Shown here piece by piece: positions 1-64,000 of a stretch of DNA of 64,000 bases. The stretch's first letter is position 1. Each line of letters starts with the position of its first letter. The notes under the pieces are model-generated. The model worked only from the letters and a program-made list of their open reading frames with translations. It made no database searches and was not told the DNA's origin. Both the position numbers and the translations under genes were made by a program. This stretch comes from Clostridia bacterium. GTDB lineage: Bacteria; Bacillota; Clostridia; Oscillospirales; CAG-272. The DNA lies in contig JAGBEE010000003.1 in assembly GCA_017937135.1 (NCBI GenBank), positions 8,637-72,636 on the forward strand, given 5' to 3'.

Positions 1-94
1 CAAATGCAGTCCATTATTAGTATACCATAGTATTTCATAAATGTCAACATAAAGTTTTATAATAGTATTGTAAAATTTGACTTAGAGGTGTTTT

Positions 95-385
95 ATGATA
101 CTTATACTAAATGAAAACATAAAAAGACTTCGATTGGCGCGAGGACTAAACCAAGTTGAGTTTGCGAAAGCTATGGGTGTTTCCAAGCAATGCATTTCAA
201 ACTGGGAAAATGATAATGTTATGCCGTCAATCGAAATGCTTGTGAAAATCGCAGACTTTTTTAATGTATCAACCGACTATGTTCTTGGAAGAAATGAAAA
301 AACATATATTGATGTTAGTGGTTTGACAGACGAACAGATTAGCCATATCTCGTTAATTGTCAGCGATATGTCAAAGCTTAATTAA
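95..385 (+). CDS. XRE-family helix-turn-helix transcriptional regulator
   Basis: 96-aa ORF with an N-terminal HTH_3-type motif (LARGLNQVEFAKAMGVSKQCISNWENDNVMPSIEMLVKIADFFNVSTDYVLG). GAGGTG lies just upstream of the ATG. Confidence 0.85.
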   Translation: MILILNENIKRLRLARGLNQVEFAKAMGVSKQCISNWENDNVMPSIEMLVKIADFFNVSTDYVLGRNEKTYIDVSGLTDEQISHISLIVSDMSKLN

Positions 386-574
386 ATGTCGTTAAATTCA
401 AAAACCGTAAGTACTTTGTAAAAATATCTTTTTACAACCCTTTCACAGAAAAAACTAAGTTGAACTATCAAGTGAAGTTTTTTGTTCAAATTAGCTACTA
501 CCAACGCACTCAAAAATGTATCGCAAATAAAACTATGCAAATTGAATAATTATCGCGATTTTGCGCTATAACGA

Positions 575-607
575 AAGCAGGCTTAAAAAGGCTTGCTTTT
601 TCATTTT
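575..607 (+). terminator. Rho-independent terminator-like hairpin
   Basis: 8-bp stem AAGCAGGC/GCTTGCTT (one G:U) with an 8-nt loop, followed by TTTCATTTT. Confidence 0.5.
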
Positions 608-642
608 GTCAAACAATGTCGCTTAAAAAACGTGTCGTTTAG

Positions 643-671
643 TTGACAAAATCATTATATTATGATAATAT
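643..671 (+). promoter_or_regulatory. SigA-type promoter for the 723..2204 lipoprotein gene
   Basis: TTGACA (643-648), 17-nt spacer, TAATAT (666-671). Two TGTCG(C/T)TT motifs directly abut the -35. Confidence 0.5.
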
Positions 672-722
672 AAATACAGGGAAAGAATCAAAACCCAAAA
701 ATAAAGAAACGAGGTAAAGATT

Positions 723-2204
723 ATGAAAAAATTACTAACATTGATGCTTCTTATATGCGTGCTCGTTTCAACCTTTATCTTGGCATCGTGCTCTGGTGTC
801 AGCGTAGAGGCTGTAAAGGAAGACCCAGCATCAGCAATTACAGAGGCAACAGCTAATGCTACTACAGGCATTTTCGCTGATGAAACAAATACAGGCAAAG
901 CAGTTATGGAAGCACTTAACAAGGGTGCAATTGTTCTCGAGGTAGAGGGCAAGGACATTCTTGGAGAGGGTAACAAGATTACACAGACAATCTATATTGA
1001 TTCTGAAAACGGAAAATATGCTTCCGACACTAACGTAAAAATGGGCGAGGATGTAATAAGTGCGCTCGTTTACTTAGGACAAAACAAGCTTGCTATCAAC
1101 TCAAACGCTCTTTTAGGAAGCGATGTAACATATTTGATTGACATCACTACATTTATGGAAAAGTTCGCAGATAGCGAGCTTGCTACACTTTTTGAGCTTA
1201 GCGAGAATGATAAGGCAGAGCTTGAGGAAGCATTTGCTCAAATCAAGGATGCTCTTAATAAAGCACCCACAGATGTTCAAGTATCAGAGGATGAAATTTA
1301 CGCACTTCTTAATCAGACAGTAACCGAGGAAACACTCAAGGTTGGTGAGGATGAAATTGACTGCATTGTTATTTCATACACCTTAGATATGACTACACTT
1401 AAAAGCATTATAGCTAAGTATATCGAGGCTTCAGGATACACAGAACAGGAATTAGCTGAGATTAAAAAGAGCTTAGATGACACATTTAAAAAGCTTGAGG
1501 CTGCAGCAAAGATAGAGGTAACAGACAAGACCTATATCAATAAGAGCGAAAACAAGCTTTACAAAACAACAGCTCTTGTAACAATTGAGCCAAATGAAAA
1601 TAGCTCACTCGCACAATATGGAATTAAGGATAAGATTTCCATAAATTTAGAAACAGTATATGGCGAAAATGATGTTGTTCTTACAATGAAGCTTGGTGGA
1701 CTTGGTGGGCTTCTTGGTGGAGTAGCACCTGCGGCAACAGCGCCAAGTGCAAATATGGAATTAACAGCAGTAGTAGCACTTACAAAGAACGTTACAGATA
1801 AAGCGGTTGTATATGATTTAAGCGCAACCTTTAAGATGCCATCAGTTGAAATGGAGCTTTGTAGCTTAAAATACACATACACCAAGGAAAGTGGCGATTT
1901 TGAAATAGAGGCAGAGCTCAATCAATTGCTTATGGGTACAGAAAAGCCATTCAAGGCTACTGTGGGTGGTAAAATAACATCAAGCGCAAGCGAGGCTAAG
2001 TATCAGCTCACCTCAATCAAATATGGTGAAAAAACATATACCTTTAATATCGCACTTACCTTTAAGTCAGTTGATAAAATTCCTGAAATTCCTGCTGATG
2101 CAAAGGACATAGTTGACCTTACAATAAAGGACATTGAGGACTTTATGACAGCATTCCAAAAAACTCCACTTTATGCAATAATAGCTGAAAATATGGAAAA
2201 ATAA
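723..2204 (+). CDS. Putative lipoprotein of unknown function
   Basis: 493 aa. Signal peptide with lipobox (FILASC). Hydrophilic mature part rich in E/K/T. RBS GAGGTAAAG upstream. Confidence 0.8.
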   Translation: MKKLLTLMLLICVLVSTFILASCSGVSVEAVKEDPASAITEATANATTGIFADETNTGKAVMEALNKGAIVLEVEGKDILGEGNKITQTIYIDSENGKYASDTNVKMGEDVISALVYLGQNKLAINSNALLGSDVTYLIDITTFMEKFADSELATLFELSENDKAELEEAFAQIKDALNKAPTDVQVSEDEIYALLNQTVTEETLKVGEDEIDCIVISYTLDMTTLKSIIAKYIEASGYTEQELAEIKKSLDDTFKKLEAAAKIEVTDKTYINKSENKLYKTTALVTIEPNENSSLAQYGIKDKISINLETVYGENDVVLTMKLGGLGGLLGGVAPAATAPSANMELTAVVALTKNVTDKAVVYDLSATFKMPSVEMELCSLKYTYTKESGDFEIEAELNQLLMGTEKPFKATVGGKITSSASEAKYQLTSIKYGEKTYTFNIALTFKSVDKIPEIPADAKDIVDLTIKDIEDFMTAFQKTPLYAIIAENMEK

Positions 2205-2205
2205 A

Positions 2206-2241
2206 TAAAAAAGTGTGTCCCTCGGGACACACTTTTTTTTT
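2206..2241. terminator. Bidirectional rho-independent terminator
   Basis: Perfect inverted repeat AAGTGTGTCCC/GGGACACACTT flanked by an A-run and a 9-T run. It sits between convergent genes. Confidence 0.85.
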
Positions 2242-2246
2242 ACTCA

Positions 2247-2999
2247 CTATCCTAACAAGGCATCGCACACAAGCATAAGGCAAAAGCCGACAAGCAGAGC
2301 ATAGGTTGCGCCACGCTCACTACCGTGGGCGTGTGTTTCGGGAATCATTTCATCACTTATGACGTAGAGCATAGTGCCGCCTGCAAAGGCAAGTGCAAAG
2401 GGCAAAATTGCCGAGGCTATGCTTACTGCAAAATAGCCTATTAACGTTCCAACAACCTCGATAAGCCCTGTTATAGAAGCAATGACAAGCGTCTTTTTTT
2501 TGCTGACTCCTGCTGAGAGCATTGGCGCAATAATTACCATTCCCTCTGGAATATTTTGTAGAGCAATACCGCCTGCAATAAATAGAGCCTGAGAGCTATT
2601 TCCTGTGCCAAAGCTCACTCCTGCTGCAATTCCCTCTGGCAGATTATGAATAGCGATAGCAGTTACAAATAGGAGCACCTTGCTTAAATTTGTGCTTTTG
2701 TGTGGCTCAATGTCCTCGCCAACCATTTTGTGAAGGTGAGGGACTAATTTATCTATAAGATTAAGGCAAATTGCGCCTACAAAAATTCCTGCAATAGTAA
2801 TTATTATACCATATTTGCCACCGTACTCCAAGGATGGCACAATAAGTCCTAAAACAGCAGCACAGAGCATAACCCCTGCAGCAAAAGAAAGAACAATATC
2901 GGAAAATTTATGCGACAGATTTTTAAATGCAAAGCCGATAAGCGCGCCAATAATAGTTGCCCCACCAACTCCAAGCGCAGTCAATAAAACAATCTCCAT
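2247..2999 (-). CDS. ZIP-family divalent metal (zinc) transporter
   Basis: 250-aa polytopic membrane protein with the ZIP signatures HNLPEGIAAG and LQNIPEGM and a His-rich loop (HLHKMVGEDIEPH). Confidence 0.85.
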   Translation of the reverse strand: MEIVLLTALGVGGATIIGALIGFAFKNLSHKFSDIVLSFAAGVMLCAAVLGLIVPSLEYGGKYGIIITIAGIFVGAICLNLIDKLVPHLHKMVGEDIEPHKSTNLSKVLLFVTAIAIHNLPEGIAAGVSFGTGNSSQALFIAGGIALQNIPEGMVIIAPMLSAGVSKKKTLVIASITGLIEVVGTLIGYFAVSIASAILPFALAFAGGTMLYVISDEMIPETHAHGSERGATYALLVGFCLMLVCDALLG

Positions 3000-3107
3000 A
3001 AAATCCCCCTTTTCCTTTGTTTTCTTTATTGTACCATAAAAATTGACTTATTAAAATAGCAAAATAAAAAAATATACCTCATAGGGGTATAAATACTCAA
3101 TGAAAAA

Positions 3108-3137
3108 TAAAAAGTGTCTTTCAAAGACACTTTTTTA
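3108..3137 (-). terminator. Rho-independent terminator after trxB
   Basis: Hairpin AAGTGTCTTT-CAA-AGACACTT flanked by A/T runs, immediately 3' of the trxB stop. Confidence 0.8.
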
Positions 3138-3139
3138 AT

Positions 3140-4033
3140 TTATTTTTGCTCATCAACAAAGTCGCAAGCAGCCAAGGCGGCAGTTGCGCCGTCTGCACAA
3201 GCAGTTACTACTTGACGTATTTTCTTCGAGCGACAGTCACCTGCTACAAAAATGCCCTTTTTATTTGTTAAGCATTTTTCGTCAGCATCAACGTATCCAT
3301 AGCTATTTAGATTTATTAAATCCTTAAAGATTTCATTTTGAGGAACAAGTCCAACAGCTACAAACATACCATCAAGCTCTAAGGTTTTATCGTCATTTAC
3401 AACTATTCCTGTTAGCTCGTTTTCGCCAAGGAGCTTAGTTACCTTAGCGCCGAGGATAATTTCAACATTATTTTTTGCTTCAAGCATATTAACAAGCTTC
3501 TTTTCGCCTGTAAAATAATCAAGATTTTGTACAACATAAACCTTTTTGCAAAGCTCGGTAAGCATAAGCGCCTCTTGCAACGCGGAGTTGCCACCACCAA
3601 TTACTGCAACGGTTTTGTTTTCGTAAAACGCGCCATCGCAAACAGCGCAGAAGGAAATACCATTTCCAATTAAATTTTCCTCGTTTTCAAGACCTAACAA
3701 GCGATGCTTTGCACCTGTTGCGATAATAACGCTTTTACCCTCAAAATTACCACTATCGGTTACTACCGTTTTAATATCGCCATCAGTTATACTAAGAACC
3801 TCGGTGCACTCAACGTCAGCGCCCTGCTCCATAACCTGTTCAACCATTTTCTCGGCAAATTCATTACCCGAGAGGGAAACAAAGCCTGGAATATTTTCAA
3901 CGTTTGGAGAGTAGGTAATTTGCCCACCAAAGGTAGCCTTTTCAATAACCAACACGGTTTTATTAGCCCTACGAGCATATAGGGCGGCGGTAAGCCCACC
4001 AGGGCCACCGCCAACAACTATAATATCATACAT
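3140..4033 (-). CDS. trxB: Thioredoxin-disulfide reductase
   Basis: FAD motif DIIVVGGGPGG, redox-active CAVCDG, NADPH motif GGGNSA. The ATG at 4033 (AGGTG 9 nt upstream) is preferred over the GTG at 4045. It starts 4 nt after the nrdD stop. Confidence 0.9.
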   Translation of the reverse strand: MYDIIVVGGGPGGLTAALYARRANKTVLVIEKATFGGQITYSPNVENIPGFVSLSGNEFAEKMVEQVMEQGADVECTEVLSITDGDIKTVVTDSGNFEGKSVIIATGAKHRLLGLENEENLIGNGISFCAVCDGAFYENKTVAVIGGGNSALQEALMLTELCKKVYVVQNLDYFTGEKKLVNMLEAKNNVEIILGAKVTKLLGENELTGIVVNDDKTLELDGMFVAVGLVPQNEIFKDLINLNSYGYVDADEKCLTNKKGIFVAGDCRSKKIRQVVTACADGATAALAACDFVDEQK

Positions 4034-4037
4034 ATTT

Positions 4038-6410
4038 TTATGCACCTAAATATTTTTTAATATCAGAAACGCCTGTGTATTTATTAGCTTGTCCGTTTTT
4101 AACAACTACAAGTGTAGGAGCCTGCTTAATAGAGAACTCCTCTACCAAATCAGCGTGCTCATTTGCTAAGAGCTTTTCATACTTAACGCCTGCCTTGTCA
4201 AGGAAGGAGCAAGCAATTTTACAGTTAGGGCAGGTTGCAGTTGTGAAAAGATAGATAGCATCATTATTTGCTTCTACCTCGCAAGCGCAAGCTTCCTCCT
4301 TTGCCTCAGGTGGTCTGCCATCGCGTGTAAGCTTAGATGTTTCAATGTTGTAAACAAGTCTGTCCTTGTATTCTTGGCTCTTACCATCGTTCCAGTTTTG
4401 AACAGGACGGTAGTAGCCTGTAATACGGCTATATACCTCAGTTCTTGAGCCACACTCAGGACAATGATACTCCTCGCCTGCGATATATCCGTGATTTTTA
4501 CATACAGAATATGTCGGGGAAAGAGTATAGTAAGGCAAACGATAGTTTTCTGCAATTTTTCTTACGAGATTTGCAGCAGCCTTCCAGCTTGGCAATTTCT
4601 CGCCAAGGAATGCGTGGAATACTGTACCTGATGTGTAAAGTGTTTGGAGCTCGTCTTGAATATCAAGAGCTGTAAAGATATCCTCTGTGTAGCCAACAGG
4701 CAAGTGTGAGGAGTTGGTGTAGTAAGGAGTATCGTCCTCTGTCTTTGCAGCAGTGATGATGTCGGGATAGTGCTTCTTGTCGTGCTTAGCAAGACGGAAC
4801 GAGGTTGATTCAGCAGGAGTAGCCTCAAGGTTGTAAAGGTCGCCATATTTTTCTTGATAGTCGGAAAGACGCTCTCTCATATGGTTAAGAACATCCTGTG
4901 TGAATTTTTGAGCCTTTTCGTTTGTAAGGTCCTTTTTAATCCAGCTTGCGTTCAAGCACGCCTCGTTCATACCAACAAGACCAATTGTTGAGAAGTGGTT
5001 ATTGAATGTACCAAGGTATCTCTTTGTGTATGGGTAAAGTCCTGAATCAAGGAGCTTTGTTATAACTGTACGCTTAACCTTAAGTGAACGGGCAGAAATG
5101 TCCATAAGTCTGTCAAGACGATTATAGAAGTCCTTTTCGTCCTTTGCAAGATAAGCAATTCTTGGCATATTGATGGTAACAACACCAACTGAGCCTGTAG
5201 ATTCACCACTACCGAAGAAGCCACCGGACTTCTTTCTAAGCTCACGAAGGTCGAGTCTCAAACGACAGCACATGGAACGAACGTCGCTTGGCTCCATATC
5301 ACTATTGATATAGTTAGAGAAGTAAGGAGTACCGTATTTTGAGGTCATCTCGAAAAGAAGCTTGTTGTTTTCTGTTTCTGACCAGTCAAAATTGCGAGTA
5401 ATTGAATAGGTTGGAATAGGATATTGGAAGCCTCTGCCATTAGCATCGCCCTCAATCATAACCTCGATAAATGCCTTATTTACCATATCCATTTCCTTTT
5501 GGCAGTCCTTGTACTTGAAGTCAACCTCTTTACCACCAATAATACAGTTAAGCTCAGCTAAGTCGTTAGGAACAACCCAGTCAAGAGTGATGTTTGAGAA
5601 TGGAGCCTGTGTACCCCAACGAGATGGAGTATTAACACCATAAATAAAGGACTCAATGCATTTTTTAACCTGTCCATAGGAAAGGTTGTCAATTTTTACA
5701 AATGGAGCAAGATATGTGTCGAATGATGAGAACGCCTGAGCGCCTGCCCATTCGTTTTGCATAATGCCAAGGAAGTTAACCATTTGGTTGCAAAGTGTAG
5801 CTAAGTGCTTAGCAGGAGCAGATGTAATCTTACCTGTAACTCCACCCAAGCCCTCTTGAATTAGCTGCTTAAGTGACCAACCAGCACAATAGCCTGTGAG
5901 CATTGAAAGGTCGTGGATATGAATGTCAGCGTTTCTATGAGCATTTCCGATTTCATCATCGTAAATCTCGGAAAGCCAGTAGTTTGCTGTTACAGCGCCG
6001 GAGTTGGAAAGAATAAGACCACCAACAGAGTAGGTAACGGTTGAGTTTTCCTTAACTCTCCAGTCGTTAATGTCAAGGTAGTTATCTACAATAGCCTTGT
6101 AGTCAACCATTGTTGCGCTCAAATTACGAATTTTTTCTCTTTGGCGACGGTAAATGATGTAAGCCTTAGCAACATCATCATAGCCAGCCTTAATAAGAAC
6201 AGATTCAACACTGTCCTGAATGTGCTCAACGGAAATCTTTCCGTCCTCAATTTTTGGCTCGAATTCTGCAGTTACCTTAAGTGCCAAGAAGTCGATAATA
6301 TCTTGGTTAAATTGCTTTTGACAAGCATCAAATGCTTGTGTGATGGCATCGCTGATTTTTTTAATGTTAAAATCAACAATCTTGCCGTCTCTTTTTACTA
6401 CTGTGTACAT
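4038..6410 (-). CDS. nrdD: Anaerobic (class III) ribonucleoside-triphosphate reductase with a C-terminal glutaredoxin/NrdH-like domain
   Basis: N-terminal ATP-cone (MYTVVKRDGKIVDFNIKKI), Zn-ribbon CKNHGY...CPECG, glycyl-radical motif SRITGYYRPV. A ~100-aa extension follows with CPNC and a thioredoxin-fold pattern (QAPTLVVV). Start moved to the ATG at 6410, which has AAGGAG 8 nt upstream. Confidence 0.92.
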   Translation of the reverse strand: MYTVVKRDGKIVDFNIKKISDAITQAFDACQKQFNQDIIDFLALKVTAEFEPKIEDGKISVEHIQDSVESVLIKAGYDDVAKAYIIYRRQREKIRNLSATMVDYKAIVDNYLDINDWRVKENSTVTYSVGGLILSNSGAVTANYWLSEIYDDEIGNAHRNADIHIHDLSMLTGYCAGWSLKQLIQEGLGGVTGKITSAPAKHLATLCNQMVNFLGIMQNEWAGAQAFSSFDTYLAPFVKIDNLSYGQVKKCIESFIYGVNTPSRWGTQAPFSNITLDWVVPNDLAELNCIIGGKEVDFKYKDCQKEMDMVNKAFIEVMIEGDANGRGFQYPIPTYSITRNFDWSETENNKLLFEMTSKYGTPYFSNYINSDMEPSDVRSMCCRLRLDLRELRKKSGGFFGSGESTGSVGVVTINMPRIAYLAKDEKDFYNRLDRLMDISARSLKVKRTVITKLLDSGLYPYTKRYLGTFNNHFSTIGLVGMNEACLNASWIKKDLTNEKAQKFTQDVLNHMRERLSDYQEKYGDLYNLEATPAESTSFRLAKHDKKHYPDIITAAKTEDDTPYYTNSSHLPVGYTEDIFTALDIQDELQTLYTSGTVFHAFLGEKLPSWKAAANLVRKIAENYRLPYYTLSPTYSVCKNHGYIAGEEYHCPECGSRTEVYSRITGYYRPVQNWNDGKSQEYKDRLVYNIETSKLTRDGRPPEAKEEACACEVEANNDAIYLFTTATCPNCKIACSFLDKAGVKYEKLLANEHADLVEEFSIKQAPTLVVVKNGQANKYTGVSDIKKYLGA

Positions 6411-6543
6411 TGTGAAATCTCCTTTTCTGTCAATTTTTTGGCGCACATCTTTTGTATTTCACTAAAGAAGCGCGCCGTATGCTCAAAAATATAAAATGTG
6501 GTATAAAATCACCCCTTATTTTGTGGGGGAGTGATACTATTAT

Positions 6544-6559
6544 ACCACATATATAGTGT
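6544..6559 (-). promoter_or_regulatory. Candidate NrdR box upstream of nrdD
   Basis: ACCACATATATAGTGT. The right half matches the NrdR consensus half-site TATAGTGT and the left half is offset by 1 nt. A weaker AT-rich candidate (CATTATATATATTG, 7311-7324) lies upstream of nrdG. Confidence 0.4.
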
Positions 6560-6597
6560 TAAGTCAACATGTATTTTAACAATATCTTGTGTTTTTG

Positions 6598-7290
6598 TCA
6601 AATTCCGCGAATTTCGGCATTTGGCACAAATTGGGTGGCGATTTCACCCATTTTTTTGAGTTTTTCGGGGCAAATGGCACAAAGACCACTTGAAATAATG
6701 TCGCCTGAGTCAACAAAATTCTGCAAATAATATTTTTTTGCGCCCCAAATAACCTTGCATATATTTTCTATATCCTCCTCGGTGTGAAATTGGCTTACAA
6801 TTGTCGTTCTAAATTCATAATCTATTTTGCCCGAAAGAAGATAATTTATGCTTCTTTTTAATGGCTCAATATCAAGATTTTCTATTCCTGTGGTGAGTGG
6901 GTATTTTTCAAACGAATTTTTTATATCCATAGCGACATAATCAACAAGACCGTTTTCGATAAGATCTATCATTTTTTCAGGGAAAAAGCCATTTGTGTCA
7001 AGCTTGATAGAGTAGCCAAGAGCCTTAACCCTTTTTAGAAAATCAGTAAGGTTATCTCTTAAAAGAGGTTCACCACCTGTAATAACAACGCCCTCTAAAA
7101 TTCCCTGACGCTTTTTTAGGTACGAAATAATCTCGTCCTCGGCAATTGTATATTCATTATCTATATGTGTAACTAATGATGCATTATGGCAAAAGGGACA
7201 GCGTAAATTGCATCCGCCAAGAAATAAAATACATGCCACCTTACCTGGAAAATCAAGCAGAGTGAGCTTTTGAAAACCGTTAAATACCAT
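6598..7290 (-). CDS. nrdG: Anaerobic ribonucleotide reductase activating protein (radical SAM)
   Basis: 230 aa with radical-SAM cluster motif CNLRCPFCHN and the glycine-rich SAM motif GVVITGGEPL. RBS AAGGAG. Confidence 0.9.
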   Translation of the reverse strand: MVFNGFQKLTLLDFPGKVACILFLGGCNLRCPFCHNASLVTHIDNEYTIAEDEIISYLKKRQGILEGVVITGGEPLLRDNLTDFLKRVKALGYSIKLDTNGFFPEKMIDLIENGLVDYVAMDIKNSFEKYPLTTGIENLDIEPLKRSINYLLSGKIDYEFRTTIVSQFHTEEDIENICKVIWGAKKYYLQNFVDSGDIISSGLCAICPEKLKKMGEIATQFVPNAEIRGI

Positions 7291-7474
7291 AACATCTCCT
7301 TAAAAAACTTCATTATATATATTGTAGCATATAAGGGAGCGAAAAACAACAAGTAAAAATTAAGGTAAAAAAATTTAACAATTTAAAAAAATATGTGTAC
7401 ATTTATTATTTTTTATGTTAAAATAAATATAGGTCAAGAAACCTTGGCTGAATCTAATTTTGGAGGTACAAAAA

Positions 7475-7699
7475 ATGACTTGGTTCAATAAGCAAAGCCG
7501 TCTTGTACAAATTCTTCTTCTTTTGATTCCTGTTGTAAACTGGATTACAGAAATTGTTGTAAGATGGACCACATTCCTTAAAAAGCCCGGACTTATAAGA
7601 CTTATCGTATGTATTATCGTAACAGTTGGTGGTGGCTTTATATTTGGTTGGCTTGACCTTATCTGGATATTACTATTTAAACACTTCTTCCTTCAATAA
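7475..7699 (+). CDS. Small two-TM membrane protein, unknown function
   Basis: 74 aa from the ATG at 7475 (GGAGG 8 nt upstream; the TTG at 7460 is rejected). Two hydrophobic helices. Followed by a strong terminator. Confidence 0.55.
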   Translation: MTWFNKQSRLVQILLLLIPVVNWITEIVVRWTTFLKKPGLIRLIVCIIVTVGGGFIFGWLDLIWILLFKHFFLQ

Positions 7700-7707
7700 A
7701 TACATAA

Positions 7708-7740
7708 GGGGCTGTCGCATTAAGCGACGCCCCTTTTTTT
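7708..7740. terminator. Bidirectional terminator (outer hairpin of the left repeat)
   Basis: GGGGCTGTCGC-ATTAA-GCGACGCCCC followed by 8 T. It terminates the 7475..7699 gene on the + strand. Confidence 0.8.
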
Positions 7741-7834
7741 GGGGATAGTGAAATATGTGCAGAAGGGGTGAACTCGTACACGTAGGCGTACTTCGTACGG
7801 TAGAGTGCGAGGTCGCGCCTAAAAAACAGATGTT

Positions 7835-7871
7835 AAAATGAAGAGAGCTTGCAACAAAACCACAAGCTCTC
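7835..7871 (-). terminator. Inner terminator-like hairpin of the left repeat
   Basis: On the minus strand: GAGAGCTTGT...GCAAGCTCTC (one G:U) followed by TTCATTTT. Confidence 0.5.
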
Positions 7872-7972
7872 AACCTTTAAATTTTACTAAAATAAATGTT
7901 TATACTTAATTTCAAGAGGGAATGTGTCCTTATTTGGTCTGTGCTTATTGCAACATCCCCTTTTTGCTTGTA

Positions 7973-9934
7973 TTATTTTTCAATAACGAACACAGGCTTT
8001 TCACTAACGTTAATAGCTACAAAGCCATTTTCATTTTCAAGGTCCGTACGAAGACCATTATAGCGCTCGAATTCAAGCTCGGAGAGAATAAATTCGCCAT
8101 TTCCAACATTAAGCCTGTAGCCATCAACCTTGGTTGAATTGGAGGTTGGGCACCATACAGCATATCTTGCCTTGGAATCCTTTGTTAAGTATTTGAATAT
8201 CTTTACGTTTTCATTTCCAGAGTCAACCTCACACTCAAATGAAGTATTACCGATAATCTCCTTTGTTGTGTAAACGTAGTAGAAGGAGTCCTTTTTGTTA
8301 CCTTGAATTACGTTATTTGCGCTGATTTCGATAGGATGACGAACCAAGCCTGATGAGCCATATTTACCAACAGCAGTTTCCTCAGGACCACAGTCGCGTG
8401 ACATATACATAGCTGCGCGCTCAACGCCTATTGAGCTAAGGAGCAAATATTCACGAACAAGCCACATACCCTGTACCATACGTCCTGTATATTCACCGTA
8501 TGCGTGAGCAGATGTAGATGTTTTGTATGATTGGTTAGTATCCCAGCCAAATTCGGTAAGCCAAATTTCAAGGTTAGGATGATATCTGTCGCGCCAGTCC
8601 ATAATCTCCTCAAATGCGCCAACGATATTTCCTTCCTCGGGGCTAATACCGACGTAAATCTTATCTCCCTGGTCGCCTCTGTCCTCAATATTTATATCAA
8701 CTATCTTTTCGATTTCAGACTTGTCGTAGCACTTGCCACAGTATCTGTGCGCGTTGATTACGTCAAATGGGAGCTTGCCGTCTGGACGATTATGCTTTGC
8801 CCAAAACTCCATAGCACGTAGGTAGTTAGGGTTAAGACCTGCGCCACCCGACATAGACATAATAAAGTTAGGGTCAGCCTGCTTTACGCCGACATTTTTA
8901 TATTTTCCACAGTGTCCGTCGTAGCACATGCTTAAAAATGCTGCAAGCTCAAATGGTGAGAAGTACTGCTCACGACCTGACCACGTTCCGTCAGGCTCGT
9001 TAAGAGGCTCAAGAGCGTTAAGATATCCAAGACCTATCTTCTTTTCCTGTCCCTCATCAATCTGAATAAGCTCTGGGTCGATATTCTTGTTATGTCCGTA
9101 GCGCGCTACAAATTGGAAGAGCATAGTAGCATAGGACATATAGTTGTATGGGTCTGTTGAATCACAGGTTCCGTCCTTTGGAGTCCTTTTATGGTGAGTT
9201 GAAATAGTAGGGCAAACGTTTATTCCATATTCGTGCATACGCTTGTAATAATCGTCAAAGTCCCACATTTTATTTAAGCTTGGATTCATAGCTATAGTAG
9301 TAGCCTCACCGTTAGGAACGGTAGTCCACATCCAAGGGTGATACTCACGAATGTAGTTTACAGCACGGTTAATATCGTCAGCATCATTTATAAATGCATT
9401 CATACCAACAAAGCTGCCCAAATCCTTTTTCTTGTGTGGCTTTTTTGGCGGTGGAGTCAAATCAATATCCTCAACCTTATAGCCGTAAATTAAAATTTCA
9501 CTTGGCGCTTGGTTGTTGTTAAAGCTAAAGCTGATGTATCGAGTCTTGAAGCTCGTTTCAAAACCTGTCCACTTTCTTTGCTCGGGAGCAAGCACCTCGT
9601 TATATTCCCAGCTAAATGGAGTACCCATCTTAACTCTAACCTTACGAACACCGTAGTCAGCCTTGTCCTTTTCAGGCTTATAAGCGTCGTAGTCGTTGTA
9701 AATATACATATTAGTAATTTGGTAGATACCATCTAACTCAACAGTGAATGCAAGGTCGGTTTGACCAATCCACCAGTGGTCATGTCTTGGGTGAACCTGT
9801 GGAATTGCGCCCGGTGTGCCGTATAGTGGGTCACCATCGTTATCAAATTCGCAGAAAAAGTTAGAAACCCTTTCAATACCCATATCGTTGATAATCATTT
9901 CGGGTGTAATTCTGATTTTTTGTGAAGCTGCCAT
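7973..9934 (-). CDS. Clan GH-A-like glycoside hydrolase with an N-terminal beta-sandwich module; no signal peptide
   Basis: 653 aa. Acid/base-type LNEPDGTW and nucleophile-type WLTEFGWDTN motifs typical of (beta/alpha)8 clan A hydrolases. Paralog of 9968..11923. RBS AAGGAGAA. Confidence 0.75.
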   Translation of the reverse strand: MAASQKIRITPEMIINDMGIERVSNFFCEFDNDGDPLYGTPGAIPQVHPRHDHWWIGQTDLAFTVELDGIYQITNMYIYNDYDAYKPEKDKADYGVRKVRVKMGTPFSWEYNEVLAPEQRKWTGFETSFKTRYISFSFNNNQAPSEILIYGYKVEDIDLTPPPKKPHKKKDLGSFVGMNAFINDADDINRAVNYIREYHPWMWTTVPNGEATTIAMNPSLNKMWDFDDYYKRMHEYGINVCPTISTHHKRTPKDGTCDSTDPYNYMSYATMLFQFVARYGHNKNIDPELIQIDEGQEKKIGLGYLNALEPLNEPDGTWSGREQYFSPFELAAFLSMCYDGHCGKYKNVGVKQADPNFIMSMSGGAGLNPNYLRAMEFWAKHNRPDGKLPFDVINAHRYCGKCYDKSEIEKIVDINIEDRGDQGDKIYVGISPEEGNIVGAFEEIMDWRDRYHPNLEIWLTEFGWDTNQSYKTSTSAHAYGEYTGRMVQGMWLVREYLLLSSIGVERAAMYMSRDCGPEETAVGKYGSSGLVRHPIEISANNVIQGNKKDSFYYVYTTKEIIGNTSFECEVDSGNENVKIFKYLTKDSKARYAVWCPTSNSTKVDGYRLNVGNGEFILSELEFERYNGLRTDLENENGFVAINVSEKPVFVIEK

Positions 9935-9967
9935 CTTGTTTTCTCCTTGTTTTGTAGTAAGTAGTCT

Positions 9968-11923
9968 TTACTCACTAAATATAAGAATAGGTTTTTCGCT
10001 GACGTTTACTGTAACAATGCCATCCTTTACAGTAAGAGAAGAGGAAACACCGTCTGTATCTCCATTTTCAAACTGTGTAAGAGTAGCCTTAGTTCCATCT
10101 ATATTAAGCTTAAAGCCGTCAACCTTGATATCGTCCATGGTTGGACACCATAGAGCATAGCAGGATTTTCCCTCGCCGTTTTCAAAGCGATAAATCCAAA
10201 CGTTTTCATTTCCCGAATCGATAATCTCGGCAAAATGCATATCATTCATAGTCGCCTTTAGGGTGCTTATGTAATAATATGAGTCCTTGTATTCGCCATT
10301 AACCGTTACAACACCACTTGTGCCATATTTTCCAATGCCGGTTGCCTCATCACCCTCATCGCGTATCATATACATCGCAGCACGGTCAACACCAACAGAT
10401 GCGAACATAAAGTATGCACGCACAAGCCACATAGCTTGAAGCTGTCTTGCTGTGAAATTTGCGTATGGGTGGCACGCATTTTCGGTTTCATAGCTTGTAT
10501 TAGTATCCCAACCAAATTCAGTAACCCAAACCTCAATATCGGGATAATACTTATCTCTGTATTCGCAGAGCTTTTTAACCTCGTCGGTTATACCACCGAT
10601 TTCGGGGCAAACACCAACATAAACCCTGTATCCATTAAAGCTAATTAGCTTTTTACAATATGTATGAACATTAAATGCATCCATAGCAACCTTGCCATCG
10701 GAGCGATTATTTTCCATCCAGAAAACCATAGATTTTATGTATCTTGTCTGTATTCCCGCAAGACCTGCCATAGCAAGCTTCATATTTGGGTCTGCATTTT
10801 TGATGCCGATGCCACTCTTGCTCTCAGTCTTAACAGTGTTTACGTGTCCGTCATAAGCGCAGGAGGTGAGCGCTGCAAGCTCATATGGGGTAAAGCCGTC
10901 ATTTCCCTCACCATTTGGTTCATTTCCAGCCTCTATCCACGTAATGTAGCCAAGATTCATTCGTGTTCCACCTGATACGGTGTAAATTAAATCCTCGGTA
11001 TTTAACGGGTTGTTACCAAATCTAAGCGCTGTTTGATAAATAAGCTCGGAATACATAACGTATGCGCTCGGATCTGTTTTATCCTTGCCCTCAAGAGCAG
11101 GAGAAACGTTTGGGAACATAAAGCAGGGAACACACTGTACACCATGCCTTTTTGTTAATGAGCTATACGCGCTTGTGTATGTAGAGGTAACATTATCACC
11201 AAAGCTTACAGCCTCGTTTGGATATTTTGATTTATCATAAAGCCAAGCCCAGTTTATATAATCCCTAAAATAGCTTGCACATTTTATGTTCTTTTTGCCA
11301 TCTGAGTCTATTCTATTACCGTTCGCGCCAAGGAAATAGCTAAAATCCTTGTAATTGTGCGCCTCGGTATTGACAGGCTCATATTTTGATGTAGCATAGC
11401 CATAGAAAAGAATTTCCCAAGGAGCGTGCTCATTATCAAACAAAAGATTTACATATCTTGTTTCATAGTCAATCTCAATTTTGTGCCAGCCCTTGCCTAA
11501 GCCCTTCGCTTCATATTTTTCTTCATACTTAAAGGGAGTGCCAGCCTCGGCAGTAATTGATGAGGAGTCAGAGCCAAAATAAACGTAAAAGCATTCAACA
11601 TAGCATTTAAGTCCAAAATCAACAGTTACCTCGAAAATGTGTGTTTTGTCCTTGTCGGTTAAATCACCGTCATTATCTGCATCAAGCAGCTCAAGTGCGC
11701 TTTTTGGCGCTTGGTGCTTGGAAATATCTGGGGTGAGATGAATATTGCCAATGCTTGTTTGCTCATCAAACATAGGTGAGAAGTCCTTTAAGGACGTGCC
11801 TACATATGTCATATTCTCATAATCAATTGGTAGTAGCTTCGTGTCCTCTGAGCAAGCAGAGAAGGCTAATATAGCGCATAAAACCAAAGCGCAAAGGCAA
11901 ATCTTTAAAAACTTAGTCTTCAT
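9968..11923 (-). CDS. Clan GH-A-like glycoside hydrolase lipoprotein
   Basis: 651 aa. Lipobox signal peptide (LAFSAC). Motifs GNEPNGEG and WVTEFGWDTN. Same architecture as 7973..9934. Confidence 0.75.
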   Translation of the reverse strand: MKTKFLKICLCALVLCAILAFSACSEDTKLLPIDYENMTYVGTSLKDFSPMFDEQTSIGNIHLTPDISKHQAPKSALELLDADNDGDLTDKDKTHIFEVTVDFGLKCYVECFYVYFGSDSSSITAEAGTPFKYEEKYEAKGLGKGWHKIEIDYETRYVNLLFDNEHAPWEILFYGYATSKYEPVNTEAHNYKDFSYFLGANGNRIDSDGKKNIKCASYFRDYINWAWLYDKSKYPNEAVSFGDNVTSTYTSAYSSLTKRHGVQCVPCFMFPNVSPALEGKDKTDPSAYVMYSELIYQTALRFGNNPLNTEDLIYTVSGGTRMNLGYITWIEAGNEPNGEGNDGFTPYELAALTSCAYDGHVNTVKTESKSGIGIKNADPNMKLAMAGLAGIQTRYIKSMVFWMENNRSDGKVAMDAFNVHTYCKKLISFNGYRVYVGVCPEIGGITDEVKKLCEYRDKYYPDIEVWVTEFGWDTNTSYETENACHPYANFTARQLQAMWLVRAYFMFASVGVDRAAMYMIRDEGDEATGIGKYGTSGVVTVNGEYKDSYYYISTLKATMNDMHFAEIIDSGNENVWIYRFENGEGKSCYALWCPTMDDIKVDGFKLNIDGTKATLTQFENGDTDGVSSSLTVKDGIVTVNVSEKPILIFSE

Positions 11924-12109
11924 TTTATTTCATTAATATTCCATTCAAATTATCAATATAGAAAAATGCTACTTTAAGTATAATATAACATAGCGAAAAA
12001 GTCAATAAAATGTGCATTTTTTCCAAAAATAAATTCGGCTCAAATGTTATTTTTGCTTAAAGAGCACAAATATGCAAAATGCATCACATTAAGACAAAGA
12101 AAATATAGC

Positions 12110-12133
12110 TTTTTCAACAGTTGCGTTGAAAAA
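12110..12133. promoter_or_regulatory. Perfect 9-bp inverted repeat in the divergent control region
   Basis: TTTTTCAAC-AGTTGC-GTTGAAAAA, in the middle of the 453-bp spacer between the two divergent operons. Confidence 0.35.
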
Positions 12134-12300
12134 TACCCAACCCAGTGTTTAAAAAAGCATAAAAGATTACATTTTTTAAAAGCAAGATGCTTTGTTAATT
12201 TTTTTTGAACATACTACAAATAAAAAATGTTTTATCGACACTCCTTGACACTTTTTGCTTGATAACGCTCTTATATGGTAGCTTGTACCACTTGACAGAC

Positions 12301-12329
12301 TTGACTTTTTATATATTTTATGATATTAT
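12301..12329 (+). promoter_or_regulatory. Candidate SigA-type promoter of the lipoprotein operon
   Basis: TTGACT, 17-nt spacer, TATTAT. About 48 nt upstream of the ATG at 12377. Confidence 0.45.
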
Positions 12330-12376
12330 ATATTTCGGCTATAATATTAGTTAATAATTTATATAGGAGATAAAAT

Positions 12377-15300
12377 ATGAAGAAGATGAAAAAGGCGCTT
12401 ACCCTATTCTTAGCGCTCCTTATGCTCGCAACGGTTGTTTTGCAAATGGTTGCTTGCGGTGTGACAGAGGACCCTGTGGATACAGGCTCTGAGAATAATG
12501 TTGGTAATGCAACCTACACAGTGAAGATTAAAACACTTGGTAATATGCCACTTAGTGATGTTACTGTGTACTTAATCGACAAGGACGGAAATATCGTCGG
12601 CCGTCCAGGTGTAACCGATTTAGAGGGAGTTGTTTCCTTTACTGCACCTAAATCAAACGATTATTCTATTGAAATTTCTGACGGAGTGCCCGAGGGATAC
12701 TTAGTGGCAGACTCATATAAGCTAAGCGAGGTTGGAAATGAAATAATCCTTACATCAAAGGTAATTGATGATGAAAAAACCGACTCAAATTTTTATGAGA
12801 CGGGAGACATTATGTACGACTTTACCGTTACTGACGTTAATGGCAATGAGGTAAAGCTATCAAAGCTCCTTGAAAAGAACAAGGCAGTTTTATTAAACTT
12901 CTGGTATGTTGACTGCTCCTGGTGTCAAAAGGAATTCCCTGATATGAACGCAGTTTATAAGGACTATAAGGACAAGGGAATAGAAATTGTAGCTCTTAAT
13001 GCAGTTGATACAAATGCTGATATTCTTTCCTATAACAAGCCTTCATCAGGCTATCTTAAGGAGCCACTTGAATTTATTCTTGCTCGCGATACAGCAGGAA
13101 TTACATCTATGTTCAACGTTCAAGGCTTCCCAACAAGCGTAGTTGTTGACCGTTATGGTATGATTAGCGTTATTGAGTCTGGAGCTATAATAGGCGAATC
13201 ATATTTCAAAAATGCCTTTGACCACTTTATATCTCCTGTTTATGAGCAGGGCATTTATCAAAGCTTAAAGGAATTTACCCCTGTAATTAAGCCAAATGTT
13301 GATACTCCTACCTCAGAGGCTGTTAAGGATGCTGTACAAAATGGTGACTTTAACGCAACCTATTCAAATGATGAAAATGAGTACTCATGGCCATTTGTAA
13401 TTGGCGAATATGATGGCAAGAAGGTAATTTATCCTTCTAACAAGAAATACGACAACTCATATGCTACATTGTATATTGACATAGAGCTTCAAGCGGGTCA
13501 GGCATTTATGTTTGATTACTTCTCATCAACAGACCTTGGCTACGACGTTCTTACTATTTCTGCAACAGCAGACGGAATTACAAATGAAATTTATTCAATT
13601 TCAGGTATAGGCGAAGAGTGGGAGAAGTGCTGTGCATATGTTGCTAAGGAAACGGGAACATATCGCATTGCAATGTTCTATGTTAAGGATGAATCCGATT
13701 CCGAGGGCGATGATACAGTATATCTTACAAATCTAAGAGTTGTAGATAGCGAAGAGGTTGATGTTGAAACCTATATTACACGTCCGGCAGTATCAAAGCC
13801 AAACAGCACAGGCTCTGACTTTGAAAGCTATGTAGAAATTGTTCTTGGCGACGACGGATATTACCACGTTGGAACAAAGGACGGCCCAATTCTTCTTGCA
13901 AGACTTATGGGCGTAACACCATTTACTGATAAGTTCACAGACAGATACACAGTTAACGATACTCTTTATAAGAATTTTGTTACAACTGATGAAAACACAG
14001 GAATCTCTAAGTATGGTGAGTTCCTTATTGACGGTGAAAACTGCTTGACAGCATTTATTAGATATTGTAACTATGCATCAAATGCTTCTGTTACAGGCTT
14101 CTGTAGTGTAACACCTGAGCTCAAGACATATCTTGACGCATTTGCAAAGAAGTTCGGCACAGGCTATCACGAAAATCAATGGCTCCAAATGTGCTTCTAT
14201 CTTGATTCCTATGGAACAGACAAGGAATACGAGGACCCAATTAAGGGACTTACCTCATTTAGCGCATACGAGGCAGTAATGGGCGAGCCTAACTCTGTTT
14301 CATACAGTAAGATTCTTCTTCCAAGAGGAAAGCTTTATAGATTCGTTCCAACAGAATCTGGCGTATATAGATTCAGAACAAACTCTAAGCAAGAGGTTCT
14401 TGGCTGGATATTCATTAACGACCACGATTATTGGATAGCTAATGGCGATGATAGAACAATGTATGAGCAAAGTGATCAAGGCTCAAGAGAACCATACTAT
14501 ACAAATCTCGTTGACACAGGTAGAGTTGACCCTGAAACAAAGGAGCCAATTTACGAGGTTGATAACACAAATGCAGAAATCACTGCATACTTAGAGGCAG
14601 GTAAGGAATACTACGTATCCTTTGCATACTATGACCTCTATGGTGTAGGCACATTCACATTTGATATAAGCTACCTTGGTAGCACATACGACTTCTTTGT
14701 AGCTGCATCCTCTGGCGCATTTACAACAGAGCTTCTTCCAGGTGATATATTGGGTGATACTATCTCAGGTGGTGTTGATATTTATCTATCAGCTGACGGA
14801 TATTTCCATCACTTAATTAAGACCTACACAACAGAAGAAGAGGCGCAGGAGGCAGGATTAACTCTTGTACCAAGCGACGTATTACCTGATGATATGGGCA
14901 AATACTACGAGCTTTGTACCTATGATAAATGTACAGTATGTCCTAAGCATGCAAAGGAGCAAGGAGCAGACCTCTCAACAAAGTATTACCACTACCGTGG
15001 CTCAGTGCTTTATGCAGACTTTAAGTTCCCAACAAACATCTTCCAGACAGACCTTATTACTAACCTAATAGACAAGGGTGCGTTCAACTTCACAAGAACG
15101 GAAACAGATGAGGATGCGATTAAGAACGGCTATGTAACAAAGACCGATGACGAGCTCAAGAAGCTGTGGGGAGACAGCTATGAATATGCAATGGATTACT
15201 ATCAGATAGATGATTTAAGAAAAGGCATTTATCACGGAAAGGGTGAAGATAGAACGGAGGAAATTCGTTCTTACCTTGAAAGGATGATACCTGAAACAGT

Positions 15301-15466
15301 AGAAAATCCTGAGCTTCAGGGCTGTGTAATGGTTGATGAGGAGCTGGCTGACCTTCTCCAAAGCCTTATGGATAAGTACAGCTTGACAAACGAGGGCTAT
15401 TCAATAACACACTCATTTGCAAAGCTTTGCTACTACTACAAGCAGCTTGGCACAGTAATTGACTAA
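12377..15466 (+). CDS. Large surface lipoprotein with a prealbumin-like domain, a TlpA/ResA-like thioredoxin domain (CSWC) and uncharacterised C-terminal domains
   Basis: 1029 aa. Lipobox (QMVAC) then GVTEDPVDTGS. Carboxypeptidase-regulatory-like segment (YTVKIKT...VSFTAP). AhpC/TSA-type thioredoxin fold LLNFWYVDCSWCQKEFP...GFPTSVVVD. Confidence 0.85.
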   Translation: MKKMKKALTLFLALLMLATVVLQMVACGVTEDPVDTGSENNVGNATYTVKIKTLGNMPLSDVTVYLIDKDGNIVGRPGVTDLEGVVSFTAPKSNDYSIEISDGVPEGYLVADSYKLSEVGNEIILTSKVIDDEKTDSNFYETGDIMYDFTVTDVNGNEVKLSKLLEKNKAVLLNFWYVDCSWCQKEFPDMNAVYKDYKDKGIEIVALNAVDTNADILSYNKPSSGYLKEPLEFILARDTAGITSMFNVQGFPTSVVVDRYGMISVIESGAIIGESYFKNAFDHFISPVYEQGIYQSLKEFTPVIKPNVDTPTSEAVKDAVQNGDFNATYSNDENEYSWPFVIGEYDGKKVIYPSNKKYDNSYATLYIDIELQAGQAFMFDYFSSTDLGYDVLTISATADGITNEIYSISGIGEEWEKCCAYVAKETGTYRIAMFYVKDESDSEGDDTVYLTNLRVVDSEEVDVETYITRPAVSKPNSTGSDFESYVEIVLGDDGYYHVGTKDGPILLARLMGVTPFTDKFTDRYTVNDTLYKNFVTTDENTGISKYGEFLIDGENCLTAFIRYCNYASNASVTGFCSVTPELKTYLDAFAKKFGTGYHENQWLQMCFYLDSYGTDKEYEDPIKGLTSFSAYEAVMGEPNSVSYSKILLPRGKLYRFVPTESGVYRFRTNSKQEVLGWIFINDHDYWIANGDDRTMYEQSDQGSREPYYTNLVDTGRVDPETKEPIYEVDNTNAEITAYLEAGKEYYVSFAYYDLYGVGTFTFDISYLGSTYDFFVAASSGAFTTELLPGDILGDTISGGVDIYLSADGYFHHLIKTYTTEEEAQEAGLTLVPSDVLPDDMGKYYELCTYDKCTVCPKHAKEQGADLSTKYYHYRGSVLYADFKFPTNIFQTDLITNLIDKGAFNFTRTETDEDAIKNGYVTKTDDELKKLWGDSYEYAMDYYQIDDLRKGIYHGKGEDRTEEIRSYLERMIPETVENPELQGCVMVDEELADLLQSLMDKYSLTNEGYSITHSFAKLCYYYKQLGTVID

Positions 15467-15480
15467 TCAATAAGCTGATA

Positions 15481-15504
15481 TGCCACACGCACACGCGTGT
15501 GGCA
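15481..15504 (+). other. Intercistronic GC-rich hairpin
   Basis: TGCCACACGC-ACAC-GCGTGTGGCA (10 bp), with no T-run. It lies between the first and second lipoprotein genes. Confidence 0.5.
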
Positions 15505-15537
15505 TTGGCTCTTATGATAGTGAAATTTGGAGTAAAA

Positions 15538-17208
15538 ATGAAGAAATCAAAGATACTTTTAATAATAAGCGTGCTCGTTTGCTTTATGCTCCTTGTGTGC
15601 TCCTGTGGAGAGGGTGATCCCGTAGATACATCGAGTGGCACAAATGACGAAACGACACAGACATATACCGTAAAGGTAGTAAACTATAAGGGTGAAGCGC
15701 CGGATAAGGACATTATAGTTGACTTTATGAAGGGCGAACAAATAGTAACTACAAAAAGAACAAATGACAAGGGCGAGGTAAGCGTAGCTCTTGAAAAGGG
15801 CGAATACAAAATAGTGCTTTCATATGCAAAGGGCGCGCCCTATTATGACGCAAGCAAGGCAATATTGACACCAGAGAATAACTCAGTTGAAATTATGCTT
15901 TACGACCTTCCTTTACAGGATAAAATTACAATTTCTCCTGCATATTGGAATGACGAAACGCTTGAATATGACCGTAAGGTATATAATGCAGTTCTTATCA
16001 ACGAGGGTGCAACCCTTGTAAATATAGATGACAAAAACGGTTCATATTACGTATTTACCCCAACGCGAGGCGGTATTTATAAAATTGGCTGTATTGCAAG
16101 CGCCGACGTTAAATTCGGATATTTCGGTGATGCAAACTACGTTCAAGCCGAGAGCCTTGAGCATTTATACAAGGACGGATATTTTGAAATTGAAATTAAG
16201 GACAGTGGTATAAACATAGGAGAGGGAGGAACAACACGCTTGGTATTTGGTGTTACCTCTAAAAAATCAACCGACTGTGTTATTACTATTGAGCGTACAG
16301 GTAATCCTAAGGCAGACCCGCTAAGAATTGACGAAATGCCAAGAGAGGTCTCAGATACAGAATACAAATACGACTATCTTAATTACTTAATAACCGACTT
16401 TGATATTACAAATAAGGAGCTGAAAATCGTATTTAACGAAAACGATGGCTTCTATCATTTGAATACACAAGACGGACCTGTTATTTTTGTAAGAGTAGCA
16501 AGCGATAATGCTTATTCAATATCCTTCTATGATATATGTCAGCTCACATCGCTTCATATGTATGAATATGATGAGGACGGCGCACCTATAAAATACCATA
16601 ATTACAACCCAATTTTTGAGGCATATGCAGAAAAATGCGATGGTGCAGGAATTTGTCCTCTTACAAGCGAGCTTATGAATGCTATCAAAAATGCAGGCGA
16701 GGAAAAGAATTGGTGGAACTTTGAAAATGAGGAAACACCAATGCTTTCAATGACAATTGAAGGCTTGGAATCTGGCGTAACAAAGGAAAACATCTGCCTT
16801 GAAAATGCGTGGGCGTTTGCTTGCTGTTACGTGGATTTTGATGCATTTGGCTCGGAAAGCAGTCCAATCAAATTAGAAATTGGCGACCCTTACGAGAGTA
16901 ACGTAAATGGTACATCTGTTACAAGCTATATAAAATACAACGCCTTAGTAGGCACAGAGGCAACATACCTTAAGCCAGCAACCTTAGGTGGTTATTTAAC
17001 TATTGAGGGCGCAAAAAATATTACAGTAGTATATGATGGCGTAACATACGTAGCTGATAGTGAGGGCAATATAACCGTTGATGGTGTAGAATTTGAGGGC
17101 GAGAATATAGTAGTTCATATCAGTGACCCGGAAAAGACAGCCACAATCACAGCGACAGAAAATGAAAGCGAAATTCGCTTCCAATTTACAACAAGCGAAT
17201 TAAGCTAA
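15538..17208 (+). CDS. Surface lipoprotein with a prealbumin-like domain and a domain shared with 12377..15466
   Basis: Start moved to the ATG at 15538 (GGAG upstream). Lipobox LLVCSC then GEGDPVDTSSG. Segment NDGFYHLNTQDGPVIFVRV...CPLTSELMNAIK aligns with DDGYYHVGTKDGPILLARL...CSVTPELKTYLD of the upstream protein. Confidence 0.8.
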   Translation: MKKSKILLIISVLVCFMLLVCSCGEGDPVDTSSGTNDETTQTYTVKVVNYKGEAPDKDIIVDFMKGEQIVTTKRTNDKGEVSVALEKGEYKIVLSYAKGAPYYDASKAILTPENNSVEIMLYDLPLQDKITISPAYWNDETLEYDRKVYNAVLINEGATLVNIDDKNGSYYVFTPTRGGIYKIGCIASADVKFGYFGDANYVQAESLEHLYKDGYFEIEIKDSGINIGEGGTTRLVFGVTSKKSTDCVITIERTGNPKADPLRIDEMPREVSDTEYKYDYLNYLITDFDITNKELKIVFNENDGFYHLNTQDGPVIFVRVASDNAYSISFYDICQLTSLHMYEYDEDGAPIKYHNYNPIFEAYAEKCDGAGICPLTSELMNAIKNAGEEKNWWNFENEETPMLSMTIEGLESGVTKENICLENAWAFACCYVDFDAFGSESSPIKLEIGDPYESNVNGTSVTSYIKYNALVGTEATYLKPATLGGYLTIEGAKNITVVYDGVTYVADSEGNITVDGVEFEGENIVVHISDPEKTATITATENESEIRFQFTTSELS

Positions 17209-17222
17209 TATAGGAGGAAAAT

Positions 17223-19589
17223 ATGGCAAATATCAAAAAAATGCCCCTTATTTTACTTGTGCTTTGTATTCTTATGAGTGCACTTTTAGTTATCACATCA
17301 TGTGGTGGCACAGAGGACCCGGTTGATACAAGCTCAGGCACAGAATCGGGCAATGGTGGTACAAACACAGACCAAACACCAAAATACGTGATTACCGTGC
17401 TTGATGAATACGAGCTTGGCGTTGAGGGCGTTACAGTTCAGCTTTGCATTGGCGAAAACTGCTTAATGCCTGTAAAAACAGATGCAAACGGTAATGCAAC
17501 CTTTGAAAGCGAGCTTACAGGAACAGCATATGTAACAATAAATAGCGTTCCCGATGGCTACGAAAAGCCAAGCGAGAAGGTTTATCTTGAGGACGGACAA
17601 ACAACCGTAACAATTGAGCTGAATTCAATTGTTGAATACAGCGTAAAGGCTAAGCTTGCGCTTTTTGATAAAAATCTTGTTAATGTAGTTGCAGAGCTAA
17701 GAAGGGTTAGCGATAACTCAGTAGTTAATACACAGGTAACAAACGAATATGGTGTAGCAAAATTCTTAGCGCCAAATGGTGAATATTACGTTTCATTCTC
17801 ACACAAAAACCCAGCCTTCAAGCTCTCAAACCCCGATAAGGAGGGCGAGGCAACAAAGGCATATGGCACATCAAGGCTCATAAATGCAGAATTTATCGAA
17901 ACCTTTGACACACTTGACTACAAGCTCAACATAAAAAATGTAGCTGGCAAGGCAGAGTATGGCATTGTGGTTGAGCTTTACGATGAAAGCTTTACGCTCA
18001 TTGATACATATTATTCCAATGAAAATGGCGACATAGAATTTAGCGCACAAAACGGAAAATATATTGCAGTTGCAAGCTTTAAGAATACACAAACAGTGTA
18101 TGCTTTCAGCCAATATGATTCAATCAGTGGCGAAATGGTGCTTAACACTGAGGATAAGGGCTCAAGCGAAAGCTATGCAGAGCTTGTTCTTAGTATGTTC
18201 GGACATAACGCAACAAGTGGAAAATGGTATTACACATTGAATACCGAAAAGAAAATGATAGTTGTATATAGCGAAACAGCAACAGTTGTATATAACGGAA
18301 AAACCTATACCCCTGATAACGAGGGCAAAATCAGTGTAGTATTTGAAAATGGTAATGGAGTATATCAGATTAACGGTGCAGATGCATACGTTGAATATAT
18401 GGGCGCACCGGGAACTGAATCAAATCCAATTATTATTGACTCAGCAAGCATAAACGGCTATGAAATAACCCTCGATCTTTTAGAGGGTGAGAGCTACTAT
18501 TATGCCTTCAACGCAAATGACGATGCTACAATTACTGTAACAACCAATGATAGCATTCAAATAGTAATAAATGAGGTTTTAAAAAGCTCTTTACCTGTAA
18601 TAAAAGGTGACTACGTTGTAATTCGCCTTTCATCTGATGGAGGCAAAATTGAGGGCGCAAAGGTTAATTTTGCATTTGCAAAGACATATGCAGATTATCA
18701 GATAACCGTTAATAAGGATGGCCAGAGCGCACCTGATGGCACAGCCGTTGAGCTTTACAAGTATGACACAAGCACATGGGAATATCAATTAGTTACAAGC
18801 ACTACAACTAAAAATGGTATTGCAGCCTTTGAAAATGTTGAGGTTTATGCATTTTACTATGTAAAGGTAGTTGCACCTGCTGATTACGAGACTGAAAATG
18901 AGTATGAGCCATTCTTCAATGGCGCAACAAGCACAACAATAGAGCTTAGCCACGTAAGAGATGGTTCACTTGAATATCCATTCTTAATTGATGATTCATA
19001 TGCAGGCGGACTCTTATATGATTATGATTTTACCATAGGCGCAGGTGAAACACTCTACTTTGAGGCAGCACCAAATAACTGTGTGCTCAGCGTAAGCATA
19101 AGTGGCATTATTGTTCAGATATTAGAGGATAAGAATAGCGACGGAATTTACGAAACAGTAACAGATGTTGATTCAAGCTACGTATTTGAGGACAAAATGA
19201 ACCCACCAACAATTCTTATTTCTATAAAGAATGAGGGCGAGGCTGCAGAGGGATCAATTTCCTTTGGCGCTAATAATGGCGAGGTAGGCTCATCCTATGA
19301 TAACGCAATTGAGCTTGACGAGGCAGGAGCATATATAGCTGAAATTACAGAGGGCAAAAATGTTTATTATCTGTACAATGGCGACTATACAGGAAGCACC
19401 TTAAAAATCACAGTAACAGATGCAAACGGAAAGCTCATTTCCGTTACAGCAACTCTTGCTGGCACAAGCGAGTCAGTAGAGACAGACAATGAAATAACCT
19501 CTGATTCAGGCGCATCACTAATATTTGCAATCTCATCACAGGATGCTGATTTTACAGGAAATATTAGCTTTACTATAACAGTTGAATAA
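17223..19589 (+). CDS. Surface lipoprotein with repeated prealbumin-like and PPC-like beta-sandwich modules
   Basis: 788 aa. Lipobox VITSC then GGTEDPVDTSSG. About 4 carboxypeptidase-regulatory-like segments and about 3 segments of the G(S/T)ExxP(I/F)xI...YY type. RBS AGGAGG. Confidence 0.8.
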   Translation: MANIKKMPLILLVLCILMSALLVITSCGGTEDPVDTSSGTESGNGGTNTDQTPKYVITVLDEYELGVEGVTVQLCIGENCLMPVKTDANGNATFESELTGTAYVTINSVPDGYEKPSEKVYLEDGQTTVTIELNSIVEYSVKAKLALFDKNLVNVVAELRRVSDNSVVNTQVTNEYGVAKFLAPNGEYYVSFSHKNPAFKLSNPDKEGEATKAYGTSRLINAEFIETFDTLDYKLNIKNVAGKAEYGIVVELYDESFTLIDTYYSNENGDIEFSAQNGKYIAVASFKNTQTVYAFSQYDSISGEMVLNTEDKGSSESYAELVLSMFGHNATSGKWYYTLNTEKKMIVVYSETATVVYNGKTYTPDNEGKISVVFENGNGVYQINGADAYVEYMGAPGTESNPIIIDSASINGYEITLDLLEGESYYYAFNANDDATITVTTNDSIQIVINEVLKSSLPVIKGDYVVIRLSSDGGKIEGAKVNFAFAKTYADYQITVNKDGQSAPDGTAVELYKYDTSTWEYQLVTSTTTKNGIAAFENVEVYAFYYVKVVAPADYETENEYEPFFNGATSTTIELSHVRDGSLEYPFLIDDSYAGGLLYDYDFTIGAGETLYFEAAPNNCVLSVSISGIIVQILEDKNSDGIYETVTDVDSSYVFEDKMNPPTILISIKNEGEAAEGSISFGANNGEVGSSYDNAIELDEAGAYIAEITEGKNVYYLYNGDYTGSTLKITVTDANGKLISVTATLAGTSESVETDNEITSDSGASLIFAISSQDADFTGNISFTITVE

Positions 19590-19690
19590 ACAACATAAAA
19601 AGGGGATGTTGCAATAAGTTTAGACCAAATAAGGACACATTCCCTCTTGAAATTAAGTATAAACATTTACTTTAGTAAAATTTTAAGGTT

Positions 19691-19727
19691 GAGAGCTTGC
19701 GGTTTTGTTGCAAGCTCTCTTCATTTT
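19691..19727 (+). terminator. Inner terminator-like hairpin of the right repeat
   Basis: GAGAGCTTGC-GGTTTTGTT-GCAAGCTCTC followed by TTCATTTT. Confidence 0.55.
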
Positions 19728-19820
19728 AACACCTGTTTTTTAGGCGCGACCTCGCACTCTACCGTACGAAGTACGCCTACGTGTACGAATCTCGCCTTGG
19801 GCACACATTTCACTATCCCT

Positions 19821-19858
19821 AAAAAAGGGGCGTCGCTTCAATGCGACAGCCCCTTTTG
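19821..19858. terminator. Bidirectional terminator (outer hairpin of the right repeat)
   Basis: A-run, GGGGCGTCGC-TTCAAT-GCGACAGCCCC, T-run. It serves both the + strand operon and the convergent gene 19914..20177. Confidence 0.8.
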
Positions 19859-19913
19859 TTATAATATCAAACCAAATAGCATAAATTTTATAAAACAATA
19901 ACATATGTGTGAA

Positions 19914-20177
19914 CTATTTTAATGCTTCTATCGCTAATTTATGACCTATTTCAAAGCCCTTTGTAAAATATTCCTCGTAAAAAAGCATGTTTAATTCACA
20001 TAGCAGGTCCTCGTATTGCTCTACTATTTCATTATTTTCCTTGTCAAGTAATGATAAAATTTTATCATATGCATCGTTAACTTGCTTGGTTAATCGAATT
20101 ATATTTCCGTTTTCAATTCCACATTTTTCGTAATAAAACAAATTACCTCTAAAAATTTTCTTAATTGTTCCTTTCAT
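19914..20177 (-). CDS. Small helical protein of unknown function
   Basis: 87 aa, predicted all-helical, ending FTKGFEIGHKLAIEALK. Resembles small proteins often paired with XRE regulators in Firmicutes accessory DNA (from memory, unverified). RBS AAAGGAG. Confidence 0.6.
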   Translation of the reverse strand: MKGTIKKIFRGNLFYYEKCGIENGNIIRLTKQVNDAYDKILSLLDKENNEIVEQYEDLLCELNMLFYEEYFTKGFEIGHKLAIEALK

Positions 20178-20189
20178 AGCTGCTCCTTT

Positions 20190-20207
20190 TGCAACTTAAA
20201 TGTTGCA
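20190..20207. promoter_or_regulatory. Perfect palindrome at the 5' end of the 19914..20177 gene
   Basis: TGCAAC-TTAAAT-GTTGCA, located immediately upstream of that gene's RBS within the divergent spacer. Confidence 0.35.
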
Positions 20208-20287
20208 TTTTTAACTATTATAGCAAATAATAATGTAAAATTCAAGTGCAATTTATAATTTGTAATTCAAAAATGAGAGGGACATTT

Positions 20288-20506
20288 ATGTATTTGTATG
20301 AAAGAATGCGCCATTTGAGAGAAGATAACGATAAAAATCAAGAGCAAATAGCAAGCATTTTAGGCATAAAGCGTCAACAGTATGCTCGATATGAAAAAGG
20401 ATTGCATGAAATACCCTTGCATTATATAATCACTCTTGCAAAATATTATAATGTCAGTCTTGATTATCTTACAGGGCTAATTGATACACCTAGAAATTTG
20501 TATTAA
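20288..20506 (+). CDS. XRE-family HTH transcriptional regulator
   Basis: 72 aa from the ATG at 20288 (GAGAGGGA upstream). HTH motif QEQIASILGIKRQQYARYEKGLHEIPLHYIITLAKYYNVSLDYLTG. Confidence 0.8.
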   Translation: MYLYERMRHLREDNDKNQEQIASILGIKRQQYARYEKGLHEIPLHYIITLAKYYNVSLDYLTGLIDTPRNLY

Positions 20507-20511
20507 ATAAA

Positions 20512-20545
20512 AAAATCTCAACGAGCCTTCGTTGAGATTTTTTAT
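20512..20545. terminator. Bidirectional rho-independent terminator
   Basis: AAATCTCAACG-AGCCTT-CGTTGAGATTT flanked by A and T runs, between convergent genes. Confidence 0.85.
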
Positions 20546-20546
20546 T

Positions 20547-22493
20547 TTATTTTTCTGTTTTTTGTAGCTGCTCCTTAACAACAGCCTCAAGCTCTGCCAA
20601 TTTTACAGCATATGGCCAATGCTCAATGATAACTCCGTTTTCATCAAGAATAACAGTCATTGGATAGGTGCTGTTTTTTCCACCCATTGTTGTATAATAC
20701 ATATCCTTGTTGCTTCCTTCCTCTAAAGGAATGTCACGCACAAAGACCATTTCGGTATTTGGATATTTTTCACTTATCCATCCCGATGGCTCGTGTAAGT
20801 AATAAACCGTATGTACTGCAACAACCGTTACATTGTCCTTATATTTGCTTGCAATTTCATCAAAGTAGGGTAGCTCCTCAACACAAGGCGTGCACCATGT
20901 GCCCCAGAAGTTTATAATAGTAATTTTTCCCTTATTATTGGCAGGATTAAACTTAACTCCGGTTGGACCATTTGCATCAAATATCTCAAGCTCAAAGTCG
21001 GGGGCAAGGTTACCAACCTCGTTTCCTACAACTAATTCATCTCCCTCGCCGTTGCCGTTGTCATCAACAACGGGTGGTTCCTCGGTGGGAGTGTCGATAA
21101 AGTTGTAATATACGAGTGCGCCAATCAAAAGAGCACTCATAAGAACACCGGCTACGATTTTGAAAATAAGCTTGCGTCTTTCAACCCTTTTTTTCTTTTT
21201 TGTAGCATCGTCTGAGCCTTGTGTATTTTGCTCAGCGTTGTTATTGTTATTATTTGCAGCTGTATCAATTTCATCAGGAGCTAAGAAAATCTTAGAGCCC
21301 TTCCAGCTAATAGCCTTTGTAGGACAAACGTCAATACATTCGCCACAGCTGATACATTCGTGGTCTCCAACGTGCTTAATATCCATTTTACACTTGGTTA
21401 CACAAAGTCCACAGTTAGTGCATTTTGGCTTTTCAAGCTTTATTCCAAATAGTGAAATCTTATTGAAAATACCATAAATTGCGCCGAGTGGACATATGAA
21501 ACGGCAGAATATTCTGTAAATGAATATTGAGCCGACTACAAAGCTAACAAGTAATAGGAATTTCCAAGTAAATAACGGACCAAGCATTGGGAACATCCAT
21601 TCGTTTGCCGCATTGGATAAAAGTCCAAGCGCGCCACCAATAGTGCCGGCAGGACATATGTAAGCGCAGAATGCAGGAAGCGCAACGTCCTTTAGTCCAT
21701 ATAATATCGGTACAATAACAACAAAGAATATTAAAATTACATATTTAAAGTAGGAAAGAACACGTGTAACACGATTTTTCTTTAGCTTAGGAGTCTTTAT
21801 CTTGAAGAAAAGCTCCTGTACAAGACCAAACGGACATAAGAAGCCACAGATAAATCTGCCCAAAAGCATACCATAAAGGAGTAAAATTCCCAAAACGTAC
21901 ATAGGCGTTTTCTTGGATGCCTTATTTAACTCACCCTGCAAGGAGCCAAGAGGACAAGCAGTTGTCGCACCGGGGCAGGAATAACAGTTAAGACCGGGCG
22001 TGCAAAGATTTTTTGTAGCGCCGTCGAAAATGTTGCCTGTAATATAGCCCTTTATGTTTGCATTGAACAAAAGAGCAGAGTAAAGCTGAATAATTCTACG
22101 TCTTGAAGGTATTAGTGATTTTAATCTCTCTTTAAATGACCTTTTTGCCTTTTTTTGTGGGGGAGTGTCTGTTTTTTCGCTATTTTTCTCGGAAGCATCA
22201 TCTTCCTTTGGCTCGTCATTTACATCGCCTTGCTCGGAATATTCCTCGTTTTGTTCGTTTTTTTCTACATATTCCTGCTCATATTGAGTATCAACATCAA
22301 ATTCTTGATTTTCTTCGGTATAGTCGCTATTATTTTCTATCTCATCAATTTCTTCATTTGATTCATACTTATCGTATTCAAGCTCCTTTTCCTTATAGGT
22401 GTCGGAGTAGAGTGGATTAGTAGTATAGACAAAGCCTCTTTCGGAGGAATAAAAATTCAAAACTACTCTTTTAAATTGTCGTTCTTTTGCCAT
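20547..22493 (-). CDS. NapH-like membrane polyferredoxin fused to a C-terminal extracytoplasmic TlpA-like thioredoxin domain
   Basis: Start at the ATG at 22493 (AGGAGG 8 nt upstream). The features, in order: an acidic ~130-aa N-terminus; CYSCPGATTACPLG plus three CxxxCPxG motifs (CGFLCPFG, CAYICPAG, CRFICPLG) in TM regions; two ferredoxin motifs CTNCGLCVTKC and CISCGECIDVCP; KKKKRVERRK followed by a TM helix; and a thioredoxin fold INFWGTWCTPCVEELP. Confidence 0.85.
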   Translation of the reverse strand: MAKERQFKRVVLNFYSSERGFVYTTNPLYSDTYKEKELEYDKYESNEEIDEIENNSDYTEENQEFDVDTQYEQEYVEKNEQNEEYSEQGDVNDEPKEDDASEKNSEKTDTPPQKKAKRSFKERLKSLIPSRRRIIQLYSALLFNANIKGYITGNIFDGATKNLCTPGLNCYSCPGATTACPLGSLQGELNKASKKTPMYVLGILLLYGMLLGRFICGFLCPFGLVQELFFKIKTPKLKKNRVTRVLSYFKYVILIFFVVIVPILYGLKDVALPAFCAYICPAGTIGGALGLLSNAANEWMFPMLGPLFTWKFLLLVSFVVGSIFIYRIFCRFICPLGAIYGIFNKISLFGIKLEKPKCTNCGLCVTKCKMDIKHVGDHECISCGECIDVCPTKAISWKGSKIFLAPDEIDTAANNNNNNAEQNTQGSDDATKKKKRVERRKLIFKIVAGVLMSALLIGALVYYNFIDTPTEEPPVVDDNGNGEGDELVVGNEVGNLAPDFELEIFDANGPTGVKFNPANNKGKITIINFWGTWCTPCVEELPYFDEIASKYKDNVTVVAVHTVYYLHEPSGWISEKYPNTEMVFVRDIPLEEGSNKDMYYTTMGGKNSTYPMTVILDENGVIIEHWPYAVKLAELEAVVKEQLQKTEK

Positions 22494-22538
22494 TAAAATT
22501 CCTCCTTTCAAAAGAATTTAAAATAAATATGGCATATA

Positions 22539-23363
22539 TCAGCCAAGACCGATACATTCTGTACAAATATTAATTGCCTTTTGTAAAACATCCTCCATAC
22601 CACCCGTTACAATACCAACTACAATAAATGTAACGCTAAGGGCGATAAGCAAGCAGCGTGCTATTATCAAAATAGCTTTTTTGTGGTTTTTAAAGAATGA
22701 AACAAATTTACCTTCTTCAGCCTCTTGCTCGGAAATAACGTCCACAGGGTCGCCCCTTTGTATATTCTTAGCAATCGATTTCTTTACTAAGTCAATTTCC
22801 TTCCTAAGAGTATATTTGTTGAAATAAGTGAGCACAAGTCCTAATACAAAAGCAACGACAGCATATCGTAAAAGAACTAAAACAGCATTTCTTACATCTA
22901 TCATCGCGCTATGACCTGCAAAGGTTTCACTATCAAAGATATGAACAAGCGCCATAGCGATATTGATGGCAAAATTAAAGAATACAGCAATTGATAAAAC
23001 AAATCTAAAGGTTCTTTGAGTTTTAATCTGCGCTTGATATTGACTCGGGCAATATTCAAGGCTGATTTTCTTGTAAAGATTTTGTAGTGTTGTTCTTTCA
23101 TCTGGCTTGCTTGCCTTTTTCTTTTCCTCGTTCGGTAAAAAGAGATTTAAGAAGAAAGCTCCAAGAATAAATATGAGGCAAATGTACACTGGTACAGCGA
23201 TTTTTGCAAACGCTTCGCCAATAGCCTCGGGCGAGAAGGGTCTATCTCCACTATTGTAGATGCTTACACATCCAACTATTAAGCAAATGCCTGCGACAAC
23301 GCACAGAACAGAAAGCACAATAGAATAGACCAAGTGTATAATTTTTACCTTGTCCTTTGTCAT
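22539..23363 (-). CDS. Five-TM membrane protein ending in a C-terminal CxxC motif
   Basis: 274 aa. About 5 hydrophobic helices with K/R-rich loops on alternating sides. Extreme C-terminus INICTECIGLG. Lies 27 nt upstream of the polyferredoxin-thioredoxin gene on the same strand. Confidence 0.7.
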   Translation of the reverse strand: MTKDKVKIIHLVYSIVLSVLCVVAGICLIVGCVSIYNSGDRPFSPEAIGEAFAKIAVPVYICLIFILGAFFLNLFLPNEEKKKASKPDERTTLQNLYKKISLEYCPSQYQAQIKTQRTFRFVLSIAVFFNFAINIAMALVHIFDSETFAGHSAMIDVRNAVLVLLRYAVVAFVLGLVLTYFNKYTLRKEIDLVKKSIAKNIQRGDPVDVISEQEAEEGKFVSFFKNHKKAILIIARCLLIALSVTFIVVGIVTGGMEDVLQKAINICTECIGLG

Positions 23364-23781
23364 AGCGCCAAGTACATTCCTTTCATAAGACTTTATTAAA
23401 ATATTTTAACACAAACCAAGTATAAAGTCAAGCACTCGAAAAAGAAAAAAGAGTCTTTGACCTTTTTAAGAAGAGGGGCTGTTTTGAAATTCGTGAAATA
23501 AAAGTTGCCAAATTGTAAATTTTTTAAGACGAATGTGCAAAGCAAAACGTAAAAAATAAATAAATTCAGACCCGAAATATCCTTGTATTTACAAGTACTT
23601 TAGCGCTTTTTCGATTTAATGTGATAAACTAAAAAAGAAAAGTCCTCATTATTGTAACTTTTATATATAAAATAATATTTTTTAAAAAATCTTGTTTTTT
23701 ATTCTATATTGTGGTAAAATAGTATCCGTATGCTAACATTCTTATATATTCACACGTAAATAAAGAAAGGAAATAAAATAA

Positions 23782-26700
23782 ATGAGAAAGAAAGCACTTA
23801 CAAGGATAACGACTGCTGTCGTAGCTGTAATAATGCTTGTCGCGATTTTACTCTCTGTTACAATGTCCGTGTTTGGAAATGGCAGTGTGTACGACCCTTC
23901 GTTTATGAAGCAAGGTCAGCTTAACTTCGACCCAAGCAAGTATTTTGATGGCTCAGTTGTTTATCAATTACCAAGCGGAGTTAAGGACGATGACGAAATT
24001 TCAGTAATCGTTCAGCTCGGCAATGAAGCGCTCTTGGACGCGTACAACAAAACCGATAAGGAAATTACCTTCTCAGAGTTTGTTTACACAAAAGAGGCAG
24101 AGGCTATTAAGCAAGAGATAGCAAGCGAGAAAAACAGTATTCTTGCAACACTTAAGGAAAAGGAAATTGCCTACAAGGCAGGCGCTGATTATTCAGCAGT
24201 TATGAGTGGCTTTGAAATTGTAATCACAGCCAAGGACTTCAAGGATGTATGTCTTTCCTTAGGTGATGGTGCAAGCGCAATTCTCGGTGAGGTTTACAAG
24301 GTTGCCGAAACTGAGCTTGTAGAAAACAAGGTTAATGTTTATGAAACGGGTATTTTTAATAGCGCAGGCTATAAATACGACGGCTCAGGAATGGTTGTTG
24401 CAGTTCTTGATACAGGTCTTGACTACACGCACAGCGCATTCTCAGTAAACAACTTTACATCAAATAAGCTCGGTCTTAATAAGGCTGACGTTGCAAAGCT
24501 TATCGCAAGCACAAAGGCAAGCACCTTGGTAGAGGGACTTGGCGTTGACGACGTTTTTGTTAACAACAAGGTTCCATTCTCATTTGACTATGCTGATAAT
24601 GACTCCGATGTTTACTCCTTGCATAACAACCACGGTACACACGTTTCAGGTGTAATAGTTGGTAAGGACGATACAATTACAGGTGTTGCGCCAAACGCAC
24701 AGCTTGTTTCAATGAAGATATTCTCCGACACACAGGATTCTGCTCGCTCAGCGTGGATTCTTTCTGCGCTTGAGGACTGCGTAATTCTTGGCGTTGACGT
24801 AATCAATATGTCACTCGGTACAGCCTGTGGCTTCAGCCGTGAGAGCGACGAGGAGAAGATTACAGGAGTTTATGATAAAATTCGCGCACAGGGCATTAGC
24901 TTAATAGTTGCTGCATCAAACAGCTTCTCATCTGCTTATGGCTCTGAAAAGAATGGTAACTTAGGTCTTACCTCTAACCCTGATACATCAACAGTTGGCT
25001 CACCATCAACCTATGAGGGAGCTATGTCTGTTGCATCAATCAGCGGTGTAAAGACTCCATACCTTCTCTATAACGGAAAGATAGTTTACTTCCTCGAATC
25101 AACAGATAGCTCAACAGAGGAAAAGAAATTCGTTGAGGAAATCTTGCCAGAGGGAGTAACCGAAAAGGAATTTGAATATGTTGTTATTCCTGGTGTTGGT
25201 AGAGAAGCAGACTACGCCGGAATAGACATAAAGGGCAAAATCGCTCTTGTAAGACGTGGCTCAAACACATTTGAGGAAAAGGCAAACGCAGCCTTGGCAA
25301 GTGGCGCTATCGGTCTTATCGTTTACAACAACATCTCTGGTGATATCAGAATGAATGTTGGAACAACCAAGCTTCCCGTAATCTCCATTTCACAGGTTGA
25401 CGGTGAGGAGCTTGCAAAGGCAGGAAACGGAAAAATCAAAATAAGCACAGAGCAGTCATCAGGACCATTCATGTCTGACTTCTCATCGTGGGGACCATCT
25501 CCAAGCCTTGGCATTAAGCCGGAAATCACAGCGCACGGTGGAAACATACTTTCCTCGGTAACTGGTGGTGGCTATGACCGTCTTTCGGGTACATCAATGG
25601 CTTGTCCTAATCTTGCAGGCGTAGTAATACTTCTTCGTCAGCACGTTATGGATAAGTATCCTAACATTAAAAACGATCCGGTTAAGGTTAATGCATTAGT
25701 TAACAACCTTCTTATGTCAACAGCTGACATAATATTTAACAAAAATGGCTTGCCCTACGCAGTCAGAAAGCAGGGCGCAGGTCTTGCAAATCTTGTAAGT
25801 GCTACAAATACTCCTGCATATATTCTTACATACAACAGAGAAGATAACTCCGTTATGGATAAAACCAAGATAGAGCTTGGTGATGACCCAACAAAGAGTG
25901 GTGTATATACGCTTAATTTCTCAGTAGTAAATACAGGCAACGAAAGCCTTACATATGCTCTTGGAGCATACGTAATGACCGAGGGCGTTAGTGACGTTAA
26001 AACCCATAAGGGTGATACAACCGTAACCGAGGAGGGCTATATTCTTGATGGCGCAGAGATTACCTTCGAGGTGACAAACGCAACCAAGGACGGCGATGAA
26101 ATCATCGTTGAGGCTGGTAAGAGCGCAAATGTTAAGGTAACAATTAAGCTAACTGATGAAAACAAGAAATATCTTGATACATCCTTTGCAAACGGTATGT
26201 ATGTTGAGGGCTTTGTAACCCTTAAGGCAGAAAGCGGAACAGATATCGACCTAAACGTTCCTTATCTTGCATTCTATGGTGACTGGGCACAGGCTCCAAT
26301 GTTAGACCTTGACTATTTTGAAACAAACAAGGACGAGCTCAATGATTCAATAGAAACGCTTGACAAAACCTTGCCTGATGCATATGCAACACGTCCTATT
26401 GGTGGTATTTATGATGACTATGTAAGCTATCTTGGCTCATATTACTTTATGCAAAACCCCAATAACAAGGTTATTTCAGCAAACAGAGATTATATTGCTC
26501 TTTCTAATCAGGAGGGCACAGTCCACTCACTTAGATTTGTATGGGCAGGTATGCTACGTAACGCATCTAAAATTGAGATTTCAATTACAGACGACGCAAC
26601 AGGAGAGGTAATATTCACCTGTGTTGATGAGGATGTAAGAAAATCCTATGGCGACGGTGGCTCATATCTTTACCCTGCAAACGTTGAAATCGAATTTGAC

Positions 26701-29700
26701 ACACAGGATTACAATTTAAAGAACAATACAGAGTACACAGTTAAGCTCGTTGGCTATCTTGACTACGAGGACGGTGGACTTGACAGCAACCTAAAGAACA
26801 CCTTTAAGTTCCCGCTTGTTGCCGACTTCGAGGCTCCATCTGTAACAGACTGCGAATTCTATACAGAATACGACAGCGACCTTGATAAAACACGTCTTTT
26901 TGTAAGACTTGCAGTGTACGATAACCATTATTCAATGGGTATGCAAATCGGTTATATTTCAAATGAAAAGGAATTTTTACCATTTGAAACATATATGGTT
27001 CCAATTTACTCCGAGCGTAATGGTACAACATACGTTGAGTATGAAATTACTGACTTTATCTACGATATAAAGAATAATTCCTTTGAAAACGACTTTTCAG
27101 GTAAGCATATGTTTAATTCTATTGCAGTTGTAGCGTACGACTATGCGCTCAACCTTGCAACCTACGAAATAGGCTTGCCAGATGAGTTCCAAAGATTCTA
27201 TTTTGAAAGCACAGAAATTACACTTAGCAAAAACGAGGTTCACACCTTAAAGCCACTTGCTTATCCAAGCACAGAATGGCCAGAGCTTCTTCAGTTTACA
27301 AGCTCCAACACCAACGTTGCTAAGGTAGTAAACAATAAGGTAATTGCAATTGCCAAGGGTATGGCTGAGATTACAGCAAAGGATCCAAGGACAGGACAAG
27401 AGGAGAAAATGACCATCACCGTCTTAGACCAAGGGGACGAGGGCTGGGTAGAGTACGACAAGCCAATTGCCGACGTGTTCAAGGTAACACAGTACACAAC
27501 TCTAAAGGCATACTTTATTTTGGACAATAACGAAAGAGAAATAGGAACAACAGGCGACGTAACAATATTCGGTAGTGGCAAGGGCTATCACTTAACCCTT
27601 TACCCATCAGAATCCGTTGACCTTGATTACAAGCTTGATGCATACTTCCCAGGCACGAAGGTGACCTTCGAGTCAGGTGATGAGGACATCGTTACAGTTG
27701 ATGAAAACGGTGTTGTAGTTGCTAAGGGAGAGGGCTCATCAGTAATTATGGTAACAGTAAGCCTTGAGGACTCCTACGAAACACTTTCACAAGCAATAAG
27801 CGTTGAGGTTAAGGACCCGTTCGTTACAACTGCACCTCAGCTTACACACTACTATGGTAATGGTGGCTTTGTAGAAATTCCTAAAGAGCTTCTACTTACC
27901 GAAATCGGACAATTTGCATTCTCTAACTTCGATTATGTAATGAAGACACCCGAGGAGCTATTAGAGGACGACCAGTCACTTACAAAGATGGCACCTATTG
28001 GTGATAACACAATTACAAAGGTAGTAATTCCAGAGGGCGTCAAGAAAATAGGCCCGTACGCCTTCGCAAAGCTCACAGCACTTAAGGAGGTAGTTCTTCC
28101 ATCAACCCTTGAGGCTATTGAGTACAATGCATTTGAGGGCTGTACAGCATTAAAGACAGTTAAGGGCTTAGAAAACGTTAAGCTCATTAACAGCTCAGCC
28201 TTCTATAACTGTAATCTCACAGGTACAATTTCTCTTGACTCAGCATGCGCAGTTGGAGATTTTGCATTTGCAGGCAACAAAAAGCTTGAGGGCGTTGTGG
28301 TTTCCTCAACCCTTCAATCAATAGGTGGATATGCCTTTGCAAACGACGAAGCGCTTAAAAATGTAACAGTTAACGCAGAAATAGTTAAGTATGGTCCATA
28401 CGTATTTAGTGGCTGTACTTCACTTGAAAAGATAACAATGAACGCAAACGTAATTCCTGAGGGCGCGTTCTATGGTGCAACCAAGCTAAGCGACGTAACA
28501 ATAGGTAAGGATGTTACCTCAATTGGAGAGTTTGCATTTGCAGGCACTAAGGTTAGTGAATTTAAGCTTGAAAAGGGCAACACAGCATACAAGGTATCAG
28601 CTGACAAGAAATATCTTGTTACAAGCGATGGTAAGACACTTGTTTTAGTTGTTCCAACCTATACGGGCGAGTTTAAGCTTGCTGACAAGAATATTACAAC
28701 AATAGGTAAGGGCGCATTTATTGACAATGCAGAAATTACCTTAATAGAAATACCAAGCGTAACTAAGGTTGAAGCCTATGCCTTTGCATATTGTGACAAT
28801 CTCACAAGCGTTAAGCTTGGTGAGCTTGACTACATCGGTGAATACGCATACTTTGATAGTGCTATAACCGAGCTTCCTTCCTTAAATAAGATAAAGAGCA
28901 TTAGTAAATACGCATTCGGCTTTACTGATATTACCTCTGTACAAATTGCAAACGGAGTAGTTATAGCAGAGGGAGCCTTCTGCGAGTGCGCTAAGCTCGC
29001 AAGCATAGTAATAGGCGACGATGTGGTTATTGGCGATAGCGCATTTATGCTTTCAAGAAATAACAACTCACAGCTTGTTCTTGACGAAACAAGTCCTGTT
29101 GATAAGTTCTACTACTATGATTACACATCAGCACTAACAAGCCTTAAAATAGGAAAAAATGTAGTTATTGGCAGTAGCGCATTTATGGGCGCTTCAAAGC
29201 TTACAGTACTTGAGCTTGGAGAGGGCGCAAAAATAGGAGATAAAGCATTCTTTAGTGCTTGTAGCCTTGAAAGCGTTGACCTTTCTAAGGTAATATCTAT
29301 TGGCGAGGATGCATTCTCTGGCGACGTTGGATATACATATCTTAACGTGGACCGTACTGTAATCAGAACGGATGATGAGGGATATCCAATTTATTACTAC
29401 TACACACCTAAGCTTGAGGTAATCGACCTATCAAGCCTCGAAAGCATCGGAAATACAGCATTCCGTTACTGCTTGAGCTTGAAAGAGGTTAAATTCGGCG
29501 ATAAGCTTGAAAAGATTTCAAATGAAGCCTTCTACTACTGTACATCACTTGAAAAGGTTGATTTTGGCGCAGTTAACAAAATAGGCGAAAGCGTATTCGC
29601 ACTTAGCGCTCTTAAGAAAATAGACCTTTCAAGCGTTATAGAAATTGGCAAGTATGCATTCGTTGAAAGCTATGAGCTTGAAGAGGTGACACTTAATCAA

Positions 29701-31011
29701 AACGGAACAAGCGTAATTGGCGAGGGTGCATTTGGATATTGTAAAAAGCTCTCAAAGGTAAATAATCTTAATAAGGTACAGAATTTTGATGCATATGCAT
29801 TTGCATATACAGAAATCACGTCAGCCAACTTAGAGGAAGCTGTAAGCATTGGCGACCACGTATTTATGAAGGAAAATCTTACCGACTTTGATATTAAGCT
29901 TGGAAATAAGCTTGTAGCACTTGGTGACAACCCATTTGCTAACTGCAAGCTTCAACCATTCTTTATTGAGGAGAAGGAAACCTTTAGGGACGAGGTAGTA
30001 AATACAATAAAGATTTACACCTACGATATAAGCGACACAGTTCACGTAATTGATGGCTCACTTTACTGCGAGGTGCCAAGAGGCTTAGAGCTTATAGCCT
30101 ATGCAGGAATTGACCCAACAAACGTAATAGTAGCTGATAACACAGTAAGAGTAACTGCATACGCCTTTGCTGGCTCTGATGTAGTAAGAGTAACACTTCC
30201 GCACACTCTAAGAGGCGTTGGACATATGGCGTTTATCGACTGCGACAAGCTCCAAATGGTAGCGTTTAAGAGCTTTTTTGCTCCTAACCTTGAGGAGGAG
30301 TTCGACCCAACCTACTATGATACCTACGAAAACTTTGCAGGTACAGGTGATTTCGTAATCGAATTTACAAACGGATACAAGGTAGAGAGTGACGGTCTTG
30401 GCATAGTTCCTTACTATATGTGGAACCTTACTGATACAACCTACTCAAATGTATTCTATGGAGCTAACTTTGTAAACAGAATAGGTCACGGTAATCCTGA
30501 GCTTCTTATGATAAGACCGGTTAACGGAAAATACTATGACTCATTCATTTACGACCAATACTTCGGTATGACCTTTGATGGTATAGTAGCGCCTGATGAT
30601 ATTACAATGGCAGCAATAGATGCTATTAACAAAATACCTGATATGGCTTCATTGACTCTTGAGCACAAGCCGTTAGTTGAGGCTGCAAGAGCAGCATACA
30701 ACAAAATAGCAACCTACGACCAAATGGCGCTTGTCACAAACTATCAAAAGCTTATAGATGCTGAGGGTGTTATGTTGGCGCTTGAGGGAGAAAAGCCTAC
30801 TGAGCCAACACCAGAGGAGCCATTCGACCCAACACCGCTTCTAATTACCTTAGTAGTAGTTCTTGGAGTAATGGTTGTTGGTGGCACAGTATGTGCAATA
30901 TTTGCAGTACGCTACGTGCTTAAAAGAAAGAAATTGACCTTAGGTCAAGCTATAAAAAAGGTTTTTAGTAAAATCTTTAAGAAAAAGAAAAAACAAGAGG
31001 TAAACGAATAA
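23782..31011 (+). CDS. Giant cell-envelope subtilisin-like (S8) serine protease fused to BspA-type leucine-rich repeats, with a C-terminal TM anchor
   Basis: 2409 aa. The features, in order: a signal/anchor; an I9-like propeptide; catalytic VAVLDTGLDYTH (Asp), HNNHGTHVSG (His) and SGTSMACPNLAG (Ser); a PA-domain insert (GKIALVRRGSNTFEEKA...IGLIVYNN); Big_2-like segments; about 800 aa of LRR_5-type repeats (IGxxAFxxCxxLxxV); and a terminal TM helix with a KRKK tail. Confidence 0.9.
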   Translation: MRKKALTRITTAVVAVIMLVAILLSVTMSVFGNGSVYDPSFMKQGQLNFDPSKYFDGSVVYQLPSGVKDDDEISVIVQLGNEALLDAYNKTDKEITFSEFVYTKEAEAIKQEIASEKNSILATLKEKEIAYKAGADYSAVMSGFEIVITAKDFKDVCLSLGDGASAILGEVYKVAETELVENKVNVYETGIFNSAGYKYDGSGMVVAVLDTGLDYTHSAFSVNNFTSNKLGLNKADVAKLIASTKASTLVEGLGVDDVFVNNKVPFSFDYADNDSDVYSLHNNHGTHVSGVIVGKDDTITGVAPNAQLVSMKIFSDTQDSARSAWILSALEDCVILGVDVINMSLGTACGFSRESDEEKITGVYDKIRAQGISLIVAASNSFSSAYGSEKNGNLGLTSNPDTSTVGSPSTYEGAMSVASISGVKTPYLLYNGKIVYFLESTDSSTEEKKFVEEILPEGVTEKEFEYVVIPGVGREADYAGIDIKGKIALVRRGSNTFEEKANAALASGAIGLIVYNNISGDIRMNVGTTKLPVISISQVDGEELAKAGNGKIKISTEQSSGPFMSDFSSWGPSPSLGIKPEITAHGGNILSSVTGGGYDRLSGTSMACPNLAGVVILLRQHVMDKYPNIKNDPVKVNALVNNLLMSTADIIFNKNGLPYAVRKQGAGLANLVSATNTPAYILTYNREDNSVMDKTKIELGDDPTKSGVYTLNFSVVNTGNESLTYALGAYVMTEGVSDVKTHKGDTTVTEEGYILDGAEITFEVTNATKDGDEIIVEAGKSANVKVTIKLTDENKKYLDTSFANGMYVEGFVTLKAESGTDIDLNVPYLAFYGDWAQAPMLDLDYFETNKDELNDSIETLDKTLPDAYATRPIGGIYDDYVSYLGSYYFMQNPNNKVISANRDYIALSNQEGTVHSLRFVWAGMLRNASKIEISITDDATGEVIFTCVDEDVRKSYGDGGSYLYPANVEIEFDTQDYNLKNNTEYTVKLVGYLDYEDGGLDSNLKNTFKFPLVADFEAPSVTDCEFYTEYDSDLDKTRLFVRLAVYDNHYSMGMQIGYISNEKEFLPFETYMVPIYSERNGTTYVEYEITDFIYDIKNNSFENDFSGKHMFNSIAVVAYDYALNLATYEIGLPDEFQRFYFESTEITLSKNEVHTLKPLAYPSTEWPELLQFTSSNTNVAKVVNNKVIAIAKGMAEITAKDPRTGQEEKMTITVLDQGDEGWVEYDKPIADVFKVTQYTTLKAYFILDNNEREIGTTGDVTIFGSGKGYHLTLYPSESVDLDYKLDAYFPGTKVTFESGDEDIVTVDENGVVVAKGEGSSVIMVTVSLEDSYETLSQAISVEVKDPFVTTAPQLTHYYGNGGFVEIPKELLLTEIGQFAFSNFDYVMKTPEELLEDDQSLTKMAPIGDNTITKVVIPEGVKKIGPYAFAKLTALKEVVLPSTLEAIEYNAFEGCTALKTVKGLENVKLINSSAFYNCNLTGTISLDSACAVGDFAFAGNKKLEGVVVSSTLQSIGGYAFANDEALKNVTVNAEIVKYGPYVFSGCTSLEKITMNANVIPEGAFYGATKLSDVTIGKDVTSIGEFAFAGTKVSEFKLEKGNTAYKVSADKKYLVTSDGKTLVLVVPTYTGEFKLADKNITTIGKGAFIDNAEITLIEIPSVTKVEAYAFAYCDNLTSVKLGELDYIGEYAYFDSAITELPSLNKIKSISKYAFGFTDITSVQIANGVVIAEGAFCECAKLASIVIGDDVVIGDSAFMLSRNNNSQLVLDETSPVDKFYYYDYTSALTSLKIGKNVVIGSSAFMGASKLTVLELGEGAKIGDKAFFSACSLESVDLSKVISIGEDAFSGDVGYTYLNVDRTVIRTDDEGYPIYYYYTPKLEVIDLSSLESIGNTAFRYCLSLKEVKFGDKLEKISNEAFYYCTSLEKVDFGAVNKIGESVFALSALKKIDLSSVIEIGKYAFVESYELEEVTLNQNGTSVIGEGAFGYCKKLSKVNNLNKVQNFDAYAFAYTEITSANLEEAVSIGDHVFMKENLTDFDIKLGNKLVALGDNPFANCKLQPFFIEEKETFRDEVVNTIKIYTYDISDTVHVIDGSLYCEVPRGLELIAYAGIDPTNVIVADNTVRVTAYAFAGSDVVRVTLPHTLRGVGHMAFIDCDKLQMVAFKSFFAPNLEEEFDPTYYDTYENFAGTGDFVIEFTNGYKVESDGLGIVPYYMWNLTDTTYSNVFYGANFVNRIGHGNPELLMIRPVNGKYYDSFIYDQYFGMTFDGIVAPDDITMAAIDAINKIPDMASLTLEHKPLVEAARAAYNKIATYDQMALVTNYQKLIDAEGVMLALEGEKPTEPTPEEPFDPTPLLITLVVVLGVMVVGGTVCAIFAVRYVLKRKKLTLGQAIKKVFSKIFKKKKKQEVNE

Positions 31012-31082
31012 TTATGGGCAAAAATGTCGAGGTGCAATAGCGCCTCGGCACTCCCCAGAAGAAGGAGGATGCGAATACAAAA

Positions 31083-32432
31083 ATGAATAGAAAAATAAAA
31101 ATACTCATAGTAGCGCTTATGATTTTGCTCGTAGCGGTATTCGTTGCTTCTTGCTCGGATAATCCATACGAGAATAATGATGAAAACGGATACACGGTAA
31201 GCGTGAAATTTGACGCAAACGGTGGTGCATTCACTACAAACACAACAAGAATTACATATTCTTATGATATTTCTAAATTAAAGACAAACAAAAATGGCAA
31301 GAAGGAAATATCACTTATCGCTCCCGAGGATGAGGATAACGGTAAATCAGGAACATTTACCGCATCAAACCCAGGCTATTTCTTGGCAGGCTGGTACACA
31401 GAAAGAACACCTCTTACCGACGAAAATGGCAAGGAAATAGAGGGAGCATACAAATATTCGGGCAGATGGGACTTTGAAAATGGCAAGCTTGAAATTGACC
31501 CAAATAAGACCCACACCTCAAGCGAGTCCGTAATTACACTCTACGCAGGCTGGATTCCCGAATTTGCATACGAGTTTTATGATGTTGACAGTGGGGAGAA
31601 GGTTGGAGACTACAAGTTTAACCCTGTCCTAACCGACTCGACACTTGTAGTTCCTACATGGGATGCCGAAACAGGAACGCTTACAATGGGCAAATTCCCC
31701 AAGGTAACAGGAAAGACCCTTGAAAAGATTTATTTTGACAAGGCAGGGGAAAATAACGTAAGCGACAAGGTTACCCATCACGGAACATACGACCTTGACA
31801 ATCTCACATCCGAAAATGGTATAATGAAGCTTTACATTGACTACAAGGATGGCGAGTGGTACAAGATTTATAATTTATCGCAATTTTTAACAAACGCAAG
31901 CACAAATGGCTCATACGAAATTTATGCCGACCTTGATTTTAATGAGGTTGTTTGGCCATCAGTATTCACAAGTGGCACATACACAGGAAAAATCATAGGT
32001 AACGGACATACAATTTCAAACGTTTCAATTGAGCAGACAGACAAGAGCAATATCTATTTTGGTATGTTCGGTCAGCTTGCCTCAAGGGCTTCAATAGAAA
32101 ACCTTAATATCACGGGTGCTAAGCTTACAATAGCAGGCGGTAGCCGTTTCCACGATGCTGGATTTGGTCTTTTAGCAGGTAGCATTGCAAGCGAAGCAAC
32201 GTTAACTGGTGTTACAGTTACCGAGTCTAAGGTAGTTATAGACCCAGCCGACCTCGGCTTCCTATATGACGACTACTCACTTGGCTTGCTCTGTGGCGTT
32301 GGCTATGAAAACACAAATATAGATGTTTCTGGCATTACCTGTGAGGCTTTGGCAGATAAGTATGAAATTACAATTGCCACAGTTACAGTAAACGGTAACG
32401 AAATAAAGGTTACACTTGAAAGCGCATATTAA
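31083..32432 (+). CDS. Lipoprotein with a Listeria-Bacteroides-type repeat and a GLUG/beta-helix-like C-terminal region
   Basis: 449 aa. Lipobox FVASC. YTVSVKFDANGGAF repeat signature. C-terminal GNGHTISNVSI...FGLLAGSI pattern. Confidence 0.7.
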   Translation: MNRKIKILIVALMILLVAVFVASCSDNPYENNDENGYTVSVKFDANGGAFTTNTTRITYSYDISKLKTNKNGKKEISLIAPEDEDNGKSGTFTASNPGYFLAGWYTERTPLTDENGKEIEGAYKYSGRWDFENGKLEIDPNKTHTSSESVITLYAGWIPEFAYEFYDVDSGEKVGDYKFNPVLTDSTLVVPTWDAETGTLTMGKFPKVTGKTLEKIYFDKAGENNVSDKVTHHGTYDLDNLTSENGIMKLYIDYKDGEWYKIYNLSQFLTNASTNGSYEIYADLDFNEVVWPSVFTSGTYTGKIIGNGHTISNVSIEQTDKSNIYFGMFGQLASRASIENLNITGAKLTIAGGSRFHDAGFGLLAGSIASEATLTGVTVTESKVVIDPADLGFLYDDYSLGLLCGVGYENTNIDVSGITCEALADKYEITIATVTVNGNEIKVTLESAY

Positions 32433-32475
32433 ATTGCTTATTAAATTAAGATAAATAGATTAAGGAGAAAACAAA

Positions 32476-35076
32476 ATGAAAAAGAGAATTCTTGCTTTGA
32501 TACTCTGCATAGTAATGTGCATGGGTACGGTTGCACTCTTCTCAAGCTGCGGTGGTGATAGCGATGCGTTCGTTATTATGTCCGAGGAGCTTGACGGACT
32601 TTTTAATCCGTTCTACGCAACCACAGGTCCTGACAATACTATCGTATCAATGACACAAATCGGTATGGTTACATCTAAGTATGTAAACGGTAAGGTTGAG
32701 GTAGCCTATGGTGATAACGAGGCAGTTGTTACTAAGGATTATCAATCCAAATACGACGCAACAGCAGGAACAGACGGAAAGGGACAAACAACCTTTACCT
32801 ATGTTCTTAAAAACGGAATTAAGTTTTCCGACGGAAAGCCCCTTACAATGAAGGACGTGCTTTTCAACCTTTACGTATATCTTGACCCTGTATATACAGG
32901 CTCATCAACAATGTATTCAACTGCAATTGTAGGTCTTAACGAATACAGAACACAAACAAAGGGTGGCACAAGCGGTGACGAGCAAATCACTAACCAAGCA
33001 ACAGGTCTTGCAAAGAACCGTATTAACGAGCTTAAAAACCTCTTTAACACCTTTGAAACAAAGCCTGGCTCAGGTACATACAAGGCAGACTATGAAACAA
33101 TGAAGGCTGCTATTCTTAAGCACAATCTTTCAAAGCTTTATATGCAAGCAGTTTCTGGCGAAAACATAACAAACGAACAGCTTCTTAAGGATTACGACTA
33201 CACATTGAAGCTCTTTAGAGAGGAGCTTGAAAGAGACTACGTAACAGCTCAAAGCTCATACACAGAGGAGCCATACAAGTCACACGAGGAGTTTAAGGAC
33301 GAGATAACCTGCTTTATGACACTCGAGGGCTATGTAGAAATCACATGGGGCGCAGACAAAAATGGCGTTCCTAACAAGGACAAGTCAAAGATAGAGAGCA
33401 TTAAGCTCGGCTATAACCCTGACACAATAAAGACAAAGGAAGATGCTATTAACCACGTTTATAACGACATAGTATCTACAAAGCTCAATCAAATTCTTGA
33501 ATACTGGGCAACAGCTACAACACTCTTGACAGAGTACACAGCAGAGGCTAAGGAGGTTATCCTTCATAACAAGGCAGGCGCTGACGGAAAATTAAATGTT
33601 GAAAGCATTTCAGGTATCGTTTCACTTGGTCACCACACAGACGTAAAAGAGGTTGAGGTAAACGGTAAGAAATATAAGGTTGCAAGAGAATTCAATGCAG
33701 ACGGCACACCTAAGAATGCAGATGAGTATGAGGTATTACAAATTACCATTTCTGGTAAGGACCCTAAGGCTCAATGGAACTTTGCATTCTCAGTAGCACC
33801 TCAGCACTACTATGGTGAGGGTAGCTCAGTTGGAATTAACCTTGCTAAGCACCAATATGGCGTTGAGTTTGGTAAATATTCCTTTATGACAAAGATTGTA
33901 CAATCTCCAAGAAACATTAAGGTACCTGTAGGTGCAGGTGCTTACAAGGCAACAGACCGTGAAAACAACGACAATCCAGCAGGTGACGCATTCTACTCAG
34001 ATAAGGTAGTTTACTTCAAGGCAAACGACCAATTCTATACAGTAGGAAGCGGACTTCACAACGCAAAAATTGAAAAAATTCGTTATCAGGTAATTCCTGC
34101 AAACGATGCAATACAAATGCTCGAAAAGGGCTCTGTTCACTACATCACTCCACAGCTTACAACAGAGAACTACAAAAAGCTCAAGGACATGGACGGTAAT
34201 GGATATAGCTATATCCTTGAGGATCAGCTCGGCTATGGTTATATCGGTATTAACGCAAGCGAAATACCAAACATCAATATTCGTAAGGCTATTATGAGCG
34301 CAATGAATACAACTCTTGCTCTCAACTACTACTCAGCGGGTACAGCATCACAGATTTACTATCCAATGTCAACAGTAAGCTGGGCGCACCCTGTTGATGA
34401 TAAGGGTAACCCACTCACAAAAAACGGAGCAGGCTATCCACAGGTAAATAATAAATTTATCGAATCAGTAGCAATAAACAAAATCAAGGAATATATGAAG
34501 GCAGCAGGAGTTAGCGAGGGAGATCCATCACTTGAAATCACATTTACAATTGCAGGCTCTAACCTTCAAGACCACCCAACCTACGAAACCTTCAGAGACG
34601 CAGCAGCGCTTCTTAACAGCCTTGGCTGGCAGGTAACAGTAGTTCCAGATACACAAGCACTCACAAAGCTTGCAACAGGCTCACTTGCAGTTTGGGCAGC
34701 AGCTTGGGGCTCAACAATAGACCCTGATATGTATCAGGTTTACCACAAGAACTCATCAGCAACAAGCACACTTGCATGGGGCTATCCTTCAATCAAGACA
34801 AGTGGTAGCGCAGAGGAAAAGAAAATCCTTAACGAGCTTAGTAAGCTAATTGACGATGCAAGAAAGGTTCTTAACGAGGAGGAGCGTGCACCTATTTACA
34901 AGCAAGCAATGGAAAAGGTGCTTGAGCTTGCTATTGAGCTTCCTGTATATCAACGTAGCGTAGTTTACGCATACAATTCAGATGTAATTAACTCATCATC
35001 CTTGCCAGAGGCAAGAAACCCATACTCATCACCACTTGATAGAATTTGGGAAATTGAATTTGTAAACGCGGAGTAA
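32476..35076 (+). CDS. Oversized family-5 (peptide/nickel, OppA/DppA-like) ABC substrate-binding lipoprotein
   Basis: 866 aa. Lipobox LFSSC. SBP_bac_5-type segments (FKFSDGKPLTMKDVLFN..., GYGYIGINA..., DPDMYQVYH). Confidence 0.8.
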   Translation: MKKRILALILCIVMCMGTVALFSSCGGDSDAFVIMSEELDGLFNPFYATTGPDNTIVSMTQIGMVTSKYVNGKVEVAYGDNEAVVTKDYQSKYDATAGTDGKGQTTFTYVLKNGIKFSDGKPLTMKDVLFNLYVYLDPVYTGSSTMYSTAIVGLNEYRTQTKGGTSGDEQITNQATGLAKNRINELKNLFNTFETKPGSGTYKADYETMKAAILKHNLSKLYMQAVSGENITNEQLLKDYDYTLKLFREELERDYVTAQSSYTEEPYKSHEEFKDEITCFMTLEGYVEITWGADKNGVPNKDKSKIESIKLGYNPDTIKTKEDAINHVYNDIVSTKLNQILEYWATATTLLTEYTAEAKEVILHNKAGADGKLNVESISGIVSLGHHTDVKEVEVNGKKYKVAREFNADGTPKNADEYEVLQITISGKDPKAQWNFAFSVAPQHYYGEGSSVGINLAKHQYGVEFGKYSFMTKIVQSPRNIKVPVGAGAYKATDRENNDNPAGDAFYSDKVVYFKANDQFYTVGSGLHNAKIEKIRYQVIPANDAIQMLEKGSVHYITPQLTTENYKKLKDMDGNGYSYILEDQLGYGYIGINASEIPNINIRKAIMSAMNTTLALNYYSAGTASQIYYPMSTVSWAHPVDDKGNPLTKNGAGYPQVNNKFIESVAINKIKEYMKAAGVSEGDPSLEITFTIAGSNLQDHPTYETFRDAAALLNSLGWQVTVVPDTQALTKLATGSLAVWAAAWGSTIDPDMYQVYHKNSSATSTLAWGYPSIKTSGSAEEKKILNELSKLIDDARKVLNEEERAPIYKQAMEKVLELAIELPVYQRSVVYAYNSDVINSSSLPEARNPYSSPLDRIWEIEFVNAE

Positions 35077-35082
35077 TAACCT

Positions 35083-36075
35083 ATGCTAAAATATATACTG
35101 AAAAGATTATTGCTTTCAGTTCTTATTTTGCTCGGTGTATCACTTATAATCTACTTCCTTATTCGTTTGATGCCTACAAGCTTCATTGACCAAAAGATTA
35201 ACGCAATGAACCAAGGTGGCGCAATAGTTACTGATGAAATGAAGCAGGCGCTATATGACACCTATGGTCTTGGCGACAATAGCTTTGGTGGCATTATTAA
35301 GGGATATGGAGAATGGCTGCTCAATATTTGTAAGTTTGACTTCGGTACAAGCTTTAAATATGGCCTTCCTGTAAACGAAGTAATCGTAAAGCATATGGGC
35401 ATATCCTTTATAGTCGCCCTTATTGCAACAATCTTTGAGTTTATGATAGCAATTCCGCTTGGTATCACAGCGGCAACGCATCAATACTCAATAAGAGACT
35501 ACGTTGTTACAATTCTTGTAATGATCGGTATTTCCTTGCCCTCATTCTTCTTCGGGCAAGCATTAAAGGGTATATTCTCGTATAATCTCGGCTGGTTCCC
35601 CGTTTCGGGAACCGTCGAGGCGGGAAGCTCGACGACGGGTATAGCCCTATTACTTGAATATGCTCACCATATGGTATTGCCGATTCTTACAATTATCATT
35701 CTTAGCATAGGACCAAGAATGAGAATGACAAGAACAAATATGCTTGAGGTGCTTAATGCAGATTATATTCGCACAGCACGTGCAAAGGGACTTAAAGAAA
35801 GTAAAGTAATAAACAAACACGCATTTCGTAATACACTAATTCCAATAGTTACTACTCTTGCAGGACTTTTACCATCACTATTCTCAGGTGCGATAATCAC
35901 TGAGCAGGTATTCGGTCTTGACGGTATTGGTAATATAGCTCTTAACGCGATGAACTCAGGAGATATTCCGTTTATAATGGGATACAATATGTTCTTAGCG
36001 CTTCTTAGCGTTGTCGGAGTACTATTATCAGACCTTATGTACGCAGTAGTTGACCCACGAGTTAAGCTTAGTTAG
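35083..36075 (+). CDS. ABC transporter permease (OppB/DppB-like)
   Basis: 330 aa, 6 TM, with the EAA-type loop YIRTARAKGLKESKVINKHAFRN. Confidence 0.9.
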   Translation: MLKYILKRLLLSVLILLGVSLIIYFLIRLMPTSFIDQKINAMNQGGAIVTDEMKQALYDTYGLGDNSFGGIIKGYGEWLLNICKFDFGTSFKYGLPVNEVIVKHMGISFIVALIATIFEFMIAIPLGITAATHQYSIRDYVVTILVMIGISLPSFFFGQALKGIFSYNLGWFPVSGTVEAGSSTTGIALLLEYAHHMVLPILTIIILSIGPRMRMTRTNMLEVLNADYIRTARAKGLKESKVINKHAFRNTLIPIVTTLAGLLPSLFSGAIITEQVFGLDGIGNIALNAMNSGDIPFIMGYNMFLALLSVVGVLLSDLMYAVVDPRVKLS

Positions 36076-36085
36076 GAGGGAGAAA

Positions 36086-37366
36086 ATGAACAATAATCAA
36101 AAGAAAAAATCAGTTCGTTTAACCTTTGCTCCATCTGATAAAAGTGGTGAATACGGCGTAAGACTTCCCAAAAGAGAAGTAATAGACGAGGAATATGAGG
36201 TTAACGAAAAGCTTCTTTATGAAAACACAGCAAAGGAAGCTGACAAAATAGAAAAGGAGCTCCCAATTGAAGAAAAGGAGCTTCAAAATGAGGAAACAGC
36301 GACTCAAGGTGAGGAAAAAGAGACTCAATACGAGGATGACTCACTAAAAAATCAAGGCACGCAGGATACAGAGGAGCCACTTGAGAAGAACGTAAGACTT
36401 ATGTCTCCTACAAGAATGGTAATAAGACGTTTCTTCCGTTCAAAGCTTAGTATTGTTGGTCTTATAATGGTAATAGGACTATTCTTATTCAGCTTTTTAG
36501 GTCCTGTTGTTTATACCCGTTGGGGAGAAACCGACCTTGATGACTCAGGAAAAATAGACTATTCAGCAACACAAATCATCTATACAAGAGACGGACAGGA
36601 ATATACCGTACAGCAGGTTGTAGAAACTGACCGTAAATACAACTCACTTGACGGAATTTCAGCTGACCACCTTCTTGGCACAGACAAGGAGGGCTATGAT
36701 ACCTTTGTAAGACTTATGTATGGTGGACGTATTTCACTTACAGTAAGCTTCTTAGCAGTATTTGTAATTACCATCTTAGGTGTTGTAATGGGTGGTATAG
36801 CAGGATATTTCGGTGGAGCAATAGATAATATAATAATGAGAATATGTGATATTCTTATATGCCTACCGGGTATTCCGATTTTGCTTATTATTGGTCTTAT
36901 TCTTGATAACGCACAGGTCGATGGCTCACAAAGAATTTACTGGCTTATGATTTACTTGACCTTGTTCTCATGGCCAGGAACAGCGCGCCTTGTAAGAGGA
37001 CAAATTCTTTCACTTCGTGAGCAGGAGTATATGGTTGCCGCAGAGGCGATGGGATACTCAGTTCCAAGAAAAATATTCAAGCACTTAGTGCCAAACGTAA
37101 TGCCACAGCTTATAGTTCAAATGAGCCTTAGCCTTGGTAGTATGATTCTTTATGAGGCAACGCTTTCATACTTGAACCTCGGTGTACGTGCACCATACGC
37201 AGCGTGGGGTACTATGATAAACGTTATTTCAACTGACTCAAACATTCTACAAAATCACCCGCTTGTATGGCTACCGGCAGGTATTTGTATAGTAATTGCA
37301 GTTTTGGGCTTCAACTTCGTTGGTGATGGCTTGCGCGATGCGCTTGACCCGAAGATGAGGAGGTAA
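36086..37366 (+). CDS. ABC transporter permease (OppC/DppC-like) with a ~110-aa acidic N-terminal extension
   Basis: Start at the ATG at 36086 (GGAGGGAG upstream). BPD_transp_1 core (EYMVAAEAMGYSVPRKIFKHLVPN). The N-terminus is rich in E/K/Q. Confidence 0.85.
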   Translation: MNNNQKKKSVRLTFAPSDKSGEYGVRLPKREVIDEEYEVNEKLLYENTAKEADKIEKELPIEEKELQNEETATQGEEKETQYEDDSLKNQGTQDTEEPLEKNVRLMSPTRMVIRRFFRSKLSIVGLIMVIGLFLFSFLGPVVYTRWGETDLDDSGKIDYSATQIIYTRDGQEYTVQQVVETDRKYNSLDGISADHLLGTDKEGYDTFVRLMYGGRISLTVSFLAVFVITILGVVMGGIAGYFGGAIDNIIMRICDILICLPGIPILLIIGLILDNAQVDGSQRIYWLMIYLTLFSWPGTARLVRGQILSLREQEYMVAAEAMGYSVPRKIFKHLVPNVMPQLIVQMSLSLGSMILYEATLSYLNLGVRAPYAAWGTMINVISTDSNILQNHPLVWLPAGICIVIAVLGFNFVGDGLRDALDPKMRR

Positions 37367-37368
37367 TT

Positions 37369-38721
37369 ATGGGACTTTTTGGACTTTTTAAGAAAAAAGA
37401 AAAGAATACGAATTACCTTTCAGGCAAGGAAATCCGTCAAATAGCAAAAGAAAATAAAAAAATAATGAATGAGCTCGAAAGATATAAATATCGCAAGGCA
37501 AGTGAGGACGAGTTCACAACCGAAATGAAGGATAACAAAAATATTTTGGAAATTGACGACCTTCACACCTACTTCTTTACAGAGCAGGGCGTTGTTAAGG
37601 CGGTAAACGGAGTTTCATTCGACATTCCCAAAAACGCAACAGTTGGCGTAGTTGGAGAAAGTGGCTGTGGAAAGAGCGTAACAAGCATGTCAGTTATGCG
37701 TCTTTTACAAGGGCCACAGGGACAAATCTATTCTGGTAGCATTCGCTTTAAGGCTTATGACTACGTAAAGGATGAAAACGGTAATCCAAAGCCCGTTTAT
37801 GAAACAGACGAGCTTGGCAACATTGTTTACAAGGATTTGACTGACAAAAAAGGCAACAAAAAGCTCGATAAAGAGGGCAAGACAATTAAGGTGCCTGTAC
37901 AAAAAACAGATGCACAGGGAGTTTTGCAATACGAAAACGAGGAAAAAATTTACGATATTGCAAAAATGCCAATAAATGAAATCCACCGTATTCGTGGTAA
38001 GCAAATAGCAATGATTTTCCAAGAGCCAATGACCTCACTCAACCCAATTTTCACAATTGGAGAGCAGCTTGACGAGGTAACCTTTATCCACGTCCCAGGC
38101 GCAACTAAGGAAATGGCAAAGGCAAAATCAATTGAAATGCTTAATCTTGTTGGTATCGCAATGCCCGAGCGCGTATATAATTCATATCCACACGAGCTTT
38201 CGGGTGGTATGAGACAGCGTGTAATGATTTCAATGGCGCTTGCTTGTAATCCAAGGCTAATCATAGCTGACGAGCCAACAACAGCGCTCGACGTTACAAT
38301 TCAAGCACAGATACTTGACCTATTAAGAGACCTCAAAACAAAGATTGATGGCTCAATACTTCTAATCACTCATGACCTTGGTATAATTGCCGAAATGGCT
38401 GACTACGTGGTTGTAATGTATGCGGGCAGAGTAATTGAAAAGGGTACAGTACAGGAAATTTTCCATAACCCCTTGCATCCATATACAATAGGACTTCAAA
38501 AGTCTAAGCCTACGCTTGATTCAGATAGCGACACGCTATTTAATATTCCGGGCAACGTGCCTAACCCTGTAAATATGCCTAATTTCTGCTATTTCAAGGA
38601 GAGATGCTCCAGGTGCGTAGCAAAATGCTCAGGCGATTATCCGGGTATGGTACAGGTTAGTCCAACGCACTTTGTTGCGTGTCATTTGTATAATAACGAA
38701 AAGGAGATCGAAAATGGCTGA
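37369..38721 (+). CDS. ABC transporter ATP-binding protein (OppD-like) with an N-terminal extension and an insert after Walker A
   Basis: Walker A GESGCGKS, signature LSGGMRQR, Walker B LIIADEPT. A ~60-aa K/E-rich insert (YDYVKDENGNPKP...QYENEEKIYD). Cys-rich C-terminal tail. Confidence 0.9.
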   Translation: MGLFGLFKKKEKNTNYLSGKEIRQIAKENKKIMNELERYKYRKASEDEFTTEMKDNKNILEIDDLHTYFFTEQGVVKAVNGVSFDIPKNATVGVVGESGCGKSVTSMSVMRLLQGPQGQIYSGSIRFKAYDYVKDENGNPKPVYETDELGNIVYKDLTDKKGNKKLDKEGKTIKVPVQKTDAQGVLQYENEEKIYDIAKMPINEIHRIRGKQIAMIFQEPMTSLNPIFTIGEQLDEVTFIHVPGATKEMAKAKSIEMLNLVGIAMPERVYNSYPHELSGGMRQRVMISMALACNPRLIIADEPTTALDVTIQAQILDLLRDLKTKIDGSILLITHDLGIIAEMADYVVVMYAGRVIEKGTVQEIFHNPLHPYTIGLQKSKPTLDSDSDTLFNIPGNVPNPVNMPNFCYFKERCSRCVAKCSGDYPGMVQVSPTHFVACHLYNNEKEIENG

Positions 38722-39835
38722 AGAAAAGTTTAACGACTTGGCGCAAGACGCACCAATCGAAGAAGATACCTCGGCACAACAAGCTCTCCAATATGACGAC
38801 GCAGCCGAAGAAGCAAAATATCTTGAGGCAAAAAAGCAAAAAATAGAAGAGGACTCCAAAAAGCCCTTCGACCCCGAGGCACTTTTAGAGGTGCGCCACC
38901 TTCGTAAGAGCTTCCCGATAAAGAAGTCAATTACAGGTAAGGTTTTACAGGAGCTTGTTGCAGTTGACGACGTTTCCTTCACCTTAAAGCCAGGTGAAAC
39001 GCTTGGTATAGTTGGAGAAAGTGGCTGTGGTAAAACTACAATGGGTAGAACTATTTTGAAGCTTCATCCCTCAAACGGTGGTCAAATAATCTTTGACGGA
39101 CAGGATATAACAAATTACAAATCCTCGCAAATGCGAGAAATACGCAAAAAAATGCAAATCATTTTCCAAGACCCATACTCATCCTTACCGCCTCGTAGCA
39201 CGGTTGGTGGAATACTTTCCGAGCCTGTAAAGGTGCACAAAATAGTGCCTAAAAACGAGATTAAGGACTACGTTTTGGAGCTTATGGACAAATGTGGCTT
39301 GCGTGATTATTACTACGAGAGATATCCACACGAGTTTTCAGGAGGTCAGCGCCAAAGAATATGTATTGCGCGTGCACTTTCAGTAAACCCTAAGCTTGTT
39401 ATTTGTGATGAGCCCGTTTCAGCGCTCGACGTATCGATTCAGGCGCAAATAATCAACCTTTTAAAGAATTTACAGGAGTCTATGGGACTTACATATCTAT
39501 TTATTTCGCACGACTTGTCCGTTGTAAAGTTCATTTCCGACAAAATCGGTGTAATGTATCTTGGCTCAATGGTTGAGTTCGGTGCAAAGAAGGATATTTT
39601 CTCAAATCCATTACACCCTTATACAAAGGCGCTTTTCTCGGCGATTCCACATCCAAATCCCGATATAAAGATGAACCGTATGGTTTTGACAGGCGATATT
39701 CCATCACCAGCAAATCCACCAAAGGGATGCAGATTCCACACGCGTTGCCCATACGCTAAGGAAATATGCAAGCACATAACCCCCGAGTATAAGGAATACG
39801 AGGCAGGACACTTTGCTGCGTGTCACCTTTTATAA
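38714..39835 (+). CDS. ABC transporter ATP-binding protein (OppF-like) with an acidic N-terminal extension
   Basis: Start at the ATG at 38714 (AAGGAG upstream), overlapping the previous gene by 8 nt. Walker A GESGCGKT, signature FSGGQRQR, Walker B LVICDEPV. Confidence 0.9.
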   Translation: MAEEKFNDLAQDAPIEEDTSAQQALQYDDAAEEAKYLEAKKQKIEEDSKKPFDPEALLEVRHLRKSFPIKKSITGKVLQELVAVDDVSFTLKPGETLGIVGESGCGKTTMGRTILKLHPSNGGQIIFDGQDITNYKSSQMREIRKKMQIIFQDPYSSLPPRSTVGGILSEPVKVHKIVPKNEIKDYVLELMDKCGLRDYYYERYPHEFSGGQRQRICIARALSVNPKLVICDEPVSALDVSIQAQIINLLKNLQESMGLTYLFISHDLSVVKFISDKIGVMYLGSMVEFGAKKDIFSNPLHPYTKALFSAIPHPNPDIKMNRMVLTGDIPSPANPPKGCRFHTRCPYAKEICKHITPEYKEYEAGHFAACHLL

Positions 39836-39849
39836 TAGGAGTAAAAAAT

Positions 39850-40110
39850 ATGAGCGAGAATAAGAACGAAAAAAAGGAAAAGAAGGAAAAGGTTAAATAT
39901 ATTGACGATGGCAGAACCATTGCTGATATGTCAAGTGTCGGTGGTGGAAAGAAGAGAAGCAACAACACACCCCTTCGCCCTCGTGCGAGTGCAAAGGAGC
40001 AGTGGCAAACCTATTGGAGCGCTGTAAAAATGATGTTTCTCCCAATGCTTGTCGTAATTGGCATACTTTGCGTAACCTTTTTAGTAGCTTATCTTGCTTT
40101 CTCTCTTTAA
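39850..40110 (+). CDS. Small single-TM protein with a basic N-terminus
   Basis: 86 aa from the ATG at 39850 (AGGAG upstream). K/E-rich N-terminus and one C-terminal TM helix. Last gene before a terminator-like hairpin near 40121-40170. Confidence 0.55.
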   Translation: MSENKNEKKEKKEKVKYIDDGRTIADMSSVGGGKKRSNNTPLRPRASAKEQWQTYWSAVKMMFLPMLVVIGILCVTFLVAYLAFSL

Positions 40111-40237
40111 TCTAACAAAATAAGAAAAGAGCAAATATAGAGAAAAATCTCTGTACTTGCCCTTTTTTGTTGTTCAAATATTGTAAATTTACATTTTAAA
40201 TTTCAAATTAGCTGAGTGAAAAGTGCCAAGAAAAATG

Positions 40238-40933
40238 TTATTTTTCTTTATCACCTGATAATTTTTCAACTCCAACAACACTTAGTGTTTTATCTTGAAC
40301 CTTAAATTTTATCTCATAGCTATCAAGCTCAAAGCCAAAAACACGCTCAGGAGTGTCGATATAGGAGGGACGAGGGTCGTTTTCTAAGATTTCCTTAAGG
40401 CAGGGGATAATTGAGGCTGGAAGTAGCCTTTCAAGCTCTGGTGGAATAACCACATTTAAAATATAGTCCTCTAATTCCTCGGTAAAGCCACATACAGCAT
40501 CAGGTATAGAGTCTGAAAATGCAAGATATGGCTTTATATCATAAACAGGCGAGCCATTCATCATATCAGCACCAAGTAGTCTTAAAACATAACCATTTTC
40601 CTTGGTATATTCGATTTTTTCGAGCTTCATAGCCGACATAGCAAGAGAATTGGGCCTATATGGGGAGCGAGTAGCGAAAACCCCCATTCGCGTATTGCCA
40701 CCTAAGCGAGGTGGGCGTACGGTTGGAGAAAATTTTTCGTATTTTGCCTCGGAAAAGCCCCAAATTACCCACACGTGCGAATAATTTTCAAGACCTCTTA
40801 ATGCTTCTTTTGACCTAAATTCCTCGTCAAAAATCAAGGTTGCAGGCGAGCATTTTGCAACGCCACCTTGTCGTGGCGCACCAAATTTAGTTTTATATAG
40901 CGTATTTAAGTAGCCAATTCTTTTTATTTCCAT
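40238..40933 (-). CDS. trmO: tRNA (N6-threonylcarbamoyladenosine(37)-N6)-methyltransferase TrmO (TsaA/YaeB family)
   Basis: Start at MEIKRIGY. Family motifs KFGAPRQGG, HVWVIWGF, RPPRLGGNTRMGVFATRSPYRPN. Confidence 0.85.
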   Translation of the reverse strand: MEIKRIGYLNTLYKTKFGAPRQGGVAKCSPATLIFDEEFRSKEALRGLENYSHVWVIWGFSEAKYEKFSPTVRPPRLGGNTRMGVFATRSPYRPNSLAMSAMKLEKIEYTKENGYVLRLLGADMMNGSPVYDIKPYLAFSDSIPDAVCGFTEELEDYILNVVIPPELERLLPASIIPCLKEILENDPRPSYIDTPERVFGFELDSYEIKFKVQDKTLSVVGVEKLSGDKEK

Positions 40934-41045
40934 TATATTACTCCATAGTCTGCCATTTATCACAAGTATATAGTGGCAATTTATCACAAAATGCGACACC
41001 TGGTAGGGCGTTTTAATAAAATCACAGAAGCCCTTTACATAAAAG

Positions 41046-42278
41046 CTATTTTTTCATAGCGCCTGGCAGAGTAATGCTTTTATCAGTGTGTGATGGCATT
41101 TTTCTTTCATCAAGCACAGTTGCAGGCTGAATAGAGCGCTTGCCATATGCATTATTTATTTCATCGATAGTAGAATTTAATCTTTTTAATTTGTCCTGCT
41201 TTTCATAATCGAAAAACATCATTGACTGTACAGGCGCATCCTCTGACTGCAAATCTATTGCAGTAACACTTAGCGCACGCACCTTGAATTTCCAATTGTA
41301 GTTCTTTTTTAATATAGAAATTGCAACCCTTGCAATTTCTGCTTGGTCCTGAGTTGCAACCTCAAGCTTCGTTTGAAATGAGAAAACACAAAGGTTTTCA
41401 TCCTTTACACTGAGGCTAACCCCCATGCACGACATCTTGTGCGCCCTTAATTTATAGCCAATATCTTGACATAGCGCAACTATGACCTTTGATGCCTCTT
41501 CTGTGTTTTCCAAGTTTTCAATACAGGTAATTCCGTGCCCGATAGATTTTGGTGGAGTATAGTCATTCATATGAGCCACACGGGAGTCGTCCTCACCGTT
41601 AGCAAAAACCCACAGGGCGTGTCCGTTTTTTCCGAATTTAGACACTAAATAATTTTCTGGCATACGAGCAAGAGCACCAATTGTAGTAATGCCAAGACGC
41701 ATTAGCCTTTCACTCGTATGTCTTCCACAATAAAGAAGGTCACTAACAGGCAAGGGCCACACAAGCTCCTTGAAATTTTCCCTTGTTATAAGCGTTTGTG
41801 CATCAGGCTTTTTCATATCGCTACCAAGCTTAGCAAATACCTTGTTAAAGGATATTCCAACGCTAACGCTAAGTCCAAGCTCGTCCTTAACTGCTTGTCT
41901 TATTTCGCTTGCGATTTCCTCACCACTTTTTAAGGAGTCAGAAACATCAAGCCAACATTCATCAAGCCCATATGGCTCTATATAGTCAGTATATCTTTCG
42001 TAAATTTTGTGCAGAAGAAGTGAAAATTTTTGATAATACTCAAATCTTGGTGGCACTATAACCAAGTCAGGGCAAAGTGATAGTGCCTCACGATTAGTCA
42101 TTCCTGTTTTTACACCACATTTTTTGGCTTTTTCTGATTTTGCTAAAACTATTCCGTGTCGTTCATTTTCCGAGCCACAAACAGCAACAGCCTTATCTCT
42201 TAGGCTTGGATTCAATACCATCTCGCACGATGCGTAAAAGCAATTTGCATCGCTGTGTAAAATAACTCGTTCCTTCAT
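41046..42278 (-). CDS. Y-family translesion DNA polymerase (UmuC-like)
   Basis: 410 aa. N-terminal HSDANCFYASCE motif (UmuC/ImpB type), then EPYGLDECWLDVS and the palm/finger/little-finger order. Confidence 0.85.
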   Translation of the reverse strand: MKERVILHSDANCFYASCEMVLNPSLRDKAVAVCGSENERHGIVLAKSEKAKKCGVKTGMTNREALSLCPDLVIVPPRFEYYQKFSLLLHKIYERYTDYIEPYGLDECWLDVSDSLKSGEEIASEIRQAVKDELGLSVSVGISFNKVFAKLGSDMKKPDAQTLITRENFKELVWPLPVSDLLYCGRHTSERLMRLGITTIGALARMPENYLVSKFGKNGHALWVFANGEDDSRVAHMNDYTPPKSIGHGITCIENLENTEEASKVIVALCQDIGYKLRAHKMSCMGVSLSVKDENLCVFSFQTKLEVATQDQAEIARVAISILKKNYNWKFKVRALSVTAIDLQSEDAPVQSMMFFDYEKQDKLKRLNSTIDEINNAYGKRSIQPATVLDERKMPSHTDKSITLPGAMKK

Positions 42279-42291
42279 TTAAAATACACTC

Positions 42292-42588
42292 TTAAATATT
42301 TTGTGATTTTTGTAATGATGACTTGGGCTGGGAGAAAACCTCCTTAATGGAGAACCACATATTTGTATCTGCCTCGAAATAAATGTATTTTTCCTTGCCG
42401 TCAATAATTACCGTATATTCAATAGGTGCGATGCAGGGCACAGACCTGGGACAATAATTTCGTTTTCTTAACACCCTCGTTATTTCAAAGGCTTGGTCAC
42501 CAAAAACTATTTTTTTAGGATATAACGAGCCATCGGGTGTGAAAAAGCTTTCCACACCCAAGGAAATTCGTTTATATGCTTTTGCCAT
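42292..42588 (-). CDS. Small protein of unknown function in the YolD-like position upstream of the Y-family polymerase
   Basis: 98 aa, 13 nt upstream of the polymerase gene on the same strand. No motif recognised. The call rests on position only. Confidence 0.55.
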   Translation of the reverse strand: MAKAYKRISLGVESFFTPDGSLYPKKIVFGDQAFEITRVLRKRNYCPRSVPCIAPIEYTVIIDGKEKYIYFEADTNMWFSIKEVFSQPKSSLQKSQNI

Positions 42589-42597
42589 TTTATAACC

Positions 42598-43197
42598 TTA
42601 TAGGCTCTTAATTACCTTTGTTGCAATGCCTTGAATTTGACATTCATCAACAAAAATATCTTCCATTTCGGAGTTTTCGGGATGCAAGCGAATTTTCTTC
42701 ATGCTTGGCTCAGGGAAATATCTTTTAAGAGTATTTTGACCGTTAGCCAACGCAACAACAATATCACCAGGCTTAGCAAATTCCTGCTTTTTGATTATAA
42801 CCATATCACCGTCGTCAATTCCTGCCTCTATCATAGATTCACCCGAGGCTGTAAGAATATAAAATTTACCCTTGCCAACAAAGGAAGCCGGGAGCTTAAC
42901 ATATCCCTCAATATATTCCTCCTTTTCATCAAGAGGACCACAGGGAATACGTCCGATTTTAGCAACGCTAACCATTTCCTTTTCAGTTTTAGAAATATAG
43001 TCAGTTTCAATTCCGTAATCACCACGGAATATAATTCCAACTCTTTCCATAATATCAAGGTATCTTTGAACGGTGCTTTTGCTGATGTTTGTAATAGTTG
43101 CAATCTCACGCACAGATGGCGAGCGCATATATGTATCAAAATATTCCTCAACGCACCTTTTAATAATTATAATAGTATCTGCACTAACGTTTCTCAT
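42598..43197 (-). CDS. LexA-like repressor (winged HTH plus S24 peptidase) with a Cys-Gly autocleavage-site motif
   Basis: 199 aa. N-terminal SVREIATITNISKSTVQRYLDIMERVG. S24 Ser/Lys dyad context ASGESMIEAG ... NTLKRY. The cleavage-site position reads GRIPCGPL. Confidence 0.8.
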   Translation of the reverse strand: MRNVSADTIIIIKRCVEEYFDTYMRSPSVREIATITNISKSTVQRYLDIMERVGIIFRGDYGIETDYISKTEKEMVSVAKIGRIPCGPLDEKEEYIEGYVKLPASFVGKGKFYILTASGESMIEAGIDDGDMVIIKKQEFAKPGDIVVALANGQNTLKRYFPEPSMKKIRLHPENSEMEDIFVDECQIQGIATKVIKSL

Positions 43198-43271
43198 AAT
43201 ATCTCTCCTTTAATAAATAATATTTGGGACAATTGACGCTCCAATGTGGGACGATGGAGCGAGTTTATTTA

Positions 43272-43284
43272 GGACATCTTGTCC
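43272..43284. promoter_or_regulatory. Candidate operator palindrome just downstream of the -10 of the lexA-like promoter
   Basis: GGACA-TCT-TGTCC with perfect 5-bp arms. Two further GGGAC/GTCCC motifs lie between it and the RBS. Confidence 0.45.
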
Positions 43285-43289
43285 CATTT

Positions 43290-43318
43290 ATTATAACACC
43301 AAAATTCGACATTGTCAA
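43290..43318 (-). promoter_or_regulatory. Consensus SigA promoter of the lexA-like operon
   Basis: On the minus strand: TTGACA (43318-43313), 17-nt spacer, TATAAT (43295-43290). Confidence 0.7.
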
Positions 43319-43365
43319 TAGGAGTGATAAATTTTTTTTGAAAAATCCGATTAAAGCTCCACCAC

Positions 43366-43398
43366 TAAAAAATACCCAAGCTCAATAAAGCTTGGGTA
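43366..43398 (-). terminator. Rho-independent terminator after the PII-like gene
   Basis: TACCCAAGCT-loop-AGCTTGGGTA with a T-run on the minus strand. Confidence 0.8.
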
Positions 43399-43402
43399 AA
43401 TT

Positions 43403-44092
43403 TTATATTTTAAATACCTTATCAACAGGAACGGATAGAACCACACCCTGCGCCTCGGATTTAAGACCAAATTCACGATTTACATCCTCAAGAATTTGAT
43501 TTCTTACGCTATCAGGTGCAAGAATAGTAACTATTTCCTTTTCCTCGTTTAACTTTGTATTGGCGTAAGCCTCAATGATTTGTCCCTCAGCTAAACGCGC
43601 CTTGATAACAGTACCACCCGTTGCGCCTGCCTTTTTGGCAGTTTGCATAACGCTATCTGTAAATCCACGGTTTACCGAGATTAAAATCAAGCTATATTTA
43701 TATTCGCTGTGCATACTACTGCTACCTCCGTTTCCCTTATCCTCGTTTTCATCTCTGTTTCGACGAATAATTTGCTCACTTATACGGCTGACTGCATTAA
43801 GTGAAATAACCATACTAAGGCCACCCATGCCCATACCTGCGCCGACATTCTTTCCAAGCTCGTTTGAAAGAGATGTAATTGTTTTATAGTCAGCTAAGCT
43901 AATAAGAATATCCTTGTCGTTGTTACCAAGACCTAAAATATCCATCATCTCACTTGAAGCAGTACCGGCACCGATAAATTGGAAATGCATAATTACATTT
44001 CTTGCTTCAAGCGTTTTTATAAATTGTGCACCCTTACCACGTTGAATAATGGAGAAGAGGGCAACTATTTTATCTGCTTTTTTATTTAGCAT
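43403..44092 (-). CDS. Tandem P-II-like (GlnB-fold) domain protein
   Basis: 229 aa. Two ~100-aa halves with PII-like beta-alpha-beta patterns (KIVALFSIIQRGKG..., YSLILISVNRGFTDSVMQTAKKAGATGGTVIKAR), joined by a G/S/N-rich linker. Confidence 0.65.
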   Translation of the reverse strand: MLNKKADKIVALFSIIQRGKGAQFIKTLEARNVIMHFQFIGAGTASSEMMDILGLGNNDKDILISLADYKTITSLSNELGKNVGAGMGMGGLSMVISLNAVSRISEQIIRRNRDENEDKGNGGSSSMHSEYKYSLILISVNRGFTDSVMQTAKKAGATGGTVIKARLAEGQIIEAYANTKLNEEKEIVTILAPDSVRNQILEDVNREFGLKSEAQGVVLSVPVDKVFKI

Positions 44093-44103
44093 AATCCCCC
44101 TCC

Positions 44104-45630
44104 TTAATCATAATAAACGATACCGTCCTCAATGCTATCAATTTCACTATGAATTCTTTGAAGCCTACGGTCCTGCTTGATTTTACCAATAAGACCTAAA
44201 ACCTGAATAGTAATAAGAGGAGTCATAGCTATCATAGCAACGATACCGAAGGCGTCAGTCAGAATATTTCCTCCGGGAATTACCGAGCAAGCGCCGATAG
44301 CAAATGGCAAAATAAATGTTGTAGCCATAGGACCGCTTGCAACTCCACCTGAGTCGAAGGCGATACCTGTATAAATAGGTGGAACAAAGAATGTAATAAC
44401 AAGAGGGATAATATAGCCCACAATCAAAACAGGCCATATTGGCATACCTGTAAGCACACGCACCATCGAGATACCAACAGAGGCGGCAACACCGACAGAT
44501 AAGGCAATACCAATTGATTTTTGAGAAATAGCACCGTTTGTAACCTCTTCAACCTGCTTTTTAAGAGTATGGACAGCAGGCTCGGCAGAAACTACAAAGT
44601 AGCCAAGAAGCATACCAATAGGCACAAGCAGCCATCTCATAGTCTCATTAGAGGCAAGCTCCTTGCCAATAAGCTGACCAGCAGGCATAAAGCCAACGTT
44701 AGCGCCTGTTAGGAAAAGAACAAGACCAACATATGTGTACATAAAGCCGATACAAATTCTTAATACCTCATGCTTGTTAAAGCGCTTGAATATTACTTGG
44801 AAAATAACAAACATAAAAACAAGAGGTAAGAAGGCTATTAAAACCTCGTGTATGTATTTAGGGAAGCCATTTTCTGCATCGAAAAACGCCATAAATGCTT
44901 CCTTAGTAGTAGCAACATCGCTTGGGTCAACTGGAGGAGCCGAGTCTGCACTTGGACCTTTTATAATACTAAGAATAAGAACTGATAAAATAGGACCAAC
45001 ACTACAAAGAGCAACTATACCAAAGCTGTCCTCTGCCGAGTGCTTATCCTTTCTTGTAAGGGCAAGACCTGCGCCAAGTGCCATTATAAATGGAACTGTA
45101 ATAGGACCTGTTGTAACTCCACCAGAGTCAAATGCAGTTGGCACGAAATCATCTGGAGCAAAGAACATAAGCACCAATATTACAAGGTAAAGAGGCACTA
45201 AGAGATATGCTAACGGAATTTTCTTTCTTGTTCTAATAAACGCAAGCGCTAAAAAGACACCAACGCCAAGAGCGACAAGCAAAATAAGCACCATATTTTC
45301 AATAGACGGCACCTTTTCTGCCAGCACCTGTAAATCAGGCTCTGCAATAGTGATAAGCACACCTACAACAAAGCAAACAAGCACAGGCAAAATCCATCTT
45401 TTCGATTTGCTTATTTGCAAACCAACGCCCTCACCAAGAGGCTGCATCGAAACGTTTGAGCCTATTGTAAAGATGCTCATACCAAAAATCAGCAAAAGAG
45501 CACCAAACATAAACATTACTAAAATTCCCGAGTTAATAGGAGAGAGGGAAACACATAAAACAAGCACTATAGCGCAAATCGGCAATACTGATTTAAGCGA
45601 TTCACTAAGTGAGGCATTTAAAAGTCGCAT
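44104..45630 (-). CDS. Polytopic membrane protein, apparent fusion of two DUF1538-like halves
   Basis: Start at the ATG at 45630 (GGGAGAG upstream). About 508 aa with an internal duplication: FDSGGVTTGPITVPFIMALG in the first half and FDSGGVASGPMATTFILPFAIG in the second. Family name recalled from memory. Confidence 0.7.
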   Translation of the reverse strand: MRLLNASLSESLKSVLPICAIVLVLCVSLSPINSGILVMFMFGALLLIFGMSIFTIGSNVSMQPLGEGVGLQISKSKRWILPVLVCFVVGVLITIAEPDLQVLAEKVPSIENMVLILLVALGVGVFLALAFIRTRKKIPLAYLLVPLYLVILVLMFFAPDDFVPTAFDSGGVTTGPITVPFIMALGAGLALTRKDKHSAEDSFGIVALCSVGPILSVLILSIIKGPSADSAPPVDPSDVATTKEAFMAFFDAENGFPKYIHEVLIAFLPLVFMFVIFQVIFKRFNKHEVLRICIGFMYTYVGLVLFLTGANVGFMPAGQLIGKELASNETMRWLLVPIGMLLGYFVVSAEPAVHTLKKQVEEVTNGAISQKSIGIALSVGVAASVGISMVRVLTGMPIWPVLIVGYIIPLVITFFVPPIYTGIAFDSGGVASGPMATTFILPFAIGACSVIPGGNILTDAFGIVAMIAMTPLITIQVLGLIGKIKQDRRLQRIHSEIDSIEDGIVYYD

Positions 45631-45721
45631 AATTTCTCTCCCTTCAAAACATACTATAAAAATTATAACAAATAAAAACTGAAAAAGCAATATATAATAA
45701 ACTAAATTTATAAATAAAATA

Positions 45722-45750
45722 TTGACTTTATAAGAAAATAGTGTTAAACT
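45722..45750 (+). promoter_or_regulatory. Candidate SigA promoter of the HMA-domain gene
   Basis: TTGACT, 17-nt spacer, TAAACT. Followed 3 nt later by the palindrome GTTAGT-CCGA-ACTAAC (45754-45769). Confidence 0.45.
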
Positions 45751-45788
45751 ATAGTTAGTCCGAACTAACCGAAAGAAGGAGAGTTAAA

Positions 45789-46049
45789 ATGATTAGAATA
45801 ACACTTAAAATAGAAGGAATGATGTGTGGCATGTGTGAGTCGCATATTAATGATACAATACGTAGAGAATTAAATGTAGATAAGGTAACGTCCTCTCGCT
45901 CAAAAAAAGAGAGTGTAATTATAGCAAAGGACGACATAGAAAACGAAAAAATAAGAGCCTGTGTCGCTAAAACAGGCTATGAGCTTATAAATATTACGAA
46001 GGAACCGTACGAAAAGAGGTCGTTTTTTGGTTTCTTAAAAAGAAAATAA
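45789..46049 (+). CDS. Heavy-metal-associated (HMA) domain protein, CopZ-like
   Basis: 86 aa. GMMCGMCE metal-binding motif in a beta-alpha-beta-beta-alpha-beta pattern. RBS GAAGGAGAG. Confidence 0.8.
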   Translation: MIRITLKIEGMMCGMCESHINDTIRRELNVDKVTSSRSKKESVIIAKDDIENEKIRACVAKTGYELINITKEPYEKRSFFGFLKRK

Positions 46050-46247
46050 TCAAATTAGCTCCATACTTAATTTAATTGCTTTATTGTATCTTGGGATTTG
46101 CTCAGCAAAAAAGTGCAAATCAAACGCATTGTGAATAAAACGTGCGCGATTTAAAAGCTCACCTTTTAAATCATTGTCGAGAGAAAGAAAAAACCTACGT
46201 GAGCTTGAGCTGTTTTTTAGTAGCTCACCTAAATTCAAATAATCCAT
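46050..46247 (-). CDS. Hypothetical small protein (doubtful)
   Basis: 65 aa from the ATG at 46247 (GGGGGTGA upstream). No motif. It abuts the HMA gene stop with zero spacing and has no obvious promoter after the upstream terminator. Confidence 0.3.
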   Translation of the reverse strand: MDYLNLGELLKNSSSSRRFFLSLDNDLKGELLNRARFIHNAFDLHFFAEQIPRYNKAIKLSMELI

Positions 46248-46293
46248 AAAATCACCCCCAATAAAATAAATGCAAAAGTTCATCTAAATATGA

Positions 46294-46322
46294 AAAGTCC
46301 CGAGAAAATCTCGGGACTTTTT
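46294..46322. terminator. Rho-independent terminator after the 46327..49248 gene
   Basis: AAAGTCCCGAG-AAAAT-CTCGGGACTTT flanked by A/T runs. Confidence 0.8.
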
Positions 46323-46326
46323 AATA

Positions 46327-49248
46327 TTAGTAGGGCATTGTCTGTCCCCACAATACTGTTAGGTTCATTAGCATGCCACCATTCCAGCTGCTATCCCAGC
46401 CTGATGGTTTACTGCTTGCCTCGCAATAAACGGTTAATCCATCTGTGCCGTCAATTATATACATTCCAATTGTCTTAACGCTTTTTGAAATATATAGTTT
46501 TGTCATACTAGTATTTTGGAAGGCCCTCATACCAATAGAGGTTACGTTTTTACCAACAACAAATTCTTTAATGCTTGTAAATTCAAAGGAAGCATTTCCA
46601 ATGGTTGTTACGCTTTCAGGTAGTGTAATTTCGACAAGACCTGTGCAATTAGAGAAGGCTCTGTCTCCAATTGTAAGAAGTCCACCCTCCTCAAATTCAA
46701 CACTTGCAAGGCTCCGAACCTCATAAAACGCACAATTACCTATAGCAGTAACAGTGCTTGGCACATTAACGCTTGTAACATCTGTACCATAGAAGGCGTA
46801 ATCGCCAATAGCATAATTTTGACCATAGTAGCCTTGGGGCAGAGTAATTTCGGTATTATCTGCATAATAGCACGCTAAATAATTTACTCCGTCTAAGGTG
46901 TAGAAAACATAAGGTGTATACGATGAGTAGTCCATTATGCTCTCCTCACTCTTGTCTGTGTGTATCACCTTTATTTTGTCCATGCTTGAAAGGTCAATGC
47001 TTGAAAAGTTATAAACCTCTGTTAATTTGTAGCAATAGCCAATTTCCAGGTGCTGAACATTTTGTCCGACAGTCAATCCCACAAGGTCTCTGCCTGGAAC
47101 TAAGCCTGTTACAGTAGTAACGGTATCTGGTATTGATATGCTTACAACGGGAGCGCCATTCCAACTAGAGTAGGTAGTAAAGTCAATCTCGGTAACATCC
47201 TTGCCCTCGTAGCTCATTGGGAATACAAGGTGTATATCAGGACAGCTTCCCCTGCCTGTTATTTTGTATGTGCCATCGCTCTTTAGCTCGTAAACAAGAC
47301 CTTCGCTGTAATATTCATCATTACAGTAATAGCATTTTTCGTTTATGTATCTGTGCTTGCTTTGCGCAATTTCGCTCATTCCCGAAAGAACGGTTTTGCA
47401 ATTAGAGCATCTTGTGCCCGATGTATGTCCTTTACTTGTACACGTCGCATTGAGCTTGCTAACAGCCTCGGGAGTATGATCAAGCATAGGAATAACAACC
47501 TGCGCTGATAAAATTTTATCACACACGGAGCAAATTTCTCCGTCACTTAATCCAGCTTCCTTACAGGTTGCCGCCTTACCGGTAACTGTTTTAGGAGTAT
47601 GTACATCCGACTTTGGTATTTCTGTCTGCTTCGTTATCACTGCGTCACAAACAGAGCACACGCATCCGTCAGTAAGCCCCGTTTCTTTACAGGTTGCTTC
47701 CCTACCTGGCACTATTTGTTCTGTGTGGGGAAGGAGCTTTATAGTTTCCTGCGCAACTGTAATAGTACCACAAACAGAGCATTTTTCACCGTCAGTCAAG
47801 CCTGTTTGGGTACAGGTAGCATCCTTGCCTTCAATGGCTACAGGCGTATGGGGGATAGTTGGTGTTGCTTGTTGCTCAGCAAGCACCTTGTCGCAAACAG
47901 AGCATTTTTGCCCATCAGTAAGCCCCGTTTCCTTACAGGTAGCCTCTTTACCCTTAATGGTTACAGGTGTGTGTACATCTGAAATTGGTATTACTGTCTG
48001 CTCAGTTAGCACCTTGTTACAAACAGAGCACACGCATCCGTCAGTAAGTCCTGCTTCCTTACACGTTGCTTTCTTACCAGCTACTATTTGTTCTGTATGA
48101 GGAAGGAGCTTTATAGTTTCCTGTGCAACTGTAATAGTACCACAAACAGAGCATTTTTTACCATCTGTCAGGCCTGTTTGCGTACAGCTTGCGCTTGTAC
48201 CCTTTATTGTTTGTTCGGTGTGCCCTAATGCGTTAATTGGCTTTTGCTCCTCTGAAAATGTATGGCATACGGAGCATTTTTGACCGTCAGTGAGTCCTGG
48301 CTCAGTACATGTAGGAGCCTTGCCATCAACCTTGATATAACTACAGCTTGCCTTTGGAATACTTGCTTGCTCAACTAAAACCGTATGACAGCTTGTGCAC
48401 TCAATTCCGTCAGTTTTTCCCTCAGTCTGACAGGTGGAAGCATAGCCCTTTAGTACACCCTGTGTATGATTTTCGGGATTTATAGCAAGAGGCAGACCCT
48501 CTTCAAGCACCTCGTTACACATAGAGCATTTTTTGCCATCTGTCATACCAACCAAGGTGCACGTTGGCTCATAGCCTGGAATAACTACCTCTGTATGTTC
48601 AATTTTTGCAATATCTCTTGTTACCTCGTGCTTGCAGAGTGAGCAAACCTTTTTTTCAGAGCCAAGCTCAGTACAGCTTGGCATTTTAATAAGCGTCCAG
48701 TCGCTATAAGCGTGCGTATGTATGCCTGTTCCATCGTTGTTTTGTCCGTTGTTATCATCGTTGTCTGGCTTTTCTTCATTTAGATTTTTAACTAAGAAGA
48801 ATATACCAACAGATAAAACAGCCACAGCAAGAGTAATGCTTAAAATAATGATAAGTATCTTTTTAAGAGACATTTTACCAGCAGTAGTAACATCATTATT
48901 TACATTAACGTCTATATTGATATTCTTATCATCAATGTTTTTCTCATCATTTTTATTAGCCATATTTTTTTCTGGCTTGTCCTCATCAGCCACCATTTCC
49001 TTTGGCTCATTTTGTGGCGTAGGGGTAGGGGACTTTTTCTCTTGTGGATTTAATTCATCATTTAATAAATCATCAAAGCTAACCTCAAATATCTCGGCAA
49101 GCCTTTTGATTTTTTCAAGCTCGGGAACGCTCATTCCTGCTTCCCATTTGTAAATTGCCTGTCTTGAAATGTCGAGCTTGTCAGCAAGCTGCTCTTGGCT
49201 CATTGAATGCTTTTTTCTAAGATAGGCTATCTTATCACTAAGCTGCAT
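46327..49248 (-). CDS. Membrane-tethered XRE-family regulator with extracellular His/Cys-rich repeats and BspA-type LRRs
   Basis: 973 aa. N-terminal HTH (MSQEQLADKLDISRQAIYKWEAGMSVPELEKIKRLAEIF). One TM helix (aa ~127-153). About 11 repeats of ~41 aa (HTxxxxxGKxATCxxxGLTDGxKCSVC). C-terminal LRR_5-type repeats. Confidence 0.85.
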   Translation of the reverse strand: MQLSDKIAYLRKKHSMSQEQLADKLDISRQAIYKWEAGMSVPELEKIKRLAEIFEVSFDDLLNDELNPQEKKSPTPTPQNEPKEMVADEDKPEKNMANKNDEKNIDDKNINIDVNVNNDVTTAGKMSLKKILIIILSITLAVAVLSVGIFFLVKNLNEEKPDNDDNNGQNNDGTGIHTHAYSDWTLIKMPSCTELGSEKKVCSLCKHEVTRDIAKIEHTEVVIPGYEPTCTLVGMTDGKKCSMCNEVLEEGLPLAINPENHTQGVLKGYASTCQTEGKTDGIECTSCHTVLVEQASIPKASCSYIKVDGKAPTCTEPGLTDGQKCSVCHTFSEEQKPINALGHTEQTIKGTSASCTQTGLTDGKKCSVCGTITVAQETIKLLPHTEQIVAGKKATCKEAGLTDGCVCSVCNKVLTEQTVIPISDVHTPVTIKGKEATCKETGLTDGQKCSVCDKVLAEQQATPTIPHTPVAIEGKDATCTQTGLTDGEKCSVCGTITVAQETIKLLPHTEQIVPGREATCKETGLTDGCVCSVCDAVITKQTEIPKSDVHTPKTVTGKAATCKEAGLSDGEICSVCDKILSAQVVIPMLDHTPEAVSKLNATCTSKGHTSGTRCSNCKTVLSGMSEIAQSKHRYINEKCYYCNDEYYSEGLVYELKSDGTYKITGRGSCPDIHLVFPMSYEGKDVTEIDFTTYSSWNGAPVVSISIPDTVTTVTGLVPGRDLVGLTVGQNVQHLEIGYCYKLTEVYNFSSIDLSSMDKIKVIHTDKSEESIMDYSSYTPYVFYTLDGVNYLACYYADNTEITLPQGYYGQNYAIGDYAFYGTDVTSVNVPSTVTAIGNCAFYEVRSLASVEFEEGGLLTIGDRAFSNCTGLVEITLPESVTTIGNASFEFTSIKEFVVGKNVTSIGMRAFQNTSMTKLYISKSVKTIGMYIIDGTDGLTVYCEASSKPSGWDSSWNGGMLMNLTVLWGQTMPY
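47314..48720 (-). repeat. Tandem coding repeats (~123-126 bp units) in the sensor ectodomain
   Basis: About 11 consecutive ~41-42-aa units. Blocks 47647-47811 and 48019-48183 are near-identical (5 of 55 aa differ), 372 bp apart. Confidence 0.85.
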
Positions 49249-49516
49249 GTTTTTCTCCTTGTCGTTTATTTACCGAATTGTTAATTGCCTCGGTTACATG
49301 TTAGAATTATATCACTATGTGGGTTAGAGCGCAAGAAATCAACGGTAGCAAGTTGTCAACTGGTGGTTGCATTTTGTTAAATTCTAATATTCTTATATCA
49401 ACTTTAGTTATATAAATATAATTATACTCAATATCTGAGTAAATGTCAACAATTATAATTGACAATAAATAGAAGGCTGTGGTAACATATAATTAGAAAA
49501 AATTAAGGAGAGATTT

Positions 49517-50941
49517 ATGAAAAAATTTATATTTTTATTAATTTCACTTTTGTTGATTATATCATTACTTGCATCCTGTGGAGAAGGTAGCGACCCAATA
49601 GACACCTCTTCACAATTGGAAACGGGTAGTGAGGAAAACAAAAACCCCGAGCCCAAACCCGAACCCGAACCTATGCCCGACCCCGAGCCCGAGCCTGAGC
49701 CTGACCCAGAACCAAACCCCGACCCAGAACCTAAACCCGAGCCCGAGCCTGAGCCCGAAATTACAAGCATTGAAATTGCCAAGGATGGTATTAGCAATTA
49801 TGTAATAGTTTACTCACTTAATAACAAGGTGGTAAAGGAAAATGCGCTTTTATTTCAGTCATATTTAAAGGATACATATTCAATAGAGCTTGACTGTATA
49901 AAGACAAGCGAGGCACAGGCATCACAGGACAAGAGGATAATTTTCGGCGCATATAAGGGCGACGAGGCGCAAAGACTCACAAGTGGAGATTTTGGAGTGT
50001 TTATGGATGGAGATGACCTCGTTATAACTGCTACAACAAACAACCTATATCCCTACCTTATGGACATATTAAGAGATGATATTTTAAAAGACATTCAAAA
50101 CGGTAGCTGGACAGTAAACAAGGAAGATGATTTTATATACACAAATTCATCATATAAGGATATTGGCTATGTAGAATATATGGTTAGTAAGAATGGTAGC
50201 TTCTCCGAGACACTTTACGAGAAAATTCTAACCTACCAAACTTTTACGTCTGAGGATGGAACAGTATTGCCATACAGAATGTACGTTCCATATGAATATG
50301 ATAAGGATAAGAGCTACCCTGTGTTTGTTTTCTTGCACGGAGCAGGTGAGCGTGGAACTGACAATGTATCACAGCTAAAGAATTTGATAAAGCCATTATT
50401 TGCATTTGAAGGCTCACCGCTTCTTGATGCGATAGTTATTTGTCCTCAATGCCCTTCAGCTAATGACAACAAATGGGTAGATACACCTTGGGAAAACGGA
50501 AACTATCGCGTTGACAAGGTGGCACAGTCAAACGAATTAAAGGCAGTAATGGAGCTGTTTGAAAAAATTGAAAATACCTATTCAACAGATTTGAATAGAT
50601 ACTATGCAATGGGGCTTTCAATGGGTGGCTTTGGCGCGTGGGATTTACTTATGCGCGCGCCCGAAAGATTTTGTGCAATAGTTGCCCTTTGTGCAGGTGC
50701 AGACCCATCTATGGCAGAGGCGCTTAAAAATAAGCCGATTTACACCTTGCACGGAACTAATGATAACGTTGTTCCAATTACAGGCACACAGGAAATGGTA
50801 GATGCATTAAAGAAGGCGGGAAGCACCTCTATAATATACGAGGAAATGCAAGACTATGGGCACAACGTATGGGGATACGTATCCACAAAGCCTGAGATTT
50901 TAGAGTGGCTATTTTCACAAGGGGTGAGCGAAAATGAGTAG
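49517..50941 (+). CDS. Lipoprotein esterase (alpha/beta hydrolase) with a Pro-Glu-rich linker
   Basis: 474 aa. Lipobox LLASC then [13 protein letters not shown] linker. C-terminal hydrolase motifs [20 protein letters not shown] (GxSxG), [16 protein letters not shown]. Confidence 0.8.
49643..49759 (+). repeat. Low-complexity (P-E/D/K)n coding repeat
   Basis: [39 protein letters not shown], with 6-nt periodic CCNGAN DNA. The antisense frame gives a spurious GS-rich ORF. Confidence 0.9.
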
Positions 50942-51617
50942 CGAATGCCTAATTTGTTCACAAGCATTAAAATACCTTGATAGTGAAGAAATGATGAAAT
51001 GCGCTATTTGTGGAAAAACAGAAAAAAGCGCGACCGCGTGTATAAATAAGCATTATGTATGTAATGAATGTCATACACAGGGTATAGATTTAATTTTTAA
51101 TGCTTTAGGTAGCGAAAATAGCAAAAATCCAATAAAGATTTTTAAAATGCTTATATCATTACCATTTTGCCATATGCACGGATCCGAGCACCATATATTA
51201 GTTGGCGCAGCACTTTTATGTGCTTACAAAAACGCAGGTGGTAAAATTGATTTGACAAAAAGCCTTGTTCAGTTAATCGAGAGGGCAAAAAAGGTCCCTG
51301 GTGGTGCGTGTGGCTTTTGGGGAGCGTGCGGAGCAGGAATAAGTAGCGGAATGTTTATCTCCATTGTAACAGGCTCAACACCTCTAAAAAATGAGGAGTG
51401 GGGACTAAGCAACAAAATGACCTCATTATCACTTGGTAAAATTGGAGAAATAGGTGGACCAAGATGCTGCAAGCGCAATTCATACACAGCGATTATATCA
51501 GCTGTTGAATTTGCAAGGGAGAACCTTAAGGTTCAAATGGAGCTCCCAATCATAAAATGCGAGCACCAATCCCAAAACAACCAATGCATTGGCACAAGAT
51601 GCCCATATTTCAGTTAA
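50934..51617 (+). CDS. Cys/His-rich protein of unknown function with an N-terminal zinc-ribbon-like motif
   Basis: 227 aa. CLICS...CAICG...CNECH, then [23 protein letters not shown] and PRCCKRN. Overlaps the esterase gene by 8 nt. Confidence 0.7.
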
Positions 51618-51623
51618 ACAAAA

Positions 51624-51677
51624 AACAGACACTTATGAGGTGAACCCCATTTAGTTCACATTAGTGTCTGTTTTTTA
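51624..51677. terminator. Nested-hairpin bidirectional terminator
   Basis: Outer stem AACAGACACT/AGTGTCTGTT, inner hairpin GTGAAC-CCCATTTA-GTTCAC, then a T-run. Lies between convergent genes. Confidence 0.8.
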
Positions 51678-51679
51678 AA

Positions 51680-52360
51680 TTATTGCGCTTGTCTTTTTTG
51701 CATTTTGCGCCAATTTATAAAGCCATATAAATCGTTTATAAAAAACACAATAAAGCAAATAATCATAGGAATGTAAGAGGGCGACTCGATTGATGCAAGC
51801 ACCCAAAGCACAATAAGAACAATATCGTTTGCCATATAACCAAGAGCGTAATATGGCGAGCGAAGATAGGTTAAATATACTGCCAAAAACGAGGTTGTAA
51901 TTGAAATTGTGCTAAAGATAATATTATTAGTATTGAAGAAGTCTAAAATAAAATAAAAGGCAAATGTAACTATGGCGCATAATATAAGCATTATAGAAAC
52001 ACTTTTTTTGCTCACTCGGCTAACTTCAACCTCGTGCGTGCCCTTGTAAGGATGCTTGACCCAAGAAATCAAGGAGACAAGTGCCATAGGCGCGCTCATT
52101 CCAACGTAAGTGATTAACTCACCATAATATTTAAAAAAGAATGAAATAATCCCATAAAAAATTGCAAAAACAATGCAAAGCACCTGTCCAAGCGCCTCAC
52201 CCTTGGCAACGAAAATTAGAGCAGTAACTCCTATAAGCGAGGCAATAAGAGTTAAAAAGTCCTTGTTTTCTGGAATTAAAAATGAAACAATAACGCTAAC
52301 GAGCGAAAAAATCCAAAGGCAAAGCTCAAATTTATTAAGACGCTTAAACGCACTAAACAT
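51680..52360 (-). CDS. pnuC: Nicotinamide riboside (PnuC-family) transporter
   Basis: Start at the ATG at 52360 (GGGAGG upstream). Polytopic membrane protein with PnuC-type motifs (WVKHPYKG, NDLYGFINWRKM). Confidence 0.8.
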   Translation of the reverse strand: MFSAFKRLNKFELCLWIFSLVSVIVSFLIPENKDFLTLIASLIGVTALIFVAKGEALGQVLCIVFAIFYGIISFFFKYYGELITYVGMSAPMALVSLISWVKHPYKGTHEVEVSRVSKKSVSIMLILCAIVTFAFYFILDFFNTNNIIFSTISITTSFLAVYLTYLRSPYYALGYMANDIVLIVLWVLASIESPSYIPMIICFIVFFINDLYGFINWRKMQKRQAQ

Positions 52361-52382
52361 AAAAAGCTGACCTCCCTTCAAC

Positions 52383-52436
52383 AAAAAAGCATTCGCAGGC
52401 ACATCTTCAAAGACCTAACGATGTGCAAACGAATGC
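52383..52436 (-). terminator. Leader terminator (attenuator) upstream of pnuC
   Basis: On the minus strand: GCATTCG-TTT-GCACATC ... GATGTGC-CTG-CGAATGC (7+7 bp with a 3x3 internal loop) then TTTTTT. It ends 22 nt before the pnuC start codon, just upstream of its RBS. Confidence 0.6.
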
Positions 52437-52477
52437 AAAGCATTACACTACCCGGTGGCAGTAATTATTACGAAAGC

Positions 52478-52506
52478 ATTTTAACATACATACGCCCAAA
52501 AGTCAA
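52478..52506 (-). promoter_or_regulatory. Candidate SigA promoter of the pnuC leader
   Basis: On the minus strand: TTGACT, 17-nt spacer, TAAAAT. Confidence 0.5.
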
Positions 52507-52528
52507 TAACTAAAAGATAAAAAAGCTA

Positions 52529-52557
52529 TTGCAAATCAAATACTTTTGTGCTATACT
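52529..52557 (+). promoter_or_regulatory. Candidate promoter of tRNA-Ser
   Basis: TTGCAA, 17-nt spacer, TATACT. Ends 14 nt before the tRNA 5' end. Confidence 0.5.
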
Positions 52558-52571
52558 GTTAAAGCAAATAT

Positions 52572-52663
52572 GGAGAAGTACTCAAGTGGTTGAAGAGGCG
52601 TGACTCGAAATCTCGTAGGACGTTAATCGCGTTGCGTGGGTTCAAATCCCACCTTCTCCGCCA
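52572..52663 (+). tRNA. tRNA-Ser (anticodon CGA), CCA encoded
   Basis: Manual cloverleaf: acceptor GGAGAAG/CTTCTCC, D-arm CTC-AAGTGGTTGAA-GAG, anticodon loop CTCGAAA, long variable arm, T-arm GTGGG-TTCAAAT-CCCAC, then GCCA. One U:U mismatch in the anticodon stem. Confidence 0.85.
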
Positions 52664-52667
52664 AGAA

Positions 52668-52704
52668 AAACCCAAATCGAACTTATGTTCGATTTGGGTT
52701 TTTC
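52668..52704 (+). terminator. Rho-independent terminator after tRNA-Ser
   Basis: AAACCCAAATCGAAC-TTAT-GTTCGATTTGGGTTT followed by T residues. Confidence 0.85.
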
Positions 52705-52854
52705 AGTTCTATTTGCTTCGCAAGTTCTATTGAGCAAGCTCAGTGATATTACTGCGTAGTGATAGGGGGTCCCCGAAGCGAGCTTGCCGAGGTTTGGGGG
52801 CTTGAGTGTATTGCCTTCGGCAGCTTTAGGTTACAATAGCAAATAGAATATCAC

Positions 52855-52870
52855 TGTGAATTTATTCACA
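52855..52870. promoter_or_regulatory. Perfect CRP/FNR-type palindrome
   Basis: TGTGA-ATTTAT-TCACA, flanked on both sides by direct AATATCAC repeats. Confidence 0.4.
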
Positions 52871-53007
52871 ATATCACTTTTACATACACGGTTAGAAACA
52901 ATATATTTATATAAAATACGAAAATATTTAAAAACAGCACTATTTTTCAAATAATATGTTATAATGAATTTAACATAAATGCTATGCAAATTATAAAGGA
53001 GAAAATT

Positions 53008-53583
53008 ATGAGAAAGAAAATATTAAGCTTTATTTTAGCAATTTGTTTGATTATACCTTGCGCTTTTATGTTTTCGTCTTGTGGGGAAGATGATGTTGTT
53101 TTGCCGAATGGTGCTTTTACAGTTAAGGGAAAAACATTTGAAATTACAGATGAAGTTAGAATTATTTGGGACGAGGGTCTTTCTGACACTCTAAAATCAA
53201 CCTTCCTTCAGTTTCAAAACAATGGTGTGCCAATAAGTGAAGCGGACTTTGTTGCAAGGGTTAAGAAGGTTGCAATAGAAATGAAAAACAAACACACAGA
53301 GCTTGAATTTTCTAAAGAATATGACGATGATAAAAAGGGCTATAAAATTATTATAAGTAACGATGAAAAATCTGATAGCTCTGAAACATATTATCAGCCT
53401 GATGATTGTTCATATGTAGGTTATGGCATGGGAGCTGTAACGTTTGATGGTGATTGTGGAACGATAATGTATGTTGGTGATGGAAAATATGGCTTGGTGT
53501 ATGGTGGCTATCGCCCAGGTGACAATCCTTCTCCTCATATGATGAACACAAATATAGTTATTATTTTGAAGGTAAAACAATAG
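53008..53583 (+). CDS. Small lipoprotein of unknown function
   Basis: 191 aa from the ATG at 53008 (AAAGGAG upstream). Lipobox MFSSC. Confidence 0.7.
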   Translation: MRKKILSFILAICLIIPCAFMFSSCGEDDVVLPNGAFTVKGKTFEITDEVRIIWDEGLSDTLKSTFLQFQNNGVPISEADFVARVKKVAIEMKNKHTELEFSKEYDDDKKGYKIIISNDEKSDSSETYYQPDDCSYVGYGMGAVTFDGDCGTIMYVGDGKYGLVYGGYRPGDNPSPHMMNTNIVIILKVKQ

Positions 53584-53606
53584 CAACAAGCATAATACGA
53601 ATAAAA

Positions 53607-53660
53607 GACCTAATAATGACGTGAACCGTTTTAGTTTGCTTCATTATTAGGTCGTTTTTT
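53607..53660 (+). terminator. Long-stem terminator with the conserved GTGAACC...TTTAGTT loop
   Basis: Perfect 13-bp stem GACCTAATAATGA/TCATTATTAGGTC, 21-nt loop, then GTTTTTT. Confidence 0.8.
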
Positions 53661-53828
53661 ATTCAAGTTACACACTTGGCATATAATCATGCGTATTCTG
53701 TGATTTATAATGCATTGGTTCAAGCATTAACAAAAGAGAACGAAGGCTCTTCTTAATACCTACATTTATATAACATATGAACATATGCAAATATAATCAA
53801 TATTGCATATAATATATAAGAAATAAAG

Positions 53829-53856
53829 AAAAACCGCGTAAAAACGCGGATTTTTG
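53829..53856 (-). terminator. Short GC hairpin terminator after the ADP-ribosylglycohydrolase gene
   Basis: CCGCG-TAAAAA-CGCGG flanked by A/T runs. Confidence 0.45.
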
Positions 53857-53858
53857 CT

Positions 53859-55232
53859 TTATTTATCAAATTTTTCAATGTGTATAAGAGTTTTCTTTAC
53901 AAGCTCATCGATTTTAACCTTTTCGTGACCAAGGATTTGTGTTTGCAACATTCCTTTTAAAGGAGCTTTCCATTCCTCACTAATAGAATCAATACCATTT
54001 ATCATTCCTAAAATTGAGCCAACGGTTGCTCCGTTGCAGTCTGTGTCAAATCCTGTTTCAACAGCCATGCAAATTGATTTGCCAAAATCACCATTTCCAT
54101 ATAGGAGTGAGGCAATAACTATAAGTGCATTTGAAATAGTATGGCACCAGTCGTGAGATGACTTATAATTATAAATGGTGTGAATTTTCTTAAATGCCTC
54201 ATCCTTCTTAACGCCGTTTTTATAATCGTCAATAAGCTCAATAGCTTGCGCATATAATCTTGACTTTTGAGGAATTTGAGAAAGGCCAATATAAATTACA
54301 TCTAAAATGTTACTATTCGTATGCGCACCTGCAAGCATAGCAGAAATAAGCATTTCACCATATATTCCATTTTTGATATGAGAAATAGAAGCGTCACGCC
54401 AAGCAAGCTCAGCAGCCTTTTCGGGATTTTTAGTTATGTAACCGTAGTAGTCGCCTCTTATTTGCGCGCCAATCCATTCTCTGTAAGGATTTTGATAGGT
54501 TGCAGTCTGTGGTGGCATAAAATGCTTCATATAATTTATATAAGCAACTCTTTCAGCTGAGCAATAAGCGTTTCTGCCTTGATATTTAACCCACGTTTCA
54601 AGCACGTCGCGTGGAGTAAAGGTGTCACCATAATCATCAAGCATACATTGTGCCATAACAGTGTAGTTAGTGTCATCATCAAATGGCGCACATTCAATTA
54701 TATCAGGATATGAATTTCTATCCTTGAGCCACATAGCGTCGTTTGCCTCCAAAACGTCCATTTTTAAATCAGATGCTTTTATATATCTATGCATTGGGAG
54801 GTTGTCACTTGATTTTAACACAGCATGAATAGCTGAAGTCCAAGCGCACTCAACTGGCTTTCCAAGCAAGCAGCCAATAATTCTGCCATACCAAGCGCCC
54901 TGTATCTTTTTTTCAAGAGGAACAGCTGTGCCAGTGCAAGGCTTAAGCAAATCAAGATTTCTCTTAGCTTTGATTTCTTCAAGCTCGCTTGGCTCGTCGT
55001 ATTCATAATCAGCACGCATATCCATATTCAAAACAAGTCTTGAAATAATGTCTGCCATTTCCTCCTTGTATTGGCTGTGTGGCATTTGATTAACGGATTC
55101 GAAAAGCGACTTGTATTTTTCACAGTCAAGTCCCTCCTCGACGCATTGTTGATATTCAACCATTAGCTCTCTTGCATAATGCTCCCAAATGTGAAACTCA
55201 CAGGGGCAGGGGGATGGTGTTATATTTTTCAT
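53859..55232 (-). CDS. ADP-ribosylglycohydrolase family protein
   Basis: 457 aa. Family-typical motifs GAWYGRIIGCLLGKPVE, DDDTNYTVMA, GFDTDCNGATVGSILG. RBS AAGGAG. Confidence 0.8.
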   Translation of the reverse strand: MKNITPSPCPCEFHIWEHYARELMVEYQQCVEEGLDCEKYKSLFESVNQMPHSQYKEEMADIISRLVLNMDMRADYEYDEPSELEEIKAKRNLDLLKPCTGTAVPLEKKIQGAWYGRIIGCLLGKPVECAWTSAIHAVLKSSDNLPMHRYIKASDLKMDVLEANDAMWLKDRNSYPDIIECAPFDDDTNYTVMAQCMLDDYGDTFTPRDVLETWVKYQGRNAYCSAERVAYINYMKHFMPPQTATYQNPYREWIGAQIRGDYYGYITKNPEKAAELAWRDASISHIKNGIYGEMLISAMLAGAHTNSNILDVIYIGLSQIPQKSRLYAQAIELIDDYKNGVKKDEAFKKIHTIYNYKSSHDWCHTISNALIVIASLLYGNGDFGKSICMAVETGFDTDCNGATVGSILGMINGIDSISEEWKAPLKGMLQTQILGHEKVKIDELVKKTLIHIEKFDK

Positions 55233-55332
55233 AATAGACTCCTTGTTAATTTGTAAAAGTTTGCTAAGGTAATTTTATCATAACTAAAATATATATTCAA
55301 TACCCAAATTAAAAGTCTTATTAAAATAAGCA

Positions 55333-55360
55333 GCAAAAAACAGGCACAAAATGCGCCTGT
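55333..55360 (-). terminator. Rho-independent terminator closing the 55361-55627 noncoding segment
   Basis: On the minus strand: ACAGGC-GCATTTTGT-GCCTGT followed by TTTTTTG. Confidence 0.6.
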
Positions 55361-55627
55361 TCTACGATGTATATAATAATTAACTAAAGAAATTATATGT
55401 AAGACCCGCGTAGCCGTGTAAAGCAACTTTCAGAACCTTTGTTTTAAACAAGGGTGGTGTCCTCATAATATCTTTGTTGCTTCCAACGTCCACATTCTTC
55501 CAGTCCGGCAAAAGCCTCATTAAGAGGGAAGGTGTGGGAGGCCTGCATCCCGATATTGGATATTGGACTCCGTTTTATAAGTGTCGCTCGAATATATCGC
55601 CTTATCACGCACTAAGCAGGAAAAACA
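55361..55627 (-). ncRNA. Candidate structured RNA or long 3' UTR of unknown class
   Basis: About 265 nt without a credible ORF, richer in G+C than neighbouring spacers by eye. Several mutually exclusive helices (for example CCACAccTTCC/GGAAgaaTGTGG and AGTCC/GGACT). Bounded by a gene stop and a terminator. No promoter was identified. Confidence 0.3.
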
Positions 55628-55879
55628 CTATTTTTTGTCGTGGTCAACCACGTTGATTCTTGCATCAAAAACACCGAAAACCTTATCAAGCTCCTTGCCC
55701 TCAACGGGTACGTATAAATCTTCTTTTTTATCGGATTTTATCTTTTTAAGAACGTAATATTCCGTTGGCGCAATAGCAACATAGGTGCTCCCGTCAACAA
55801 CGCACTCGTCGATAAGCTCATAAACGCTTTCAGTTCCGTCATCATTTGTGAAGGTAAGAAAATTTTTATCGTTATTCAT
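55628..55879 (-). CDS. DUF1292-like small acidic protein
   Basis: 83 aa. Pattern LTFTNDDGTESVYELIDECVVDGSTYVAIAP typical of the family (recalled from memory). Confidence 0.7.
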   Translation of the reverse strand: MNNDKNFLTFTNDDGTESVYELIDECVVDGSTYVAIAPTEYYVLKKIKSDKKEDLYVPVEGKELDKVFGVFDARINVVDHDKK

Positions 55880-55962
55880 ATTCTACGTCCTTTCTTACGA
55901 TTTTATTCTAACATAATTACATACACATGTCAAGGCATTTTGCCCAGTGGCAAAAATTTACA

Positions 55963-57168
55963 TTATTTGCCCTCGTACTTATTCTCGCCAAACGCTTTTA
56001 CGACAATTATCTCCTTTGTTTCATACGCCTCGTTGCAAAGCGACTCAAAATCAAGTCTATTTTGCTCCTCAATTACCTTGTCAAGCTCTGGCCTTGTTTT
56101 GGGGTGTCTTGGAGTGAACACAGTACAACAGTCCTCATAGGGAAGCACAGAGGTTTCAAACGTTCCAATTTTTCTCGAAATAGTAATTATTTCATCCTTA
56201 TCCATACCAATAAGAGGACGGTAAATTGGAATATCAGACATAGAGTTAGTCACGTGAATTGCCTTCATAGTCTGGCTTGCAACCTGACCTAAGCTCTCGC
56301 CTGTAATAATAGCCTCGCAGTTATTTTGGTGAGCTATTCTTAATGAAATTGCCATCATATATCTGCGAAGCAAAAGCGTAAAATATTCCTCCTCGCAGTT
56401 ATCTCGTAAAAGCTCTTGGATTTTAGTGAGTGAAACAACGTGAACTCTCATTCTCATTGTGTAATTTGTAATTAGCTTAGCAAGCTCCAAAACCTTTTCC
56501 TTAGCGCGCTCTGAGGTGTATGGAAAGCTCTCAAAGTGAACAGCCTCAATCTCAACGCCACGCTTAGCCATCATATACCCAGCAACAGGTGAGTCAATTC
56601 CGCCTGAAAGGAGCAAAAGTCCCTTTCCACTTGTCGCATAGGGAATACCACCAGCACCCTTTTCCTGTCCTGCGTGAACATACGCTTCCTTTTCACGTAT
56701 TTCAACACGCACAACAATTTCGGGGTTATATAAATCAACCTTGATTTTAGGGACTGATTCTAAAACAGCACCACCAACCTCGCCGGCAATTTCAGGAGAC
56801 GACATAGGGAACTTCTTGTCAGAGCGCTTCGCTTCAGCCTTAAAGGTCTTATACCCATTTAATCTTTCAGGCAAATAGGTTTTGACCACCTCTAAAATTT
56901 CATTTATATCCTTTTTGCAAGCAAATGCGCGCGTAACGCCTGAAAAGCCAAAAACGTGCTTAGCCTGATATGTCATTTCGTCAATTTTTTCATAGCTTTC
57001 CTCGTCAAGTGGTTCAATATAAACTGTGCTTTGAGAGTAGAAAACACTAAAATTACCGACACGTCTCGCCCTTTGCTTTAGTTGCTTTATCATTTTGGCT
57101 TCAAATTCAGAACGGTTTCCACCCTTCAAAATAAGCTCGCCATATTTACATAAAATAACTTCCTTCAT
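55963..57168 (-). CDS. thiI: tRNA 4-thiouridine(8) synthase ThiI
   Basis: 401 aa. THUMP-type N-terminus and PP-loop LLLSGGIDSPVAGYMMAKRG. Confidence 0.9.
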   Translation of the reverse strand: MKEVILCKYGELILKGGNRSEFEAKMIKQLKQRARRVGNFSVFYSQSTVYIEPLDEESYEKIDEMTYQAKHVFGFSGVTRAFACKKDINEILEVVKTYLPERLNGYKTFKAEAKRSDKKFPMSSPEIAGEVGGAVLESVPKIKVDLYNPEIVVRVEIREKEAYVHAGQEKGAGGIPYATSGKGLLLLSGGIDSPVAGYMMAKRGVEIEAVHFESFPYTSERAKEKVLELAKLITNYTMRMRVHVVSLTKIQELLRDNCEEEYFTLLLRRYMMAISLRIAHQNNCEAIITGESLGQVASQTMKAIHVTNSMSDIPIYRPLIGMDKDEIITISRKIGTFETSVLPYEDCCTVFTPRHPKTRPELDKVIEEQNRLDFESLCNEAYETKEIIVVKAFGENKYEGK

Positions 57169-58415
57169 CTAACCTGTCCGTTACCCTTTATAATGTATTT
57201 TTCGCTTGTCAAGGCGCTAAGACCCATAGGACCTCTTACGTGTAGCTTTTGTGTTGAAATTCCTATTTCTGCGCCTAAGCCAAACTCGCCGCCATCTGTA
57301 AAGCGTGTAGATGCGTTTACATAAAGCGCGCAGGAGTCTATTGCCTTTGTAAAGTATTCAGCATTATTTTCATCATTTGTCATTATAGCCTCACTGTGAG
57401 CAGTAGAGTATTTTCTAATATGCTCCACAGCCTCATAAACATCGGAAACAACCTTAACGTTTATTACGTAATCATCGTATTCAGTATTGAAATTTTCCTC
57501 GGTAGCAGGAGTAATATCATCTAAAATTTTGCACGCCTTATCGCACCCAAAGAATTTCAAATTATATTTTTTTGTCGCATTATAAAATGCTTTTAAAAAC
57601 TCGTTTGCAACGTCCTTGTGTACAAGTAATGTTTCGATGGCATTACATACAGAAGGACGGGAACACTTCGCATTTACAGCCACGTCAAGGGACATTTCTA
57701 AATCAGCAGAGTAGTCAACATAAAGATGACAGTTGCCGGCTCCGGTCTCGATTACAGGCACCTTGGCATTCTCAACAACATTCTTAATAAGACCCTTTCC
57801 ACCACGAGGAATTAAAACGTCAATATATGAGCGCATAGACATAAGCACATTTGCGCTTTCACGTGTCGTATTTTCGATAAGATTTACACAGTTCTCATCA
57901 AAACCGCATTTTTTAAGGCTTTGACGGATTATACCTACAATGCACTTATTTGAGTTAATCGCTTCCTTACCACCACGTAAAACTACTGCGTTACCGCTTT
58001 TAAGACATAGCGTAGCGCCATCGGGGGTAACGTTTGGACGCGCCTCGTATATCATTGCGACAACGCCAAGTGGAACCCTTACCTTTTTAATTTTTAGCCC
58101 ATTAGGACGTACAAATTCTTGACTTCCACATAATGGGTCTGGCAAATCAACAATTTGACAAATTGCGCTTGATATAGCAAAAATTCTGTCCTTATTAAGC
58201 ATAAGACGATCAAGCATTGCATCAGCAATACCATTTTCCTTCGCATTTTCTAAGTCAACTTTATTTGCTTCTATTATTTTTTCGTAATTATCCTTAATAT
58301 CCTTGCTTATTTCAAGAAGCAAGCTATTTCTTTTTTCAAGGCTTGCCATAGAAAGAGAAAGACTTGCTTTTCTCGCTCCTATACATAGCTCCTTGATTTC
58401 GTCGTAAAGCTCCAT
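57165..58415 (-). CDS. proA: Glutamate-5-semialdehyde dehydrogenase
   Basis: 416 aa. Aldehyde-dehydrogenase-type fold with ProA motifs (VIYEARPNVT, catalytic Cys context PSVCNAIETLLVH). 4-nt overlap with thiI. Confidence 0.9.
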   Translation of the reverse strand: MELYDEIKELCIGARKASLSLSMASLEKRNSLLLEISKDIKDNYEKIIEANKVDLENAKENGIADAMLDRLMLNKDRIFAISSAICQIVDLPDPLCGSQEFVRPNGLKIKKVRVPLGVVAMIYEARPNVTPDGATLCLKSGNAVVLRGGKEAINSNKCIVGIIRQSLKKCGFDENCVNLIENTTRESANVLMSMRSYIDVLIPRGGKGLIKNVVENAKVPVIETGAGNCHLYVDYSADLEMSLDVAVNAKCSRPSVCNAIETLLVHKDVANEFLKAFYNATKKYNLKFFGCDKACKILDDITPATEENFNTEYDDYVINVKVVSDVYEAVEHIRKYSTAHSEAIMTNDENNAEYFTKAIDSCALYVNASTRFTDGGEFGLGAEIGISTQKLHVRGPMGLSALTSEKYIIKGNGQVR

Positions 58416-59209
58416 TATTTTCTCCCTTTAGCTGCAAAATATGTACCGATATGCTTACCGTCTAAAATATCATAAAGACGTCTTGGGTCCTCACCGTTTA
58501 TGATTATCATAGGAATACCATATTCGGTAGCAATTTGTGCCGCATTGATTTTAGTAATCATTCCACCTGTTCCACGTGCAGTGCCTGCACCACCTGCACA
58601 GGCAAGAACTTCGTCTGTAATTTCATCAACCCTGTCGATTAAAACAGCATCGTCAAATTTCCTTGGGTCTTTATTATATAAACCATCAATGTCACTTAAA
58701 TTTATAATAATATCGGCATCGCAAGCAACCCCAACGTAAGCAGAAAGAGTATCGTTTCCACCAAAGCGAAGCCCTTCGCAAGAAACTGAGTCGTTTTCGT
58801 TAACGATAGGAATACAGCCCATTTGAAGAAGGGTGTTAAACGTATTCTTTACAAGCTCAAGACGATGAGGGTCATCAACAACATCCTTCGTCATAAGGAT
58901 TTGCGCAACCGTGTGTGAATAATTTGCAAAGAAGTGCTCGTAAATCTTCATAAGCTGGCTTTGTCCAACAGCAGCGCATGCCTGCTTTTTCTCAAGCGTG
59001 TCGGGATATTCAGAAAGAGCGAGCTTTGCAAAGCCTGCACCAACAGCGCCCGAGCTTACCACAACAACCTCGTGTCCTGCATTTTTAAAATCTGATATTG
59101 TTTGAACTAAAACCTCAATTCTTCTAAGGTTAAGTGAGCCATTAGGATAGGTCAAGGTTGACGTACCAATTTTTATAACTATTCTTTTGCAATTACTAAT
59201 CATTGTCAA
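58415..59209 (-). CDS. proB: Glutamate 5-kinase (short form without a PUA domain)
   Basis: 264 aa. Amino-acid kinase fold (RIVIKIGTSTLT, VVVVSSGAVGAG, GGNDTLSA). Overlaps the proA start by 1 nt. Confidence 0.9.
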   Translation of the reverse strand: MTMISNCKRIVIKIGTSTLTYPNGSLNLRRIEVLVQTISDFKNAGHEVVVVSSGAVGAGFAKLALSEYPDTLEKKQACAAVGQSQLMKIYEHFFANYSHTVAQILMTKDVVDDPHRLELVKNTFNTLLQMGCIPIVNENDSVSCEGLRFGGNDTLSAYVGVACDADIIINLSDIDGLYNKDPRKFDDAVLIDRVDEITDEVLACAGGAGTARGTGGMITKINAAQIATEYGIPMIIINGEDPRRLYDILDGKHIGTYFAAKGRK

Positions 59210-59348
59210 ACTCCAAAATTTTTTAAAATTTACTTGATAAACCTCTTTTGATAATATATAATAAATATAGAAGTTATTTATATACAGTATTTTTTATATT
59301 ATAGCCTCTGTTTGTCAAAATTGCAAGAGGTTTAGAAAGGAAAAGGGT

Positions 59349-59654
59349 ATGAAAGAAAAAATTTATGTTGAAATATCGGGGATAAAGCTTGGCATCATCA
59401 CCGAGGACGGTGGAGAATACGTTAAAAAAATCGCTTCAACCGTAGAAGAACAAATAAAGTCAATGCTAAGAGCGCAAAGAAGCTGCTCTTTGGTTGAGGC
59501 TGCGCTTTTTTCTGCTATGAATTATTGTAGCAAGGGTGAACAGGATGCGAAAAAGGTAAAGAATCTTGAGGCTCAAATTGCCCTTTACCAAGCAAATGTA
59601 AACAGACTCAAAAAGGAAAACGAGGAGCTTCGCTCGAAGCTTGCAGGAATATGA
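59349..59654 (+). CDS. zapA: Cell division protein ZapA-like
   Basis: 101 aa. N-terminal beta region plus a C-terminal coiled coil. SLVEAALFSAMNY-type motif. Confidence 0.7.
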   Translation: MKEKIYVEISGIKLGIITEDGGEYVKKIASTVEEQIKSMLRAQRSCSLVEAALFSAMNYCSKGEQDAKKVKNLEAQIALYQANVNRLKKENEELRSKLAGI

Positions 59655-61633
59655 ATAAAAAAATAGAAATATTAGCTCCCTGTGGAGACCACGAGGCGTT
59701 AGTCGGCGCGCTCTGTGCAGGGGCAGATGCCGTTTATCTTGGTATTGGCGATTTTAATGCAAGATTAAGGGCAAAAAACTTTACTCTTGAAAATATAGAA
59801 GATGAAATAAGGCTTGCTCACGCACACGGAGCAAAGGTGTATATTACTATTAACACAGCTCTTTACGACAAAGAGCTTGGTTCAGCTCTTAATGTGGTTA
59901 GAGAGCTGTGGAACAAGGGCGCAGATGCCTTTATAGTTGCCGATTTAGGTGTTACAAGAGTGATAAAGAGCTACTATCGTGAAATTGAACTACACGCAAG
60001 CACACAATGCACCGTACACAACCTTGACGGTGCTGATTTTTTGCACGATACCCTTGGCTTTTCGAGGGTAGTTTTAGCGCGCGAGCTTGATAAAGGCAAC
60101 ATAGAATACATATCTAAAAAATCAAAGGCAGAAACGGAAATTTTTATTCACGGTGCGCACTGTATGTCCGTTTCTGGACAATGTCTAATGAGCTACTTTA
60201 TGGGTGGCAGAAGCGGCAACCGTGGTATGTGCGCGCAGCCCTGTCGCTTATCTTACAAAATAGGAAATAATAGTGGCTATCATCTTAGCTTAAAGGATAT
60301 GTCACTTTCAAATAATATCCCTGAGATTTTATCAAGTGGCGCTGCGTCGCTTAAAATCGAGGGCAGAATGAAGAACAGCCAATATGTAAAGGGCACAACC
60401 GAAATTTATAAGCGTTTAATTAGCGAAAAAAGAAACGCAACAAAGAGCGAATTATCGACACTTACCGCACTTTTTTCACGTGGTGGCTTTACAAATGGCT
60501 ATTTTAATGGCAAAATAAGCTCCTCTATGCTTGGAGTTCGTTCCCAAGATGATAAGGATAAAACAAACGAGCTTGAAAATCAAAAAATTGAGCTTGAAAA
60601 GCCAAAGGCGGATATATATGCCGAGCTTTACCAAGGACAAAGAGCAAAAATAACTCTTACAGTAGGCAAGAAAAGCGTTACTGAATATGGCGAGGTCGTA
60701 AATAGTGCGATAAATGCGCCAACCTCAAAAGAGGACATAATTAAAAATCTATCCAAGCTTGGAAGCACTCCGTTTGCCCTTGGCAAAATAGAGGTTGAAA
60801 AGTCAGAAAACATAATGGTGCCTCTCTCCTTAGTAAACGCGCTTAGAAGAAAAGCAATAGATGCTTTTTTTGATACTCAAAGGAATCTTAACGAGGTAGA
60901 ATACAAGATACAAAAAATAAAATTACCGAGCAAGAAAATAAGAACTGCGTTTTTTGTTAACGAGGAGCAAATACCACAAAATAGAGATTATTTCGACATA
61001 GTATTTATCTATGCCGACAAATATAAAAAGGGCTCATTAGCAAACGGAATAATGCTCCCACCTGTCATTTTTGATAGCGAATGGGAAGAAGTTAAGAAAT
61101 ATATGTCCTTAGCTAAGGAATCAGGAGTTGAATATGCGCTCCTTACGAATATAGGGCAGATAAAGGTAGCGAAAAAATTTGGCTTTAAAATTATAGCAGA
61201 CTATCGCTTTAACATTTTCAACGCCCCCTGTGTCGATTATTTAATGGAGCAGGGTATGGAAAATGTGATTTTATCACCCGAAATTTCACTTGCTCAGGCA
61301 AGAGCATATAAGAATGTAGGACTTATAGCTTATGGAAAAATTCCTGCTATGACTACGCATAAATGTGTAATAAAGGACACCGAGGGCTGTGATAAGTGCG
61401 AGGCATATATAAAGGATAGACAGGGCGCTTGTATGTACACTCACGGAATTTTCGGACACAGAAATATAATTTATAATAGCGTGCCTATTTATATGGCAGA
61501 CAAGCAAAATGATATTTTGCCATTTTCTCAGCATTTCATTTTCTCAAATGAAAAAAGGGACGAGTGCTTCAGAATTATAGAGGCATACAAAGCCAGCAAG
61601 GGCGCAAGTGGCAATTTCAAAAGAATTAAATGA
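59651..61633 (+). CDS. U32-family peptidase-like protein
   Basis: 660 aa. N-terminal TIM-barrel-type U32 motifs (EILAPCGDHEAL, GADAVYLG, E-x-F-x-HGA-x-C-x-S-x-SG-x-C). Confidence 0.85.
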   Translation: MNKKIEILAPCGDHEALVGALCAGADAVYLGIGDFNARLRAKNFTLENIEDEIRLAHAHGAKVYITINTALYDKELGSALNVVRELWNKGADAFIVADLGVTRVIKSYYREIELHASTQCTVHNLDGADFLHDTLGFSRVVLARELDKGNIEYISKKSKAETEIFIHGAHCMSVSGQCLMSYFMGGRSGNRGMCAQPCRLSYKIGNNSGYHLSLKDMSLSNNIPEILSSGAASLKIEGRMKNSQYVKGTTEIYKRLISEKRNATKSELSTLTALFSRGGFTNGYFNGKISSSMLGVRSQDDKDKTNELENQKIELEKPKADIYAELYQGQRAKITLTVGKKSVTEYGEVVNSAINAPTSKEDIIKNLSKLGSTPFALGKIEVEKSENIMVPLSLVNALRRKAIDAFFDTQRNLNEVEYKIQKIKLPSKKIRTAFFVNEEQIPQNRDYFDIVFIYADKYKKGSLANGIMLPPVIFDSEWEEVKKYMSLAKESGVEYALLTNIGQIKVAKKFGFKIIADYRFNIFNAPCVDYLMEQGMENVILSPEISLAQARAYKNVGLIAYGKIPAMTTHKCVIKDTEGCDKCEAYIKDRQGACMYTHGIFGHRNIIYNSVPIYMADKQNDILPFSQHFIFSNEKRDECFRIIEAYKASKGASGNFKRIK

Positions 61634-61640
61634 GGTAGAA

Positions 61641-62204
61641 ATGAAAATAGTTTTAGCATCTAAATCCCCACGCCGAAGAGAAATACTTTCAATGGTATTA
61701 CCCGACTTTGAAATTAGAGTTAGTGATGCAGATGAAGGCATATCTAATATAGACATAATGGACGTGCCAAGGGTGCTATCAATACGCAAGGCACAGGCAG
61801 TCGAAATAAAGGAAAATGAAATAATTATTGGTTGCGATACAGTAGTTATACACAATGGCGAGATTTTAGGAAAGCCAAAGGATGATAACGAAGCAATAGA
61901 TATGTTAAAAAAGCTATCTGACACTACACACTTAGTAGTAAGTGGCATATGTGTAAAAAGCAAGGACAAGGAATATTCAACCTCCTGTACAACAAGCGTT
62001 AAAATGCGTGCTCTTACGGATAGTGAGATGAATAGCTATGTAAATCGTTTCCACCCAACCGATAAGGCAGGGGCATATGGTATTCAAGAAATGGCAGGGG
62101 CGTTTGTTGAGAAAATCGACGGTGACTTTTATAACGTTGTTGGCTTACCACTTTGCATGCTTTGCCAAATATTGAAAAATGAGTTTAATGTAGATATTTT
62201 TTAA
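61641..62204 (+). CDS. maf: Maf-family nucleoside triphosphate pyrophosphatase
   Basis: Start at the ATG at 61641 (GAGGT upstream). KIVLASKSPRRREIL, GCDTVV, GAYGIQE motifs. Confidence 0.9.
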   Translation: MKIVLASKSPRRREILSMVLPDFEIRVSDADEGISNIDIMDVPRVLSIRKAQAVEIKENEIIIGCDTVVIHNGEILGKPKDDNEAIDMLKKLSDTTHLVVSGICVKSKDKEYSTSCTTSVKMRALTDSEMNSYVNRFHPTDKAGAYGIQEMAGAFVEKIDGDFYNVVGLPLCMLCQILKNEFNVDIF

Positions 62205-62228
62205 AAAAGGAAAGGGGAGTGTCTTATT

Positions 62229-63302
62229 TTGCTCACAAAAGGCGAGAAAAAGGAAAAAATATTAAGAGTGGTAGAGGCACTCAAAAAAATATATCCCGAG
62301 GCGCTTTGCTCACTAAATTACGAGGGCGACGGATATAAGCTTCTTGTGATGGGAAGATTAAGCGCTCAATGCACAGATGAGCGTGTTAATATCGTTTGTA
62401 AGGACCTATTTAAAAAATATCCAAGCGCAAAAAGCTTAGCCGATGCTAAGCTTGAGGATATAGAGGTAATTATAAAGCCCTGTGGCTTATATAAAATGAA
62501 GGCTAAAAACATCAAGGAGGAAGCAAGGAAGCTTCACTACGAATATAATGGAATAGTACCAAATACTATGGACAAGCTCCTTGAATTTGAGGGTGTTGGT
62601 AGAAAAATAGCAAATTTGTTGCTGGGTGATTTATACGGGCTTCCTGCAGTGGTTGCAGATACACATTGTATGCGAATTTGTGGCAGACTTGGTATGTATA
62701 AGGAGGGGCAAAAGGACCCACTTAAAACAGAGATTATAATGTCAGAGCTGCTCCCACCGAATGAGCAAAGCGATTTTTGTCACAGAATGGTGCTTTTTGG
62801 CAGAGAATTTTGCACAGCAAAATCTCCAAAATGCGACACGTGTCCCATAAAAAGCATATGCAAGGATGAAATAACGGTAAAAAAGCTTTCCAAATCGTAC
62901 AACTCGGTAGCACTTGACCTTGTTTGGCAGGTTTTCTCTGAATTTGAGGTGCCTGTTTTCCCCAAAGAGGGCGCAACAGAGTACAAAAGAATAATTGAAG
63001 AAACAAGAGAAAAGAATAATATAATCTTCTATGGCGCGTTTGACAAAAAACGTCTTGTTGGAGTCCTTGGTATGCGTGAAAATAATCATATTGGATATTT
63101 TTACGTTGATTCAGCCTATCACAAAAGAGGGATAGGCAAGCGTCTTTTCAATCTTATGAGAGGCGACTATGAAAAAAAGACCTTTACTGTAAATGCAGCA
63201 CCCTATGGTATTCCAATTTATACACGTCTTGGCTTCTTACCAACCGACACTCAACAAAATGTAAATGGTGTAATTTTCACTCCAATGAAATATGAGGAAT
63301 AA
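62229..63302 (+). CDS. Endonuclease III-like DNA glycosylase fused to a C-terminal GNAT acetyltransferase domain
   Basis: 357 aa with a TTG start (AGGGGAG upstream). HhH-GPD region (LEFEGVGRKIANLLL). 4Fe-4S loop CTAKSPKCDTCPIKSIC. Then a GNAT core (IGYFYVDSAYHKRGIGKRLF). Confidence 0.8.
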   Translation: MLTKGEKKEKILRVVEALKKIYPEALCSLNYEGDGYKLLVMGRLSAQCTDERVNIVCKDLFKKYPSAKSLADAKLEDIEVIIKPCGLYKMKAKNIKEEARKLHYEYNGIVPNTMDKLLEFEGVGRKIANLLLGDLYGLPAVVADTHCMRICGRLGMYKEGQKDPLKTEIIMSELLPPNEQSDFCHRMVLFGREFCTAKSPKCDTCPIKSICKDEITVKKLSKSYNSVALDLVWQVFSEFEVPVFPKEGATEYKRIIEETREKNNIIFYGAFDKKRLVGVLGMRENNHIGYFYVDSAYHKRGIGKRLFNLMRGDYEKKTFTVNAAPYGIPIYTRLGFLPTDTQQNVNGVIFTPMKYEE

Positions 63303-63334
63303 AAAAACAGGATTTTCAAAATCCTGTTTTTTTA
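63302..63334. terminator. Bidirectional rho-independent terminator
   Basis: A-run, CAGGATTT-TCA-AAATCCTG, T-run, between convergent genes. Confidence 0.85.
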
Positions 63335-63346
63335 TTCATATAGTAT

Positions 63347-63568
63347 TTATCCATTGAATGTCGTTGGTGTATCGCTAAGTCCGATTAAATAATCGGCTGA
63401 AAGGTTGTAAAATTTACATAGAAGAATTAAGTCCTCGATTTTTAATTCAGCGCGCCCCATTTCAATATGGTTGTAGCCCTGTTGAGATTTGCAAATAACG
63501 CGACCTATTTCGGCCTGCGTAAAATCACGGTCCTCACGCACATTTTTAATTCTCGTTCTATAATCCAA
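63347..63568 (-). CDS. XRE-family HTH transcriptional regulator
   Basis: 73 aa with a TTG start and GGAG 8 nt upstream. HTH FTQAEIGRVICKSQQGYNHIEMGRAELKIEDLILLCKFYNLSADYLIG. Confidence 0.8.
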   Translation of the reverse strand: MDYRTRIKNVREDRDFTQAEIGRVICKSQQGYNHIEMGRAELKIEDLILLCKFYNLSADYLIGLSDTPTTFNG

Positions 63569-63611
63569 AGGTGCATCTCCTTTTATATACTATATCTAAT
63601 AAGATACTACA

Positions 63612-63658
63612 ATACTCACAATTTGAGTATTGACATTTACTCAAACATTGAGTATAAT
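63612..63658 (+). promoter_or_regulatory. Consensus promoter with two ACTCA-N5-TGAGT operators
   Basis: O1 is ATACTCA-CAATT-TGAGTAT (63612-63630). Promoter is TTGACA (63630-63635), 17-nt spacer, TATAAT (63653-63658). O2 is TACTCA-AACAT-TGAGTA (63638-63654), inside the spacer. Confidence 0.7.
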
Positions 63659-63828
63659 ATATATAAATATTTTTAAAACAAAAGTCATATAAATTTAAAA
63701 ATTTTATAAATTGCAACCAGCAGTTGACAAAAAGCAACCGCTGATTGCTTGCAATATGGCTTTTGGTACGATAGAATACAAGCAAAGAAGCGAGTTAAGC
63801 TTGCAAGATAAGATTAAAGGAGAAGGCA

Positions 63829-64000
63829 AATGAAAAAATTTTTACTTGGAATTGTGTTAGTAATCTCAATTCTATTTGTATTTTCAAGCTGTATAACATC
63901 AGTTGAATTTGATGTTAATTTTATGGTTGAGGGTGAGGTTTATTACACCATTTCAACAAGTGGAACAGAGGCACTTAAAATGCCAGAAAACCCAACTAAG
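63829..64000 (+). CDS. Lipoprotein, 5' fragment (runs off the window)
   Basis: ATG at 63829 with AAAGGAGAAGG upstream. Lipobox VFSSC. Continues FDVNFMVEGEVYYT (Listeria-Bacteroides-repeat-like). Not in the ORF track because it is truncated by the window end. Confidence 0.7.

Follow-up and report, generated by a model that had tools for sequence, protein, structure and literature searches.

A dispersed, probably MITE-like repeat of uncultured ruminant-gut Clostridia found in two inverted copies around an 11.6-kb surface-protein block

Several kinds of small repeats and MITEs described in other bacteria offer themselves for comparison with a repeat that lies at gene ends. The Correia elements of Neisseria are 100-155 bp long, with 26-bp terminal repeats and a TA duplication, and one paper reportedly concerns chromosomal rearrangements in N. 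gonorrhoeae. REP/BIME sequences are typically located downstream of genes or in the space separating convergent ones, and they influence the 3' ends of mRNAs. Composites bounded by MITEs come with a target duplication and enclose cargo unlike the DNA around it, and the IS6/IS26 elements have terminal repeats of the type GGnnCTGTTGCAAA together with an 8-bp target duplication. In a review, SPRITE of Streptococcus pneumoniae is described as a rho-independent terminator-like element, the Correia element is given the 204 bp of its first description, ERIC sequences at the 3' ends of Yersinia genes are stated to alter transcript levels, and MITEs, like IS elements, are listed as hotspots for homologous recombination (PMC10969869). 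Moreover, a 439-bp MITE pair flanks integrons, and the structure was reportedly mobilised into an ORF (PMC3934969).

Here we analyse a block of surface-protein genes with an inverted repeat copy at each end, located in a 64-kb window (the whole stretch of DNA studied, from a Clostridia bacterium assembly). The genes and the two repeat copies are arranged as follows.

7475..7699, plus strand: gene of a conserved small protein of 74 aa, convergent on the left copy, its stop 8 nt from the outer terminal repeat
7703..7965, plus (display) strand: left repeat copy, outer end 7703/7708, inner end 7960/7965
7973..9934, minus strand: end gene of the left operon, 653 aa, paralogue of 9968-11923, no Pfam hit
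9968..11923, minus strand: lipoprotein-type protein of 651 aa, weak Glyco_hydro_cc match
12377..19589, plus strand: right operon of three lipoproteins (Pfam, N-termini)
12377-15466, plus strand: AhpC/Redoxin-domain lipoprotein of the right operon (Pfam)
15499-17208, plus strand: second lipoprotein of the right operon (lipoprotein-type N-terminus)
17223-19589, plus strand: SdrD_B/SpaA-like-domain lipoprotein, end gene of the right operon (Pfam)
19597..19859, minus strand: right repeat copy, inverted, outer end 19859/19853, inner end 19602/19597
19914..20177, minus strand: DUF6809 gene, 87 aa, convergent on the right copy

An earlier note on this DNA had described an inverted pair of about 263 bp, identical at some nine of ten positions, each copy beginning 7-8 nt past the stop of an outward-facing end gene. 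Gapped blastn of 7703-7965 against the reverse complement of 19597-19859 bears this out with 93.2% identity over 265 nt (E=3e-90), and the distance from the stop codon of the end gene was measured as 7 nt to the repeat start and 12 nt to the GGGG of the terminal repeat in both copies. The best-matching inverted arms in a repeat search of the window were 7774-7965 and 19597-19788 (192 nt, 96%), extra arms at 7731-7771, 7722-7743 and 7702-7721 stretching the match to 7702/7703-7965 versus 19597-19859; these two are the only copies of the element in the window. The alignment contains both the variable patch, a single one at about 7755-7773, and the 1-nt indels that the note had mentioned, and its longest exact run is 56 nt, 7774-7829 being the same in both copies. 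The description of the block held as well: the gene coordinates 7973-9934 (minus) and 17223-19589 (plus) were correct, the divergent spacer 11924-12376 measures the 453 nt given for it and has promoter-like sites on both strands, and the three proteins taken for lipoproteins (P3, P4 and P5) have N-termini of this type. A Pfam search of the block and its immediate surroundings agreed with the note in detecting no transposase, integrase or invertase, and the block itself has no mobility genes. The label 'GH-A-like', used for the two proteins of the left operon, is based on a single weak Glyco_hydro_cc match of 9968-11923 (Pfam, E=1.3e-4) and on the 36% identity between 7973-9934 and 9968-11923. 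The G+C content of the block is 0.35-0.44, the same as that of the flanks.

We consider it likely that the arms are two copies of a small non-coding, MITE-like dispersed repeat and not the borders of a switch or cassette; the framing of the block by the repeats looks incidental. Measured from one terminal repeat to the other, it is 252-329 bp long (about 250-330 bp), and its parts in the two copies are listed below.

7708..7722, plus strand: outer terminal inverted repeat GGGGCTGTCGCATTA, left copy
7708..7740, plus strand: outer hairpin GGGGC-T-GTCGC/GCGAC-GCCCC, then T7, terminator-like for the convergent 74-aa gene
7741..7832, plus strand: conserved GC-rich core, between two opposed terminator-like hairpins
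7833..7871, minus strand: inner hairpin GAGAGCTTG...CAAGCTCTC, then TTCATTTT, terminator-like, in the direction of 7973-9934
7946..7960, minus strand: inner terminal inverted repeat GGGGATGTTGCAATA, left copy, starting 12 nt past the stop of 7973-9934
19602..19616, plus strand: inner terminal inverted repeat GGGGATGTTGCAATA, right copy, starting 12 nt past the stop of 17223-19589
19691..19729, plus strand: inner hairpin and T-tract, right copy, in the direction of gene 17223-19589
19730..19820, minus strand: conserved core, right copy (sequence comparison)
19821..19853, minus strand: outer hairpin and T-run, right copy, terminator-like for the DUF6809 gene
19839..19853, minus strand: outer terminal inverted repeat GGGGCTGTCGCATTG, right copy

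The terminal inverted repeats of 15 nt, GGGGCTGTYGCATTA at the outer and TATTGCAACATCCCC at the inner end, occur nowhere but at the ends of the element, both in the window and across 24 loci, and 13 of the 15 positions agree between GGGGCTGTYGCATTA and GGGGATGTTGCAATA (reverse complement). The terminal repeats may have the CTGTTGCA core in common with the IS6/IS26 type, from which the element could then derive; an 8-bp duplication was not found at the element copies. A direct-repeat check revealed no target-site duplication at the left or right copy, at two further copies (L007 and L008) or around the pair, in agreement with the earlier note, and the flanks of these four copies are merely A-rich and T-rich, continuing the terminal repeat. 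Hairpin and T-run motifs of both kinds were detected in both window copies, and both strands of the element give more stable folds than do shuffled controls (z = -4.9 and -5.7). The outer hairpin has compensatory variants in other copies (GGGGC/GCCCC, GAGGC/GCCTC, GGAGC/GCTCC) and, given the A-run and T-run that flank it, is potentially a bidirectional terminator in the left copy. The inner hairpin, which in the left copy lies about 100 nt past the stop of 7973-9934, shows compensatory changes at three pairs across copies. The GC-rich core (about 90-110 nt) includes the hairpin GGCGTACTTCGTACGGTAGAGTGCGAGGTCGCGCC at 7785-7819 and is near-invariant in five species. A coding element was rejected, as the candidate short ORFs lie in different frames between copies and a 43-nt insertion breaks the frame. 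Analogies to group II introns, IS200/IS605, IS110 bridge RNA and integron attC sites were dropped in the absence of a matching end motif, a conserved flank target or an array.

The search for copies in relatives using a 20-mer from the element core gave 11 sites, spread over four Clostridia MAG species of deer and yak gut origin: seven in RGIG4241 (5/7 at contig ends), two in RGIG8539 and one in each of two further MAGs. The copies found in this way align along the entire element with 67-84% identity and adjoin unrelated genes, namely those for ribosomal L1 (rplA), ClpX, FolD, PNP_UDP, PEPCK, a trypsin-like protease, PTS EIIC and a serine recombinase. All 11 copies begin their inner terminal repeat at -13 to +30 nt relative to a stop codon, and in one of the loci (L010) this repeat provides the last codons and the stop codon of the gene; the element nearly fills short spacers past gene ends. 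In the species studied here it is present at no fewer than three sites. Matches of the 20-mer in high-GC Methylobacterium, Polyangiaceae and Parvularculaceae had no further likeness to the element and were treated as unrelated. No match to the element was obtained in plasmid and phage collections (blastn, distant mode) or in viral contigs and JGI metagenomes (two patterns each). Neither the window nor any examined locus contains an autonomous element bearing these terminal repeats, and we know of no cognate transposase. The same loci gave no clean pair of a filled and an empty site; one of them (L067) lacks the element after an orthologous small gene, but the synteny on its other side differs, so that the inner boundary alone is defined. 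As in MITEs, the element is small and without a transposase ORF, has terminal inverted repeats and occurs in dispersed copies; the target-site duplication of MITEs is missing. A generic repeat at many unrelated intergenic sites is what the earlier note had named as speaking against a special role of the pair, and such a repeat was found. Since copies follow a variety of unrelated housekeeping genes across four related MAG species, and the present species has a third site as well, the note's suggestion of a shared 3' module comes closest: the module at gene ends stands, whereas its duplication specifically onto the two operons gives way to genome-wide dispersal. This documents a previously undescribed repeat family of uncultured ruminant-gut Clostridia, and the hairpin patterns suggest that its copies probably provide terminators for many genes.

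The 11.6-kb block consists of two divergent operons. It is bounded on both sides by convergent gene junctions with one copy each, and with the inner end of the copy towards the block at each junction the copies are mutually inverted. As either orientation is possible at a convergent junction, the prior for an inverted pair is about one in two. Should the copy number of the species really be as low as 3, chance would hardly place two copies 11.6 kb from each other. Read from its outer end, each copy presents a hairpin and T-run facing the neighbour gene, next the GC-rich core and, in the inner half, an opposite-facing hairpin and T-tract about 100 nt past the gene stop, followed by the inner terminal repeat. 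At the level of such patterns, the copies are predicted to supply terminators for four converging transcription units, and the family may have spread by transposition via a transposase encoded elsewhere.

Copies of the element seem to recombine with each other. A third copy exists in this species, and in the same-species assembly GCA_965318215.1 the junctions are DUF6809-element-102-aa gene (L052) and 211-aa gene-element-P5 (L062). The outer part of the L052 element matches the right copy of the window while its inner part differs, the L062 element is the converse, with an inner part identical to the right copy over 202 nt, and the putative crossover of right and third copies falls within a 59-60-nt identical core. 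From this mosaic, the right copy has apparently been exchanged reciprocally with the third copy; the exchange rests on two MAG contigs, for which reciprocal assembly chimeras are possible, and would represent either a large inversion or a chimeric assembly. Furthermore, the left and right copies of the window share derived states, while the orthologous left copy of GCA_045532915.1 retains the states of the third copy and of other genomes, which indicates gene conversion between left and right copies. A role of the element copies as substrates of homologous recombination is supported by these comparisons.

Such recombination could in principle act on the block itself, and one of the three readings offered by the earlier note was a segment that can invert by homologous recombination; exchange between the inverted copies would then flip 7966-19596, and both orientations would coexist in the population. 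An arm of 192 nt at 96%, with an exact run of 56 nt, would be sufficient for occasional RecA-dependent exchange, the copies do recombine, by left/right gene conversion and by exchange with the third copy, and many short-read contigs break within the right copy. However, all junction-spanning contigs (about 8 samples, 3 MAGs) have the window orientation and none a 74aa-P5 or DUF6809-GH1 junction; the same orientation is found in the whole-block contigs L058 and GCA_965321255.1 and in every junction-spanning same-species assembly except one MAG, GCA_965318215.1, although short-read assemblies give the majority arrangement and rare left-right inversions would go unseen in them. The contig breaks at the right copy, which might have pointed to heterogeneity, are explained by repeats of k-mer length; Logan contigs, for example, stop on entering a 48-nt exact run. 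An invertase-driven switch would be expected to have an invertase or recombinase gene close by, short inverted repeats, a promoter or coding end altered by flipping, and both orientations. No invertase or other recombinase domain lies in or beside the block, one orientation is seen, and with internal promoters and terminator-like ends an inversion is predicted to change no expression. We thus regard the flipping of 7966-19596, for which no support was obtained, as very unlikely. Likewise very unlikely is a composite-transposon-like cassette, 12.2 kb in all, that would be moved as one by a transposase working on the outer terminal repeats of the two bracketing MITE copies. These outer ends do form a matched inverted pair with the same terminal repeat, enclosing complete operons with their own predicted promoters, and MITE-flanked integrons (PMC3934969) and TIME-COMPs (PMC13367494) provide precedents. 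Nevertheless, the pair has no flanking direct repeat, the G+C content is native, and in no assembly examined is the block absent or relocated, its locus being the same throughout. In GCA_965318215.1, moreover, the right copy is parted from its outer flank with the block still beside nrdG, so the unit is not acting as a single entity. Gain or loss as a unit, another reading of the note, has no support, and a presence/absence variant of the block was not found in the assemblies examined. Homologues of the 74-aa and DUF6809 proteins in relatives (66-84% identity) stand in quite different gene contexts, so that no empty site is definable for the block. We see no sign of inversion of the 11.6-kb block itself, or of its movement in one piece.

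An explanation of another kind is that the element serves chiefly as a structured RNA or single-stranded DNA with a function, such as a multi-copy non-coding RNA gene or a guide or binding module, whose 'terminal repeats' are a closing stem and which is conserved for its function and not a transposon relic. A decaying relic leaves the very high conservation of the core between opposed hairpins unexplained, about 100 nt being near-invariant in the five species while the 3' half is just ~70% conserved. A 23-bp long-range stem and the core hairpin are present, the four U-G pairs of the latter on the display strand correspond to A-C mismatches on the other strand, hairpin-sized insertions sit at fixed points among the aligned copies, and there are some compensatory changes, affecting 5 pairs (10 cells versus 4.1 expected, a modest excess from pair counts on a hand-drawn structure). 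On the other hand, the conservation of the core is inflated by the use of a core 20-mer for locating the copies, most of the covariation falls within the terminator hairpin, pairing along the long stem is partly lost in the right and third copies, and RNAalifold on the full alignment returned local hairpins only. Rfam gave no relevant match to the element even at E<=10 (best 26 bits versus a threshold of 70), and over the whole window at gathering thresholds it gave just tRNA and 6S RNA, outside the element, for which a conserved promoter was not found either. With the core flanked by two opposed terminator-like hairpins, and with multi-copy status, high within-genome similarity and terminal repeats that fit a mobile repeat, we judge this explanation unlikely. 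There is a slimmer chance that the core (90-110 nt, between the two opposed hairpins and closed by the 23-bp long-range stem) functions as a structured module of RNA or single-stranded DNA. It could then guide a recombinase or nuclease encoded elsewhere, or be recognised by it, and the family would represent mobile non-coding RNA elements of a new kind instead of a decaying MITE.

As a MITE-like dispersed repeat, the family is of practical importance, since it breaks short-read assemblies at gene ends, which matters for the curation of MAGs, and knowledge of it is useful when judging structural variation in the genomes of these Clostridia. Gene conversion, and one or more large rearrangements between strains, also seem to be driven by it. 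The 11.6-kb surface-protein block is two ordinary divergent operons that happen to have copies of a dispersed repeat at their ends, and the tempting over-reading as a switch or cassette is removed.

The bracketing of a gene block by two non-autonomous copies recalls the MITE-flanked integrons and TIME-COMPs (PMC13367494), but in contrast to MITE-bounded composites the composition is native, a duplication is lacking and no mobility polymorphism was found. With the Correia repeat-enclosed elements, MITEs of Neisseria, the element shares terminal inverted repeats able to form a long stem and multiple copies adjoining genes, and Correia elements affect transcript ends; it differs in its terminal repeats of about 15 nt, or a 23-bp imperfect stem, in having no visible duplication and in its position at gene 3' ends, Correia elements being upstream of genes. 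Like SPRITE, RUP and BOX, it is a small, intergenic, highly structured non-coding dispersed repeat of Firmicutes with a terminator-like hairpin and without an encoded transposase. It has no sequence similarity to these three, SPRITE being compared by its description in a review only (PMC10969869), is longer (250-330 bp), has two opposed terminator-like hairpins around a conserved GC-rich core and has so far turned up in no more than a few uncultured ruminant-gut Clostridia. REP/BIME and ERIC are without sequence relationship to the element, and they differ from its ~250 bp in that REP units are palindromes of 20-40 nt moved by RAYT and ERIC is about 127 bp long; it is the location at gene 3' ends that the element has in common with both.

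A repeat search of the window and gapped blastn bore out the inverted repeat that the earlier note had described on either side of the 11.6-kb block. The repeat search gave inverted arms at 7774-7965 / 19597-19788 (192 nt, 96%), which shorter arms widen to 7702/7703-7965 versus 19597-19859, and blastn aligned the left with the right copy at 93.2% over 265 nt (E=3e-90). The single variable patch and the few 1-nt indels mentioned previously are both visible in the left/right alignment, and the longest exact run common to the two copies is 56 nt. Further copies, full or partial, were not found in the 64-kb window. Also as described earlier, the repeats lie just past the stop codons of the two end genes (7973-9934, minus strand, and 17223-19589, plus strand), 7 nt in each case; the divergent promoter region is a 453-nt spacer with promoter-like sites on both strands, and Pfam detects no gene for a transposase, integrase or invertase within the block or next to it.

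The paralogous hydrolase-like proteins 7973-9934 and 9968-11923 are 36% identical and differ at their N-termini: the former begins MAASQKIRITPEM, without a signal, and the latter has a lipoprotein-type signal (MKTKFLKICLCALVLCAILAFSAC) if read from the 651-aa start, gene callers alternating between 651 and 601 aa. AhpC/Redoxin-type thioredoxin-fold domains occur in the first lipoprotein of the block (12377-15466) and in a flanking 654-aa Fer4 protein (20547-22511), and NrdD (4038-6446) carries a C-terminal thioredoxin/glutaredoxin-like domain.

On the plus strand of the left copy, which serves as display strand, the anatomy of the element is as follows.

7708-7722, plus strand: outer terminal inverted repeat, GGGGCTGTCGCATTA
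7708-7733: outer hairpin, its first arm being the outer terminal repeat, followed by seven T
7741-7832: GC-rich stretch, containing a hairpin at 7785-7819
7843-7871: inner 13-bp hairpin, followed on the opposite strand by TTCATTTT
7946-7960: inner terminal inverted repeat, an imperfect reverse complement of 7708-7722; the other strand reads GGGGATGTTGCAATA

The two 15-mers are confined to the four element ends in the window and to element ends in every related locus, and are therefore regarded as terminal inverted repeats; their CTGTTGCA core may be reminiscent of IS6/IS26 ends. In a terminator scan, the outer hairpin with its seven T scored as terminator-like for the convergent neighbour, a 74-aa gene on the left (7475-7699) and a DUF6809 gene on the right (19914-20177). 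Since the inner hairpin is followed by the tract on the opposite strand, it is terminator-like towards the end gene of the block, about 100 nt beyond whose stop codon it lies. Moreover, GGGGATAGTGAAAT.TGTGCAGA (7741-7763) could pair with TCTGTGCTTATTGCAACATCCCC (7938-7960) in a predicted 23-bp imperfect long-range stem, and folding beats shuffled controls on both strands (z = -4.9 and -5.7). Rfam has no match to the element; the only Rfam or ARAGORN matches in the window are a 6S RNA (55399-55625, minus strand, 53.9 bits) and a tRNA-Ser(CGA) (52572-52663, plus strand).

A search with a 20-mer from the element core located 11 sites, spread over four MAG species of Clostridia or Eubacteriales that come from roe deer, water deer and another sample set. 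Each of them aligns along its full length with the window copies (67-84% identity) and has the same ends. Six high-GC matches to the 20-mer had no similarity to the element beyond it. Seven sites belong to MAG RGIG4241, and five of these lie at contig ends, as multi-copy repeats usually do. Aligned copies carry hairpin-sized insertions at two fixed points, and the terminal repeats are separated by 252-253 bp in the window copies, by 293 bp at locus L007 and by 329 bp at locus L008. The adjoining genes have no relation to one another or to the block (ribosomal protein L1, ClpX, FolD, PNP_UDP phosphorylase, PEP carboxykinase, a trypsin-like protease, PTS EIIC, a serine recombinase and unannotated lipoproteins). 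Wherever the inner repeat can be recognised (11 of 11 copies), it starts -13 to +30 nt from the stop codon of the gene reading into it, so that a start a few nucleotides past a stop codon is a trait of the family and not specific to the block; at locus L010 the last three codons and the stop come from the repeat itself. The outer end looks onto the end of a convergent gene in 7 cases and onto the next gene's start in 3. The element thus fills spacers at gene ends.

At L007:654-2873 (RGIG4241 contig JAFTXO010000043.1), a copy abuts the stop codon of a 739-aa ORF that joins a large serine recombinase (Resolvase, Recombinase, Zn_ribbon_recom) to SpoVT_C at residues 613-738, followed by an Amidase_3-like gene. 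The arrangement suggests that a skin-type intervening element or a prophage has inserted in spoVT, the recombinase reading across the attachment site.

Exact-protein look-ups retrieved the locus from about eight metagenome samples and three NCBI MAGs of the same species. The left junction, from the 74-aa gene through the element to the end gene 7973-9934, is spanned many times, always arranged as in the window, and the whole block with both junctions has the window orientation in a 90-kb contig and in GCA_965321255.1 (loci L053 plus L035). Among the recovered same-species contigs, none joins the 74-aa gene to the lipoprotein gene 17223-19589, or DUF6809 to 7973-9934. Many short-read contigs end inside the right copy, at the onset of exact shared runs of 31-56 nt, which identifies these breaks as an assembly effect.

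In GCA_965318215.1 and GCA_965321255.1, about 230 nt of unrelated sequence stand in place of window region 20178-20547, which holds a 72-aa HTH_3 gene between DUF6809 and a 648-aa Fer4/redoxin gene; DUF6809 is only 92% identical to the window, the flanks 99.4%. In both MAGs the 788-aa SdrD_B/SpaA-like lipoprotein (17223-19589) is split into ORFs of 352 and 350 aa, which reflects a frameshift pseudogene or else an error in sequencing. GCA_965321255.1 contig 41 (L054:7747-9164) has an IS3-type transposase pair (HTH_Tnp_1 plus rve) beside a second DUF6809/HTH_3 module (66% identical); this pair has no link to the repeat.

The left copy in GCA_045532915.1 differs from that of the window at about 10 positions, yet its flanks are 98.8% identical. 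At these positions it has CAGACATTAAAA-G and GTGTCTGTTTTTG, the states of a third same-species copy and of other species, whereas the window's left and right copies have CAGRTGTTAAAATG and GTGTCCTTATTTG in common. Derived states common to paralogous copies and absent from the orthologous one imply that sequence was copied between the sites, pointing to gene conversion between left and right copies. The third copy came to light in GCA_965318215.1, where a 202-kb contig (L052) runs from the DUF6809 side through a complete element to a 102-aa gene, tRNA_edit, a LexA-like gene and PFOR, and a second contig (L062) from the lipoprotein end of the block through a complete element to a 211-aa gene and a type III glutamine synthetase. 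Set against the window's right copy, the L052 element matches it exactly in the outer part and departs from it in the inner part; the L062 element does the reverse, its outer part differing and its inner 202 nt being identical, and the switch point lies within a 59-60-nt identical core. Judged from the sequences, this is the pattern that a reciprocal exchange between the right and the third copy leaves behind, the latter normally sitting between the 211-aa and 102-aa genes. As these copies are mutually inverted, exchange yields a large inversion, one that would not be limited to the block but take the left copy and nrdDG along with it. Such an inversion is likely in GCA_965318215.1, although one wrong repeat resolution by the assembler gives the same two contigs; real or chimeric, the species has at least three element sites.

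In a relative with 93-94% identity (L067), a simple terminator of its own, and not the element, comes after the orthologue of the 102-aa gene. The similarity to L052 breaks off precisely at ...CTAAATTAAA|GGGGATG, and this point defines the inner boundary of the element; the other side is not syntenic. In L067 (4907-10312, against L052:10599-11563), a 1549-aa RHS-repeat protein precedes a pair of small genes (about 102 aa each) that may be immunity genes; GCA_965318215.1 is without the RHS gene and keeps one small gene, adjoining the repeat.

The earlier note had offered three readings of the pair: an invertible segment, a cassette gained or lost as a unit, and a 3' module shared by both operons. 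For the first, all junction-spanning contigs apart from the exchanged junctions of GCA_965318215.1 have the window orientation, and with both putative promoters inside the block and putative terminators at both ends a flip would be predicted not to rewire expression; that the copies recombine holds good, by gene conversion and by exchange with the third copy, but the block itself was not seen inverted. Nor is there any sign of the block moving as a cassette: no direct repeat was found around either copy or around the pair, G+C (0.35-0.44 per kb) is the same as in the flanks, and Pfam detects no mobility genes in or beside the block. In more distant relatives, homologues of the 74-aa and DUF6809 genes lie in unrelated contexts and offer no definable empty site. 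The repeat is indeed a shared 3' module, but as a generic dispersed repeat that also stands at unrelated genes. Overall, the earlier proposal is partly supported: the repeat is a generic dispersed element that recombines, and inversion or movement of the block is unsupported.

The pairing data fit a structured RNA and a transposon with terminal repeats and hairpins alike. When the structure is drawn by hand, 91% of cells form pairs, and sliding the partners lowers this to 33-54%, a gap that is expected because the structure was drawn from the same sequences. Two-sided changes occur at five pairs, the majority of them in the inner terminator hairpin; no variation is seen in the core hairpin, where the display strand has four U-G pairs, and the long stem is interrupted along its inner part in both the right and the third copy. 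The core, lodged between terminator-like hairpins that point in opposite directions, is strongly conserved over about 100 nt, in part by ascertainment because copies were found with the core 20-mer; the stretch GGGGATAGTGAAATGAGTGCAGAAGGTGTGAACTCGTACACGT, 20-60 nt from the probe, is equally conserved. This core is the sole feature that could lift the element beyond an ordinary dispersed repeat.

The element fits the description of a bacterial MITE in four respects: size, terminal repeats, lack of an ORF and dispersed copies. Since no target duplication is visible in the copies examined and no autonomous partner is known, it is filed as MITE-like, with transposition as an inference. Pairs of MITEs are able to mobilise the DNA between them, according to two reports (PMC3934969, PMC13367494); the defining signs of such MITE-bounded composites are absent from the window pair. 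In function the element is most like the SPRITE (terminator-like), Correia and ERIC repeats, which when transcribed form stems, alter mRNA 3' ends and act as recombination hotspots (PMC10969869).

Follow-up and report, generated by a model that had tools for sequence, protein, structure and literature searches.

The described protein closest to the one reported here is ResA of Bacillus subtilis and B. anthracis (1st9, 1su9, 4nmu), an extracytoplasmic, membrane-tethered member of the TlpA/DsbE/CcmG class, which consists of a single domain of ~180 aa, is reduced by CcdA and is dedicated to apocytochrome c. The C-terminal ectodomain of DipZ (Rv2874) from Mycobacterium tuberculosis (2hyx, 5cyy) carries a TlpA-like thioredoxin domain followed by a CBM-like sandwich, and the same polypeptide has a membrane domain of CcdA/DsbD type; DipZ has been described as an electron transporter with a thioredoxin-like domain inside its ectodomain (PMC7479077). 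Etrx1 and Etrx2 of Streptococcus pneumoniae (2yp6, 4hqz, 4hqs) are surface lipoproteins of ~185 aa with a single domain of TlpA-like thioredoxin fold, which operate with CcdA and MsrAB2 in oxidative-stress repair. They receive electrons across the membrane, and the Etrx-CcdA-MsrAB2 system is documented (PMC3914529).

Three further systems bear on the genes around the one studied here. NapH-like modules (PF12801; PceC, NosR-type), which have a Fer4_5 core, CX3CP motifs and 2x[4Fe-4S], have been put forward as modular carriers of electrons across the membrane, with an extracytosolic carrier domain as recipient (Meheust et al. 2021, PMC8238504), and in the systems described so far the outer domain is FMN-binding (flavinylated). 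In the lactococcal PrtP/PrtM/Opp system, a surface proteinase with S8, PA and fn3_5 domains is encoded near an accessory lipoprotein and an ABC transporter for oligopeptides, as at the locus described below. PrtM, the lipoprotein maturase of PrtP, is a PrsA-type foldase and not a thioredoxin. Finally, that disulfide reduction and S8 proteases work in synergy is an accepted concept for the breakdown of keratin (PMC6095591, PMC7775373). Unlike the locus described below, those reductase-plus-protease systems have no conserved surface-tethered gene cluster.

A ResA/TlpA-type domain in a large predicted lipoprotein

The gene under study comes from an uncultured gut Clostridia bacterium and encodes a predicted cell-surface lipoprotein. 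All coordinates refer to the 64-kb window, that is, the whole stretch of 64,000 nucleotides that was analysed. The gene and the parts of its product are as follows:

12292-12329, + strand: promoter-like sites of a three-gene lipoprotein operon, two overlapping sigma-70-like matches, each 10/12
12377-15466, + strand: thioredoxin lipoprotein ORF, 1029 aa, ATG start, stop codon at the end
12377-12457, + strand: signal peptide and lipobox, residues 1-27, with Cys27 as putative lipidated residue (hydropathy and conservation)
12503-12766, + strand: Ig-like/prealbumin-like beta-sandwich, residues 43-130 (AF2 strands, block-mean pLDDT 76-91)
12794-13246, + strand: ResA/TlpA-type thioredoxin-fold domain, residues 140-290 (Pfam, PDB profile, Foldseek, ResA alignment)
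12914-12925, + strand: CSWC active-site motif, residues 180-183, Cys180 and Cys183 (conservation, ResA alignment)
12932-12934, + strand: Glu186, equivalent of ResA Glu80, three positions past the second Cys (aligned to ResA CxxC-K-K-E-F-P)
13130-13132, + strand: cis-Pro252 in G-F-P-T-S, cis by alignment to ResA P-L-P-T-T
13289-13762, + strand: jelly-roll beta-sandwich 1, MAM/CBM-like, residues 305-462 (AF2 block-mean pLDDT 82-97)
13763-14260, + strand: uncharacterised alpha/beta domain copy 1, residues 463-628 (invariant columns, homology to 781-1029)
14261-14716, + strand: beta-sandwich 2, residues 629-780 (AF2 strands)
14717-15466, + strand: uncharacterised alpha/beta domain copy 2, residues 781-1029 (hhalign against copy 1)

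An AGGAG ribosome-binding site lies 7 nt 5' of the ATG; the sigma-70-like sites are consensus matches only, and the region contains no more of them than shuffling would lead one to expect. The single hydrophobic segment of the protein is N-terminal (residues 7-25), and Cys27 is kept in 213/214 aligned homologues, which together point to an extracytoplasmic, membrane-tethered lipoprotein, with a lipobox in this copy (Q-M-V-A-C) that is slightly atypical at position -4.

The preliminary description placed a TlpA/ResA fold at about residues 140-280 of this ORF and the CSWC motif at 12914-12925. Both assignments hold, the latter exactly and with the quoted peptides present. The top-scoring Pfam family is AhpC-TSA (residues 143-264, E 1.6e-15; score 57.6 bits, cut-off 26), a model that also covers TlpA-like proteins, and Redoxin matches residues 143-272 with E 1.7e-13. 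A PDB profile search retrieved ResA with E 7.5e-24, and Foldseek overlaid the domain on ResA with a target-normalised TM of 0.85-0.88, a root-mean-square deviation of 2.2-2.6 Å and ~30% identity, the AF2 model of the domain having a block-mean pLDDT of 68-96. The two proteins have in common the motif NFW-x-x-C-x-x-C-x-K-E-F-P, the Glu80 equivalent and the cis-proline. CSWC lies at the N terminus of helix 1, which in the AF2 model begins at residue 181. The same description had asked whether both cysteines are conserved among homologues, and C180 and C183 are indeed present in 259/259 aligned family members, with E186 in 258/259 and P252 in 261/261. The intervening dipeptide varies across the family (SW, TY, GP, SP and others) while both cysteines stay, from which it follows that selection acts on the cysteines.

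A peroxiredoxin-like scaffold (AhpC/TSA/BCP), raised in the preliminary description as the outcome that would overturn the assignment, is rejected: the PxxxT/SxxC context is absent, the sequence reading NFWYVDC instead, and no peroxiredoxin profile match is better than E 1.9e-4, far behind the 7.5e-24 of ResA. Profile, structure and alignment are all of ResA type, and the domain, judged by sequence and model, is an extracytoplasmic thiol-disulfide oxidoreductase fold of the ResA/TlpA class with a CxxC that is predicted to be redox-active. It scores below the cut-off of the NCBIfam ResA model NF002854 (84 bits against 170). It is also the sole recognisable catalytic module of the lipoprotein, and whereas ResA is a single domain, here the thioredoxin domain stands among five others.

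Flanking modules and the comparison with DipZ

The order of parts, namely lipobox, Ig-like domain, thioredoxin domain, jelly-roll, novel alpha/beta domain, beta-sandwich and second alpha/beta copy, is common to ~265 family representatives. For the N-terminal module, a prealbumin-like domain had been suggested, and this is supported by the AF2 beta-sandwich and by a profile match (E 4.6e-9) to that part of the operon's third gene which has the prealbumin-like SdrD_B/SpaA domains; its Pfam matches, to bMG3, Big_1 and Ig_DR_A0283-like, are weak. The C-terminal part, ~750 aa in the preliminary description, had been called uncharacterised and beta-rich. The first term stands, with no Pfam match in the C-terminal ~740 aa, while the second is right only in part, as the two beta-sandwiches alternate with two homologous alpha/beta domains (hhalign probability 98.1%, E 6.7e-14). 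The structural matches of the sandwiches, pooled over both, are MAM, CBM and the ColG collagen-binding domain, a generic beta-sandwich resemblance that is consistent with the putative binding modules envisaged earlier. Sandwich 2 has invariant residues at P649-R650-G651, E740, G742 and Y745.

The alpha/beta domain has no sequence match in PDB or Pfam, and no fold relative pointing to catalysis. Copy 1 bears the signature R469, Y485, D493-G-Y-Y-H497, G503-P504, W602 and C606, within which D493, H497, R469 and W602 are invariant. C606 is found in 261/264 aligned members but C576, the closest cysteine with which it might pair, in only 148/264, so the role of C606 cannot simply be that of one partner in a structural disulfide. 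Copy 2 has lost the signature histidine and is interrupted by a helical insertion and, at residues 833-855, by an insert that is rich in Cys and modelled with low confidence; C983 and C1018 are present in 199 and 223, respectively, of ~235 aligned members. Outside the thioredoxin domain, the lipoprotein has conserved cysteines at, among others, C418, C606 and C1018.

The top Foldseek match is the DipZ ectodomain (2hyx/5cyy; 352-367 aligned columns, E 1.2e-11), in which a thioredoxin domain likewise precedes a CBM-like sandwich, at 14-15% identity and with a root-mean-square deviation of ~18 Å that reflects a different domain arrangement. DipZ is anchored through its CcdA/DsbD-type domain, whereas the protein described here would be held by a lipid: an N-terminal CcdA/DsbD multi-helix domain is absent, given the one hydrophobic segment and no DsbD Pfam match. 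The putative membrane electron carrier is instead a separate NapH-like iron-sulfur protein encoded at the locus. A further ~570 residues (the two alpha/beta domains and the second sandwich) have no DipZ counterpart. The earlier remark that no characterised example of this architecture was known thus calls for a qualification: DipZ is a partial precedent, for the combination of a thioredoxin with a CBM-like domain, and other thioredoxins fused to binding domains, such as SOQ1, are also known and occur among the profile matches.

A conserved neighbourhood with a NapH-like fusion and a surface protease

The conserved neighbourhood, on which the preliminary description did not draw, is the most informative evidence on this gene. 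Its members are:

15499-17208, + strand: second predicted lipoprotein, 569-aa ORF with likely true start Met14 at 15538; Ig-like domain and one alpha/beta copy (domain profile)
17223-19589, + strand: third predicted lipoprotein, 788 aa, SdrD_B/SpaA-type Ig-like repeats (Pfam SdrD_B E 9.7e-12, SpaA)
19691-19719: terminator-like hairpin, 13-bp stem, 3' of the third lipoprotein gene
20547-22511, - strand: NapH-like membrane polyferredoxin with C-terminal TlpA-type domain, WCTPC (Pfam Fer4_5, Fer4, Redoxin)
22539-23363, - strand: membrane protein of five predicted helices ending in the CXXC tail ICTECIGLG, CD1871A family (NCBIfam NF040920)
23782-31011, + strand: cell-envelope-proteinase-like S8 subtilase, 2409 aa, with PA, fn3_5, BspA-type LRRs and C-terminal membrane anchor (Pfam)
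31083-39835, + strand: 449-aa unknown lipoprotein-like protein, 866-aa SBP_bac_5 binding protein, Opp-type permeases and ATPases (Pfam)

The second lipoprotein, which has no thioredoxin domain, matches the alpha/beta profile with E 7.6e-11 and resembles the first in leader and linker too, in agreement with the partial sharing between the two genes that had been reported. Its D-G-x-Y-H, W and C signature is kept in 79 homologues, and C442 is conserved. Judged by its profile scores, the 20547-22511 product is NapH-like and not NapH proper: it reaches 66.7 bits with Fer4_5 (cut-off 22) and 80.7 bits with NapH/MauN TIGR02163 (cut-off 213). The ORF has 654 aa, with a likely start at Met7 (22493) that would give 648 aa, and all 20 cysteines, including those of the CX3CP motifs and eight ferredoxin cysteines, are invariant in 46 homologues. 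The gene next to it, on the same strand in 43/46 loci, encodes the CD1871A-type protein, whose tail (residues 238-274) scores 43.1 bits against a cut-off of 32 in NF040920 and whose C267 and C270 are 100% conserved among 44 homologues. By hydropathy and the positive-inside rule, the ferredoxin domain would lie inside the cell, and the TlpA domain of the NapH-like protein would face outward, as would the CXXC tail. In contrast to the flavinylated systems described previously, the outer domain would thus be a TlpA-type thioredoxin with a CD1871A-type CXXC partner; our literature search found no paper on this combination with a NapH-like protein. The S8 protease has a hydrophobic C-terminal segment at 2353-2371 and ~12 conserved cysteines, and the 449-aa protein, SBP_bac_5 and Opp genes are kept beside it in homologous loci.

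Synteny was assessed across 46 species loci, each flanked on either side by 7 kb or more. A homologue of the second lipoprotein gene lies directly downstream in all 46, and the Ig-like third gene is present in 39/46. The NapH-like-TlpA fusion, the CXXC membrane protein and the S8-LRR protease each occur in 34/46, with fusion or protease in 38/46. Five of five independent look-ups begun from NapH-like homologues showed the pair and the protease gene in divergent orientation. No CcdA/DsbD-family gene was found in the 64-kb window or within +/-10 kb in nine Pfam-annotated homologous loci, no Msr gene in the window or the nine annotated loci, and no ResB/ResC/Ccs or cytochrome gene in the window or within the same distance in the nine loci.

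A proposed surface disulfide reductase and its alternatives

The neighbourhood suggests disulfide reduction coupled to extracellular protein breakdown. The reading that we favour, tentatively and with confidence somewhat short of even, is that the lipoprotein serves as a surface disulfide reductase on bound extracellular proteins, fed by an iron-sulfur/thiol relay and aiding proteolysis. In this model, the membrane-anchored, outward-facing protein would reduce disulfides through CSWC while substrate proteins are held by its beta-sandwich and alpha/beta modules, perhaps with help from the two paralogous lipoproteins that are transcribed with it. The reducing equivalents might come from the cytoplasm, enter the NapH-like protein at its cytoplasmic 2x[4Fe-4S] domain, cross via its membrane CX3CP cysteines, proceed to its own TlpA domain on the outer face and to the CXXC tail of the CD1871A-type protein, and finally reach the CSWC of the lipoprotein. 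Once reduced and unfolded, substrates could be digested by the neighbouring S8 surface protease of ~2400 aa, and the resulting peptides taken up by the adjacent Opp system. Several observations count against this model. SdbA, a TlpA-fold protein that acts in disulfide-bond formation, is among the profile and structure matches, and the existence of such an oxidase means that the TlpA fold alone leaves the direction of the reaction unfixed. The conserved Asp/His/Cys signature of the alpha/beta domains has no part in the model, 12/46 loci are without the NapH-like module and 12/46 without the protease, and one locus (L085) contains the protease and the NapH-like pair but lacks the lipoprotein operon.

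The targets may instead be products of the locus itself. As a maturation or maintenance factor, the lipoprotein would reduce or shuffle disulfides of the S8-LRR protease and the alpha/beta lipoproteins, much as PrtM serves the cell-envelope proteinases of lactococci or ResA serves apocytochrome c. The tight, often divergent, linkage to the giant protease and the conserved cysteines of the candidate clients, noted above, fit such a role, which we consider unlikely but a serious contender; most of the conserved protease cysteines, however, sit in BspA-type LRR repeats and are presumably buried residues of the repeat consensus, the ~750 aa of binding-type modules are not obviously needed by a maturase, and roughly one locus in four has the operon without the protease. 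An alternative that would account for the alpha/beta signature is recycling in cis, in which this domain is a Cys-dependent enzyme or redox-sensitive binding site (D-G-Y-Y-H, W, C606) regenerated after every turnover by the tethered thioredoxin, in parallel with Trx-MsrA/B fusions. The invariant residues, the recurrence of the D-G-x-Y-H, W and C signature in the neighbour homologues and the disparity between C606 and C576 argue for it, but the neighbour carries the domain without any thioredoxin, copy 2 is without the histidine, and no relative in sequence or fold indicates catalysis, so this seems improbable.

The remaining possibilities take the thioredoxin domain away from protein breakdown. 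Surface antioxidant defence, as a thiol peroxidase or as donor to repair enzymes (methionine sulfoxide reductase) in the manner of Etrx1/Etrx2, draws on AhpC-TSA as the leading Pfam family, on Etrx1/2 (2yp6, 4hqz) among the structure matches and on the plausibility of oxygen stress in an anaerobic host. We nevertheless think it quite improbable, as the sequence lacks the peroxiredoxin context and matches peroxiredoxins far less well than ResA, the Msr and CcdA partners are missing from the loci surveyed above, and the binding modules, protease and Opp linkage are left without a role. ResA is the best match in both sequence and structure, but a ResA/CcmG orthologue in cytochrome c maturation is effectively refuted by context, the ResB/ResC/Ccs, CcdA and cytochrome genes being absent from the window and the homologous loci surveyed above; the NF002854 score is also about half the cut-off, and the protein has 1029 aa against ~180. 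That the domain introduces disulfides into secreted proteins, as an oxidase akin to SdbA, MdbA or BdbD, is highly improbable in our judgement. Oxidases of TlpA fold are known, one of them, SdbA (5um7), was matched by structure, and several exported proteins of the locus contain cysteines; yet the ResA-type Glu after CxxC, which in ResA is associated with reductase behaviour, is conserved, and the conserved partner in the membrane is of ferredoxin type and low potential, unlike quinone-linked oxidases such as DsbB or VKOR. The hosts, too, are gut anaerobes. The family comprises at least 560 clusters at 50% identity and occurs in at least 584 species genomes, all of them MAGs and largely from the ruminant hindgut.

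The thioredoxin domain and the modules around it

The ORF reported in the preliminary description is real, contains the peptides that were quoted from it and carries CSWC at the position claimed.

12377-15466, forward strand: ORF of the Trx lipoprotein (the lipoprotein with a thioredoxin, Trx, domain), uninterrupted, 1029 codons, ATG start
12914-12925, forward strand: CSWC active site, residues 180-183

An AGGAG lies 7 nt 5' of the ATG. Pfam matches on residues 143-272 are to AhpC-TSA (E 1.6e-15) and Redoxin (E 1.7e-13), both well over the gathering scores. When a profile built from 42 homologues was searched against all PDB sequences, the best match was ResA (E 7.5e-24), followed by other TlpA/DsbE-type proteins, pneumococcal Etrx lipoproteins, StoA and TlpA; peroxiredoxins appeared only at E 1.9e-4 or weaker, and a peroxiredoxin reading of the domain was rejected on that comparison and on the sequence itself. 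The likeness to ResA far exceeds chance. The full-length AlphaFold2 (AF2) model (mean pLDDT 84.4) overlays on ResA with a target-normalised TM of 0.85-0.88 and an rmsd of 2.2-2.6 Å, and the residue alignment sets LNFWyvdCswCqKEFPdM opposite LNFWGTWCEPCKKEFPYM and gfPTS opposite plPTT.

Conservation was counted over 265 family representatives aligned to the family profile. Both C180 and C183 are present in all 259 that cover the Trx domain, Glu186, which corresponds to ResA Glu80, in 258/259 and the cis-proline P252 in 261/261, whereas the dipeptide between the cysteines is free to vary (SW 59, TY 45, GP 22, SP 21, TW 20, others), which indicates selection on the thiols and their ResA-type surroundings. 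The cysteines on which the preliminary description relied are thus conserved among homologues, and the fold is that of ResA rather than a peroxiredoxin or non-redox scaffold. By its fold, CxxC motif, cis-proline and predicted location, the domain belongs to the TlpA/ResA-like class.

The remainder of the protein was mapped from AF2 models, one of the full length and one of residues 300-1029 alone (pLDDT 86.4, pTM 0.79), together with profile comparisons.

Domain map of the Trx lipoprotein
Residues 1-27: predicted signal peptide, up to and including Cys27 (conserved in 213/214 members)
Residues 28-42: disordered linker
Residues 43-130: Ig-like/prealbumin-like sandwich
Residues 140-290: Trx domain
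Residues 305-462: jelly-roll sandwich
Residues 463-628 (13763-14260, forward strand): alpha/beta domain, copy 1
Residues 629-780: second sandwich
Residues 781-1029 (14717-15466, forward strand): alpha/beta domain, copy 2, expanded, assigned by hhalign against copy 1

The order of the six domains is conserved in nearly all family members. Foldseek searches with the C-terminal model returned MAM domains (meprin, neuropilin-1), CBM61, CBM22, a hyaluronan-binding module, ColG collagen-binding domains and Cry-toxin domains, at 8-16% identity and a target-normalised TM of about 0.5 for single-domain targets; judged from the model, these are generic binding sandwiches. The alpha/beta domain is a repeated module of about 165 aa, whose two copies are homologous (hhalign probability 98.1%, E 6.7e-14) and whose profile found no significant match among PDB sequences (best E 0.2) or in Pfam. 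It carries the signature R469, Y485, D493-G-Y-Y-H497, G503-P504, W602 and C606, and could hold an active or ligand-binding site. The near-invariant C606 (261/264 members) has no consistently conserved partner cysteine; an obligate structural disulfide with C576 in copy 1 was considered and rejected, C576 being present in 148/264. The corresponding idea was examined for C983-C1018 in copy 2, where C983 is present in 199 and C1018 in 223 of about 235 aligned members. Copy 2 also contains an insert of low model confidence with three cysteines (residues 833-855, nt 14873-14941, ...ELCTYDKCTVCPKH...), whose cysteine positions have no residue in 256-257 of 265 family members, so that it is almost confined to this orthologue.

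With the full model, the first-ranked Foldseek match is the ectodomain of Mycobacterium tuberculosis DipZ (Trx plus CBM-like), over about 350 columns. The pairing of Trx domain and sandwich is similar in the two proteins, but the CcdA-type membrane domain of DipZ is missing from the Trx lipoprotein. SOQ1, of the class in which Trx is fused to a binding domain, is also among the PDB profile matches. The preliminary statement that no characterised example of the architecture exists is therefore nearly right, although it overlooked DipZ and fusions of the SOQ1 kind. The finding itself is real, and its interpretation as redox chemistry on a bound extracellular substrate is reasonable, incomplete and unproven.

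A conserved neighbourhood with a NapH-like protein

The Trx lipoprotein gene is the first of a three-gene lipoprotein operon with intergenic gaps of 32 and 14 nt, which is followed by a convergent gene pair and a divergent protease gene.

15499-17208, forward strand: second lipoprotein, sharing the alpha/beta domain (profile E 7.6e-11)
17223-19589, forward strand: third lipoprotein, sharing the Ig-like domain (profile E 4.6e-9)
19691-19719: terminator-like hairpin, 3' of the operon
20547-22511, reverse strand: NapH-like protein, 654 aa; Fer4_5 (NapH-like membrane core), 2x[4Fe-4S] ferredoxin domain, C-terminal Redoxin/AhpC-TSA domain with WCTPC
22539-23363, reverse strand: CXXC membrane protein, 274 aa, five predicted helices
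23782-31011, forward strand: S8-LRR protease, 2409 aa; S8 subtilase, PA, fn3_5 and many BspA-type LRR_5 repeats

The CXXC gene precedes the NapH-like gene, which converges on the operon, and the protease gene diverges from this pair. It is followed by the gene for a lipoprotein-like protein of 449 aa that is unassigned to any family (31083-32432, forward strand), an 866-aa SBP_bac_5 protein and oligopeptide (Opp)-type permeases and ATPases; loci that extend past the protease likewise have the 449-aa protein gene between protease and SBP_bac_5 genes. Between the operon and the NapH-like gene lie a small DUF6809 gene (19914-20177, reverse strand) and a small HTH_3 gene (20246-20506, forward strand), whereas in homologous loci with listed gene calls the NapH-like gene comes directly after the operon. 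A further hairpin at 20510-20543, with a 15-bp stem and T runs in both directions, could serve as a bidirectional terminator.

ORFs were called in 84 homologous loci and searched with the proteins of the window, and synteny was counted over the 46 species loci whose flanks reach 7 kb or more on each side. All 46 have the paralogous second lipoprotein; the NapH-like protein with its TlpA domain, the CXXC membrane protein and the S8-LRR protease are found in 34 each, and the NapH-like protein and/or the protease in 38. Of all 80 species-scan loci, 46 bear the NapH-like gene, and in 43 of these the CXXC gene adjoins it on the same strand. Looking outwards from five NapH-like homologues (50-59% identity), the protease gene was adjacent and divergent in every case; in one of these genomes the Trx lipoprotein lies on a separate contig. 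Genes for CcdA/DsbD-family proteins, ResBC, Msr and cytochromes were found neither in the 64-kb window nor in the annotated flanks of homologous loci.

The NapH-like protein has 20 cysteines, every one of them invariant across 46 homologues. Its N-terminal extension of about 130 aa is acidic and of low complexity, and some homologues (in loci L085, L087 and L089) have two Trx domains. At E ≤ 1e-3 it has 7989 matches versus 782 for the lipoprotein, each among 8000 scored candidates, and its family appears to be much the larger. At 43.1 bits (cut-off 32), the last 37 residues of the partner fit the NCBIfam model 'CD1871A family CXXC motif-containing protein', and their CXXC (ICTECIGLG) is invariant in homologues; searching the literature for the family name gave no papers. 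From a hydropathy scan and the positive-inside rule, the NapH-like protein is predicted to have its ferredoxin domain, which contains 18 Lys/Arg, in the cytoplasm, with a single helix (449-467) after it leading to a TlpA domain outside, and its CX3CP motifs would lie at alternating membrane faces. The partner would have five helices and an outward CXXC tail. This topology would place three outward CxxC elements in one neighbourhood, together with a cytoplasmic, low-potential FeS entry point.

The accessible portion of a survey of flavinylation (PMC8238504, eLife 2021) proposes NapH-like proteins as modular transmembrane electron-transfer units, usually with an outward FMN-binding domain, and a thioredoxin in that outward position is absent from that portion. 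The survey was the only paper returned by a literature search for NapH-like (PF12801) and thioredoxin, and a search that combined NapH, thioredoxin and CcdA with ferredoxin and an extracytoplasmic location returned none. The NapH-like-thioredoxin fusion with its CXXC partner is a more novel element than the Trx lipoprotein itself, and a candidate for a CcdA-independent export route for reducing power.

The protease resembles lactococcal-type cell-envelope proteinases, with a C-terminal hydrophobic membrane anchor and basic tail, and about 12 of its cysteines are conserved over 23 homologues.

A possible route for reducing power and its alternatives

We tentatively propose, at a little under even confidence, that the Trx lipoprotein is a surface-tethered disulfide reductase charged by the NapH-like/CXXC pair and serving the S8 protease and Opp; this is the best-supported reading. 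The pair would export electrons to its outward thiols, and these would reduce CSWC. The latter would in turn reduce the disulfides of proteins that the sandwich and alpha/beta modules had captured, and the protease and Opp system would degrade and then import the products. Reduction is favoured as the direction by the ResA-type Glu, by a partner of the ferredoxin type and by the hosts being anaerobes. The involvement of proteolysis is drawn from two things, synteny and the known benefit of disulfide reduction to S8 proteases acting on keratin (PMC6095591, PMC7775373).

Among the alternatives, a maturase or maintenance factor dedicated to the S8 protease and its companions, the paralogous lipoproteins, is unlikely, if still a serious contender. 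It is improbable that the Trx domain instead works in cis, regenerating a cysteine-based site in the alpha/beta domain; that idea draws on the lone C606, with C576 in only 148/264, and on the D-G-x-Y-H, W, C signature, which is also conserved in 79 homologues of the neighbouring lipoprotein, a protein that has no Trx domain. Antioxidant defence of the Etrx or peroxiredoxin type seems less probable still: Etrx proteins have CcdA and Msr partners, whereas neither is encoded in the window or in the annotated flanks of homologous loci. The features that favour reduction leave a disulfide-forming oxidase only a very small chance. A true ResA acting in cytochrome c maturation is next to negligible, and an orthologue assignment of that kind was rejected, the protein falling below the NCBIfam cut-off and having the wrong context and the wrong size.

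Bacteria are known to shift reducing equivalents outside the membrane mainly via cysteine-based CcdA/DsbD transporters. A broader and more speculative version of the reductase reading, in which we place somewhat less confidence, is that reducing power is exported independently of these, in a way not described before, from cytoplasmic ferredoxin-type clusters through the NapH-like FeS protein to outward thiols, namely its own TlpA domain and the CXXC tail, and then to the giant Trx lipoprotein. The S8 protease and Opp would complete a 'reductive proteolysis' machine with which uncultured gut Clostridia open disulfide-rich host or dietary proteins, and the alpha/beta domain, which bears an Asp/His/Cys signature, might handle substrate or be a catalytic module of a new kind. 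If so, an FeS NapH-like protein with outward thioredoxin domains would be an alternative to CcdA/DsbD across hundreds of gut species, and a substrate-binding disulfide reductase coupled to a surface protease would explain how abundant uncultured hindgut Clostridia gain access to cross-linked proteins, of which mucins, immunoglobulins and plant storage proteins are candidate examples.

Family, hosts and other genes of the window

The public entry identical to the Trx lipoprotein is named 'MAG: redoxin domain-containing protein [Clostridia bacterium]'. Annotation of the family goes no further than 'redoxin domain-containing protein', and even on a conservative reading the domain map and conserved neighbourhood improve on this. 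Its best 120 homologues are 909-1417 aa long, with 35-44% identity (the identical entry aside) and 73-100% query coverage. HMMER, run exhaustively over 1.8 billion cluster representatives, found at least 560 clusters at E ≤ 1e-30, and GTDB contigs, at one genome per species, contain at least 584 stretches with a relative. The 80 loci among the GTDB matches listed all come from MAGs, largely from the hindgut of sheep, goat, roe deer and water deer, and are labelled Clostridia, Eubacteriales, Oscillospiraceae, Acutalibacteraceae and Ca. Fimenecus. A scan of seven longer homologues (895-1441 aa) for fused catalytic domains found extra Ig-like repeats alone. The base composition of the window (GC 0.36-0.42) gives no sign of foreign origin.

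Upstream of the operon lies a paralogous pair of about 650 aa each (7973-9934 and 9968-11923, reverse strand) with weak Glyco_hydro_cc matches only and with 10 and 16 cysteines; an N-terminal hydrophobic segment is present in the 651-aa copy and was not detected in the 653-aa copy, and the pair is conserved at this position in 12/84 loci. Further upstream, 3140-7290 (reverse strand) encodes an anaerobic ribonucleotide reductase, NrdD, whose C-terminus is fused to a thioredoxin/glutaredoxin-like domain, together with the activase NrdG and a TrxB-like flavoprotein; of these, NrdD and the TrxB-like protein are also encoded near the lipoprotein locus in four homologous loci (L004, L011, L038 and L052). 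At 46327-49248 (reverse strand), a 973-aa protein has an HTH_3 DNA-binding domain at its N-terminus and BspA-type LRRs at its C-terminus; it may span the membrane as a regulator and sense ligands of the same type as do the LRRs of the protease.

Follow-up and report, generated by a model that had tools for sequence, protein, structure and literature searches.

Results

A conserved peptide behind the lipobox of four lipoproteins

The window, by which we mean the whole 64,000-nucleotide stretch of DNA analyzed here, contains four lipoprotein genes whose products follow the pattern C-G-x(2-3)-D-P-[VI]-D-T-[GS]-S from the lipidated cysteine onward (Table 1). An earlier note on this DNA had described these four instances and had listed six lipoproteins without the motif. 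All four instances are present and all six absences were confirmed, with the start given for the last of the six (63829) being off by one. When all six frames of the window were considered, the four lipoprotein instances were the sole matches to [DE]P[VIL]DT. Genes 1–3 are adjacent and have in common an Ig-like domain straight after the tether. The mature domain of the esterase is unrelated to those of genes 1–3, as the note had claimed.

Table 1. Lipoprotein genes of the window, with the positions of the conserved core and the motif-less lipoproteins used for comparison
Feature	Coordinates	Strand	Details
Lipoprotein 1, 1029 aa: Ig-like, thioredoxin/AhpC-TSA (ResA-like) and large C-terminal region	12377..15466	+	Cys codon 12455-12457; CGVTEDPVDTGSE
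Lipoprotein 1 core D-P-V-D-T-G-S (GAC CCT GTG GAT ACA GGC TCT)	12470..12490	+	mature +6 to +12
Lipoprotein 2, 556 aa, Ig-like N-terminal domain	15538..17208	+	ATG 15538, ORF opens at GTG 15499; Cys codon 15604-15606; CGEGDPVDTSSG
Lipoprotein 2 core D-P-V-D-T-S-S (GAT CCC GTA GAT ACA TCG AGT)	15616..15636	+	mature +5 to +11
Lipoprotein 3, 788 aa: SdrD_B / CarboxypepD_reg / SpaA-type Ig-like folds	17223..19589	+	Cys codon 17301-17303; CGGTEDPVDTSSG
Lipoprotein 3 core D-P-V-D-T-S-S (GAC CCG GTT GAT ACA AGC TCA)	17316..17336	+	mature +6 to +12
Lipoprotein 4, 474 aa: short tether, ~50-residue (P-E/D) spacer, esterase / alpha-beta hydrolase domain	49517..50941	+	Cys codon 49577-49579
Lipoprotein 4 core D-P-I-D-T-S-S (GAC CCA ATA GAC ACC TCT TCA)	49592..49612	+	mature +6 to +12
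Motif-less lipoprotein, CSGVSVEAV...	723..2204	+	comparison
Motif-less GH-like lipoprotein, CSEDTKLLPIDY...	9968..11923	-	comparison
Motif-less lipoprotein, CSDNPYENNDENGYTV...	31083..32432	+	comparison
Motif-less SBP_bac_5 oligopeptide-binding lipoprotein, CGGDSDAFVIM...	32476..35076	+	comparison
Motif-less small lipoprotein, CGEDDVVLPNGAF...	53008..53583	+	comparison
Motif-less Flg_new-repeat lipoprotein, 758 aa, extends past window, CITSVEFD...	63830..64000	+	comparison; start ATG 63830

Two further carriers were found at unlinked loci of the same species: P0007, a member of a ~510-aa family without a Pfam match, and the BspA-type LRR protein P0010. The motif is thus known from four unlinked loci and at least six proteins of a single uncultured Clostridia species of the ruminant gut, to which the carriers were assigned by accessions in one MAG series and shared samples. 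All six read C-G-[GEV]-[TG]-(x)-D-P-[VI]-D-T. Position +2 is Gly throughout, and the core D-P-[VI]-D-T-[GS]-S is placed 3–4 residues past the lipidated Cys (always C-G-x2-3), starting at +5 or +6, with two to three acidic residues between +5 and +9 in each carrier. Between strains, V-to-I replacement is the only change within the core, while the flanks vary. The mature domains behind the motif (redoxin-Ig, two Ig-like, esterase, P0007 family and LRR) are unrelated, which upholds the main claim of the note, that some lipoproteins, but not others, share a short conserved peptide at the mature N-terminus across unrelated mature domains.

A paralogous lipoprotein family with conserved N-termini, such as S. 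aureus Lpl or the mycoplasma variable lipoproteins, was considered and rejected, because the mature domains of the esterase, P0007 and P0010 are unrelated and neither signal peptides nor DNA could be aligned. This rejection holds only partly for genes 1–3, given their common Ig-like first domain.

The motif is rare and is not due to chance

We estimated the chance occurrence of the core from the composition of a background set of 292 lipoprotein tails from Clostridia, which yielded ~1e-6 per lipoprotein; the strict regular expression matched none of these tails (0/292). Among ~185,000 species-representative genomes (596 Gb), the strict pattern had 10 DNA matches. Five of the 10 were real lipoprotein N-termini, every one a singleton. 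The motif was absent from unselected members of the P0007 family (0/~65), and no other esterase homologue has it straight after the Cys. No curated N-terminal or sorting model of NCBIfam or Pfam spans the motif within the N-terminal 50 residues, the only match being NF058595, which scored below threshold (16 bits vs a cut-off of 37) on the gene 2 signal peptide. Within ~41,000 residues of the species, P[VI][DE][TS] occurs eight times; six of these are post-lipobox and one more lies farther along the P0007 tether as a second copy. Chance is excluded as the origin of the motif.

The core is kept by selection and varies by lineage

Silent sites of the core are saturated (pS 0.75), while its amino acids are retained (pN 0.18). 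The seven codons that follow the core are unconstrained, with a pN/pS of 1.0. The core copies use all four Pro codons and both the TCN and AGY families of Ser codons, and no alignment was found for the signal peptides, flanks or 5' DNA of the carriers. Saturated silent sites, kept amino acids and unalignable flanks together indicate that recent recombination is not the source of the motif. The earlier note had named two findings that would explain the motif away, namely extended nucleotide identity of the 5' gene ends and confinement to four proteins; neither holds, the first because silent sites are saturated and the second because P0007 and P0010 also carry the motif.

In related genomes, genes 1 and 3 of the syntenic cluster bear lineage-specific variants of the peptide. 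The L143 lineage has [DE]NPPIETGS in both genes, and its two copies are 22/24 identical in DNA; this may reflect a short conversion tract. The L231 lineage has GETVDSGS and GEVVDSGT ([TV]VDSG[ST]), with Ser encoded by AGC in one gene and by TCG in the other, and thus the change arose independently in each gene. Changes between lineages at the hydroxyl and acidic positions are conservative only (T/S, D/E), leaving [VI]-[DE]-[TS]-G-[ST] (aliphatic-acidic-hydroxyl-small-hydroxyl) as the part conserved across lineages. A soluble GT2 gene adjoins the syntenic cluster in two relatives.

It is very improbable that the motif is a relic of history, residual homology without function from a 5' signal-peptide/linker cassette that duplication or recombination copied among these genes: genes 1–3 are indeed neighbors with an Ig-like domain right behind each tether, and the L143 copies are nearly identical in DNA, but three carriers are unlinked and have unrelated passengers, the signal peptides are unalignable, copies differ in Ser codon family, and the contrast between core and flank substitutions has largely refuted this origin already. 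We conclude that a sequence-defined peptide module is retained by selection on at least six lipoproteins, and that D-P-[VI]-D-T-[GS]-S is very probably a real, selected, cross-family motif.

The motif stands at the base of long tethers

In the carriers, the core forms the base of a long tether that is hydrophilic and of low complexity. Behind the motif, G, S, T, N and E are abundant, and the tether runs to between +20 and +62 before the first hydrophobic-rich segment. In the motif-less lipoproteins the folded part begins by +2 to +13. The motif was confined to lipoproteins whose tethers are long and hydrophilic. At the same tether position, esterase homologues in other Clostridia have tandem [VI]DSST arrays of 5–11 copies, and each carrier in the window has a single unit and no tandem array. 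The likeness to the VDSST repeats could reflect composition, since D, S and T predominate in these tethers. The association with tethers and the tandem repeats in homologues make an element for tether modification or processing a better fit than a sorting signal.

Discussion

Comparison with known systems

In Bacteroidota, the lipoprotein export signal (LES) has the consensus K-(D/E)2 or Q-A-(D/E)2 and occupies roughly positions +2 to +5, with the lipidated Cys counted as +1 (Lauber et al. 2016, PMC5080379). It resembles the motif in being a short acidic peptide right behind the +1 Cys that only part of the lipoproteins carry, with passengers unrelated to one another, and in which the position relative to Cys matters. 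However, the six carriers have neither K nor Q there; they have Gly at +2, and their core begins at +5 or +6 and includes Pro, aliphatic and hydroxyl residues. LES is phylum-wide, whereas the present motif is species- or genus-specific. Its host is presumably a monoderm, with no outer membrane to cross, rather than a diderm Bacteroidota: the MAG is labelled Clostridia bacterium, a SipL/LysM sporulation gene lies nearby, and no outer-membrane biogenesis genes or markers were seen in ~120 kb of species sequence. The analogy drawn in the earlier note to Bacteroidota surface export is therefore not supported. Lol-avoidance and retention signals, which call for Asp at +2 or for defined residues at +3/+4, do not apply either, with Gly at +2 in six of six carriers. 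In S. aureus, Asp(+2)-dependent retention acts on lipoproteins that include the tandem paralogue cluster Lpl (PMC5727369). That system is likewise Gram-positive, and acidic residues near the lipidated Cys affect lipoprotein fate, but it involves one residue and mostly one paralogous family, in contrast to seven residues across unrelated families here.

Streptococcal membrane-associated proteins, including the lipoprotein PrsA, are O-glycosylated in Ser/Thr-rich disordered regions, and this glycosylation shields them from proteolysis (PMC12041528). Our carriers resemble these targets of the GtrB/PgfS plus GT-C type in that a membrane-anchored protein of Firmicutes has a low-complexity region, rich in Ser/Thr, outside the cytoplasm; the motif opens this hydrophilic region with its hydroxyls kept. 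The streptococcal regions have no defined motif and are C-terminal in PrsA, unlike the fixed heptapeptide beside a lipid anchor here, and no GT-A/GT-C pair (GT-A undecaprenyl-phosphate glycosyltransferase, GT-C/YfhO transferase) was seen in the window and ~55 kb of other loci of the species. The Ser-Asp repeats of staphylococcal surface proteins are glycosylated by SdgA/SdgB, which shields the stalk from proteases (PMC3794999, PMC8561734). There too an Asp-Ser/Thr dipeptide is central to a surface-protein stalk, and the arrays of the esterase homologues recall this arrangement. However, those stalks are long dipeptide arrays on LPXTG-anchored proteins; the carriers have no long (S-D)n array and present a single unit, with D-P and V/I added, on lipoproteins. 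The general O-glycosylation sequon of Bacteroidota, another phylum, is reportedly D-[ST]-[AILVMT]. It has the same acidic residue directly before a hydroxyl residue, but D-T is followed by G or S, outside the sequon, in six of six carriers.

A putative recognition peptide and its alternatives

The motif is best read as a recognition peptide, specific to the lineage, at the base of the tether. Since natural selection keeps it on unrelated passengers, we propose an envelope factor that recognizes it; the selected, shared peptide points to such a factor, and a glycosylation or protease site, both raised in the earlier note, are the leading candidates for the putative function of the motif. A trans-acting factor would bind the peptide near the outer face of the membrane, the Thr/Ser after the acidic residue would receive an O-linked modification, most likely glycosylation, and, in a gut habitat rich in proteases, the modification would shield the exposed tether or make it more rigid.

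We tentatively favor this O-linked modification of the motif Thr/Ser as the mechanism. It would be consistent with six carriers at four unlinked loci of one species, selection on the peptide, rarity in other genomes and tails, lineage-specific variants on genes 1 and 3, conservative change at the hydroxyl and acidic positions, the link to long tethers, the tether arrays of esterase homologues, the post-lipobox concentration of P[VI][DE][TS] (6/8 occurrences) and the streptococcal and staphylococcal precedents (PMC12041528, PMC3794999). Several points count against it. A modification enzyme was not found in the ~120 kb of genome sequence covered. With seven strongly conserved residues, D-P and an aliphatic one among them, the motif is tighter than known bacterial O-glycosylation sequons, and such conservation would suit a protease or binding partner equally well. 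A near-fixed distance from Cys is needless for glycosylating a disordered region. The third sequon position, the possibly compositional VDSST likeness and the L143 copies also weaken the case.

In more general form, these monoderm Clostridia could possibly have a new lineage-tuned recognition system, in which a dedicated envelope enzyme or receptor reads the heptapeptide at the tether base of certain lipoproteins and goes on to modify them, process them or determine their position, while motif and reader co-evolve. Such co-evolution would explain concerted motif change in unrelated lipoproteins of one genome. The versions for the proposed reader are D-P-[VI]-D-T-[GS]-S here and N-P-P-I-E-T-G-S and x-V-D-S-G-[ST] in related genera.

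Alternatively, a dedicated envelope protease could cut at a specific site in or beside D-P-[VI]-D|T, for instance C-terminal to the acidic residue, freeing passenger and tether from the lipid anchor into wall or medium. A position-specific seven-residue motif suits a protease subsite pattern, its near-fixed anchor distance a membrane-associated protease, and D/E interchange among lineages a Glu/Asp-specific endopeptidase; residues near +2 govern the release of Gram-positive lipoproteins (PMC5727369). We consider shedding unlikely. A cut at the very base would leave the long downstream tether pointless if the protein departs the cell, a second core copy along one tether and tandem arrays in homologues are odd for a single cut, and nothing links a candidate protease to the carriers.

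A structural or electrostatic tether base would need no enzyme: acidic D-P-x-D would bind cationic lipids or divalent cations where the membrane meets the exterior, Pro would orient the chain, and large tethered proteins would be held tighter. The acidic residues at +5 to +9, the tighter anchoring that an N-terminal-proximal Asp confers through Lys-PG in S. aureus (PMC5727369) and the restriction to large long-tether surface proteins agree with this. It is nevertheless quite unlikely, as charge alone leaves the strict V/I, T and G/S-S tail unexplained and relatives swap D-P for N-P-P, losing charge and keeping [VI]-[DE]-T-G-S.

It is still more doubtful that the motif is, as the earlier note suggested, a sorting signal that sends these lipoproteins to an envelope location or machine, as LES or Lol avoidance do. 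An acidic peptide directly post-lipobox on a subset with unrelated passengers would fit such a role, but the motif matches neither LES nor the +2 Asp rule (PMC5080379), the host, a Clostridia MAG, has a sporulation gene and showed no outer-membrane markers in ~120 kb, and the core unit repeats in tandem in homologues. We know of no sorting pathway of this kind in monoderm bacteria.

Implications

With one uncultured species and variants in a few relatives as its evidence, the motif would best be regarded as a lead, not a discovery. To our knowledge, Gram-positive lipoproteins are generally held to carry no information past the lipobox, and the post-Cys region is seen as a featureless spacer. 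The motif is a clear counter-example to the spacer view: a tether-linked peptide under purifying selection that crosses families and varies by lineage. If a reader enzyme exists, it would represent a new step in Firmicutes lipoprotein maturation. The motif could also help to predict, in uncultured gut Clostridia, which surface proteins undergo modification, shedding or display, and it might serve as a tag for surface display.

Carriers of the motif in the window species

The motif is real and lineage-specific; it recurs across protein families, is under purifying selection and is tied to tethered lipoproteins. The window has a GC content of 39% and encodes about ten lipoproteins. The four for which the earlier note had reported a peptide shortly after the lipidated cysteine, with D-P-[VI]-D-T-[GS]-S as its core, were borne out, being the only matches to [DE]P[VIL]DT in six frames. 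The motif is likewise absent from all six lipoproteins named as lacking it, although the start of one of these, placed at 63829, was one base off and lies at 63830. Genes 1–3 are contiguous, and the mature part of each opens with an Ig-like or prealbumin-like domain; gene 1 additionally has a ResA-like thioredoxin domain. The fourth carrier is an esterase preceded by a Pro/Glu spacer.

Two observations concern the gene models. The ORF of lipoprotein 2 (region 15499–15640) starts at GTG 15499, and a canonical signal peptide is obtained from ATG 15538 only; over this signal peptide the NCBIfam model NF058595 ("lipo-invert putative C-terminal anchoring domain") scores 16 bits, below threshold. 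In two NCBI assemblies of the window species, lipoprotein 3 is a 350-aa version (P0301, P0302) with the N-terminal motif intact; truncation, a frameshift or a break in the contig could account for the shorter length.

A word-indexed protein search with a 46-column N-terminal profile gave nine candidates and no hits. In its place, an exhaustive HMMER profile search was run against 1.84 billion representative proteins and recovered the four window proteins along with a short list of others. Two full-length matches, P0007 (516 aa, without a Pfam match; CGGTDDPVDTGSGG) and P0010 (767 aa, a BspA-type LRR protein; CGGTDDPVDTGSQG), have NCBI accessions in the same two MAG series as the window redoxin protein, were found in the same samples and lie on contigs of 38–39% GC. 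They belong to the window species, bringing its carriers to at least six, at four unlinked loci. These span at least four unrelated passenger types, and confinement to the four window proteins, which by the earlier note would have counted against the motif, does not apply. A PDB sequence search with P0007 returned nothing useful.

None of the weaker profile matches, P0017–P0038, could be assigned to the window species via cluster look-ups. P0005 and P0036 lie on contigs of ~0.5 kb; P0005 was rejected as a carrier of this species since its contig GC of 57% indicates a different organism, and P0036 comes from the same ruminant study, with 37% GC. In 77 kb of this organism chosen regardless of the motif, 4 of 10 lipoproteins are carriers. 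Across ~41,000 ORF residues of the species, P[VI][DE][TS] occurs eight times, six of them post-lipobox, while one is a second copy (EPIDT) farther along the tether of P0007, the hydrophilic stretch between lipid anchor and fold.

Positions of motif carriers and of other features in the window and at related loci
Feature	Position	Strand	Length	Remarks
NrdD	4038-6446	-		Anaerobic ribonucleotide reductase; C-terminal thioredoxin/glutaredoxin-like domain (residues ~724-795)
GH-like gene	7973-9934	-		Without signal peptide
GH-like lipoprotein	9968-11923	-
Gene 1, redoxin protein	12377			Post-lipobox CGVTEDPVDTGSE
Gene 2	15538		564 or 556 aa (public gene calls)	Post-lipobox CGEGDPVDTSSG
Gene 3	17223-19589		788 aa	Post-lipobox CGGTEDPVDTSSG
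Ferredoxin-redoxin fusion	20547-22511	-	654 aa	Fer4_5/4Fe-4S ferredoxin-type (NapH/MauN-like); C-terminal redoxin/thioredoxin domain
Subtilase-LRR protein	23782-31011	+	2409 aa	S8 subtilase with PA insert, Fn3-like, Big_2, at least 7 BspA-type LRR_5 repeats
HTH-LRR protein	46327-49248	-	973 aa	N-terminal Cro/C1-type HTH, C-terminal BspA-type LRR_5; unusual pairing
Esterase	49517			Post-lipobox [13 protein letters not shown]
P0007-like lipoprotein and paralogue	L130:1417-4956			Ruminant Clostridia MAG
P0007-like lipoprotein and paralogue	L138:3868-6979			Ruminant Clostridia MAG
GT2 glycosyltransferase	L231:5154-6443		~420 aa	Soluble, without hydrophobic segments
GT2 glycosyltransferase	L144:1895-3127		~420 aa	Soluble, without hydrophobic segments

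Selection on the core

The 5' regions of the four window carriers were aligned and showed no extended identity, and their signal peptides are unlike in length and sequence. In a codon-by-codon comparison, nearly all third positions of the core differ among genes: Pro is encoded by CCT, CCC, CCG and CCA, and Ser by both TCN and AGY. A Nei-Gojobori count over the six carrier genes of the species gave pS 0.75 (saturated), pN 0.18 and pN/pS 0.24 for the 7-codon core, and pS 0.64, pN 0.65 and pN/pS 1.01 for the seven codons downstream of it. With no extended nucleotide identity and with silent sites of the core saturated, the recent duplication or recombination of 5' ends that the earlier note had considered does not explain the motif. 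Eight strain variants of gene 1 differ within the core only by V to I, while neighbouring positions vary.

Variants in related lineages

Other uncultured Clostridia have the redoxin gene cluster in synteny, with orthologues ~40% identical. At locus L143, genes 1 and 3 read CGGNDNPPIETGSES and CGGTENPPIETGSGN; at L231 they read GETVDSGS and GEVVDSGT; at L144 gene 1 reads NNPPVDTGS and gene 3 is not on the contig. Gene 2 has no motif at any of these loci. The two L143 copies share 22 of 24 DNA positions and may have arisen by conversion. At L231, one gene encodes the Ser with AGC and the other with TCG, and therefore the change from Thr to Ser occurred independently in each. What is conserved across lineages is [VI]-[DE]-[TS]-G-[ST], with aliphatic, acidic and hydroxyl characters all retained.

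The conserved neighbourhood covers 7973–19589 of the window and is also present at L231, L143 and L144; two GH-like genes (~650 aa, minus strand) face the lipoprotein cluster of redoxin-Ig, Ig-like and multi-Ig genes. Directly upstream of the cluster in two related organisms (L231, L144) lies a GT2 glycosyltransferase, a possible lead to a candidate tether-modifying enzyme. GT2 is absent from the matching place in the window (intergenic 11924–12376).

Two matches in other Clostridia (L130, L138) are 23–25% identical to P0007 and have ACGGx[DE]DPVDT in common. They prompted the idea that the P0007-like family has conserved the motif as a trait, which was rejected, as the motif is absent from all ~65 distinct members, fetched by mature-domain patterns only and regardless of the N-terminus. 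Thus, the motif is a trait of the genome, not of the protein family. At both loci a paralogue whose motif is degenerate (CGKDEDDLVDTDEE; CGKTEDIPADTTAQ) comes after the motif-bearing lipoprotein, a hint that duplicated copies lose the motif to decay in genomes in which it is not widespread.

Rarity elsewhere

The looser DNA pattern TGTGG N4-10 GAYCCNRTNGAYAC gave at least 120 matches in viral contigs, chance ones. Because such matches swamped it, the single genome scan used a strict pattern, encoding C-G-x-x-[DE]-D-P-[VIM]-D-T-[GST]-[GST], which variants with x=2 or S-D-P escape. The scan covered 596 Gb of species-representative genomes and returned ten matches, close to the chance expectation. 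Half of them (5/10) are true lipoprotein N-termini, every one a singleton: two Clostridia MAGs, a Myxococcota, a Hydrogenophaga and a Serinicoccus. Genes 12377 and 17223, as well as P0007 and P0010, are expected to match the strict pattern, and no locus of the window species was returned; the species is therefore missing from the GTDB-representative collection or masked.

None of the 119 other esterase-family homologues listed has the post-Cys motif, and only a few of ~90 redoxin-family lipoproteins have related sequences. The core occurs in 0 of 292 background tails, whose residue composition gives an expectation of ~1e-6 per lipoprotein. No Pfam or NCBIfam model covers the motif. Neither this motif nor a similar one turned up in literature searches on Firmicutes, in agreement with the earlier note, which knew of nothing comparable there.

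Other genes of the window

The ferredoxin-redoxin fusion adjoins the cluster with the extracytoplasmic ResA-like lipoprotein, and might act as electron donor to this thiol-disulfide oxidoreductase. The product of 23782–31011 is, from its predicted domains, a giant surface protease/adhesin. The HTH-LRR gene is divergent from the motif-bearing esterase, and its product may span the membrane as a regulator whose LRR sensor is extracellular.

Tethers and the possible role of the motif

Downstream of the Cys, the six carriers reach their first hydrophobic-rich segment at +20 to +62, the six non-carriers at +2 to +13. As these ranges do not overlap, the motif is a marker of the membrane-proximal base of long hydrophilic tethers. 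It is absent from lipoproteins that fold immediately after the Cys, among them the oligopeptide-binding protein.

In one subclade of esterase homologues from other Clostridia, the tether from the lipobox to the Pro/acidic spacer consists of 5–11 tandem copies of [VI]-D-S-S-T (first ~110 residues of P0190, P0177, P0222, P0191, P0183, P0195 and P0170; eight perfect VDSST units in P0191). A PDPEPE spacer follows the arrays, and other homologues have TDTD/TDTN or SSSES repeats in their place. The window esterase has a matching layout with one IDTSS unit. De novo gain of the motif by the esterase is weakened as an explanation by these arrays at the same tether position. Taking all collected tethers together, the position before D-[ST] shows a 1.7-fold enrichment of V and that after it a 2.0-fold enrichment of S; the likeness of the repeats to the motif may be a compositional coincidence.

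The motif can be likened to known information-bearing peptides after the lipobox or in surface-protein stalks, and a trans-acting factor would read it near the membrane surface. Our tentative reading is O-linked modification of the motif Thr/Ser, since the hydroxyl and acidic characters are conserved, the unit is repeatable and there are precedents in Firmicutes, where glycosylation shields disordered stalks from proteolysis (PMC12041528, PMC3794999). The repeat arrays are more in keeping with a unit of the tether or a sequon for modification than with a sorting or cleavage signal that occurs once. That the motif is a site of site-specific shedding is unlikely, and membrane-proximal retention without an enzyme (compare PMC5727369) is rather improbable. 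The earlier note had seen a likeness to the export signal of Bacteroidota lipoproteins (LES); a sorting signal of that type is distinctly improbable, as the motif is unlike LES in sequence (PMC5080379) and the host appears to belong to monoderm, spore-forming Clostridia. Residual homology without function is hardly credible, being largely refuted by the core pS of 0.75 against pN of 0.18, and the probability of a chance origin is negligible given the ~1e-6 expectation.

The base of the finding is one uncultured species and a few relatives, and the mechanism is one that we infer; the evolutionary signal is clean and renders the question testable.
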